Source: Nitrososphaerota archaeon
GTDB taxonomy: Archaea; Thermoproteota; Nitrososphaeria; Nitrososphaerales; UBA57
Length of the DNA: 32,000 bases
Direction: 5' to 3'
Assembly (NCBI GenBank): GCA_002713205.1
Contig: PAVW01000018.1
Span: 5,474-37,473 of the forward strand
The position numbers and the translations under genes are program-made. The notes beneath the pieces were generated by a model. That model worked only from the letters and a program-made list of their open reading frames with translations. It searched no databases and had not been told where the DNA came from. Below, in pieces: positions 1 to 32,000 of this stretch. Within the stretch, counting starts at the first letter, position 1; the number at the start of each line of letters is the position of its first letter.

Positions 1-180
1 ACGCTTTATTTCAGACAGACTTAAGTTTAAATAAAAAACTACATCATGCTGTATTCATTATGCGTTTGTATTGTTGATGGAAGATTTTGTATAATGTTAG
101 TCTGAAGAACAAGATATTGACATATATAGTTCTGGACTAAACCATCGTACTTACCGGAATTATTATTTGGAAACTATTGT

Positions 181-186
181 AAAAAA
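181..186 (-). terminator. Oligo-T tract (T6 on minus strand) just downstream of the speB stop; possible archaeal-type terminator
   Basis: Plus strand reads aaaaaa at 181-186, which is TTTTTT on the coding strand 5-10 nt after the stop at 191-193. Archaeal termination commonly uses oligo-T tracts. The evidence is weak because the whole region is AT-rich. Confidence 0.3.
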
Positions 187-190
187 CTGC

Positions 191-1060
191 TTAGCGTTTA
201 TCTGCAATGCAAATCAGTTCTGATAGTAGCTTTGCGGCCAAAGCTGATGTCGAACCGTTGTCATATGTTGGTATGAGCTCTACAATGTCGAATCCTGTTA
301 GCTTGAAATCATCCAAACAATAAATAAATTCAAGTATCTCTCTACTTGACATACCATTTGCTTCAGGATTACCTACAGCTGGTGCAAATGCTGGATCCAT
401 TACATCCAAGTCGATACTTACGTATATATCATTTGAACTGCTTAACGTATCTTTAAATCGTTTTAATCCTGTATTCAAATCATAAATTTTTTCCATGTCG
501 ATTATTGTTATGTCGTCTTTGTTAACAAAATCCCATTCGTCTTTTGTAGCTGCTCTTGTTCCAATATGTATCAGATTTGAGATACATCCGTCCTCATACA
601 ATCTCCTGAGAAAAGTAGCATGACTTAATTTCAATCCCTCGAATTCATCTCTACAATCTAGATGGGCATCAAAAACTACTAATGTGCAGTTGTTGATAGC
701 TCTTACCGAACCATTGGTTAATGAATGATCTCCACCTAATATTGCAGGAATCTTACCATCTGTGATAATTTCTCTTGTAATTTCTTCGACCATCTTATTC
801 ATCTCATTTATGTCTCCAACTTTCGCTAAATTACCTAAATCTTTGATGTTGACATTTTCCAAGTCCTTTTCTAATCTTTTTGAATAAATTTCAATGTTCT
901 GGAAAGCTTCCCTAATTGCATTTGGAGCAAATCTTGATCCAATTCTATAAGTAGAAGTTGCATCAAAAGGTACTCCAAAAATATTTATTTTATCTTTATG
1001 ATTATTTGATAAATTTGTAATTAATGGCTCATTTGAAAGATAAAATTCTCTTTTGCTCAA
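191..1060 (-). CDS. speB: Agmatinase / arginase-family ureohydrolase
   Basis: 289-aa ORF with arginase-fold Mn-binding motifs in the translation (GGDHSLT, VVFDAHLD, SIDLDVMDPAFAP, GFDIVEL). There is no in-frame ATG near the N-terminus. The apparent TTG start overlaps the upstream dhs stop as TTGA. Confidence 0.85.
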   Translation of the reverse strand: MSKREFYLSNEPLITNLSNNHKDKINIFGVPFDATSTYRIGSRFAPNAIREAFQNIEIYSKRLEKDLENVNIKDLGNLAKVGDINEMNKMVEEITREIITDGKIPAILGGDHSLTNGSVRAINNCTLVVFDAHLDCRDEFEGLKLSHATFLRRLYEDGCISNLIHIGTRAATKDEWDFVNKDDITIIDMEKIYDLNTGLKRFKDTLSSSNDIYVSIDLDVMDPAFAPAVGNPEANGMSSREILEFIYCLDDFKLTGFDIVELIPTYDNGSTSALAAKLLSELICIADKR

Positions 1061-2028
1061 TTTTTTTTCTCCAATCTTTCTATTAATGCAGCTGCGATTA
1101 ATGGAAAAGCCATAGTAACTTCAGATACTAATACAATTTTGTTTCCATTTGGATTAATTTTTCCCCATGAAACTGCTTCTTCAGGTGGTGCACCAGATAA
1201 TCCTCCTGTTTCAGGTCTGTCTAAAGTTATTTGAATTACATGTTCGAGCATTTTGTTATTAAAGTAAAATGACTGAAATACAAAATTTTTCGGAACTCCT
1301 CCTCCAAGTATTATGGCACTAGCTTTTTCTTCCTTTGCTCTTATATCCCAAATATCTTGTAAATCTTTGAAAACATCTACATTTAGCTTACCTGGTTTTT
1401 TTCTGTTAAATATTGCTGCTTGTAATCCAAAAACTGAATCATGTATTGTGGGTACAAATACTTTAACATTGGATTTATAACATGCTTTAAGAATTGATTC
1501 AGGTTTGTCAGGAATTCTTTTTGCTATTTCATTCATAAGCTCAGAAATTGATAACGTTCTTGATTTTACGGCATTTGTAATATCGTCATATAGTTCCAAA
1601 AGCGGTTCATCAAATTTTGATTGAAATTCATCTTCTGATACTAAGACGTCGTATATTCTGTCAATTTTTTGTTTCAATAATTTATCATCATGCATAGTTG
1701 GAGATCCTTTATAGAAATTACCGCCATAAGCTATCATTACATCATGAACTAAATTTGCGCCCGTTGTAACAATTGAATTTACTAGTTTTCTATTTACTAA
1801 TTCAATTATTACTTTATTCAAACCTGCTGGAACTAATGCACCGGAAAGAGATAGAAATATGTATGAATTTTCTTTTATCATTTGTTCATACGTATCTACT
1901 GCTTTTGAAAGCATTCCAGACATAAAGGAACCTGAATTGCCCATTTCTACTATTAATTCATTTACAGTCATATTTGGCCATACTTCCATGGGCTTGACTT
2001 TCTCTCTTTTGAATATATCTTCATTCAT
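1057..2028 (-). CDS. dys: Deoxyhypusine synthase
   Basis: About 323 aa with the GGGVPKNF motif. The C-terminal EEAVSWGK segment matches the context of the catalytic lysine in characterised deoxyhypusine synthases. The ORF track opens at a TTG (2034); the first ATG is two codons in (2028). Confidence 0.85.
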   Translation of the reverse strand: MNEDIFKREKVKPMEVWPNMTVNELIVEMGNSGSFMSGMLSKAVDTYEQMIKENSYIFLSLSGALVPAGLNKVIIELVNRKLVNSIVTTGANLVHDVMIAYGGNFYKGSPTMHDDKLLKQKIDRIYDVLVSEDEFQSKFDEPLLELYDDITNAVKSRTLSISELMNEIAKRIPDKPESILKACYKSNVKVFVPTIHDSVFGLQAAIFNRKKPGKLNVDVFKDLQDIWDIRAKEEKASAIILGGGVPKNFVFQSFYFNNKMLEHVIQITLDRPETGGLSGAPPEEAVSWGKINPNGNKIVLVSEVTMAFPLIAAALIERLEKKN

Positions 2029-2118
2029 CTGCAAAATCTCATTATATTAACTATATAAAAAACAGTAGTGTTTTTATATTCACTTCTCTGGCCAGAATAA
2101 ATCTTCTAATTTTGTCGC

Positions 2119-4614
2119 TCACAATATCTCATCGAATGAATATCCTAACGAATCTAATAATTGATCAAATGTACTTTGCATCAAATTTTCATATTTTCTT
2201 TTATCTATATCTTGTTTTTTTGCTAATTGTAATGGTTTTACACCTTCTCCACCAATCGTTTTTACAAATGTAATAATATCGCCTTTTTTCTTATCTTCAT
2301 TTAATAATTTTGCCGCTCTGACATGTTGTGGCACTGTTCCTGTATACATGTTAATCGGTTTACTTAACATTATATTAAATGCAAGTTTTTCTAATGGAAT
2401 CTCTTCATTTTTTAATAATCGATTTCTTTTTTTAATATCTATACGAATATTGTTTTTGGCATTTTCAAAATCTTCAGAAGTTTCAACTAGACTTAATTCA
2501 TTTATTGCTGAATAAAATGCATCTTTAATAAATAGAGGAATATGGCTTTTTTTACCAGTAAACCCTTTGATATCTACAGTTCCATCTTTCATTACTCCGA
2601 AGTAGTTTTTTTTCAGTGTTGAAAAAGCTACATATCTGTATGTTTTGTCTAAATCTAACTCCATTTCTAATTTTTTATTAGCCCAATTTCGCATTATTTC
2701 AATTTTGTTGTTATCTATTGATTTTATAAATAAAGAATCTGTATCGCCATAAATCACTTCTATGTCATTTCGTTGAGCCTCTTCTATAGTTTCTTTAATG
2801 ATATTTCTTCCAATAGCTGTAGTTGCATCAGCAACTGGTAGATAATATAAAGGAAACATTTCTGCTCCTAATGCCCCATAGCTTGCATTTAGAATTACTT
2901 TCAATGCTTGTGAAACTACCGAATATAATTCCTGTTCATTTTTTGATAGTCCTTTCATTTTTGGCAATTGTTTATAGTATTTAATTCGAATATCACGTAA
3001 TGAACCTATTAATGTCGATGCGATTCCTTTTCTTTGTTTACATAGCCAGTGATTTGTACCTTTGATGATGTTTTGTTTATCCTCTTTATGGTTACAACGA
3101 ACTGTTTCATATGATAAATTATGCACTTTAATAATACTTGGATAGAGGCTTGCAAAATCAAGAACTGTGACATTGAAGTGTATTCCTGATTTAGGTTCAA
3201 ATACCATTCCACCTTGATATTTTTTACCTTTAATTGTAGCTGAAGAAATTACTTCTTCTTCAAATTTTAGATCATCTTTTCTTGGTATTAATGCATTAGC
3301 TGTTCTATGTTCAAAATAAAGCATACTTCTAATCCAATTTGAAACACCTAGTCTTGACACATCATTAATAGGCATCTTTGCAATTCTTGAAATAACTAGT
3401 AATAATTTCATGAGCAAGTCATCGTTAAAACTAGTCAGTTCATAAGTGATTAACGCATCATTATAATTATATTTTGCAAGTTCATAATCTGGCAGTTCAC
3501 TTATCGAACCTTCGAATTCAATTTTTGATTTGCCAATTAGTGCTGAACTTACTGCATTTAATGTATGTTCTTTGTATTTATTTCCAAATGCATAAATCTG
3601 AATTGATCTATTGATAAATGTTCTATACAGATCTATGTGTATCCCGTGTTTCAAATTAGCTTCTATTCTTCCCATTTGTATGGGTATGTTGATTTTATTA
3701 ATTCCAATTTTATTTGCACGATTGTGAAGGTATTTTAAATCAAAATCGTCACCATTGTATGTAATGACACATGGATATTTCCGTAGAATTTCAAATGTAT
3801 TTTCTAATAGCTCTTTTTCTCCGTTAACAAATTTTATACGTACATCTTTCTCTGATGTATTTTTACCAATTGGATGTTCTTTTTCTTTACGAATAATTAC
3901 TTGTTTTAAATTATCACTTCCTACAAAAGCAATTGATCTTATTGGATATTCTGCTTCATCTGCATCAGGGAATTTATTTATTTCATTTGAAAACACTTCT
4001 ATATCTAATGATACTCTCTTTATTTCTGGAAGTGGTTGATCTAGTAATTTTGCCCAATTGATGATTTTTTCGTTTAATTCGGTCTCGTTATCATTTAATT
4101 CTTGTTTTAATATTGTTTGAGCTTGTTTTGATAAGTTGAATTCTATTGGTATGATTTTATTATTAATGATTTTATAAAAAATACCGGGAATTAATCCATT
4201 GTCATACATGTAATTTTCATAATATTTGATATCAGCTTCCCAGCATTTTATTAAGTTTCTAAGGCTATTGTCTATTCCTCCTATTACTAGTGGATTGTCA
4301 GCTATTACTTTCCATAGTTCTATTTTTTTGTCTTGTAATAGGTCTGTTTTTGTAGTTTTTTCAATTTTTAATATTTTTCCTGGTAAATTATTTTTTGTTT
4401 TTAATTCATTTAAAAAATTACTGTCTATTCCGTCACGTCCAATTAAACAATATGGCTTATGATCTGACTTATCATACCAGTGATAAATTTCCTTACTTTT
4501 TGGTTCGTAGAATTTTAATACTGCTTTTTTTTTGAATCCATCATATGTTGCTGATATCAATAACATTTCGATATTTTCGTATTTATTTTGATTACTTGGA
4601 GTTTTTAATGACAT
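2119..4614 (-). CDS. polB: Family-B DNA polymerase (archaeal PolB)
   Basis: 831 aa. Exonuclease motifs are LDIEVFS (Exo I), YNGDDFDLKYL (Exo II) and YNYNDALITYEL (Exo III). Polymerase motifs are DFASLYPSII (A), KVILNASYG (B) and YGDTDS (C). The ORF is uninterrupted, with no intein-like insertion. Confidence 0.92.
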   Translation of the reverse strand: MSLKTPSNQNKYENIEMLLISATYDGFKKKAVLKFYEPKSKEIYHWYDKSDHKPYCLIGRDGIDSNFLNELKTKNNLPGKILKIEKTTKTDLLQDKKIELWKVIADNPLVIGGIDNSLRNLIKCWEADIKYYENYMYDNGLIPGIFYKIINNKIIPIEFNLSKQAQTILKQELNDNETELNEKIINWAKLLDQPLPEIKRVSLDIEVFSNEINKFPDADEAEYPIRSIAFVGSDNLKQVIIRKEKEHPIGKNTSEKDVRIKFVNGEKELLENTFEILRKYPCVITYNGDDFDLKYLHNRANKIGINKINIPIQMGRIEANLKHGIHIDLYRTFINRSIQIYAFGNKYKEHTLNAVSSALIGKSKIEFEGSISELPDYELAKYNYNDALITYELTSFNDDLLMKLLLVISRIAKMPINDVSRLGVSNWIRSMLYFEHRTANALIPRKDDLKFEEEVISSATIKGKKYQGGMVFEPKSGIHFNVTVLDFASLYPSIIKVHNLSYETVRCNHKEDKQNIIKGTNHWLCKQRKGIASTLIGSLRDIRIKYYKQLPKMKGLSKNEQELYSVVSQALKVILNASYGALGAEMFPLYYLPVADATTAIGRNIIKETIEEAQRNDIEVIYGDTDSLFIKSIDNNKIEIMRNWANKKLEMELDLDKTYRYVAFSTLKKNYFGVMKDGTVDIKGFTGKKSHIPLFIKDAFYSAINELSLVETSEDFENAKNNIRIDIKKRNRLLKNEEIPLEKLAFNIMLSKPINMYTGTVPQHVRAAKLLNEDKKKGDIITFVKTIGGEGVKPLQLAKKQDIDKRKYENLMQSTFDQLLDSLGYSFDEIL

Positions 4615-4691
4615 TTTGTCCTTATTTTTATATATTATTTAAAAATATAAAGAAATAACAAGTTTAATTGTAAAGGATATATGGTAATTAT

Positions 4692-5042
4692 ATGAAAAAA
4701 TTCACTTCAATTTTTTTAATATTTCTTGGTATATATTGGTTAATTTCTTTTATACAACAGGGTTATTTTTGGTCAATTATTCCTGCTCTGATTAGTTTTC
4801 TTACCTCTTTTTTGCTTTTATCTAATTATTTCTCAAATCTATTGGAAAAACTGTTAATTTCATCACTTGTTTATAATTTAATTTTGACTTCATATCAGGT
4901 ATACGTTTCTACATCTGTGTTGTTATTTCGTCCTCTTCCTATTGAATTCTTCATTGTCGGATTAAATGTTGTGTTCAGTATTTTATTGCTTTTTATCTTA
5001 CGACGATATTATTTGAATAAATCAAATTTTCTTACACCCTAA
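4692..5042 (+). CDS. Hypothetical small multi-pass membrane protein
   Basis: 116-aa ORF made of several long hydrophobic segments. It is divergent from polB and I recognise no family. Confidence 0.45.
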   Translation: MKKFTSIFLIFLGIYWLISFIQQGYFWSIIPALISFLTSFLLLSNYFSNLLEKLLISSLVYNLILTSYQVYVSTSVLLFRPLPIEFFIVGLNVVFSILLLFILRRYYLNKSNFLTP

Positions 5043-5115
5043 TAATCTGTTTTTTTTAAATTTTCTTGATTATTCATTTTTATATACTTTTGTACTGAAA
5101 TTATATTAATCTAAT

Positions 5116-6138
5116 ATGGATATTGAAGAAAAAATTAATCTCGTTAACAGATTTCCTACTGAGGAAATTATCCAAGAAGAAGAATTAAATCATTTATTTC
5201 AAACCAATAACGCGCCAAAACATTATCTTGGAATTGAGCTTTCTGGTATTTTACATCTTGGTAGTTTGTTAATAACTGGTTTTAAAATTAATGATTTTAT
5301 TAAAGCTGGTATAAATACTTCTGTATATCTGGCTGATTGGCACAGTTTTATTAATAATAAATTTAGTGGAAATTGGGATGAAATTCAAAAAATTATAAAA
5401 TATTATGATGAAGCTTTTAGATTTTTTTGCCCTGGTGTTAAAATAATTCGAAGCGCCGAATTATATCATAATAATGATGACTATTGGAAAAATCTTGTCC
5501 AATTTTCTAAACACATGACCTTGTCTAGAGCTGTTCGATGTTTGACAATAATGGGAAGAACAGAAAAAGATCAATTAGATCTTGCACAGTATTTGTACCC
5601 ATCAATGCAAGCTGTAGATATTAAAGAACTAGATCTTGATATTGTTCACGCTGGTACTGATCAAAGAAAAATTCATATGCTTGTTAGAGAAGTATTTCCT
5701 AAATTGAAATGGAAAGTTCCTGTCGCAGTACATCATCATCTTATTCCTGGATTACGAAGTACAGAGGGTGATACATCAACACTATTTAATAAAATGAGTA
5801 AATCGAATCCAAAAAGTTCTATCTTTATTCATGATTCAGAACCTGAAATTATGGCTAAGATTAAACTTGCTTGGGCAAAACAAGGCGTTATTGATAATAA
5901 TCCAATTCTAGAATATGCTAAATATATTATATTTCATGAATATGATTCTTTTACAATAGAAAGATCAAGTAAATTTGGTGGAGATATGTCTTTTTCTAAT
6001 TATACTGAATTAGAATTAGAATATAAAACTGGAAAAATCCATCCACTTGATTTGAAATTATCTGTCGGTCGAAAAATTAATGAAATCGTTGCTCCAATTC
6101 GTGAACATTTTTCAAATAAAAAGGAATTATTTTGTTAA
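5116..6138 (+). CDS. tyrS: Tyrosyl-tRNA synthetase, archaeal type
   Basis: 340 aa class-I aaRS with a HIGH-type element (SGILHLGS) and KMSKS (FNKMSKSNP). Colinear resemblance to the archaeal TyrRS I recall from M. jannaschii (DQRKIHML, DSEPEI..KIK.A, NPILEYAKY, KFGGD, HPLDLK, PIRE). Confidence 0.85.
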   Translation: MDIEEKINLVNRFPTEEIIQEEELNHLFQTNNAPKHYLGIELSGILHLGSLLITGFKINDFIKAGINTSVYLADWHSFINNKFSGNWDEIQKIIKYYDEAFRFFCPGVKIIRSAELYHNNDDYWKNLVQFSKHMTLSRAVRCLTIMGRTEKDQLDLAQYLYPSMQAVDIKELDLDIVHAGTDQRKIHMLVREVFPKLKWKVPVAVHHHLIPGLRSTEGDTSTLFNKMSKSNPKSSIFIHDSEPEIMAKIKLAWAKQGVIDNNPILEYAKYIIFHEYDSFTIERSSKFGGDMSFSNYTELELEYKTGKIHPLDLKLSVGRKINEIVAPIREHFSNKKELFC

Positions 6139-6175
6139 TATAAAGAATATTAATAGTTATGATTGTTATTGGTAG

Positions 6176-7402
6176 ATGTATAATATCATGGTCTTATCGC
6201 TTGATTCAATTTTTAGTCAATATCCAATATTGTTGAATATTATTCCTATTGTAATTCTTATTTTTATTTCATATGTTGCATTCAAATTTAGTCGAATTCT
6301 ACTTATTAAAATTCTTATTCCACAAATAAAAAAATCTAAAACACAACTTGACGATTCGTTTATTAAAAATAAATTATTTATGAAAATTTCTTATGTAGTT
6401 CCTATAATTATAATATATAATTTTTCATTTATTATTACTGATAATTTAACTATATCTGTCTCTTTTTTGGATCTTATAATTACTATTATTAGTATATTTA
6501 TATTTGCTCGAATTATTGATGCATTGCTATCATCAATAAATGACACTTATTCAAAAAAATATAAAAGAATGCCTTTAAAAAGTTATATTCAAATTGTTAA
6601 AATTTTTGTTTTTATCTTTGCCGTATTACTAGCGATTTCAGTATTATCGGGACGATCTCCTTGGGTATTGCTTGGAAGTTTAGGTGCTATAAGCGCAGTA
6701 TTATTATTGATTTTTCGTGATACTATACTTTCATTTATGGCAAATTTACAGATTTCATCAAATAATCTTATTCAATTAAATGATTGGGTTGAAGCACCTG
6801 CTTTTGGTGCAGATGGAGATGTCATAGAAATAGCATTGCATACGATTAAAGTTCAAAATTGGGATAAAACTATCACTGTAATCCCAACACACAAATTGAT
6901 TGATGAATCTTTTAAGAACTGGCGTGGAATGCAGGACAGTGGTGGTCGAAGAATAAAACGTGCAATTAATATTGATATGTCTTCGATAAAATTCTGCGAT
7001 GAATCTATGATTAAAAAATACATGCAAATTGACTTGTTATCTGATTATTTGAAGGGAAAAATCAATGATATTGGTAAATCAAAAAAGGGAAAAAGTATTA
7101 ATGTTGCTCTAAATTCACGACAATTAACTAACGTAGGTACTTTTCGAGAGTATATTAAAGCATATCTAAGAAATCATGCAAAAGTTAATCATGATATGAC
7201 TTTTTTAATACGTCAACTGCGCCCAACTGAAAATGGCCTTCCTTTAGAAATTTACGTGTTTAGTAATGACAATGAATGGGTTAATTATGAAAATATACAA
7301 GCTGATATATTTGATCATCTTCTTGCTTCTGTTTCTTATTTTGATTTACGTGTTTTTCAACATCCTTCGGGTTATGATTTTAATAAATTTTCAAATAATT
7401 AG
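6176..7402 (+). CDS. Mechanosensitive ion channel, MscS family (YbdG/MscM-like size)
   Basis: 408 aa. A multi-TM N-terminal half is followed by the MscS beta-domain signature (GDVIEIALHTIKVQNWDKTITVIPTHKLIDESFKNW) and an alpha/beta C-terminal domain. An alternative ATG lies at 6188. Confidence 0.8.
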   Translation: MYNIMVLSLDSIFSQYPILLNIIPIVILIFISYVAFKFSRILLIKILIPQIKKSKTQLDDSFIKNKLFMKISYVVPIIIIYNFSFIITDNLTISVSFLDLIITIISIFIFARIIDALLSSINDTYSKKYKRMPLKSYIQIVKIFVFIFAVLLAISVLSGRSPWVLLGSLGAISAVLLLIFRDTILSFMANLQISSNNLIQLNDWVEAPAFGADGDVIEIALHTIKVQNWDKTITVIPTHKLIDESFKNWRGMQDSGGRRIKRAINIDMSSIKFCDESMIKKYMQIDLLSDYLKGKINDIGKSKKGKSINVALNSRQLTNVGTFREYIKAYLRNHAKVNHDMTFLIRQLRPTENGLPLEIYVFSNDNEWVNYENIQADIFDHLLASVSYFDLRVFQHPSGYDFNKFSNN

Positions 7403-7411
7403 GTAGTTTAT

Positions 7412-8515
7412 ATGAAAAAAAATTTTTTTGTGAACCAGCCATTATTTGATAATGCCGAAATTAATGTAGTTCAAAAAATAATTCAGAATGGATTATTAAG
7501 CAGTTCTAATATAAATGGTGGTGAATTTGTACAAAAATTTGAAAAACAAATTCAAAAATATTTACATGTTAAACATGCCGTCGCTGTAAATTCTGGTACT
7601 TCTGCATTATTTGCCTCACTTCTCTCTCTTGATATAAAAACTGGTGACGAGGTAATTATTCCTTCATTTAGTTTTAGTGCTACTGCAAGTGCAGTTATTG
7701 CTACTGGTGCTAAGCCTGTTTTTACTGATATATCGCCTTCTAATTTTAATATTGATCCATCGAAAATTCAAAAAAATATTTCAACCAAAACAAAAGCTAT
7801 AATTCCTGTTCATTTATATGGATATCCTGTAAATATGCATGAAATAAATGAAATTGCTTCTTCTAATAATCTCCCAGTTATTGAAGATGGTGCACAATCT
7901 TTAGGTTCTCAGTATTATGATAAAATGTGTGGTGCATTGGGAACTATTGGGTGTACTAGTTTTTACCCCACTAAAGTAATAACTTCAGGCGAAGGAGGAA
8001 TTATATCTACTAATGACGATGAAATCTATGATAATTTATTAAAAATTCGCAATCATGGATTTAATATTAATAATCAAACTACTAGACTTGGATTAAATTT
8101 TAGAATGCCTGAAATTGAAGCTTCTATTGTTTCTATTCAATTAAATAAATTAGGTAATTTTATAAAAATTCGTCAACGTAATGCAAAATTATTATCCGAT
8201 CTTTTAGAAAATTACATTGATATACCCGATATTAATTCTAATATTGTTCCTAATTGGTATTTGTATACCGTATCAGTTCATAATAATCGTTCTTATATTG
8301 TTAATTTTCTTAAAACGCATGGCATTCATTCTGCGATTTATTATGACACGCCAATTCATCTGATGCCTTTTTATTCTCAATTAGTTGGACCTATATCTTT
8401 ACCAAATACTGAAGTTGCTGCAAAAGAAGTTTTATCTTTACCAATTCATCAAGGATTGGATATTGTTGATATTGAATTTATTGCTGATGGTTTCTTACAA
8501 GCATTAAAAAATTAA
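7412..8515 (+). CDS. DegT/DnrJ/EryC1/StrS-family PLP-dependent sugar aminotransferase
   Basis: 367 aa with family hallmarks: AVNSGTSAL, the IPVHLYG...DGAQSLG region, SFYPTKVITSGEGG (PLP-lysine context) and IRNHG. Confidence 0.8.
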   Translation: MKKNFFVNQPLFDNAEINVVQKIIQNGLLSSSNINGGEFVQKFEKQIQKYLHVKHAVAVNSGTSALFASLLSLDIKTGDEVIIPSFSFSATASAVIATGAKPVFTDISPSNFNIDPSKIQKNISTKTKAIIPVHLYGYPVNMHEINEIASSNNLPVIEDGAQSLGSQYYDKMCGALGTIGCTSFYPTKVITSGEGGIISTNDDEIYDNLLKIRNHGFNINNQTTRLGLNFRMPEIEASIVSIQLNKLGNFIKIRQRNAKLLSDLLENYIDIPDINSNIVPNWYLYTVSVHNNRSYIVNFLKTHGIHSAIYYDTPIHLMPFYSQLVGPISLPNTEVAAKEVLSLPIHQGLDIVDIEFIADGFLQALKN

Positions 8516-8534
8516 TTCGTTTCCATGATGATAT

Positions 8535-9263
8535 ATGAAAACAATTGCTATAATTATTCCAACTTATAATGAAAAGAATAATATTCAAAAATTAATTTAT
8601 GAATTATCTTCTGTATTTATTGATACTGATTATAAAATTCATGTAATAGTTATTGATGATAATAGTCCTGACGGAACTGCTAATGTTGTTAAAAATATTC
8701 CTCAAAATGATTTTTCTGTATCTCTAATTACTAGAAAAGAAAAAATGGGATTAGGTTCTGCTTATCTTGAAGGATATAAATGGTGTATAGATAATAATTT
8801 TCAATATATACTTCAAATGGATGCTGATCTATCACATCCGCCTTCTACTGCTCCAACTTTAGCATCATCTATAGAAAATGGTTATGATGTTGCTATTGCT
8901 TCCCGTTATGTCGAACATGGTGGTGTAAGTTCCTGGCCGATTCATCGTCGATTTATAAGTTTTTTTGCAAATCTTTTAGTTAAGATATTTTTGCGCACTA
9001 ATATTAATGATAATACTACTGGTTTTCGTGCCTTTAATCTTAAAACTATAAAATTACTTGTTGAATATAATATTCAATCTAAAGGTTTCTCTTATCTTAT
9101 AGAATCAATGTATTTATTTCACCTCAAAAACTTGCGTATTCAAGAAATTCCATTTATTTTTCAAGAAAGAAATACAGGACAAACAAAATTATCATATTTT
9201 GAAATAATTCGATTTTTATTATCTATTTTTCGTATTTTATTTACTGGACTTAAAAAAACATAA
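8535..9263 (+). CDS. GT2 glycosyltransferase, dolichyl/polyprenyl-phosphate hexose synthase (Dpm1-like)
   Basis: 242 aa with IIIPTYNEKNNI, VIDDNSPDGT, QMDADLSHPP and ASRY..GG, typical of the Dpm1-type GT2 catalytic domain. It lies adjacent to the sugar aminotransferase. Confidence 0.8.
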   Translation: MKTIAIIIPTYNEKNNIQKLIYELSSVFIDTDYKIHVIVIDDNSPDGTANVVKNIPQNDFSVSLITRKEKMGLGSAYLEGYKWCIDNNFQYILQMDADLSHPPSTAPTLASSIENGYDVAIASRYVEHGGVSSWPIHRRFISFFANLLVKIFLRTNINDNTTGFRAFNLKTIKLLVEYNIQSKGFSYLIESMYLFHLKNLRIQEIPFIFQERNTGQTKLSYFEIIRFLLSIFRILFTGLKKT

Positions 9264-9299
9264 TAAATGAATTCATTTTTATAATAATAAATATATGTG

Positions 9300-9497
9300 A
9301 TGAATATCTTTCATACTTTGAATTTCATGGAATCTGATAGTGGTGAATTTGGTAGTATTTTATATGAATGCGTTCGATGTTCAATTACTGTACCTCTTGA
9401 AGAACTTAATAAACTACCAGAAATCAAATGCATTTGTGGTTATAGGATATTGAAAAAGATTCGACCATCAGTTGCTAAAGTCATTAAGAGTTATTGA
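9300..9497 (+). CDS. rpoP: DNA-directed RNA polymerase subunit P (Rpo12/RPABC4)
   Basis: YECVRCSITVPLEELNKLPEIKCICGYRILKKIRPSVAKVIKSY aligns colinearly with crenarchaeal RpoP as I recall it (YRCGKC...LPGVRCPYCGYKI...RKP...VKAI). The true start may be the internal ATG at 9327. The second zinc knuckle is C-x-C here rather than C-x-x-C. Confidence 0.75.
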   Translation: MNIFHTLNFMESDSGEFGSILYECVRCSITVPLEELNKLPEIKCICGYRILKKIRPSVAKVIKSY

Positions 9498-9570
9498 TTA
9501 TTTCAATATTGTCGAAAATTCTTTATATGTTTAGTTTATTTTATAAGTTTAGAATTATTGATTTTTTATT

Positions 9571-10605
9571 ATGAAAACTAAAACGAAAGTATCAATTACA
9601 GGCTATGCTGGATATATCCCAAAATTACGTCTTCCTACATCTGAAATTGCACAAATATGGAAAGGAGGAGGATCTGGTCCAAATAAAGCTAAAAGCGTTG
9701 CAAATTTTGATGAAGATATAACAACCATGTCTGTTGAGGCTGCACGTCATGCTATTATCATGGCAAATAATCCTGATATAGGTGCTGTATTTGTTGGAAG
9801 TGAATCAAAACCATATGCAGTTAAACCTACTAGTACAATTGTAGCACAAGCGTTAGGCATTCATAAAACTTTAGCTGCTGATTTTGAATTTGCGTGTAAA
9901 GCTGGTACTGAAGCAATGCAAGTTATCACTGGATTAATTGGTTCAGGTATGATAAATAATGGAATAGCTTTAGGTGTAGACACTGCACAAGGTAGGCCCG
10001 GAGATAGTCTTGAATACACTGCTAGTAGTGGTGCTGCTGCTTTTGTTTTATCATCAGAAAATAACCATGGACTTGCATATGTTGAAGCCAGTACCTCTTT
10101 CGTTAGTGATACGGGTGATTTTTGGAGACGACAAGGTGAATCATATCCTAGACATCTTTCTCGCTTTACTGGTGATCCTGCTTATTTCTTTCATGTAGAA
10201 TCTTCTGTTCGAACTCTGCTTGAAGAAATTAATGCAAAACCTACTGATTTTACTTATGCTGTATTCCACCAACCTAATCCTAAATTTCCTCTAGAAGTAG
10301 CTAAACGTTTAGGATTTACTAAAGAACAACTCGAAGTTGGTTTGTTGAATCCTGAAATTGGTAATCCATATTCGGCAAGTTCCCCTTTAGGATTAATTGC
10401 TACATTAGATGTTGCTAAACCTGGTGATAAAATTTTACTTGCTTCATTTGGATCAGGTGCTGGAAGTGATGCTTTTTCAATAATTGTTGAAGATAATATA
10501 TTGAATAAAAGAAAGAATATTGTTCCTCTCCGTCAGCAAATCGATGATAATATAGAAATTAATTACTCTACTTACACAAAACTTCGAGGAATTCTAAATA
10601 AATAA
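9571..10605 (+). CDS. Hydroxymethylglutaryl-CoA synthase (archaeal type)
   Basis: 344-aa thiolase-fold condensing enzyme (GSESKPYAVKP, FEFACKAGT, VFHQPN, ASFGSGAGSD). It is the first gene of the conserved archaeal HMGCS / thiolase / DUF35 trio. Confidence 0.85.
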   Translation: MKTKTKVSITGYAGYIPKLRLPTSEIAQIWKGGGSGPNKAKSVANFDEDITTMSVEAARHAIIMANNPDIGAVFVGSESKPYAVKPTSTIVAQALGIHKTLAADFEFACKAGTEAMQVITGLIGSGMINNGIALGVDTAQGRPGDSLEYTASSGAAAFVLSSENNHGLAYVEASTSFVSDTGDFWRRQGESYPRHLSRFTGDPAYFFHVESSVRTLLEEINAKPTDFTYAVFHQPNPKFPLEVAKRLGFTKEQLEVGLLNPEIGNPYSASSPLGLIATLDVAKPGDKILLASFGSGAGSDAFSIIVEDNILNKRKNIVPLRQQIDDNIEINYSTYTKLRGILNK

Positions 10606-10622
10606 TTTTTTAGGTGATTTTT

Positions 10623-11786
10623 ATGTCTGTAAATATTGCAGGAACTGGCTTGACAAAAATTTCTGAACATTGGTCTAAGTCACTAATTGATCTTGCCGTT
10701 ATGTCTGGTAGACAAGCGTTATCTGAATCTAATATTTCTCCAGATATGATTATCATAGGTAATATGCTCTCATCCTATGCTTCAAATCAAGAAAATCTTG
10801 GTTCAATAATATCTGAAAAATTAGGCCTGCAAGGCACTACTACATTTAAAATTGAATCATCTTCATGTTCAGGTGCAATGGCTGTCCATGTAGCAAATAA
10901 CATTCTCAATGGCAAAGATCGTAGTACTTCTGGTATTAACTCTATTTTAGTTATTGGAGTTGAAAAAATGTCTGATCTTTCACCATCCCAATTAGTTCAA
11001 GCAATTTCTTTAGGTGAAAGTTATGAATATCTACAATTTTTTGGGGTTAGTATGACTTCTCTTTATGCCTTATTTTCTAACTTGTACATGGAACGTTATA
11101 ATATTTCTAAAAATGATTTATCTTATTTTCCAGCATTATCGCATAAGAATTCAGTTTCATGTAAACATGCTCAATTTAATCGTGAATTTTCTGTTGAATC
11201 AATATCGAGGTCTCCAATTATTTCATCACCTATTCGTTTACTTGATTGTTCGCCCATTGGAGATGGGTCTGCAGCTGTAGTTTTGACTAGATCAGAATCT
11301 AGTAATAATAACAATCCTAATACTGTTAAAATTCTTTCTTCTTCTGCATCAAATTCTCCTGTAAACTTTTTTGAAAGATCAGATATGTTAAAATTTTATT
11401 CCACTGAACAATGTATTTCTAATGCATTATCTGAATCTCAAATAAAATTATCTGATATTGATCTAATTGAAGTTCATGATGTTGTACCTGCAATTACTGC
11501 AAATATTTTGGAATCCTTAGGTTTCTCAAAACCAGGTAAGGCTGTTTTGGATGTCATTTCTGGAAAATACACTCTAGATTCTAGACCTTTTCTTTCAACA
11601 TCTGGCGGATTGAAAGCACGTGGAAATCCACTCTCAGCAACTGGAATATATCAAATTATTGAAATTACTAGACAACTTCAGAATAGATCTGATAATAATA
11701 TTAATAAAACACAAATTGGTTTATCTCAAAATATGTCTGGTATTGATTCAAATAGTGTGATTCATATTTTAGGAGTTGTAAATTAA
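10623..11786 (+). CDS. Acetyl-CoA acetyltransferase (archaeal thiolase)
   Basis: Thiolase fold (IESSSCSGAMAV nucleophile-Cys context, DCSPIGDGSAAVVL, IEVHDV, SGGLKARGNPLSATG). The ORF track opens at GTG 10614; ATG at 10623 gives MSVNIAGTG. An Asn-rich low-complexity insert is present (SESSNNNNPN). Confidence 0.8.
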   Translation: MSVNIAGTGLTKISEHWSKSLIDLAVMSGRQALSESNISPDMIIIGNMLSSYASNQENLGSIISEKLGLQGTTTFKIESSSCSGAMAVHVANNILNGKDRSTSGINSILVIGVEKMSDLSPSQLVQAISLGESYEYLQFFGVSMTSLYALFSNLYMERYNISKNDLSYFPALSHKNSVSCKHAQFNREFSVESISRSPIISSPIRLLDCSPIGDGSAAVVLTRSESSNNNNPNTVKILSSSASNSPVNFFERSDMLKFYSTEQCISNALSESQIKLSDIDLIEVHDVVPAITANILESLGFSKPGKAVLDVISGKYTLDSRPFLSTSGGLKARGNPLSATGIYQIIEITRQLQNRSDNNINKTQIGLSQNMSGIDSNSVIHILGVVN

Positions 11787-12181
11787 TGTCAATTTCCTAT
11801 TGGAGAACACGAGATAGATATTATAGAATTATTGGTTCAATTTGCGAAAATTGTAAAAGCGAATTTTTTCCTCCTGTTTATACATGTTCTAAATGTAATT
11901 CAACTGATAAATCAAAAATTAAAGATAAAGAGATGCCCAATCAAGGAATAATTATTTCTTACACTGTTCTTTATGAACCTATGCTGGGATTTGAAGATGA
12001 AATTCCTATGCAAATTGCATTAATTCAACTCAATAATGGCGTTCGATTAGTAAGTCAAATTGTAGATTGTAAAATTGATGATATTGCAATAGGAAAAAAT
12101 GTTAAACGTGTTTTTAGAAAAATAAAATCCGAAAGTAAATCTGGACAAATTTGGTATGGCTATAAATTTCGATTATGTTAA
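11786..12181 (+). CDS. DUF35 zinc-ribbon/OB-fold protein (scaffold of the thiolase/HMGCS complex)
   Basis: 131 aa with a CxxC...CxxC zinc ribbon (CENCKSEFFPPVYTCSKCNS) followed by an OB-fold-sized C-terminus. Its ATG overlaps the thiolase stop (TAATG). Confidence 0.8.
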   Translation: MSISYWRTRDRYYRIIGSICENCKSEFFPPVYTCSKCNSTDKSKIKDKEMPNQGIIISYTVLYEPMLGFEDEIPMQIALIQLNNGVRLVSQIVDCKIDDIAIGKNVKRVFRKIKSESKSGQIWYGYKFRLC

Positions 12182-12194
12182 TAAATTTAACAAT

Positions 12195-12243
12195 GGGAGA
12201 TTGGATAGATAATACAAATAGGGGGAAATATCTATCCGCTCCC
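12195..12243. other. GC-enriched stem-loop (candidate small structured RNA or bidirectional terminator)
   Basis: GGGAG-a-tt-GGATAGATA [17-nt loop atacaaatagggggaaa] TATCTATCC-g-CTCCC. This gives a 9-bp perfect inner stem plus a 5-bp outer stem across a small internal loop. It lies in a 162-nt convergent spacer, and a T5 tract follows at 12272-12276. Confidence 0.35.
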
Positions 12244-12343
12244 GAAGCTCGACTATGAATATCTATCGATATTTTTAGTTACAAACTACTTTAACAAAAA
12301 TAATTGACAAATTAATCTTATAAATTTACATTATTAATTAGAA

Positions 12344-12700
12344 TTAAATAATTAGCGCATTCAAATTAAATAAAATAAAAATTAAGTTCAAAAATAGAAT
12401 TAAAACCATGACTGTATTTTTTTCTTCAATATATTTTCCTGAAATATTGATTATTGCATAAATTAACATACCTAATGATATATATATTAATAATAACGTG
12501 ATTTTTTCTGCAATAAAATAGTATGATAAACTTGATAAAATAAGTAATATCGACGTTGTGAATTCCGCAAAAATATGCATTTGAACTTTTACATCATGAC
12601 TATTATTCCTTGATTGATTATTGAAAAGAAAATTTACCCAATAGATAAAAATTGATATTCCTGCAATTAGACAATAAAATATTAATATATTAGAAATCAT
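12344..12700 (-). CDS. Hypothetical small membrane protein
   Basis: 118 aa with about four hydrophobic segments. It starts 5 nt downstream of the EVE-domain gene on the same strand. No family recognised. Confidence 0.45.
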   Translation of the reverse strand: MISNILIFYCLIAGISIFIYWVNFLFNNQSRNNSHDVKVQMHIFAEFTTSILLILSSLSYYFIAEKITLLLIYISLGMLIYAIINISGKYIEEKNTVMVLILFLNLIFILFNLNALII

Positions 12701-12705
12701 TATGA

Positions 12706-13113
12706 TTATTCTTCCGATAATTTAATTATATAATTCCAATATTTTTGTGATACTGGCATTACAGAAAGTCTTGGCAGTCTCACAAGTTCAAAATCTTTAA
12801 AAATACTATTTGATTTAATTTCTTTTAAACTAATGGCTCTCTTTAATCTTTTTTTAATTTTAATATCAAAAACAAGTAGTTTTTCATTATTTTGATTTGG
12901 ATCTGGATATGGTTTGGAAATTGCTTTTGCAATGCCAATTATTAACTTTTCCACACCCGAATGGTATATGAATAACTCATCTCCTTTTTTAATTTGTTTT
13001 ATATGTTTTAATGCTAAATTATTTTTTATTCCATCCCACGTTGTATTTTTTTCTTTTTCTAATATATCAAATGAATAATTTTTTGGCTCTTCTTTTAATA
13101 ACCAATAATTCAT
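12706..13113 (-). CDS. EVE-domain (PUA-like) protein
   Basis: 135 aa. N-terminal NYWLLKEEPKNYSFDIL...WDGIKNNLALKHIKQIKKGDELFIYHSG matches the EVE-domain pattern (WL.K.EP..YS...L......WDG.RN.QA......M..GD..F.YHS). Confidence 0.75.
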   Translation of the reverse strand: MNYWLLKEEPKNYSFDILEKEKNTTWDGIKNNLALKHIKQIKKGDELFIYHSGVEKLIIGIAKAISKPYPDPNQNNEKLLVFDIKIKKRLKRAISLKEIKSNSIFKDFELVRLPRLSVMPVSQKYWNYIIKLSEE

Positions 13114-13200
13114 ATGATTATTGATAAATTAATAAATAAAATTATTACTGTATTTGTTAAATTATATATATTTAAGACCTAATTGTATTATTACTGTAGC

Positions 13201-14649
13201 ATGAAATATGAAGAGATTCAAAAATTATTTTTAGAACGTGGTTTTTTTTTCCCAAGTTCTGAAATATATCCGGATTCTCCTGCAGGATTTTGGGATTATG
13301 GTCCACTTGGTGTTTCTTTTCGTAATAAATTTATTGATTTGTGGAGAAAAGAACTAGTTCGAAGAGATGATATGTTGGAAATTGACGGAAGTCAAATTTT
13401 ATCTAAAAATGTATTTGTTGCTTCAGGCCATTTAGAAAATTTTTCTGATCCAATAGTTAATTGCGCATCTTGTAATTCAGTATTTCGTGCTGATCGTATG
13501 ATATCTGATATTCTTGGGAAAAATCTTTCAGAAAAATTACCTACTGATCTTTATGATAAGTATATTTCTGATAATAATATTAATTGTCCAAATTGTAATA
13601 ATAAATTCTCACTTGTTTCTAATTTTAATATGATGTATAAAGTTGGTATTGGTCCAAAACAAGAAGAATCTTTTTTACGACCTGAAACATGTCAAACTAT
13701 TTTTGTGGATTTTTTAAGATTATTTAAAACTATGCGAATTAAATTACCAATAGGTATAGCTCAATTTGGAAAAAGTTTTAGAAATGAAATATCTCCTCGT
13801 CAAAGTTTATTACGTTTAAGAGAATTTTATCAAGCTGAAATCGAAGTTTTTTTTAATCCTGCAAAAGTTGATAATTATTCTAAATTTTCTTCTATTAGTG
13901 ATTTTGAAATTCCTATTTGTTTGGACGACGAAAAAATTGTTGTCAAATCATGTCATGATTTTGTTAAAGATGGTATAATTCCGAATCAATTTATTGCTTA
14001 TTATTTAGCTATTTTAAAACAATTTTTTGATAAAACCGGTATTGATACTTCTAAAATGCGATTTAGAAAGTTACTTGATGATGATAGGGCATTTTATTCA
14101 TCTCATGCTTTTGATTTTGAAGTTTTAACTTCTCTTGGCTGGATAGAACTTGTTGCTTGTAATGACCGTTCTGATTTTGATTTAAGTCGACATTCAAATC
14201 TTAGCGGTAAAGATATTACTGTAATGGATGACGAATCAAAAATTTTACCTAATGTATTTGAAATTTCTATGGGTATAGAACGTAGTTTATATTCTATATT
14301 TGAACATTCATTTAAGTATGAAGATCAAAGATCTTTATTAACTTTAAAATCTTATTTATCACCTTTTTTCATTGCTATTTTTCCATTAGTTAATAAAAAC
14401 AATTTACCAGAATTAGCACATAATATCTATGAAGATCTTAAACTCGATTTTAATGTATTTTATGACGAATCAGGTTCTATTGGACGACGATATAGACGAC
14501 AAGATGAAATCGGAACTCCTTTTTGTATAACTGTTGATTTCGAAACTCTTGAATCTGAAACTGTAACATTAAGAAATCGAGATTCTATGGAGCAAATTCG
14601 AATACCTATAAAAGATCTCAAAGTTAAATTACAAGATATTAAATTATAA
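13201..14649 (+). CDS. glyS: Glycyl-tRNA synthetase (archaeal/eukaryotic alpha2 type)
   Basis: FFFPSSEIYPDSPAGFWDYGPLG, FRNEISPRQSLLRLREF (motif 2 region), SMGIERSLY, and the anticodon-binding RRYRRQDEIGTPFCITVD. A CxxC...CxxC insertion (CASCNS...CPNCNN) is present, as in other archaeal GlyRS. The ORF track opens at TTG 13183; the first ATG is 13201. Confidence 0.9.
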   Translation: MKYEEIQKLFLERGFFFPSSEIYPDSPAGFWDYGPLGVSFRNKFIDLWRKELVRRDDMLEIDGSQILSKNVFVASGHLENFSDPIVNCASCNSVFRADRMISDILGKNLSEKLPTDLYDKYISDNNINCPNCNNKFSLVSNFNMMYKVGIGPKQEESFLRPETCQTIFVDFLRLFKTMRIKLPIGIAQFGKSFRNEISPRQSLLRLREFYQAEIEVFFNPAKVDNYSKFSSISDFEIPICLDDEKIVVKSCHDFVKDGIIPNQFIAYYLAILKQFFDKTGIDTSKMRFRKLLDDDRAFYSSHAFDFEVLTSLGWIELVACNDRSDFDLSRHSNLSGKDITVMDDESKILPNVFEISMGIERSLYSIFEHSFKYEDQRSLLTLKSYLSPFFIAIFPLVNKNNLPELAHNIYEDLKLDFNVFYDESGSIGRRYRRQDEIGTPFCITVDFETLESETVTLRNRDSMEQIRIPIKDLKVKLQDIKL

Positions 14650-15439
14650 GATAAATCAGAAATACTGAACTACATGCACCTATGAAGATTGAAAATAAAT
14701 TAACTATATTGTTGTCTATATATGCATACCCATTTTTTAAATTAGTGTATCTATAATGATGAATTTTTGATTCAGTTAATTGATTACAACTTCTACATAT
14801 ATAATTTGCTTGAATCGCAGCTCCAAAATAACTGTCTATAATTATTCCTATTATACCGCCAATTCCTGCTGCTAATAAATAATTATAATTTTGATTTATA
14901 TTTAAAAAATAAGCAAATAATATTATTGAACATATGCCTAATATTCCAGATATTGTTCCTAAAAATGTAATTGCCCCAGAACGACCCGATTCTACTTTTT
15001 TAAAAGTGGTTATTAATCTTGGTTTATGTTTACTTAATAATCCAATTTCTGTTGATATTGTATCTCCAGTTGCTATCGATATTGATGTAATAAATGGAAT
15101 TAATAGAATCTCTAAATTTAGAAAATAATATGATAATGCAAATAATGACGTAATGATTCCATTGGCCAATACATTGGTCCATGCTCTTGTTCCTCCTTTA
15201 CTTTGCGCTAATCCTGTTTTTCTTTTTTCATGATATCTGAATTTTGTTAGTATGTAAGTCAAAAAAAAGAATACAAATAATAATATTAATCCATTTAATC
15301 CAATTCCAAATAATACTGTTATTCCAATAAAACTTGCAATTAAACATCCATAAATATCTAAAATTTTTAATTTAATTACTAATATTGCAAGTACAATCAA
15401 AATTAAAATTGTTACTATATCTAAATATTCTATAATCAT
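14639..15439 (-). CDS. DUF92/TMEM19-family integral membrane protein
   Basis: 266-aa multi-TM protein with the family signature GGTRAWTNVLANG and a C-terminal CRSC...HH insert before the last TM. Its 3' end overlaps the glyS 3' end by 11 nt (convergent). Confidence 0.7.
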   Translation of the reverse strand: MIIEYLDIVTILILIVLAILVIKLKILDIYGCLIASFIGITVLFGIGLNGLILLFVFFFLTYILTKFRYHEKRKTGLAQSKGGTRAWTNVLANGIITSLFALSYYFLNLEILLIPFITSISIATGDTISTEIGLLSKHKPRLITTFKKVESGRSGAITFLGTISGILGICSIILFAYFLNINQNYNYLLAAGIGGIIGIIIDSYFGAAIQANYICRSCNQLTESKIHHYRYTNLKNGYAYIDNNIVNLFSIFIGACSSVFLIYLII

Positions 15440-15476
15440 TATATTATGAAAATTCCATCCTGTTAATAAAGTACTA

Positions 15477-16163
15477 TTATAATTGTGAAAATATTGATTT
15501 TATCTTCTCTTCATTATTTTTTTTAGTTATTCCGAGAATGATATTTTCTCGTTTTGATAATTCTATTGCTAAATCGTCAACCTGATCTGGTCCATGTAGT
15601 ATTACCATTCGAGGTTTTAATCGTGAAACTCTTATTGCAACTAATGGAGACCTTCCAAGTCCAACTCTGGTAAAAATTAGAACGCGTTCGGTTGTAGCTC
15701 CAAATATTTTATAAAAATCAATTCCTGATAGAAGATAAATTGTGTTTATGCTATCTAAAATTGTATATCCATATAATTTTGTTTTTAATTGATCTTCACC
15801 ATTCAATATTTTTGCATTTAATAGTGTTTTAAGTTTTAATGCTGTTAATGGTTTGTTAAATTCTCCTATTCCTATTATTGCTGAATGTTCTTCTTTTAAT
15901 AATCGATTTAATGTTTTATTATTTGTTTTATCAACTTCTACAAGTGCTTTAATATATTTTTTTATAAATATGACGCCCGGTGAACTTCTTCTTCCACTTT
16001 CATAATCACTTAGTACTGAAGGTGACATATTCATTTGTTTCGCTAAAATTATTTGTTTAATTTTTAATCTTTGTCTCCATATCTTTAACATTTGTCCTGG
16101 ATTATTATTTATTACAACATCTCCTGCAATTTTTGATATTATTTCAAGATCTGTTTGTGACAC
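15477..16163 (-). CDS. XRE-family HTH transcriptional regulator with an uncharacterised ~150-aa C-terminal domain
   Basis: Cro/C1-type HTH (LKIKQIILAKQMNMSPSVLSDYESGRRSSPG) near the N-terminus. I cannot name the C-terminal domain (…GYTILDS…ERVLIFTRVGLGRSP…MVILHGP). Apparent GTG start. It lies 45 nt downstream of herA on the same strand. Confidence 0.6.
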   Translation of the reverse strand: MSQTDLEIISKIAGDVVINNNPGQMLKIWRQRLKIKQIILAKQMNMSPSVLSDYESGRRSSPGVIFIKKYIKALVEVDKTNNKTLNRLLKEEHSAIIGIGEFNKPLTALKLKTLLNAKILNGEDQLKTKLYGYTILDSINTIYLLSGIDFYKIFGATTERVLIFTRVGLGRSPLVAIRVSRLKPRMVILHGPDQVDDLAIELSKRENIILGITKKNNEEKIKSIFSQL

Positions 16164-16208
16164 ACATTAATTATATCTGATGTTCTATTAATATCTAAAT
16201 AATATTAA

Positions 16209-17651
16209 TTAATTAAAAAATAATTTTGTTTCGCCCATTGCATGCCATTTACTTTCTGATATTTTTACAACTACTGGTAGATCATTGACTGTTTTTCCTA
16301 AAACTAAGCAATTTTTTGATGGTAGTGTGCGCACTATTGATTTTACTGTATCTGCATCAACCATACTGGCTTTTGATACTAATTCAATATCAGTATCATT
16401 AGTAAAATTAAATAGAAAAATATTATCTGCTTGTCTATATATTCCTTGATCTATGGCATCGGGTTGATTTGTAATAAAAGTTGTAAATATTCCAAAATGT
16501 CTCATTCTTGTAATTATATCATCCCAATATGTATCTCGTAAGTATAGATGTGCTTCCTCTGCAAATAAAAATACCGGTTTAATGTCTTTTTTTTCTAATA
16601 AATTGACTAATTTCGATAAAATTATTTCTACAGTAATTCTTCGTAATAGTGGTGATGCTTCAGATAACGAAATTATAATTATATTTCCATCGGGTTGTGT
16701 ATTTAGTAATTCTTCTAATTTAATCGAATTATTGTTATCTGTTAAAATACCTGTTGATTGTAAAGTATGAAATCGTGATATTAATGCATCTCTGACAAAT
16801 TCATTGCCTTTCCAATTAAAAATATGATTTCTCAATTCATCTATATTTAATGAATTCTTCGTTTTTAATAATTTGAAAATACGTAAAAATTCTCGTAATG
16901 ACGCTCCTGGTAATTGTAATGAATGAGTTAAAATATTACATAAGCAATTTAGTTCAAGATATTGCAAGTTGAATTTTAATGATTTACCGGGAACTAATCT
17001 TGTTATTTTTCTTGATAAATTACTAGTCGTTCCATTTTTATTTTTTGTTAATCCCTTGTATTCATCATTTAAATCAAAAATAATTATTGGGGCCCCTAAT
17101 TCTGCTAAATTAGCTGCTAATAGTTTAGATAAATGTGATTTTCCAGATTCTTTTTTCCCAGTTATTATATTTAATTTTCCATCTAAAGCTTCTGCATAAA
17201 TTTTAAATATTTCATTTGATGCACCTGTTCCTAATTCTATTTCTCTTTTTCCTTCTCTTTTTGCAATTTCAAATAATTCATTATATGATATTTTTTTAAT
17301 TTTTGTATAAACTCTTGATGGCAGTAAATTATTTGAATATGTTAACGTTGAATTTTTTATCATTCCTCTGATTTTACATTTTAATATTCTTGAATCTCTA
17401 ATAAACATTGAAATATTTTCTATTTCTAATGATTCTCCTTGAATTCCTTCTAACGTAGATTCTATTACTTCGTCTCTTAAGATTTCTTCAGATAATCCTG
17501 GAATGTCAATATATGTTTCTTCATATATTTGCGCTAAAATATTTATTTTTTTTGATGTATCTTCTAACTGTAAATAATCTCCTTGATGTACTTGTTCACT
17601 TGGAGTTGATAATATTAATACTTCATTACCTGATTTTCCTAATATTTTCAT
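16209..17651 (-). CDS. herA: HerA-like FtsK/HerA-superfamily ATPase (DUF87)
   Basis: 480 aa. N-terminal barrel-like region (KILGKSGNEVLILSTP...GDYLQLED...ILAQIYE), Walker A ITGKKESGKSHL and Walker B VFLFAEEAHLYL (the HerA-type hhhh-D/E-EAH). The start ATG overlaps the upstream small ORF's stop (ATGA). Confidence 0.75.
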   Translation of the reverse strand: MKILGKSGNEVLILSTPSEQVHQGDYLQLEDTSKKINILAQIYEETYIDIPGLSEEILRDEVIESTLEGIQGESLEIENISMFIRDSRILKCKIRGMIKNSTLTYSNNLLPSRVYTKIKKISYNELFEIAKREGKREIELGTGASNEIFKIYAEALDGKLNIITGKKESGKSHLSKLLAANLAELGAPIIIFDLNDEYKGLTKNKNGTTSNLSRKITRLVPGKSLKFNLQYLELNCLCNILTHSLQLPGASLREFLRIFKLLKTKNSLNIDELRNHIFNWKGNEFVRDALISRFHTLQSTGILTDNNNSIKLEELLNTQPDGNIIIISLSEASPLLRRITVEIILSKLVNLLEKKDIKPVFLFAEEAHLYLRDTYWDDIITRMRHFGIFTTFITNQPDAIDQGIYRQADNIFLFNFTNDTDIELVSKASMVDADTVKSIVRTLPSKNCLVLGKTVNDLPVVVKISESKWHAMGETKLFFN

Positions 17652-17899
17652 TTTTTAAAATCCATATTTTTGTATATTTCAAATTTTAATATTTTATTTT
17701 CAATTTGATTTAATTTTAATTCTGTTTCTTCAATTAATAGTTCGTTTTTTTCTCTCTTATAATTTTCAATTCCAATAATATCGAATTCATTTTCTTTTTG
17801 ATAATATTCTGTAAGTTTTTCATATAGATATTTATATTCTATTATATTTTTGTTATGTTCTTTTTCTTTTATTTCTGTTAATAATATGTAATTTTTCAT
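17648..17899 (-). CDS. Small Lys/Glu/Asn-rich predicted coiled-coil protein wedged between nurA and herA
   Basis: 83 codons from ATG 17899, or 86 from TTG 17908, which would overlap the nurA stop. Heptad-like charged sequence (…YLYEKLTEYYQKENE…YKREKNELLIEETELKLNQIENKILKFEIYK). Its stop overlaps the herA ATG. No family recognised. Confidence 0.5.
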   Translation of the reverse strand: MKNYILLTEIKEKEHNKNIIEYKYLYEKLTEYYQKENEFDIIGIENYKREKNELLIEETELKLNQIENKILKFEIYKNMDFKK

Positions 17900-17904
17900 T
17901 TTTA

Positions 17905-18915
17905 TCAATTTTTATTTTTTAATGTCCAATACCATCTAAGTATTGTATTTCGTGTATTTTCACTTGGTATTTCTTTTAATGAAAAATTTTTACATAAATA
18001 GCTTTTAAAGCATACATCTTCAAAATTTGTAAATATTGATATATTATGCGCTAATATTAATGATTCAGGATATCCTCTATAATATGAATCGTTATAACTT
18101 AAATAACCTAATTCAAATTTTATATTTTTTGCTATACTTTCCGTTTTAAATACTAATCCATTATCTCTCATTTTTAATAACATTAATTCTTTTTTTATGA
18201 TGTTTTTTTTATTTGATTTTATTCTGAATATAAATGGTGATCCTTTTATTGATTTTAATTTAGGAAATGTAAAAATTATTGATTTATCTTTTGTTGTTTT
18301 TGATATTCCAATTAAACTATTATTATTTTCATTTGCTTTTTTTAATATTATATCTCCATCTTGGGCTGAAGTAATAATATTTAATGTTCCATCAACTAAT
18401 ATTATGCAATTATTTAACGAATTTGATAATTCTTTAATTAAGATTTTTTCTAATGTATTTCTAATATGTGATTCAATTATAGATGAATTATTATTAAATT
18501 GACTTAATTTAATAAATTGAAATTGTGTTAATGTCTTTTCATTATAATAATTTAAAAATGGTCCAAATTGTAAATATTTTATTGGTTTTCCATTTAATGA
18601 TAAAACAGCAGCTACTCTCGAAGCATAAATTGTTCCACTATCTAAATCATATATTGGAATACATGATGAATCGATTGCAACAATTAATTTTTTTTCTTTT
18701 ATTGTTTTAACATGTTCTATATTGAAATTATGTGAATTGGTATGTTCTATTATTGGTTGACGATGAGCAGAGGAGCTGAAAATAACGTTTTTCCCCGTTA
18801 TTTCCTTCATATTGAACTTTATTTTATTATTAATTTCTTTATTTATTTTATCAATGATTAAGGTTGGTTCGTTTTTTAAAAAATTTATTTGTATATTGTT
18901 TAATTGCGTGGCCAT
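17905..18915 (-). CDS. nurA: NurA-like nuclease (RNase-H-like fold)
   Basis: Order and spacing of NurA-type catalytic elements: LIVAIDSS (Asp 1), …IIESHIRNTLEKIL… (Glu), CIILVDGTLN (Asp 2) and the C-terminal GYPESLILAHNISIF (YP..L..AH). It is operonic with herA. I place the start at ATG 18915 (M31 of the track ORF), because the longer version would overlap the divergent gene and the operator region. Confidence 0.65.
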   Translation of the reverse strand: MATQLNNIQINFLKNEPTLIIDKINKEINNKIKFNMKEITGKNVIFSSSAHRQPIIEHTNSHNFNIEHVKTIKEKKLIVAIDSSCIPIYDLDSGTIYASRVAAVLSLNGKPIKYLQFGPFLNYYNEKTLTQFQFIKLSQFNNNSSIIESHIRNTLEKILIKELSNSLNNCIILVDGTLNIITSAQDGDIILKKANENNNSLIGISKTTKDKSIIFTFPKLKSIKGSPFIFRIKSNKKNIIKKELMLLKMRDNGLVFKTESIAKNIKFELGYLSYNDSYYRGYPESLILAHNISIFTNFEDVCFKSYLCKNFSLKEIPSENTRNTILRWYWTLKNKN

Positions 18916-18964
18916 GTTGAACAACATGAATAAGAAACATTCAAATATAAATGTTGTGCAACAT
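18913..18964. promoter_or_regulatory. Divergent promoter/operator region: two ATGTTG-N2-CAACAT palindromes flanking a TATA-like box
   Basis: CATGTTG-aa-CAACATG lies at 18913-18928 and overlaps the nurA ATG. ATGTTG-tg-CAACAT lies at 18951-18964. An extra inverted pair, AACATT (18936-41) and AATGTT (18950-55), brackets caaatata. AAATATAAA at 18943-18951 is placed to act as a TATA box for either direction. Confidence 0.45.
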
Positions 18965-18989
18965 GCACAATTAATGGATTTGTTATGAT

Positions 18990-19436
18990 TTGGATTTAGA
19001 AACAAATAAAGTTACTATAAAATTAAAACGAGGAAGTTGGGAAGTTGAAATCACTTGCCCAGAGGATAAAGTAAAACAAATTGTCGAAAATGTATTAAGT
19101 GGCTTGGATAAGGACAAATCTATTAAACAGGAAATTCAAGATCTTCCAGCTGTTCATTCTATGACCAATGATGAAATTATGAAAGCCGACGTAGTAACAA
19201 AATCCAAAGATCATGTTATTTGTAGGGATTTAATTCAATTATTATGGCAGGAAAATTGGTTTCAAACTGAAAAAAATCTTTCTAATGTTTATGAGGAATT
19301 GGCCAGACGTGGTTATCATTATGATAAAACTAGTATATCGCATTCATTAGCTGATTTAGTTAGAGAAACTACTTTAACACGTGTTGGTTCTATAAGAAAT
19401 TATCGATATATACAAAAAAGACCTCCATCACCATAA
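18990..19436 (+). CDS. Uncharacterised small protein, paralog 1: N-terminal beta-beta-alpha-like module + C-terminal winged helix
   Basis: 148 aa with an apparent TTG start (no in-frame ATG near the N-terminus). The N-terminus is KVTIKLKRGSWEVEITCPEDKVKQIVENVL. The C-terminal wHTH-like pattern is LIQLLWQ…LSNVYEELARRGYHYDKTSISHSLADLVRETTLTRVGSIRNYRYI. Confidence 0.6.
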   Translation: MDLETNKVTIKLKRGSWEVEITCPEDKVKQIVENVLSGLDKDKSIKQEIQDLPAVHSMTNDEIMKADVVTKSKDHVICRDLIQLLWQENWFQTEKNLSNVYEELARRGYHYDKTSISHSLADLVRETTLTRVGSIRNYRYIQKRPPSP

Positions 19437-19468
19437 AAGTATATTAATTTATTTTAGAAATATATAGT

Positions 19469-19960
19469 ATGAAAGAATCTCCTATTAAAATAAAACTTCA
19501 TATATCTAATGCTGAAATTGAATTAGAATGTGCTTTAGAAGAAATGTCTGAAGTCCTCAAATTTATTCCTGAATTAATTGGTATTCTTTCTAATAATGTA
19601 AAAAGTATTCCAAAATCGTTAACACCTGTTTTAAACAAGTCTGATATTAGTGATGATCTTCCTGATATTTCTGTTAGTAGATCAGATTCTCTAACTGCCA
19701 TTTTAATTAAATTGTTTAGTAGTTCGTGGTCATCTAGTCCAAAAAAATTAAATGAAATTCGCGAAGCTCTTAACTCTTATGGACTAATATATCCGAAACA
19801 ATCCGTTGCAGTAACTCTTTTACGAATGGCTCAGTCTGGTAAATTACGACGATTTAAAAGTAGTAGCGGTGAATATGTTTATACTCCATCAACTTCTCTT
19901 TTTTCAACTTCTAATTCATTAGTCTCTAATTCATTAAATATTTCATCTAAATCAGCATGA
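19469..19960 (+). CDS. Uncharacterised small protein, paralog 2: same N-module + winged helix, Ser-rich tail
   Basis: 163 aa. The N-terminus is PIKIKLHISNAEIELECALEEMSEVLKFIPEL. The C-terminal part LIKLFSSSW…KKLNEIREALNSYGLIYPKQSVAVTLLRMAQSGKLRRFKSSSGEYVYT aligns position-for-position with paralog 1 (W, K.L, E.L, G..Y.K.S, L, L.R, S, Y.Y). Confidence 0.6.
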   Translation: MKESPIKIKLHISNAEIELECALEEMSEVLKFIPELIGILSNNVKSIPKSLTPVLNKSDISDDLPDISVSRSDSLTAILIKLFSSSWSSSPKKLNEIREALNSYGLIYPKQSVAVTLLRMAQSGKLRRFKSSSGEYVYTPSTSLFSTSNSLVSNSLNISSKSA

Positions 19961-19967
19961 TTATGGA

Positions 19968-20468
19968 ATGATAAAATTGACTGATATTATTGTTTCAATA
20001 ACATTTGAAGACACAAAAATTGATTTTAAAGGAGAACCTAATGATGTTCTAGTTTCAATAAATGAATTCTTTTTAAAACAAATTCCAAATCTTGATTTAG
20101 CTAAAAAAATTTCTGTAAATTATTCATTGGAACAATTAATATCTATTTTTTCTGAATATATCAAATTAACTCCAGAAGGTCCTAGAATCTGGATAGAAAA
20201 TAAGAAATTAAGTGATAGGGAGAAAATATGTTTGCAATTAATTGCTTTTCATATAGGTTATTTGGCTAAAAATTCAAATAATTCACAAATTAGTATGAAT
20301 ATTATTTCAAATCTTACAGGTCTTAACTCTAAATCAATTAGTTCCAGATTAAGTGAATTACAAAAATTGGGTTATGTCAAAAAACATAATATTGATAATA
20401 AAATTTTATTTCAAATAACAACACAAGGTATTTATTGGTTTGAACAAATTATTATTAAAAAAGTATGA
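19968..20468 (+). CDS. Uncharacterised small protein, paralog 3: same N-module + winged helix
   Basis: 166 aa. The N-terminus is DIIVSITFEDTKIDFKGEPNDVLVSINEFFLKQI. The C-terminal wHTH-like segment is ISNLTGLNSKSISSRLSELQKLGYVKKHNIDNKILFQITTQG. It starts 7 nt after paralog 2. Confidence 0.6.
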   Translation: MIKLTDIIVSITFEDTKIDFKGEPNDVLVSINEFFLKQIPNLDLAKKISVNYSLEQLISIFSEYIKLTPEGPRIWIENKKLSDREKICLQLIAFHIGYLAKNSNNSQISMNIISNLTGLNSKSISSRLSELQKLGYVKKHNIDNKILFQITTQGIYWFEQIIIKKV

Positions 20469-20495
20469 TTATGTATTTTTAATGTGAGTTGTGTT

Positions 20496-20885
20496 ATGAA
20501 AAAATTAACTATAGTTTTGAGTTTATTAACAATATCCCTTGGTCTTTTAGGCGGACAAGCAGCTAATAATATATTTGAAGAAGTTGAAATGTTAGAAGAA
20601 CAAAATCTGAATCCAGCTAATAATGAAAATAGAGCTCCTGCTTCACCAGAATATATTGGAGCCCTTTATGACGAAGGATCTTTTGTTGCATTTTTTAGCC
20701 GAGCTTTAATATTTCTTGGTGTATTTTTCACCCTTTATGGTTTTATCGATGACTTAAAAAAACTTAAACGAAAAGATATATCAAAAAATTCTGAGAATAC
20801 AGTAAAACTTGAAGAAACATATGAAGAATTTAAACTAAGAAAGAAAAAATTTCGAGAAGCGCAGCGAAAACAAGTTTCTAATTAA
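20496..20885 (+). CDS. Small membrane protein (N-terminal signal/TM, second TM, Lys/Arg-rich C-tail)
   Basis: MKKLTIVLSLLTISLGLLGG is a hydrophobic N-terminus and ALIFLGVFFTLYGFI is a second TM, followed by a charged tail (KKLKRK…KLRKKKFREAQRK). It is the last gene of the plus-strand run. The track opens at GTG 20484; ATG is at 20496. Confidence 0.5.
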   Translation: MKKLTIVLSLLTISLGLLGGQAANNIFEEVEMLEEQNLNPANNENRAPASPEYIGALYDEGSFVAFFSRALIFLGVFFTLYGFIDDLKKLKRKDISKNSENTVKLEETYEEFKLRKKKFREAQRKQVSN

Positions 20886-20889
20886 ATAT

Positions 20890-22716
20890 TTATTTCGAAT
20901 CTGTAACAATTATATTTTTTTGTTGTACTAATGCTTTTATTATATTCTTTCCTAAATCTGAAGATTTTGATACTCGAATTTTATTTTTTTTACCAACTGT
21001 AGCTGAAAAAATATATTCATTGTTTATATATACATTTAGTTTTTTACTATGTAATTTTCTATTAAATAAAAAATCTAATGAATTTCCTGATTCATGAATA
21101 GTATGATTAATTTTTTTTCCTAATGAATTATCAAACGGTAATACATCTATACTGATTCCTAATTGCGCTTCTATTTTGTTTATTTCTGATCCTCCTTTAC
21201 CTATTATTCTTGGAATAAATGATTTATCTATTTTTACAATTGCATGTGATGCTGATGTGAATTTAATTTCTGCTTGTGTGTTATAATCATTAAAAATATT
21301 CTGTAATTCTTTTTTCACAAATTTTATTTTACTAGTTTCTTTTTCTTCTAATAACGCAACCGGTATGATAATATTTTCATCTCCATATGTATAAATCTCA
21401 TATTCCAGTTTTTCATTTTCAAAATCTCGAATTTCTACAACTGGCCTTGTTAAATCTCTTTCAGTCATTCCAGTTGGAACTTTCATAACTAATTCTAATT
21501 GATAAATTTTTGAAATATCTCCATTATTTATGAATATTACAGTATCGATTATGTTACATATCATGCCTATTTCTATACGTCCGATGAATCTTTGGATAGA
21601 ATTAACAGGATTACTTGCATGAACAACACCTATCATTCCTACTCCTGAAAGGCGAAGATCTGAAAAAATCATAAAATCTTTTGATTTTCTAACTTCATCA
21701 AATACAGTATAATCTGGTCTTACTAATAATAGTACTTCTGCTGTTTTTTCAAAATCACCTTCTAATGGCCCGTATTGTGAAATTTCTGAATCAACTTGTA
21801 AATCTTTTGGAGATTCTATTGTTTTTACAATTTTATTTTTTTTTGAATAAAATTCAGCTAAACTTGATGCAAATGTGCTTTTACCTGAACCAGGAGGTCC
21901 TGATACCAAAATTCCTTCTGCTGCTGATTCAATTCTATTTTGTAATTTTGGTGAAATTGTATAGTCATCTAGTTTGAGTTTTTTTATTGGTTTTATTATA
22001 GTTACTTCTATTTTATCTGAAAATGGAGGATTTGTAATAGCAATTCTAAATGAATCAAGTTGAATTACTTTTGCACCATTCTTCATTATTGGCCTATCAA
22101 CTTTTTTTGCAATTCTACTAAATTCTTCAATTTCTTTAATAATTTTTTCTATTTCTTCTTTGGTAACTGAATTACCTATCGATTTCATTTTTACTTTACC
22201 TGGTTTTCCTATTTTAATTCGCACAGGAATTCCTTCAGTTATATGAACACTTGTTGTATTCTTTTCAAAAAATTTTAAAAATTTTAATTCATTTCTATCG
22301 ATTTTAGTTTCTATATATTTGACTTCTGCTCCTAATACTTCTGCAACAATTGCTTGTACATAATCTCCTGTATACAATAATGCTTTGTTTTTTATTGCTT
22401 CATCTCTAATTATTCCATCAATTCTTCCACTTTTTGCTAATTTAATATCTTCTAATGATGGTTTTGAACCTAAATATTTGAATATAATTTTTTTCTGATC
22501 TGATAATTTTCTAAGTTTTTTTAATTCTTCTAAACCTAAAAATCCCACTTCTCTATGTTTTGATGCTTGTGATTGTAATTCATCTAATACGGCTATTGGA
22601 ATTATAATTTCACAGTTTTTTAATTCTTTTTTATTTATATTATTTGACAGAATGCCATTAATAATTATACTTGTATCCGGCACAATTTTAATTTTTTTAG
22701 TTTTATTTTTTACCAA
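20890..22716 (-). CDS. PIN-domain / P-loop ATPase / KH-domain protein (archaeal PilT-like ATPase, COG1855-type)
   Basis: 608 aa with an N-terminal PIN (KIVPDTSIIINGIL…DELQ), a central P-loop (LVSGPPGSGKSTFA) and a C-terminal KH motif (IIGKGGSEINKIE). Apparent TTG start. Confidence 0.8.
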   Translation of the reverse strand: MVKNKTKKIKIVPDTSIIINGILSNNINKKELKNCEIIIPIAVLDELQSQASKHREVGFLGLEELKKLRKLSDQKKIIFKYLGSKPSLEDIKLAKSGRIDGIIRDEAIKNKALLYTGDYVQAIVAEVLGAEVKYIETKIDRNELKFLKFFEKNTTSVHITEGIPVRIKIGKPGKVKMKSIGNSVTKEEIEKIIKEIEEFSRIAKKVDRPIMKNGAKVIQLDSFRIAITNPPFSDKIEVTIIKPIKKLKLDDYTISPKLQNRIESAAEGILVSGPPGSGKSTFASSLAEFYSKKNKIVKTIESPKDLQVDSEISQYGPLEGDFEKTAEVLLLVRPDYTVFDEVRKSKDFMIFSDLRLSGVGMIGVVHASNPVNSIQRFIGRIEIGMICNIIDTVIFINNGDISKIYQLELVMKVPTGMTERDLTRPVVEIRDFENEKLEYEIYTYGDENIIIPVALLEEKETSKIKFVKKELQNIFNDYNTQAEIKFTSASHAIVKIDKSFIPRIIGKGGSEINKIEAQLGISIDVLPFDNSLGKKINHTIHESGNSLDFLFNRKLHSKKLNVYINNEYIFSATVGKKNKIRVSKSSDLGKNIIKALVQQKNIIVTDSK

Positions 22717-22808
22717 ATATTATCATCATGTGTATTTTTTTTAATAATTTTAACTTTAATTCGTTATTTATCTTAAGGTTAATATTTTTCTAATAATTAT
22801 AAAGTATA

Positions 22809-24287
22809 TTGAATTCATTAACAAAATATGAAGATATATTAATATCTGTAATTAAAGAGGCTCAAAAACACAATGTTGAATTTGTTGAGGCTAGATTTCA
22901 TTCTACTTGGAATTTAGTGGCAATATTGAATAATGGTAAATCTGAACCATCAATTTCTTCTGAAACTCAGGGTATTGGAATTCGTATTATTTATGACGGT
23001 GTGATGATTTTTGCTTCAATTAATTCTTATGATTCAATTCCACAACTTATTGAAAAATCAATTTCAACCGCAAAGTCTTCTAAGAAACTTTCAAAAAATC
23101 CTATTAAATTTTCTTCTGAAAAATCAATAAATAAAACATGGGCTGCAGAAGAAAAAGAAAATTTAAAAAATGTAAATATAGATGAAATGATTTCTGAACT
23201 TAATAATATTGATGAATATGTAAAATCATTTAGTTCTGATGTTTCTTTTCCAAAACGAACTCTTATTCTTTCGAATTCAATTGAAGAAAAGTTCTATATT
23301 AATAGTGAAGGCAGTCGTATATTAAGTCGAGTACCTAGAGTTGAATTTCATAGTTATTTAGCTGCTAAAACTAATGGTTCTTTATCAGCAATTTCTATTC
23401 CTGCAGGGTATGCAGGACTTGGTGGAACTGGTGGTTGGGAAACTATCAAAACATTTAATTTTGATTCATACATTCCTGAACAATTAAAAAATTCTTCTAA
23501 ATCTATTACATCAAAATTAGTAAAATTTGATAATGATGTTGATGTAATTGTTGGCCCTGAGATTGCAGGAATAGTTGCACATGAATCATGTGGACATCCA
23601 TTTGAAGCTGATCGTATTCTGGGTCGAGAAGCAGCTCAAGCAGGTGAATCATACTTAGACTTCGATAGTGTTGAAAAAAAATTTAATTTTGGTACTATTG
23701 AAGAAATTGATAAATCTGAAGCTTTTGTTAGTGACGATCCAACACTTTCTGGTTCTATGGGTTTTTATTTATTTGATGATGAAGGTGTCGAAGCACACAA
23801 ACGCACTTTACTTCAAGGTGGAATTGTCACTGATCTATTACATAATCGTGAAACATCATTTCAAAAAGATATTCAAAGTAATGCTTCATCACGAAGTGTC
23901 GACTATGACCGTGAACCTATAATCAGAATGTCTAATACATTTATTGAACCAGGGGATTATGATTTTGAAGAATTGGTCGCTGATATAAAATATGGAATTT
24001 ATATTAAGAATTTTATGGAATGGAATATTAATGATACACGAGAGCATCAGAAATATGTTGGTTTGGAAGCATATCTTATTAAAAATGGTATTAAGGATGT
24101 TAATGTAAAATCTCCTGTTCTTGAACTAACTGCCAAAAAATTCTGGTCTAGTATAGATGGACGTTCTAAAACTTTGAAATTTTCTTCTGCTACATGTGGT
24201 AAAGGAGAACCAATGCAAGGAGCTCCAGTTTGGACTGGTGGCCCTCACGTCAGGCTGCGAAATCTTCGGGTGGGAAGTCATTCATGA
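22809..24287 (+). CDS. tldD: TldD-family metalloprotease
   Basis: 492 aa with the metal-binding HESCGHPFEADR (HExxxH) and a conserved C-terminus (GKGEPMQGAPVWTGGPHVRLRNLRVG). Apparent TTG start; there is no in-frame ATG until far downstream. Confidence 0.85.
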   Translation: MNSLTKYEDILISVIKEAQKHNVEFVEARFHSTWNLVAILNNGKSEPSISSETQGIGIRIIYDGVMIFASINSYDSIPQLIEKSISTAKSSKKLSKNPIKFSSEKSINKTWAAEEKENLKNVNIDEMISELNNIDEYVKSFSSDVSFPKRTLILSNSIEEKFYINSEGSRILSRVPRVEFHSYLAAKTNGSLSAISIPAGYAGLGGTGGWETIKTFNFDSYIPEQLKNSSKSITSKLVKFDNDVDVIVGPEIAGIVAHESCGHPFEADRILGREAAQAGESYLDFDSVEKKFNFGTIEEIDKSEAFVSDDPTLSGSMGFYLFDDEGVEAHKRTLLQGGIVTDLLHNRETSFQKDIQSNASSRSVDYDREPIIRMSNTFIEPGDYDFEELVADIKYGIYIKNFMEWNINDTREHQKYVGLEAYLIKNGIKDVNVKSPVLELTAKKFWSSIDGRSKTLKFSSATCGKGEPMQGAPVWTGGPHVRLRNLRVGSHS

Positions 24288-25612
24288 CATTGGATTATCT
24301 TTTATCTCTTCTTGAAAATAAAATTTCATCTATTACTTATGACGATTTTTCATTTATTATTGTTAAAGATGTTGAAGATTTGATAAGATTTAGTAATAAT
24401 GAAATTACCGTTTTTGCTACAACTGAAAATATTAGTATTGAAATATACATAGGTAAAGATAAAAAACGCACTATTGGCGAAACAACAAATCTTGACGAAC
24501 AATCTATTTCAAATTTTATAAATTTATTGTCTAAACAATGTGCTGATTCTCCAATAAATAATGATTATACTAGCCTTCCTCCTGGTCCATTTAATTATGA
24601 TCATAAAAATATGATTAATGATGAACTGTCAATTGATCATGAATCTATGATTGATCATGTCGAGGTTTCAATTAATTCTGCGTTGAAAGCTGGTGCTTCA
24701 AGAGTTTCTGGTTCTCTCACGAGTTCCAAGTCTGAAATATTATTAAAAACATCTAATGGTACCGAATTAACGGATAAATATAATACCAATTTATTAAATC
24801 TTCGAGCATTTAGCACAACTAATTCAAGTGGTCATGGTTTATCTTGTTCTTCATCTATACGAGATATTGATTCAGAAAATGCAGGTATAAAAGCAGGCGA
24901 ATATGCAAAATTATCTATTAATCCAAAAAATTGTGATATTGGTAAATATGATATATTGTTTACACCTACAGTTGCCGCGGATATATTTCAACATGTTGGA
25001 TATTCGGCATCTGCTTTTTCTGTAGATGCAGGAACATCATTTCTCACAAATAAAATAAATGAAAAAATTTCATCAGACAAACTTTCCATAACTGATGTTG
25101 GTAACCCAATTAATGGTATATATGGACGTATTTTTGATAATGAAGGCATGCCTACAAAATCTACTACTATAATTAAAAATGGTTTTATGAAAAGTTATCT
25201 TCATAATATAACCACATCAAATAAGTATAACGTTGAATCTACTGGAAATGCAGGAATAATTGATCCTAGTTGTTGGAATTTAGATGTTTCTTCTGGTGAT
25301 ATGACTTTTGATGAACAATTATCATCTATTAAAAATGGATTATTGATTACTAATAATTGGTATACTAGATTTCAAAATCAAATTCTTGGATTATATTCAA
25401 CCATTCCACGAGATGCATGTTTTGTAATTAAAAATGGGGAAATTAGTGATTCTATTCATAATATTCGTATCAGTGATAACTTGCCCAGACAATTATTAAA
25501 TATTGAATCATTGTCAAAACAACGTGAATGGATTAAATGGTGGGAAGTAGAAATTCCAACATTATCCCCTTCAGTAATAATTAATAATGTACCTATTACT
25601 CGTTCTATGTAA
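24284..25612 (+). CDS. pmbA: PmbA/TldE-family protein (TldD partner)
   Basis: Paralogous TldD/PmbA fold with no HExxxH motif seen. ATG 24284 overlaps the tldD stop (ATGA). The track's earlier start (24230) lies inside tldD. Confidence 0.8.
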   Translation: MTLDYLLSLLENKISSITYDDFSFIIVKDVEDLIRFSNNEITVFATTENISIEIYIGKDKKRTIGETTNLDEQSISNFINLLSKQCADSPINNDYTSLPPGPFNYDHKNMINDELSIDHESMIDHVEVSINSALKAGASRVSGSLTSSKSEILLKTSNGTELTDKYNTNLLNLRAFSTTNSSGHGLSCSSSIRDIDSENAGIKAGEYAKLSINPKNCDIGKYDILFTPTVAADIFQHVGYSASAFSVDAGTSFLTNKINEKISSDKLSITDVGNPINGIYGRIFDNEGMPTKSTTIIKNGFMKSYLHNITTSNKYNVESTGNAGIIDPSCWNLDVSSGDMTFDEQLSSIKNGLLITNNWYTRFQNQILGLYSTIPRDACFVIKNGEISDSIHNIRISDNLPRQLLNIESLSKQREWIKWWEVEIPTLSPSVIINNVPITRSM

Positions 25613-25652
25613 AATTATTAATAATAAATATTAGCATGCGGATATAAAAATT

Positions 25653-25799
25653 ATGAATAATTGTTCTATTTGCGGTGAATCGTATTTGCCACAAACTGAA
25701 GCACATATTATTGAAAATATGTGTTATAGTTGTTTATTTGATCCTGATAGAGAGGACGATGAATCTACTTGTAATTATGATAATGGTAGTAATGTTTAA
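25653..25799 (+). CDS. Candidate 48-aa zinc-ribbon micro-protein (not in ORF track)
   Basis: My own translation is MNNCSICGESYLPQTEAHIIENMCYSCLFDPDREDDESTCNYDNGSNV, with CxxC-x16-CxxC plus an acidic tail. It fills most of the 225-nt pmbA-thermosome spacer, and an A/T-rich TATA-like stretch lies about 25 nt upstream of the ATG. Confidence 0.4.
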   Translation: MNNCSICGESYLPQTEAHIIENMCYSCLFDPDREDDESTCNYDNGSNV

Positions 25800-25810
25800 T
25801 TACATAATAC

Positions 25811-25818
25811 TTTAAATT
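25811..25818 (+). promoter_or_regulatory. TATA-like box for the thermosome gene
   Basis: TTTAAATT lies about 24-27 nt upstream of the ATG at 25838. That position fits a leaderless or near-leaderless archaeal transcript. The evidence is weak in AT-rich DNA. Confidence 0.3.
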
Positions 25819-25837
25819 ACTAACATACAGTGAGATT

Positions 25838-27526
25838 ATGGCACAGAATGCAAGCGTTGGTATGACACCGAGTGGTCAACCAATTATAATATTAAAAGAA
25901 GGTACTTCTCAGACTAAAGGTCGAGAAGCTCAAAAAAATAACATTATGGCTGCAAAAGTTATTTCAGAAATTGTTCGAAGTTCTTTGGGTCCGCGTGGTA
26001 TGGATAAAATGTTAGTTGATAGTATGGGCGATGTCACTATTACTAATGATGGCGCTACTATTCTTAAAGAAATTGATGTACAACACCCTGCTGCTAAAAT
26101 GATGGTTGAGCTATCTAAAACTGCTGATACTGAAGTTGGTGATGGTACTACTTCCGTAGTGATTTTAGCTGGTTCTCTTATTGAAAAAGCTGAAGAATTG
26201 ATTGAAAAAGAAGTTCATCCTACTATTGTTGTTGATGGTTATAAAAAAGCCGCAGCTCAAGCAATGAAAATTCTTGAAAATATATCTATAAAAATTTCTC
26301 CAGGAGATAAAGTTTGGTTAAATAAAGTTGCAAAAACAAGTATGGCGTCTAAATTAATTTGGCGAGAGTCTGATTTACTTTCTAGTATTGTTACTGATGC
26401 TGTTTTGGCCGTAGCTGATAAGGATAATGGAAAATATAAAGTTGATATTGATGATATTAAAGTTGAAAAGAAAGCAGGAGAATCATTGAAGGATACTAAA
26501 TTGATTCAAGGTATAGTTTTAGATAAAGAAGTTGTTCATGCAGGAATGCCTAAAAAAATTCAAAAAGCAAAAATAGCTCTTGTTGCTTCTGCTCTTGAAA
26601 TTGAAAAAACTGAATTTGATGCAAAAATTAATATTAGTAATCCAGACCAGATTAAAGCATTCTTAGATCAAGAAAGCAACATGTTGAAAGACATGGTTGA
26701 CAAAATTGAATCTACAGGTGCAACTGTTCTTGTTTGTCAAAAAGGAATTGATGATACTGCTCAACATTATTTAGCAAAAGCTGGAATTCTATCTGTACGT
26801 AGAGTTAAGCAGAGTGATATGGAAAAACTTGGAAGAGCAACAGGTGCTAATATAGTTTCTACGCTTGATGATTTATCCAAAACTGATTTAGGATTTTCTC
26901 TTGTGGTAGAAGAACGTAAAATTGAAGAAGATAAATGGGTGTTTGTTGAAGGTTGTAAAAATCCAAAATCAGTAACAATTTTAATTCGAGGTGGAACACA
27001 ACGTGTAGTTGATGAAGCAGATAGATCTATACATGATTCTTTAATGGTTGTTAAAGATGTTCTTGTAAAACCATCTGTTGTTGTTGGAGGTGGAGCTCCA
27101 GAAGCTGAACTTTCTATGCAATTAAAAAATTATGCAAATAAATTAGGTGGTCGAGAACAATTAGCTGTTCAAAAGTTTGCTGAAGCATTGGAAATTATAC
27201 CATTGACATTAGCTGAAAATGCAGGTCTTGATCCTATTGATACTCAAGTTCAAATTGGTGCAGCTCATGGTCAAGGACATAAATGGTTTGGTGTTAATGT
27301 CCATCAAGGTAAAGTTGCTGATTGCGCTAAACTTGGAATTTATGAACCAACAATAGTTAAAGAACAAATCATTAAAGCTGCAACTGAAACTGCCGGAATG
27401 ATATTAAGAATAGATGATGTTGTAGCAGCTGCTAAATCCGCAGGTCCTCCACCAGGTGAAGGTGGAATGCCTCCTGGTATGGGTGGCGGTATGGGAGGAA
27501 TGCCTCCTGGTATGATGGGTATGTAA
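25838..27526 (+). CDS. ths: Thermosome subunit (group II chaperonin)
   Basis: 562 aa with LGPRGMDKML, ITNDGATILKEIDVQHPAAKM, VGDGTTS and GGGAPE, plus a Gly/Met/Pro-rich C-terminal tail (GGMPPGMGGGMGGMPPGMMGM). Confidence 0.95.
   Translation: MAQNASVGMTPSGQPIIILKEGTSQTKGREAQKNNIMAAKVISEIVRSSLGPRGMDKMLVDSMGDVTITNDGATILKEIDVQHPAAKMMVELSKTADTEVGDGTTSVVILAGSLIEKAEELIEKEVHPTIVVDGYKKAAAQAMKILENISIKISPGDKVWLNKVAKTSMASKLIWRESDLLSSIVTDAVLAVADKDNGKYKVDIDDIKVEKKAGESLKDTKLIQGIVLDKEVVHAGMPKKIQKAKIALVASALEIEKTEFDAKINISNPDQIKAFLDQESNMLKDMVDKIESTGATVLVCQKGIDDTAQHYLAKAGILSVRRVKQSDMEKLGRATGANIVSTLDDLSKTDLGFSLVVEERKIEEDKWVFVEGCKNPKSVTILIRGGTQRVVDEADRSIHDSLMVVKDVLVKPSVVVGGGAPEAELSMQLKNYANKLGGREQLAVQKFAEALEIIPLTLAENAGLDPIDTQVQIGAAHGQGHKWFGVNVHQGKVADCAKLGIYEPTIVKEQIIKAATETAGMILRIDDVVAAAKSAGPPPGEGGMPPGMGGGMGGMPPGMMGM
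27464..27514 (+). repeat. 18-nt perfect in-frame direct repeat inside the thermosome tail
   Basis: GGAATGCCTCCTGGTATG occurs at 27464-27481 and again at 27497-27514, 33 nt apart. Each copy encodes GMPPGM within the GGM-type tail. Confidence 0.7.
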
Positions 27527-27528
27527 TA

Positions 27529-27534
27529 TTTTTT
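27529..27534 (+). terminator. Oligo-T tract after the thermosome stop
   Basis: TTTTTT begins 3 nt after the TAA at 27524-27526, which fits archaeal oligo-T termination. Confidence 0.35.
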
Positions 27535-27543
27535 ATAAATTAT

Positions 27544-28062
27544 TTATTCAAGAATTAAAGGAATTAAATTTAGTGATATATCTCCTAAATATACTATGAT
27601 TATGCTTCGTATAAGCGCTCCAATAAATGCTAATATAATAAATATGGTAATATTCATCTTTGTAAGACCTGCAGCATAAGATACTGCGTCACTTGAAAGA
27701 AATGGCGCTGCTCTTCCAAACACTACTACATAATATCCCCATTTCTCAAACCAGTTTTCTAATTTATTTATTCTTTTTTCTCCAATAAATTTTATTGCTA
27801 CTGGTTTACCGCCTTTTCTTGTAATTAAAAATGCGAAAACTCCTCCAATTGTTGACCCTAATGCAGAAATTGTAATAATTGTAACTGAATCCATTTTGAG
27901 TATTACTGCTGCTAAAATAACTGCATCTGAAGGTAATGCTATTGGTATTAATGATTGTACAATCATTATTATTAATAGTCCTAATGTACCATAATTTTCT
28001 ACAATGTTATTTAGATTTAAAATTATTTTTTCAATAATTTGAACAATTAATATTAATTCCAT
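27544..28062 (-). CDS. DedA / TVP38-TMEM64 (VTT-domain) membrane protein
   Basis: 172-aa multi-TM protein. LPSDAVILAAV and FGRAAPFLSSDAVSYAAGLTKMNITIF match the VTT/SNARE-associated domain pattern. Confidence 0.65.
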   Translation of the reverse strand: MELILIVQIIEKIILNLNNIVENYGTLGLLIIMIVQSLIPIALPSDAVILAAVILKMDSVTIITISALGSTIGGVFAFLITRKGGKPVAIKFIGEKRINKLENWFEKWGYYVVVFGRAAPFLSSDAVSYAAGLTKMNITIFIILAFIGALIRSIIIVYLGDISLNLIPLILE

Positions 28063-28149
28063 GTCTAATTTGCCAATTAAGTTTGTTTATTAAAACATTT
28101 TTGATAATTTTGAATTATTGTTATATGTTAATTGTACATTATTTAATTT

Positions 28150-28656
28150 ATGCTTGCTATAGCCGGTTCTAATTTTAGTCGACAAAAAGGACGATTTAGC
28201 GTGGTTAAAAAAATGATTGAATTGGGTCTTTCTATTACTCCTAGTGGTAAATTAATGATAAAAGATGTTAAAATACAAGATTCCTCATTGGCTAATGCTG
28301 TTGGTGTTGACAGACGCGTAGTTCGTGACACTGTAATACAATTGCTTGAAGATCCAGTCCTGCAAAATATTTTTTGTAATACAAAGCCTGTTGGTACTAG
28401 TTTAGTTGAAATAGCTACTTTATTGGGTTATAGTGTTTTATTGATTTCTGGTAATTCATTAGAACCAGGAGTTATTTCTGAAGTTACTGGTGCATTAGCT
28501 ACTAAGGGAATTGTAATTCGGCAAGCCTTAGCTGATGATCCTGATACTGTAATTGAACCAAAATTAACATTAGTTATAGAGGGAAAACTCCCTGATGAAA
28601 TTATTGCTAAAATACGAAATTTAAAATGCGTTCGAGGTTTAACGCTTCTTAATTAG
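28150..28656 (+). CDS. Predicted ACT-domain regulator (archaeal COG2150-like)
   Basis: 168 aa. The N-terminal part carries the VGVDRRVVRDT element I associate with this archaeal family. The C-terminal ACT-like segment is PGVISEVTGALATKGIVIRQALADDPD…LTLVIEGKLP. Confidence 0.55.
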   Translation: MLAIAGSNFSRQKGRFSVVKKMIELGLSITPSGKLMIKDVKIQDSSLANAVGVDRRVVRDTVIQLLEDPVLQNIFCNTKPVGTSLVEIATLLGYSVLLISGNSLEPGVISEVTGALATKGIVIRQALADDPDTVIEPKLTLVIEGKLPDEIIAKIRNLKCVRGLTLLN

Positions 28657-28661
28657 TTCAC

Positions 28662-28827
28662 ATGATTACTTTTACTGACTATACAGATATTACGTTTTGT
28701 CCTCAATGTGGTAAAAAAATTCAAAACACTTACTGTCAAATATTTAGATGAATACATTTTACAATGTAATGATATTGATGAAGAACATCGTGGTGAAATT
28801 GATAATAGTTCTATTGAAAATATTTGA
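28662..28827 (+). pseudogene. Candidate small CPQCG zinc-knuckle ORF interrupted at an A7 homopolymer
   Basis: Frame A (28662-28751) reads MITFTDYTDITFCPQCGKKIQNTYCQIFR*. After the A7 run (28713-28719) the +1 frame stays open to 28827 and reads FKTLTVKYLDEYILQCNDIDEEHRGEIDNSSIENI*. With A6 the ORF would be a continuous 54 codons (…CPQCGKKFKTL…). Confidence 0.25.
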
Positions 28828-28830
28828 TAA

Positions 28831-31137
<2,307 letters not shown>

Positions 31138-31335
31138 TTTCTATCTTACTCGTTTATTCGGTTATTTATAGAATATATAAATTTGTTACGCCTTTAATAC
31201 TATTCAAGTTACTCACCTTTAGTGAGTGAGTATTACATATAAATTTATGGCATCATGAAAACCATTTTAATTATAATATAAACTTATTTTAGGCTGTTTT
31301 TTCTAAATACAACTGTTTTTACTGGAAGATTATAT

Positions 31336-32000
31336 ATGGAACACAGAATTGCAGCTTTAGATAAGGATAATTGTTTTTCTAAGAAATGCCATACTGAATG
31401 TATAACATTTTGTCCCGTTAACAAGGATGGCAGTGAATGTATAATATTAGGTTCTGATAACAAAGCAGTAATTAGTGAACCATTATGTACAGGCTGTGGA
31501 ATTTGCGTTAACAAATGCCCATTTGAAGCAATAACTATTGTTAACATGGCACATGAACTCGGTTTTGATAAGATACATCAATATGACATAAACAGTTTTC
31601 GATTATATCGCCTTCCTACACCTATTCCAGGTAAAATAATTGGATTAGTTGGAAAAAATGGTGTGGGTAAAACTACTGCTTTGAATATTCTCTCTGGGAA
31701 TTTAAAACCGAATCTTGGTAATTATGAAAATTCTTCTTCTTGGAATGATATTTTTGATCATTTTCATGGCAATGAATTAAAGAAATATTTCCAAAAACTT
31801 AGTGAAAATAAACTTAATGTCTCAATTAAACCCCAAGCAGTGTATAAACTGAAAGATTATTGGAGAAAGAGTGGTTTAGAATTATTAGAAAAAGTTTCTG
31901 ATCTAGATAATATTGAAACTTTGATAAATGATCTTAATTTAGATAAATGCGTTACTAAACCAGTTTCTGAATTAAGTGGAGGTGAATTACAACGACTTTC
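31336..32000 (+). CDS. abcE1: ABCE1 / RNase L inhibitor (ribosome-recycling ABC ATPase), 5' partial
   Basis: Own translation from ATG 31336: MEHRIAALDKDNCFSKKCHTECITFCPVN…CTGCGICVNKCPFEAI (two 4Fe-4S ferredoxin-type motifs). These are followed by Walker A GLVGKNGVGKTT and the ABC signature LSGGELQR. The ORF runs off the window end, so it is absent from the ORF track. Confidence 0.9.
   Translation, partial: MEHRIAALDKDNCFSKKCHTECITFCPVNKDGSECIILGSDNKAVISEPLCTGCGICVNKCPFEAITIVNMAHELGFDKIHQYDINSFRLYRLPTPIPGKIIGLVGKNGVGKTTALNILSGNLKPNLGNYENSSSWNDIFDHFHGNELKKYFQKLSENKLNVSIKPQAVYKLKDYWRKSGLELLEKVSDLDNIETLINDLNLDKCVTKPVSELSGGELQRL

Follow-up and report, generated by a model that had tools for sequence, protein, structure and literature searches.

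The HerA-NurA end-resection complex of archaea is known from Sulfolobus and Pyrococcus, where the genes form the operon mre11-rad50-herA-nurA. Thermoproteales also encode cas-associated HerA/NurA, a paralogous pair whose members always occur together and outside the mre11/rad50 operon (PMC3973734). HerA-family ATPases are shared with the bacterial anti-phage systems Sir2-HerA and DUF4297-HerA, and with MADS (mad8). For the ammonia-oxidising archaea, Table S3 of Abby et al. 2020 places families of rad50, mre11, herA and nurA in all ancestors and lists, in addition, a second herA (FAM000368) and a second nurA (FAM003221). Both families were lost in CARA, the ancestor shared by Nitrosopumilales and Nitrosotaleales. 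On the regulatory side, the comparison is with local winged helix-turn-helix (wHTH) repressors of the MarR, ArsR and BlaI-MecI style, which are divergently encoded and have palindromic operators, and with archaeal repressors that block the recruitment of TBP/TFB or polymerase.

The locus described here lies in a stretch of 32,000 nucleotides, hereinafter the window, which belongs to the core genome of a MAG from marine Thaumarchaeota. The interpretation that we favor, with a probability of roughly 60%, is a vertically inherited HerA-NurA repair operon that is locally regulated by the winged-helix protein wH1 through a shared, operator-bearing promoter, rather than a new defence system.

Gene content and genomic setting

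Table 1. Genes and promoter elements of the locus (positions in the window)
Feature	Position	Strand	Description	Basis
HTH3	15477..16163	-	228 aa, XRE/Cro-type helix-turn-helix and conserved C-terminal domain	Pfam HTH_3, 2e-7
HerA	16209..17651	-	480 aa, HerA-family hexameric-type P-loop ATPase/helicase	Pfam DUF87, 2.6e-11
Small ORF	17648..17899	-	K/E/N/I-rich, 83 codons, lineage-specific, between nurA and herA	ATGA overlap with HerA
NurA	17905..18915	-	336 aa from MATQLNN start, NurA-family nuclease	Pfam NurA, 2.5e-6
Proximal operator candidate	18914..18927	.	Palindrome ATGTTGAACAACAT	Exact match
TATA-like box	18943..18950	.	A/T-rich; AAATATAA on plus strand, TTATATTT on minus strand	Read from sequence
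Distal operator candidate	18951..18964	.	Palindrome ATGTTGTGCAACAT	Exact match
wH1	18990..19436	+	148 aa, N-terminal beta-beta-alpha module, disordered linker, C-terminal wHTH	AF2
wH2	19469..19960	+	163 aa, full-length wH1 paralogue	hhalign
wH3	19968..20468	+	166 aa, MarR/ArsR-like winged-helix protein, N-terminal beta-beta-alpha module as in wH1	Pfam HTH_24 and HTH_34, 1e-4
TM	20484..20885	+	Small protein, two hydrophobic segments	Start GTG 20484 or ATG 20496

The layout described in the earlier note, including the spacers and the divergent gap, is confirmed to the base. With HTH3 included, HTH3-HerA-small ORF-NurA on the minus strand and wH1-wH2-wH3-TM on the plus strand are separated by a 74-bp spacer (18916-18989). 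The plus-strand genes are spaced by 32, 7 and 27 nt, the last distance being 15 nt with the GTG start of the TM gene, and HTH3 follows HerA on the same strand after 45 nt. Housekeeping genes, namely, those for PolB, TyrRS, GlyRS, thermosome and Cdc48, flank the locus, and GC3 is uniform through the window (0.09-0.25), so that there is no sign of foreign origin. The earlier impression that this block is richer in Asn, Lys and Ile than its flanks applies to the small ORF (0.42), NurA (0.37) and wH3 (0.35), but not to wH1 (0.22), wH2 (0.23), TM (0.23) or HerA (0.27), given that the flanking genes range from 0.19 to 0.36.

The HerA ORF scores 44.5 bits against the Pfam DUF87/HerA central domain (cut-off 23.2) and has more than 3000 homologues, with 50-62% identity across Nitrososphaeria; the best 80 genome loci all come from Nitrososphaeria. 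The Walker A motif GKKESGKS and the Walker-B-like FAEEAH are invariant (alignment A1), and the closest solved sequence is that of the Sulfolobus repair HerA, from S. solfataricus (4d2i, 1.3e-14). At 480 aa, the protein is similar in length to the HerA of the known archaeal complex (500 aa). NurA scores 27.6 bits against Pfam NurA (cut-off 21). The alignment of orthologues indicates that its true start is the MATQLNN at 18915 rather than the TTG at 19005. Residues D82, E156, D175 and H290 are invariant (alignment A4) and follow the same order as the active site of PfNurA, D51/E105/D126/H411 (PMC3300031), to which they probably correspond one by one. In all relatives the two genes adjoin or overlap, and wherever a related locus has enough sequence for the test, the NurA orthologue immediately precedes HerA.

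Unlike the Sulfolobus and Pyrococcus operon, the locus shows no linkage to mre11 or rad50: as the earlier note held, neither gene is in the window, according to a scan of all 31 ORFs of 90 aa or more, and the linkage is absent also from the 12 relative loci with precomputed Pfam annotation. Further differences are the dedicated divergent wHTH gene with its operators and the extra small ORF that splits the pair. The HerA scores against the NCBIfam HerA equivalog models, 42.7 and 19.6 bits, are far short of the respective cut-offs of 800 and 970 bits, and NurA is detected by the Pfam domain model only, with no match at the sequence level in the PDB; the biochemical equivalence of the pair to the Sulfolobus/Pyrococcus complex is therefore an assumption. 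The cas-associated HerA/NurA of Thermoproteales resembles this locus as a paralogous pair outside the mre11/rad50 operon, but the window and the annotated relative loci contain no cas genes, and the genes analyzed here are inherited vertically across the class, as a set whose core synteny is fixed, rather than as an accessory of CRISPR cassettes. The likeness to anti-phage systems is at the superfamily level: the ATPase matches the PADLOC models for mad8 (7.7e-19) and HerA (down to 1e-16) as well as PDB 8j4u and 9c1m, whereas its partner is NurA, without Sir2, DUF4297 or another effector, its length of 480 aa compares with 570-700 aa in anti-phage HerAs, and there is no defence-island context.

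Conservation of the winged-helix cassette and loss of NurA-HerA

Throughout the class, the wH genes have kept their linkage to this subtype of herA/nurA. Among testable species loci across Nitrososphaeria, wH1 is divergent from NurA and adjoins it in 72/72, wH3 is adjacent in 61/69 and wH2 in 23/65; in the window lineage, the wH2-wH3 pair is inverted and the linkage is nonetheless kept. Yet the trio is not dedicated to HerA and NurA, contrary to what the earlier note supposed. In marine sister lineages (L089, L091, L093 and approximately 10 metagenome loci), NurA-HerA is deleted and wH1-wH2-wH3, recognizable operators and the flanking synteny are kept, which shows that the trio is not an obligate partner and that the role of the cassette extends beyond the operon. 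Regulation of HerA-NurA may thus be only a part of the function of the wH cassette. The deletion matches the loss of FAM000368 and FAM003221 in CARA, and the pair in the window, which would coexist with the universal mre11/rad50/herA/nurA set, is most likely the second herA/nurA pair of the reconstructions for ammonia-oxidising archaea; the two are equated by the matching pattern of loss, not by sequence comparison.

Of the three wH proteins, described in the earlier note as paralogues, wH1 and wH2 are clearly so, matching each other over the full length (hhalign, 98.2%, E 3e-13) and reaching one common set in jackhmmer searches started from either. For wH3, the profile comparison falls short of significance (E 0.003-0.012, probability 4-11%), and the architecture, an N-terminal beta-beta-alpha module with a C-terminal winged helix, is the same in the AF2 model (pLDDT 84). 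wH1 has about 300 homologues, all unnamed or labelled Thaumarchaeota. Its wHTH domain (residues 78-142) is modelled by AF2 with a pLDDT of ~90, there is almost no variation in the recognition helix or the wing, and Foldseek retrieves generic wHTH regulators only (e.g., MecI/BlaI, Fur and RosR; E >= 0.012). In the case of wH3, the Foldseek hits, at E 3.5e-4 and weaker, are wHTH proteins of the MarR family and the AspA type, and 12/28 family members match MarR_2 or HTH_24.

These proteins thereby resemble local wHTH repressors in fold, and wH1 does so also as a small gene divergent from its presumed target. They differ in that neither wH1 nor wH2 matches a Pfam family, that three proteins bearing the same module are encoded together, and that the presumed dimerization element is the N-terminal beta-beta-alpha module on a disordered linker rather than the helical interface of MarR dimers.

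The putative shared promoter

The spacer between NurA and wH1 contains two 14-bp palindromes of the form ATGTTG-NN-CAACAT, with centres 37 bp apart, which are the only exact sites in the 32-kb window. The proximal palindrome reaches into the NurA start codon (18915-18913) and covers the predicted transcription start. The distal one abuts the TATA-like box; for nurA this is the BRE position, and for wH1 it is the stretch that separates the TATA box from the predicted start. The box would be common to both divergent promoters, and the arrangement, with two inverted repeats flanking it and covering the transcription start, is as in the divergently encoded local repressors and the archaeal repressors named at the outset.

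Across 77 orthologous loci, the spacing between palindromes is 37-38 bp in 49, a TATA-like hexamer begins 1 nt past the distal palindrome in 46, and an ATG directly follows the proximal palindrome in 69. Nearly every orthologous spacer contains at least two palindromes, at a density of 10.5 per kb compared to 0.32 per kb outside, and all 72 exact matches to TGTTGNNCAACA in ~1.07 Mb of related loci are in the wH1/NurA spacer.

Under the scenario that we favor, the HerA-type ATPase and the NurA-type nuclease would act as a 5'-3' DNA-end-processing pair, free of linkage to mre11/rad50, and a compact bidirectional promoter common to their operon and wH1 would drive transcription. A wH1 dimer would bind both palindromes and repress nurA-(small ORF)-herA along with its own operon until a signal releases it. 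wH2 and wH3 may join wH1 via the common N-terminal beta-beta-alpha module or regulate elsewhere. The earlier proposal that the wH proteins may be regulators fits, for wH1, the conserved palindromic operators in the promoter that it shares. The 83-codon ORF and the TM protein would be recent lineage-specific additions outside the core parts.

Alternative readings of the cassette

In a strong version of the proposal made in the earlier note, the small ORF, the wH trio and TM would physically belong to a new HerA-NurA machine as its subunits or adaptors, the machine being either a lineage-specific repair variant replacing Mre11-Rad50 or a defence-like DNA degrader. We consider this quite unlikely, even though the wH genes are anciently and tightly linked to this subtype, the module at the N termini of all three wH proteins could mediate assembly, and the ATPase is scored by the anti-phage HerA and mad8 models. 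The small ORF is itself genuine: counted from the ATG at 17899, which lies 5 nt past the NurA stop, it has 83 codons, and with the TTG at 17908, which gives a 4-nt overlap, it has 86; its stop and the HerA start share an ATGA, which suggests translational coupling; its frame stays open in 0/2000 shuffles and is therefore not a chance frame, and a dN/dS of 0.12 against a 93%-identity relative indicates purifying selection. As a dedicated partner, however, it fares poorly, being an orphan restricted to the window lineage, where it occurs in L006/L007 out of the first 93 loci and in L095-L097, metagenome contigs that are nearly identical, with a 6-nt in-frame indel between the window and L006; it has only 3 representatives, 70-100% identical, among 1.84 billion proteins and no match in Pfam, PADLOC or PHROG. 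TM, in which inspection bears out the two predicted hydrophobic stretches, is no better a candidate: its homologues are confined to marine lineages (in the first 93 loci, those of the window, of L006/L007 and of L089, a marine locus), its dN/dS of 0.66 against the 93%-identity relative is close to neutral, and nothing rises above noise in a Pfam family search. The trio, in turn, is intact where NurA-HerA is deleted. A role in defence is at odds with the PADLOC results, in which the HerA ATPase alone is matched, no Sir2, DUF4297 or other effector turns up and none of the partner proteins matches a defence model, and with a core-genome, syntenic locus of vertical descent outside any defence island; replacement of Mre11-Rad50 is at odds with the reported retention of mre11 and rad50 in the ancestors of ammonia-oxidising archaea (Abby et al. 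2020).

The palindromes could also be operators of HTH3, an alternative candidate whose sequence is equally conserved, or of another trans-acting factor, with the wH proteins unrelated and engaged, for example, in DNA binding of the chromatin or segregation type. XRE-type regulators often bind short palindromes; in many lineages HTH3 lies collinear with HerA, and where NurA-HerA was lost it persists next to the wH genes and the operator-bearing promoter; and the wH3 fold also resembles the centromere-binding wHTH proteins AspA and TubR. This is unlikely all the same, because HTH3 is adjacent in 21/59 testable species loci compared to 72/72 for wH1, the operators lie precisely within the promoter of wH1, where autoregulators classically bind, and the DNA-reading surface of wH1 is as invariant as the operator. 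Still more doubtful than either of these alternatives is the idea that adjacency is inherited synteny devoid of functional coupling, with wH1-3 being ordinary transcription factors that control regulons elsewhere. GlyRS, DUF92 and HTH3 are likewise syntenic class-wide with no obvious functional link, and the wH trio survived the loss of HerA-NurA. However, wH1 has remained next to NurA in all 72 loci despite deep divergence (HerA ~50% identical), changing neighbours and the wH2-wH3 inversion, and the promoter is common to the base pair. The operator, moreover, overlaps the NurA start codon in 69/77 loci, so that whatever binds it must have an effect on the transcription of nurA.

Anatomy and conservation of the locus

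The block consists of two back-to-back operons and reads as first described in the earlier note (see the table). In the minus-strand operon, a gap of 5 nt separates the NurA stop from the start of the intervening small ORF, the stop of which overlaps the HerA start within ATGA. NurA begins with MATQLNN (18915) and not at the upstream TTG, the orthologues starting with MGTQL or MGIQL, and this start leaves a 74-bp spacer to wH1, the first of the three divergent winged-helix (wH) genes.

Genes and sites of the block, its surroundings and related loci
Feature	Position	Strand	Remark
HTH3, XRE-type HTH protein	15477-16163	-	left out of the block in the earlier note
HerA-like	16209-17651	-	PF01935
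Small ORF, 83/86 codons	17648-17899 (or 17908)	-	
NurA-like	17905-18915	-	PF09376
Proximal palindrome	18914-18927		
Distal palindrome	18951-18964		
wH1	18990-19436	+	TTG start
wH2	19469-19960	+	
wH3	19968-20468	+	
Protein with two hydrophobic segments (TM)	20484/20496-20885	+	
EVE-domain protein	12706-13113	-	PF01878
PIN, PilT-like ATPase and KH protein	20890-22716	-	
Overlap of two TldD/PmbA paralogues	24230-24287		
Replacement ORF, 85-102 aa	L089:5675-5932, L091:4677-4934, L093:4671-4979		follows the promoter that carries the operator copies
Insertion between NurA and wH1	L160:1811-4456		same segment upstream of wH1 at L144:1-2489
HerA in two ORFs	L090:3113-4855		

HerA homologues number more than 3000, with 50-62% identity across Nitrososphaeria; scanning a single genome for each species yielded 407 relatives, of which the best 80 all belong to Nitrososphaeria, the nearest species being only 55% identical. 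Neighbouring ORFs were mapped by tblastn and jackhmmer. Wherever a locus extends far enough to assess it, NurA sits immediately upstream of HerA, and the proposed linkage of the wH genes to this herA/nurA subtype is borne out by the neighbourhood comparison: wH1 adjoins NurA divergently in all 72 testable loci, wH3 follows beyond wH1 in 61 of 69, and wH2 beyond wH3 in 23 of 65. HTH3 comes after HerA, on the same strand, in 21/59 testable loci; clustering of the genes downstream of HerA, in search of conserved partners, yielded mostly spurious antisense ORFs from GC-rich loci. The ancestral gene order is wH2> wH3> <wH1 NurA> HerA>, from which an inversion of wH2-wH3, found in the window lineage and in marine relatives, produced wH1>wH2>wH3>; the genes stayed together despite the rearrangement.

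In the reverse comparison, with the wH1 profile searched against metagenome contigs, NurA adjoins wH1 in 41 loci and is absent beside it in 14. About 10 of these 14 are marine contigs with the exact synteny of the window (GlyRS, DUF92, HTH3 / wH1 wH2 wH3 / PINA) from which NurA and HerA are missing. In three of the marine relatives (L089, L091 and L093), NurA-HerA is deleted, the wH trio and HTH3 are intact, and an unrelated ORF of 85-102 aa occupies the NurA-HerA position. The trio outlives the loss of NurA-HerA in these loci, which speaks against the suggestion that the three proteins are dedicated partners of the helicase-nuclease pair. The replacement ORFs of L089 and L091 are 54% identical to each other; the 85-aa ORF is not a homologue of the small ORF of the window (Smith-Waterman z = -0.7, 1000 shuffles; no blastp match), nor is it a remnant of NurA or HerA, to which it bears no similarity.

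The remaining 4 of the 14 contigs come from a single soil lineage in which an insertion of 2.6 kb parts NurA from wH1; both of its flanks are seen in L160. The inserted segment, also present in L144, encodes a 320-aa FkbM-like methyltransferase and a frameshifted, degraded transposase-like ORF (the labels are our reading of the translations), and is the only clear case of a divergent NurA/wH1 pair pulled apart.

The shared promoter and its candidate regulator

The alignment of the wH1/NurA spacer reveals a strong footprint of two copies of ATGTTG-NN-CAACAT. Over its 32 kb, the window has no exact TGTTGNNCAACA match other than its two palindromes. In 81 orthologous loci, the core allowing at most one mismatch occurs at 10.5 per kb in the spacer vs 0.32 per kb elsewhere, and all exact 12-mers in approximately 1.07 Mb of loci fall within the spacer (72/72). 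The two sites are spaced by 37-38 bp in 49 of 77 loci, a TATA-like box lies 1 nt past the distal site in 46/77, and an ATG directly follows the proximal site in 69/77, this ATG serving as the start codon of NurA in the window as well as the inspected loci. The marine loci without NurA-HerA retain recognisable operator copies with one mismatch each. These inverted repeats, located in the candidate regulator's own, divergent promoter and conserved together with it, have the configuration expected of an autoregulated local repressor. A literature search with the motif returned primer matches only.

Archaeal TATA boxes are usually located approximately 26 nt upstream of the transcription start; at this distance, transcription of nurA should begin within the proximal site and give an almost leaderless mRNA. 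For nurA, the distal site would then take up the BRE position; in the other direction, it would fall between the wH1 start and the A/T-palindromic TATA box. Any factor occupying both sites would shut both promoters. On sequence and model evidence, wH1 is the best candidate for binding these putative operators because it alone among the genes is always adjacent, the sites are in its own promoter, its wHTH model is confident, and its recognition helix and wing are, like the operator, nearly invariant. The XRE-type HTH3, itself a helix-turn-helix protein that stays in place in the marine loci that lost NurA-HerA, is a real alternative as the operator binder. The class-wide candidate operator pair strongly suggests a regulatory link of the wH genes, above all wH1, to this HerA-NurA subtype.

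The three wH proteins, originally described as paralogues, do not form a uniform set: wH2 is a true paralogue of wH1 (hhalign 98.2%, E 3e-13, full length), whereas the profile similarity of wH3 is not significant. In the AF2 models, wH3 nevertheless shares their architecture, a beta-beta-alpha module followed by a winged helix. The winged helix-turn-helix is predicted at residues 78-142 of wH1 with a pLDDT of about 90 and in wH3 with a pLDDT of 84; Foldseek matches both proteins to wHTH regulators with a probability of 1.00, and the winged helix of wH1 resembles the DNA-binding domains of MecI/BlaI, Fur and RosR. The recognition helix and the basic wing of wH1 are almost invariant across the class. 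No Pfam family matches wH1 or wH2, and 31 members of the wH1 family compared to Pfam gave nothing except marginal matches to MCM5_C or RTP in 2 members each. None of the proteins exceeds the Pfam gathering threshold for the MarR family (PF01047/PF12802): the window wH3 scores 14.1 bits on MarR_2 vs a cut-off of 27, some of its orthologues reach E 3e-6, and wH3 family members match HTH_24 and MarR_2, making wH3 weakly MarR/HTH_24-like.

Cys78 of wH1 (window 19221-19223), where the winged helix begins, is shared by all 31 aligned members, and Cys23 alternates with Ser; a role of Cys78 as a 1-Cys redox switch is pure speculation. The TTG start of wH1 at 18990 recurs in a marine relative (L089:6001, 64% identical), and no ATG alternative retains the conserved N-terminus.

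Family identity and history of the HerA-NurA pair

The HerA-like protein belongs to the HerA clade of the HerA/FtsK superfamily (PF01935, 44.5 bits vs a cut-off of 23.2), with the Walker A motif GKKESGKS and the Walker-B-like motif FAEEAH invariant in the alignment, and falls far below the NCBIfam equivalogs of the canonical double-strand break repair HerA (42.7 bits vs 800 for NF040937 and 19.6 vs 970 for NF040819). Its closest match in the PDB is the Sulfolobus repair HerA (SsoHerA, 1.3e-14, limited to profile positions 314-469), with the anti-phage HerAs ranking behind. NurA is recognised as a nuclease of this family by PF09376 (27.6 bits vs a cut-off of 21), the Pfam model alone detecting it, with no real match in the PDB by sequence or profile. 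Residues D82, E156, D175 and H290, invariant across 15 orthologues, follow the same order as the PfNurA active site D51/E105/D126/H411 (PMC3300031), a correspondence by sequence order and not by structure. The two genes adjoin or overlap in all related loci long enough to assess, which speaks for a putative physical complex of a HerA hexamer with a NurA dimer that would act as an ATP-driven nuclease.

The pair is not part of a canonical mre11-rad50-herA-nurA operon, and no Mre11 or Rad50 domains were found in any window ORF or among the Pfam-annotated genes of L001-L008 and L089-L093. Paralogous HerA-NurA pairs outside this operon are known, for example, cas-associated ones (PMC3973734). Abby et al. 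(2020; PMC7554672, Table S3) assign rad50, mre11, herA (FAM000748) and nurA (FAM003267) to all ancestors of ammonia-oxidising archaea (AOA), along with a second herA (FAM000368) and nurA (FAM003221) that were jointly lost in the common ancestor of Nitrosopumilales and Nitrosotaleales. The deletion in the marine loci fits the identification of the window pair with this second pair, a match of loss patterns and not of sequences; should the identification hold, this marine MAG would be an exception in having retained the second pair. The history of the pair runs from the wH2-wH3 inversion to the loss of NurA-HerA in marine Nitrosopumilales-like lineages, with one marine lineage, that of this MAG, retaining the pair and gaining an orphan gene inside it.

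That orphan, the small ORF, is a real gene in the window lineage, given the in-frame 6-nt indel relative to L006, the dN/dS of 0.12 and the fact that 0/2000 shuffles of the interval (15.5% GC) stay open. It had been proposed as a partner of HerA/NurA, along with the TM protein, and neither suggestion holds. Over 93 loci, jackhmmer recovers the small ORF in no lineage but that of the window (L006/L007), to which the metagenome contigs L095-L097, with wH1 92-95% identical, add further copies, and a full HMMER scan of 1.84 billion representatives gave 3 matches, all close relatives; the TM protein is limited to marine lineages and has a dN/dS of 0.66. Both are recent add-ons.

A defence-like DNA-degrading system, the other possibility raised for the block, would draw on the ATPase, which PADLOC matches at the superfamily level (mad8, 7.7e-19, and HerA models). 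The cognate effectors of anti-phage HerA systems (Sir2, DUF4297 and others) are missing, PADLOC gives no match for NurA, the small ORF, wH1 or TM and a marginal wHTH-level one for wH2 and wH3, and a PHROGs scan of all seven proteins adds nothing. Together with the core synteny and vertical descent, this outcome leads us to reject the defence reading. An origin as a foreign island is likewise ruled out by the uniform GC and GC3 and the lack of tRNA or Rfam features in the window, the flat GC3 giving no compositional sign of foreign DNA. The suspected Asn/Lys/Ile enrichment is confirmed for the small ORF (0.42), NurA (0.37) and wH3 (0.35) but not for wH1, wH2, TM or HerA.

Overall reading and surroundings of the locus

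Of the original interpretation, the ancient tie of the wH genes to the HerA-NurA subtype stands, whereas the small ORF and TM as partners, the dedicated trio and defence do not. Nearly all that is known of HerA-NurA comes from thermophiles, in which these genes accompany mre11/rad50 and are responsive to TFB3 or Orc1-2; Thaumarchaeota, for their part, rank among Earth's most abundant archaea. What emerges is a testable class-wide regulatory unit made up of a winged-helix family without a name, a pair of 14-bp palindromic candidate operators of fixed geometry and a second helicase-nuclease pair as the presumed target. New here are this unit, in which wH1, operators and HerA/NurA are conserved together, and the unnamed wH1/wH2 family: literature searches found no description of either, nor an earlier one of the wH/HerA/NurA linkage in Thaumarchaeota. 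A bolder scheme, which we consider unlikely (roughly 15%), is that wH1, wH2 and wH3 join via the beta-beta-alpha module as a Thaumarchaeota-specific sensor-regulator (e.g., with the invariant wH1 Cys sensing oxidation) that switches on a second, Mre11/Rad50-independent HerA-NurA resection machine upon DNA or oxidative damage, the orphan 83-aa protein having been recruited to the operon in the window lineage. If true, AOA would thereby gain their first defined regulator and regulon of a DNA-damage response; from narrow searches, we know of no DNA-damage regulator described for Thaumarchaeota.

The rest of the window encodes housekeeping proteins (arginase, deoxyhypusine synthase, PolB, TyrRS, GlyRS, DUF92, PINA-type ATPase, TldD/PmbA, thermosome and Cdc48). 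Identical proteins have database entries from a marine MAG, 'Thaumarchaeota archaeon' (locus tags CMO11_043xx), with HerA and NurA both annotated as 'hypothetical protein'. Tara and other marine metagenomes repeatedly contain near-identical contigs (92-100%), and the HerA of the nearest species-representative genome is the 55% identical one; the window lineage is common in the ocean and poorly represented among reference genomes.

The EVE-domain protein (1.4e-37), a modified-base reader, adjoins GlyRS and is syntenic in L006 and L089. The gene for the PIN, PilT-like ATPase and KH protein converges with the TM gene. Its product reaches 715 bits on NCBIfam PRK13764; on the model of the Holliday-junction migration ATPase PINA it reaches 412 bits, short of the cut-off of 800. 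By these matches, a second recombination-type ATPase neighbours the block, both in the window and in marine relatives. The second TldD/PmbA paralogue, with its listed TTG start, overlaps the first by 58 nt; the called genes in L006 overlap by only 4 nt, so this start is probably too far upstream. In one long-contig relative (L090), HerA is split into two ORFs of 379 aa and 107 aa, by a frameshift or an assembly error, and a 76-aa PC4-like protein (PF02229) of the single-strand-DNA-binding type lies between HerA and HTH3.

Follow-up and report, generated by a model that had tools for sequence, protein, structure and literature searches.

Three adjacent genes in the window (the whole 32,000-nucleotide stretch of DNA that was analyzed) encode small proteins, here called A, B, and C, that are best explained as members of an undescribed superfamily of predicted archaeal DNA-binding proteins. 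The unit common to this superfamily appears to be a beta-hairpin-plus-helix module of ~38 residues (the N-module), a variable linker, and a winged helix, and two ancient branches can be distinguished, an AB type and a C type. With a probability of about one-half, we propose that A is an operator-binding autoregulator of the neighboring nurA-herA genes and that B and C are probably its partner paralogs. The host phylum, Nitrososphaerota, comprises globally abundant ammonia-oxidizing archaea. Our literature search returned neither a characterized regulator nor a characterized accessory factor for homologous recombination in this group, and no description of the protein family or of the motif TGTTG-NN-CAACA.

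Table 1. Genes and DNA elements at the locus, with positions in the window.
Feature	Position	Strand	Description
HTH_3 (XRE-type) protein	15477-16163	-	Pfam HTH_3 E 2e-7; last gene of the nurA-herA string
HerA-type ATPase gene	16209-17651	-	Pfam DUF87 E 2.6e-11; NCBIfam and PADLOC HerA models match; downstream of nurA
Small ORF, 86 aa	17648-17908	-	Between nurA and herA; 4-nt overlaps at both ends
NurA nuclease gene	17905-18915	-	Pfam NurA E 2.5e-6; divergent from A
P1a, extended palindrome	18913-18928		CATGTTGAACAACATG
P1a, putative operator	18915-18926		TGTTGAACAACA; abuts/overlaps the nurA ATG (18915-18913, minus strand)
AT-rich TATA-like block	18941-18954		TTCAAATATAAATG; between P1a and P1b; read from sequence
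P1b, putative operator	18952-18963		TGTTGTGCAACA; 37 bp from P1a; between TATA block and A start codon
P2, second, overlapping palindrome	18955-18969		TGTGCAACATGCACA
Paralog A	18990-19436	+	148 aa, TTG start; N-terminal beta-hairpin and helix, disordered linker, C-terminal BlaI-like winged helix
Paralog B	19469-19960	+	163 aa; architecture as in A
Paralog C	19968-20468	+	166 aa; N-module, helical and hairpin insert, MarR/ArsR-like winged helix, C-terminal helix
Small two-TM protein	20484-20885	+	Directly after C; weakly similar (E 3e-5) to the membrane ORF that follows C in locus L004

The three ORFs lie exactly where a preliminary description of this DNA had placed them. Each has full-length intact orthologs with 79-100% identity on numerous contigs, and remoter orthologs are present throughout Nitrososphaerota, including Nitrosocaldus and Conexivisphaerales. 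Because intact orthologs extend across the phylum, A, B, and C are conserved coding genes and not chance ORFs, which is the reverse of what would have undermined the initial proposal. A search with A returned 300 homologs, none of which has a precomputed Pfam domain, and every homolog with an organism name belongs to Nitrososphaerota. The superfamily as a whole includes 1517 representatives (clustered at 50% identity) with profile matches at E<=1e-3, and despite these ~1,500 representatives it has no Pfam or NCBIfam model. Some members reside inside integrase-bearing islands where repair genes are absent nearby. A scan of IMG/VR with the A+B profile yielded no viral relatives.

Profile comparisons indicate that A and B are clear paralogs and that C is related to them at the superfamily level only. 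The hhalign comparison of A with B (probability 97.8%, E 7.7e-13, 126 columns) bears out the residue-by-residue alignment of these two proteins that was originally noted, and the B family HMM matches A-family proteins at 1e-5 to 1e-11. At the level of the window, A and C match weakly (E 0.002). When broader alignments are used, the AB superfamily matches the C family with a probability of 92.9% (E 3.8e-7) over 130 columns that span both modules. The AF2 model of A contains a hairpin (E7-14/E17-24), a helix (H25-43), a disordered linker (42-72), and a winged helix (78-142). Likewise, the model of C (pLDDT 84) carries a hairpin (E7-13/E16-22), a helix (H24-38), and a winged helix (83-150), with an additional helical and hairpin insert. 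A hairpin and helix are thus placed at the N terminus of both modeled proteins, and B would adopt the fold of A given its homology along the full length. These results support the original view that a single architecture of N-module, linker, and winged helix unites all three proteins, which would be anciently diverged paralogs.

Known families account for little of these proteins. Profile searches with A, B, and C and Foldseek searches with A and C produced no confident full-length match to a characterized family, and nothing beyond a generic winged helix was covered by any match from Pfam, NCBIfam, the PDB, or Foldseek. Searches of Pfam, NCBIfam, PADLOC, and PHROGs found nothing significant for A and B, and for C only generic winged helix-turn-helix models and weak matches to phage replication-initiator winged helices. 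The score of C for Pfam HTH_24 (22.3 bits) is just above the cutoff of 21.9, whereas its scores for HTH_34 (22.8 versus 27, E 1e-4) and MarR_2 (14.1 versus 27) are below threshold. Sequence-profile searches of the PDB with families A, B, and C and with the N-module by itself gave only a weak match to BlaI, matches to MarR/AspA winged helices, and matches to de novo designs. A segment of Pyrococcus Mre11 also appeared (E 0.15) and was judged to be a chance match. Structural searches of the PDB with Foldseek aligned A with winged-helix domains only (HOP2, BlaI, MecI, and Fur) and C with those of MarR, ArsR, AspA, and TubR only; against BFVD, C again matched only a winged helix. The N-module had been described as lacking a known-domain match, as too short for a PRC barrel or an OB fold, and as unlike AbrB, and the lack of a match holds. 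Its profile retrieved only de novo designs and insignificant matches from the PDB, no Pfam or NCBIfam model matched it, the Foldseek alignments encompass the winged helix only, and no profile or fold match to AbrB/SpoVT, PRC barrel, or OB-fold domains was obtained.

The palindromes that the preliminary description pointed out at 18913-18964 are real, and they are the most informative feature of the locus. The 32-kb window contains exactly two copies of the motif TGTTG-NN-CAACA (TGTTGNNCAACA), both of them in the 75-bp intergenic region between nurA and A. Among 80 species loci (799,134 nt), we found 70 exact copies distributed over 56 loci, compared to 0.58 expected from shuffled sequences. 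All 70 copies are located 51-220 nt upstream of A, and no P1 sites were found elsewhere in the flanks of these 80 loci. If one mismatch is allowed, exactly two sites are present in 55 of 70 upstream regions, and the spacing between them is 37-38 bp in 47 of the 61 two-site regions. The position of P1a is conserved in the species loci, as is the NurA N terminus, and the true start of nurA is likely the ATG at 18915 (M-A-T-Q-L-N). Other loci carry an equivalent ATATAAA/TATATTAA block between the two sites, and the corresponding block of the window is a putative promoter element. P2 has a counterpart, TGTGCAAGATGCACA, at the same place in marine relatives. The sole terminator-like match in the window is the P2 palindrome itself, and neither the Rfam scan nor the tRNA scan of this DNA returned a match.

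The palindrome is also present in the more distant locus L088, at loci where B is absent (Nitrososphaera), and at loci where C is not adjacent (L033 and L077). A is therefore the common denominator of the loci that carry it. The recognition helix of A, Y[HN]YD[RK]T[AS][VI]SH, is nearly invariant among the 80 species. Because helix and operator are both invariant, a search for covariation between them gave no signal and is uninformative.

Genomic linkage of the family to nurA-herA is conserved across lineages. NurA and HerA are encoded upstream of A in 57 of the 64 species loci with enough flanking sequence, and independent gene calls place the same linkage in L081, L086/L087, L088, and L091. 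The arrangement varies among these loci: L086/L087 has one co-directional operon (C-C'-AB-NurA-HerA) whose gene ends overlap, L088 has the order HerA-NurA / A / C with different outer flanks, and in L091 a cluster of six paralogs adjoins NurA-HerA. Furthermore, the proteins P0438 and P0390 are HerA-type ATPases to which the module is fused at the C terminus. Marine relatives lack nurA-herA at the locus, yet they keep A, B, C, and the operator. Therefore, the target cannot be nurA-herA alone.

The HTH_3 gene (Table 1) is conserved after HerA in many loci, and in marine loci without nurA-herA only ~300 bp, including a small ORF, separate it from the same promoter. The 86-aa ORF that separates nurA from herA has no family match and no counterpart in the other loci examined, and it is uncertain whether it is part of the system; we rejected its equation with the promoter small ORF of marine relatives, to which it is not homologous. 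The two-TM protein is possibly the fourth gene of a marine-clade operon. Recombination genes recur beside the family, namely Hjc in L085 and PINA-like genes in the window and in marine loci. A role in defense was considered and rejected because the locus is core and syntenic across the phylum; the PADLOC matches are to HerA itself only.

Gene order and copy number bear on how the three proteins might work together. In 30 of the 80 species loci, the order is HerA- NurA- / A+ / C- B- gatE- gatD- (signs give the strand), such that B and C form the tail of gatD-gatE and A is transcribed from its own divergent promoter. B directly follows gatE and precedes C in most lineages. The tandem order A+B+C+, a derived inversion, is found in only 7 of the 80 loci in addition to the window. 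Of the triplication that the preliminary description proposed, the ancient divergence from a common architecture is supported, whereas the tandem history is not. Adjacency of A, B, and C is kept across the phylum despite rearrangement and inversion. The three copies are not always retained: 38 of the 80 loci have no B next to A and C (33 of these have enough flank to show the absence), and the number of paralogs varies between 2 and 6, with three members (C, C', and AB) in L086. Therefore, a fixed 1:1:1 trimer is unlikely.

In the mechanism we favor, A would dimerize or oligomerize through its N-module and bind both TGTTG-NN-CAACA palindromes, which flank the TATA block shared by the divergent nurA/A promoter. 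One bound palindrome would cover the nurA start, and the other would lie between the TATA block and the start of A. With both sites occupied, A would repress nurA-herA along with its own gene. B and C would be probable partners of A on the same NurA-HerA recombination module, and hetero-oligomers of AB-type and C-type proteins could plausibly form through their homologous N-modules. The initial proposal had set the three proteins apart from redundant repressors, which for A is contradicted by the conserved two-operator promoter and by a winged helix closest to the BlaI/MecI/CopY type. A simple local repressor leaves three conserved paralogs, the gatD-gatE-B-C arrangement, and the ATPase fusions unexplained.

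A, B, and C might instead be subunits of the end-resection machine NurA-HerA, with a DNA-binding accessory or adaptor role performed in trans, by analogy with the winged-helix gamma domain of FtsK or with the small terminase of a HerA/FtsK-type pump. The promoter palindromes would then be bound for autoregulation only, as by plasmid centromere binders such as AspA and ParR, or would be bound by another factor. We regard this as possible but tentative. The C-terminal fusions of P0438 and P0390 favor it, although there are only two of them, at least one (P0390) is in a mobile-element context, and both proteins resemble packaging ATPases (phrog_2666) more closely than they do cellular HerA. The single co-directional operon of L086/L087 with its overlapping gene ends also favors it, but B and C are usually co-transcribed with gatD-gatE and not with nurA-herA, and marine relatives keep A-B-C without adjacent nurA-herA. 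Further points in its favor are the repeated proximity of the family to recombination genes (Hjc and PINA-like), the conservation of several paralogs, which is easier to reconcile with an assembly of several subunits than with a single local repressor, and the superposition of the C winged helix, which is best on the centromere binder AspA (TM 0.78, rmsd 2.6). A more elaborate form of this idea, which we consider doubtful, is that the family is an unrecognized DNA-recognition component of archaeal NurA-HerA. AB-type and C-type subunits would join through their beta-hairpin-helix modules into a hetero-oligomeric adaptor that docks on HerA and guides or gates DNA entry, an in-trans counterpart of the FtsK gamma domain or of a small terminase, and the TGTTG-NN-CAACA pair would be its autoregulatory site.

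A different regulator might also own the palindromes, most plausibly the XRE-type HTH_3 protein, in which case A, B, and C would be small proteins with general roles in chromatin or transcription, and their adjacency would be a matter of conserved synteny alone. The HTH_3 gene is an equally local candidate by virtue of its position after HerA in many lineages and near the same promoter where nurA-herA is missing. Moreover, the family is large and diversified, and some of its members sit in islands that have no repair genes nearby. However, Nitrososphaera-type loci have the operator and A but no adjacent HTH_3 gene; the operator invariably belongs to the promoter of A itself, with one of its sites between the TATA block and the start codon of A; and the linkage of A with NurA-HerA recurs where all other flanks differ. 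We therefore find this explanation unlikely. Least probable is the model that was first proposed, in which an old tandem triplication gave rise to an obligate 1:1:1 heterotrimeric DNA-binding complex that has been kept since: the N-module homologous in all three proteins could mediate hetero-association, the genes remain adjacent across the phylum, and L086 likewise has three members beside NurA-HerA, but B is often missing, composition depends on lineage, A is transcribed apart from B-C in most lineages, and a two-fold palindrome suits dimers and not a trimer.

The locus offers several handles for further work: a defined and testable cis-element in the form of a putative two-site operator invariant across the phylum, a specific candidate for its binder, a new small module with predicted oligomerization function attached to winged helices, and a link between the family and HerA-type DNA pumps that is both genomic and by fusion. 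If binding by A is confirmed, the site could serve for mapping a DNA-damage or recombination regulon in organisms with which genetic work is hard. Unlike in other archaea, nurA-herA at this locus is not clustered with mre11-rad50. If the proteins are subunits of NurA-HerA, archaeal end resection as currently modeled would need revision, and an adaptor role would supply a missing end-resection partner in Nitrososphaerota.

Among known systems, Hop2 (TBPIP) provides the top Foldseek match for the winged helix of A (2mh2, TM 0.78, E 0.026), and Hop2 acts in recombination. One relative matches Pfam TBPIP (PF07106) weakly (E 0.0021, 18.4 bits versus a cutoff of 22.8). In Hop2, the winged helix is N-terminal and coiled coils come after it, which differs from the architecture of A. 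Membership was rejected; all scores are below threshold, and the resemblance is that of a generic winged helix. A layout similar to that of A, B, and C is known from Lsr2/H-NS-like proteins, in which a small N-terminal oligomerization domain is joined through a flexible linker to a C-terminal DNA-binding domain, and the oligomerization domain of Lsr2 is itself a beta-hairpin plus a helix. This likeness is one of architecture; neither in sequence nor in fold was a match obtained. A, B, and C have a winged helix as their DNA-binding domain, and the target conserved at the locus is a specific palindrome, compared to AT-rich DNA for Lsr2/H-NS.

The winged helix of C superposes on those of MarR, ArsR, and HlyU, in keeping with its marginal HTH_24, HTH_34, and MarR_2 scores. 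However, C lacks the N- and C-terminal dimer-interface helices of MarR and has the beta-hairpin-helix module and a helical insert instead; full-length superposition on MarR gives an rmsd of ~14-15 A. Its best local structural match is AspA of pNOB8. AspA and TubR are small oligomerizing winged-helix proteins that bind palindromes in their own promoters and recruit an NTPase machine, but they are without the N-module, and the A/B/C locus is chromosomal, conserved across the phylum, and without a ParA, ParB, or TubZ partner.

The nearest relatives of the AB-type winged helix, by both sequence and structure, are BlaI, MecI, and CopY (Penicillinase_R, PF03965). Relatives match this family at E<=0.05 in 17 of 33 and 12 of 39 cases (best E 2.4e-6), whereas A and B of the window have no match at E<=1. 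Assignment of A and B to Penicillinase_R was rejected, given that the gathering score of 22.6 bits is missed and the domain order is wrong, and they have a related winged helix only. In Penicillinase_R, an N-terminal winged helix precedes a C-terminal helical dimerization domain; this order is reversed in A (hairpin and helix at 7-43, winged helix at 78-142), whose other domain is a beta-hairpin and helix in place of the helical domain. There is also no BlaR/MecR-type sensor protease nearby, and the half-site sequence is different. Even so, BlaI, MecI, and CopY are small dimeric repressors with an interdomain linker, and the sites they bind at their own promoters are palindromes with a 2-bp spacer. 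The CopY operator TACANNTGTA (PMC7253601) has the same 2-bp-spacer geometry as TGTTG-NN-CAACA.

The coordinates and lengths first assigned to ORFs A, B, and C, which encode small proteins with an N-module and a winged helix, proved exact. Each ORF belongs to an orthologous family whose named members occur only in Nitrososphaerota, including Nitrosocaldus and Conexivisphaerales. Because full-length orthologs with 79-100% identity are present on many contigs, we regard all three as conserved coding genes. Nearly all family members are annotated as hypothetical in their sources, precomputed Pfam domains are lacking for A and B, and the literature searched yielded no experimental data. The program hhalign aligns A and B over their full lengths with a probability of 97.8% (E 7.7e-13). 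A-family proteins are also matched by the B family HMM, at 1e-5 to 1e-11. When only close families were used, comparisons of C with A and with B were not significant (E 0.002 and 0.012, respectively). After divergent members were added, the AB superfamily profile matched the C family profile (probability 92.9%, E 3.8e-7) in an alignment of 130 columns covering the N-module as well as the winged helix. These alignments, together with the domain layout seen in AlphaFold2 models of A and C, confirm the preliminary description of the three proteins as diverged paralogs that share a single architecture, and they define a previously undescribed superfamily whose two old branches are AB and C.

The models were built with family alignments. 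In A (pLDDT 72), a beta-hairpin (residues 7-24) and helix (25-43) are followed by a disordered linker (42-72) and a winged helix (78-142). In C (pLDDT 84), the hairpin (7-22) and helix (24-38) precede a helical and hairpin insert, and the winged helix (83-150) is followed by a terminal helix. The initial view that the N-module (~38 residues) corresponds to no known domain was borne out by all searches conducted. In Pfam and NCBIfam scans, A and B had no match, and C had just marginal ones to generic winged-helix models. Likewise, PDB profile searches and Foldseek searches with A and C matched the winged helix only (HOP2, BlaI, MecI, and Fur for A; MarR, ArsR, AspA, and TubR for C) and recovered no full-length family. 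A profile of the N-module alone returned only de novo designed proteins, which is explained by its pattern h+h+h+xGxxEhEhEG, with basic residues alternating along strand 1 and acidic ones along strand 2. A profile of A and B, run in an exhaustive HMMER search, collected 1517 representatives at E<=1e-3 (244 at E<=1e-10). In whole-alignment scans, Penicillinase_R matched 17/33 and 12/39 AB-type members (best E 2.4e-6), and the AB-type winged helix is thus closest to the BlaI/MecI/CopY type.

Features of the window, with positions on its forward strand
Feature	Position	Strand	Description
ORF	12344-12700		118 aa, unannotated; adjoins EVE-domain gene
EVE-domain gene	12706-13113	-	Pfam E 1.4e-37
HTH_3 gene	15477-16163	-	XRE-type regulator; ends nurA-herA string
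K/E-rich ORF	17648-17908	-	86 aa; between nurA and herA, 4-nt overlap at each end
P1a	18915-18926		TGTTG-NN-CAACA; abuts nurA ATG
P1b	18952-18963		TGTTG-NN-CAACA; between TATA-like block and A start
P2	18955-18969		TGTGCAACATGCACA; overlaps P1b
A	18990-19436	+	148 aa, TTG start
B	19469-19960	+	163 aa
C	19968-20468	+	166 aa
Two-TM protein gene	20484-20885	+	133 aa; directly 3' of C
PINA-like gene	20890-22716	-	PIN + ATPase + KH; convergent with A-B-C operon

Gene arrangements were surveyed in 80 species-level genomes. A is followed by opposite-strand C and B in 30 loci, by opposite-strand C only in 38 (33 of which have a flank long enough to reveal B), and by opposite-strand B only in one; it stands alone in four. 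The tandem A-B-C order of the window occurs in just seven loci, all from one marine clade. In the 30-locus class, the order is HTH_3(-), HerA(-), NurA(-), A(+), C(-), B(-), gatE(-), gatD(-), and independent gene calls for locus L081 give the same succession from gatD to HerA. Of the 64 loci with enough flank, 57 have NurA and HerA upstream of A in divergent orientation. Six of the tandem-order relatives also lack nurA-herA at this site, and their promoter faces a small (~89-aa) ORF and then the HTH_3 gene. These counts indicate that the tandem arrangement is a derived inversion rather than the remnant of an old tandem triplication, as had been proposed. Nor are all three copies always kept: B is absent beside A and C in the 38 loci, and it is dispensable at the locus in a large soil clade. 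In most non-marine lineages (L011, L016, L057, L081, L090, and others), B and C directly follow gatD-gatE, the archaeal Glu-tRNA(Gln) amidotransferase genes, on the same strand. The gaps are tiny and some gene ends overlap, which suggests that gatD-gatE-B-C are co-transcribed.

More divergent members reveal a strong and recurrent linkage of the superfamily to NurA-HerA and other recombination genes. L086/L087 carry a co-directional operon of two C-like genes (189 and 170 aa), an AB-like gene (149 aa), NurA, and HerA. L088 has HerA(-) and NurA(-), then A-like and C-like genes followed by fibrillarin and Nop5, and L090 has gatE, B-like, and C-like genes. L091, on a 2.2-Mb metagenomic contig, has three AB-type and three C-type paralogs adjoining NurA-HerA and 2 kb from gatD-gatE. 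Their order (4535-10933) is AB, C, C, AB, an unrelated 286-aa ORF, C, and opposite-strand A, and this repeated AB:C pairing hints at heterodimeric units. In low-GC L085 (4313-6372), hjc, which encodes a Holliday-junction resolvase, points away from an A-like gene in divergent orientation, with three truncated A-type winged-helix ORFs (104, 82, and 116 aa) in tandem after the latter. Two HerA/FtsK-type ATPases, P0438 and P0390, have the family module fused at their C-terminus, and both match phage packaging-ATPase family phrog_2666. P0438 also matches Pfam DUF87 (9.6e-10) and Sulfolobus HerA structure 4d2i, and P0390 (L083, 6001-7500) lies among many small unannotated ORFs in a mobile-element-like region. 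Members in L092/L093 reside in islands without repair genes nearby, with an integrase-like ORF in L092.

The window itself, with a low GC content (~28%), is core chromosome of a marine Nitrososphaerota (Thaumarchaeota) member. Close matches to A, B, and C come from TARA and other marine metagenomes, those named being Thaumarchaeota/Nitrososphaerales MAGs, and the surrounding housekeeping genes encode PolB, aminoacyl-tRNA synthetases, thermosome, CDC48, and TldD/PmbA. Two models match the convergent neighbor: NF053733, for the PINA Holliday-junction branch-migration ATPase (E 3.8e-123, below cut-off), and PRK13764 (715 bits). In marine loci L004 and L006-L010, a convergent PINA-like gene likewise comes after C. 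The two-TM protein is weakly similar (E 3e-5) to a 100-aa membrane ORF after C in L004, and the marine-clade operon may therefore be A-B-C-D. The K/E-rich ORF has no family match, no counterpart in the other loci, where NurA abuts HerA, and no similarity to the small promoter ORF of L004. The EVE-domain gene is unrelated to the A/B/C finding.

The 75-bp nurA/A intergenic region contains two copies of the palindrome TGTTG-NN-CAACA (P1a and P1b), 37 bp apart, which flank an AT-rich, TATA-like block. The nurA start was set at 18915 because the N-terminus M-x-T-Q-L-N is conserved. No other exact copies exist in the 32-kb window. Among the 80 species loci (799,134 nt), 56 contain exact palindromes, 70 in total, and all of these lie 51-220 nt upstream of A; shuffled sequences give a mean of 0.58 (maximum 3). 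With one mismatch permitted, the number of sites is exactly two in 55 of 70 upstream regions, and the spacing is 37-38 bp in 47 of 61. The palindrome is also present in the more distant, GC-rich L088, and marine loci L002, L004, and L006-L010, which lack nurA-herA, keep both sites as one-mismatch versions. Together the two sites form a palindromic operator on the nurA/A promoter that is kept across the phylum. Archaeal repressors usually act at positions that flank the TATA block and cover the two transcription start regions. Other lineages keep variants of the overlapping palindrome P2 (TGCGCAACATGCGCA, TGTGCAAGATGCACA, and TGTTCAACATGAACA) at the corresponding position. In Nitrososphaera loci, a ~10-bp periodic run of CAACA-like half-sites lies downstream. 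A second paralog could bind here.

We propose, with a probability of roughly one-half, that A, assembled through its N-module into a dimer or higher oligomer, would bind the operator and co-repress nurA-herA and its own gene, with B and C acting together with A, perhaps as AB:C hetero-oligomers. The main alternative, which is less probable, is that A, B, and C serve the NurA-HerA machine as DNA-binding adaptor subunits whose promoter binding is only autoregulatory. This would better explain why ATPase fusions exist, why L086 has a single operon, and why paralogs are so numerous, but it accounts less well for the gatDE-B-C arrangement and for the marine genomes in which A, B, and C persist with no adjacent nurA-herA. 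A fixed 1:1:1 heterotrimer, raised earlier as a possibility for the three paralogs, is unlikely because paralog sets vary between lineages and the operator sites are two-fold symmetric.

Regarding the repressor proposal, the HTH_3 protein, whose gene belongs to the same string, competes with A as a candidate for operator binding. Circumstantial evidence favors A as the best candidate: it is the sole family member always present with the palindrome, its recognition helix is nearly invariant, and the site shares its geometry with a known operator. PMC7253601 gives the CopY/BlaI-type operator as TACANNTGTA, which has the same geometry as TGTTG-NN-CAACA.
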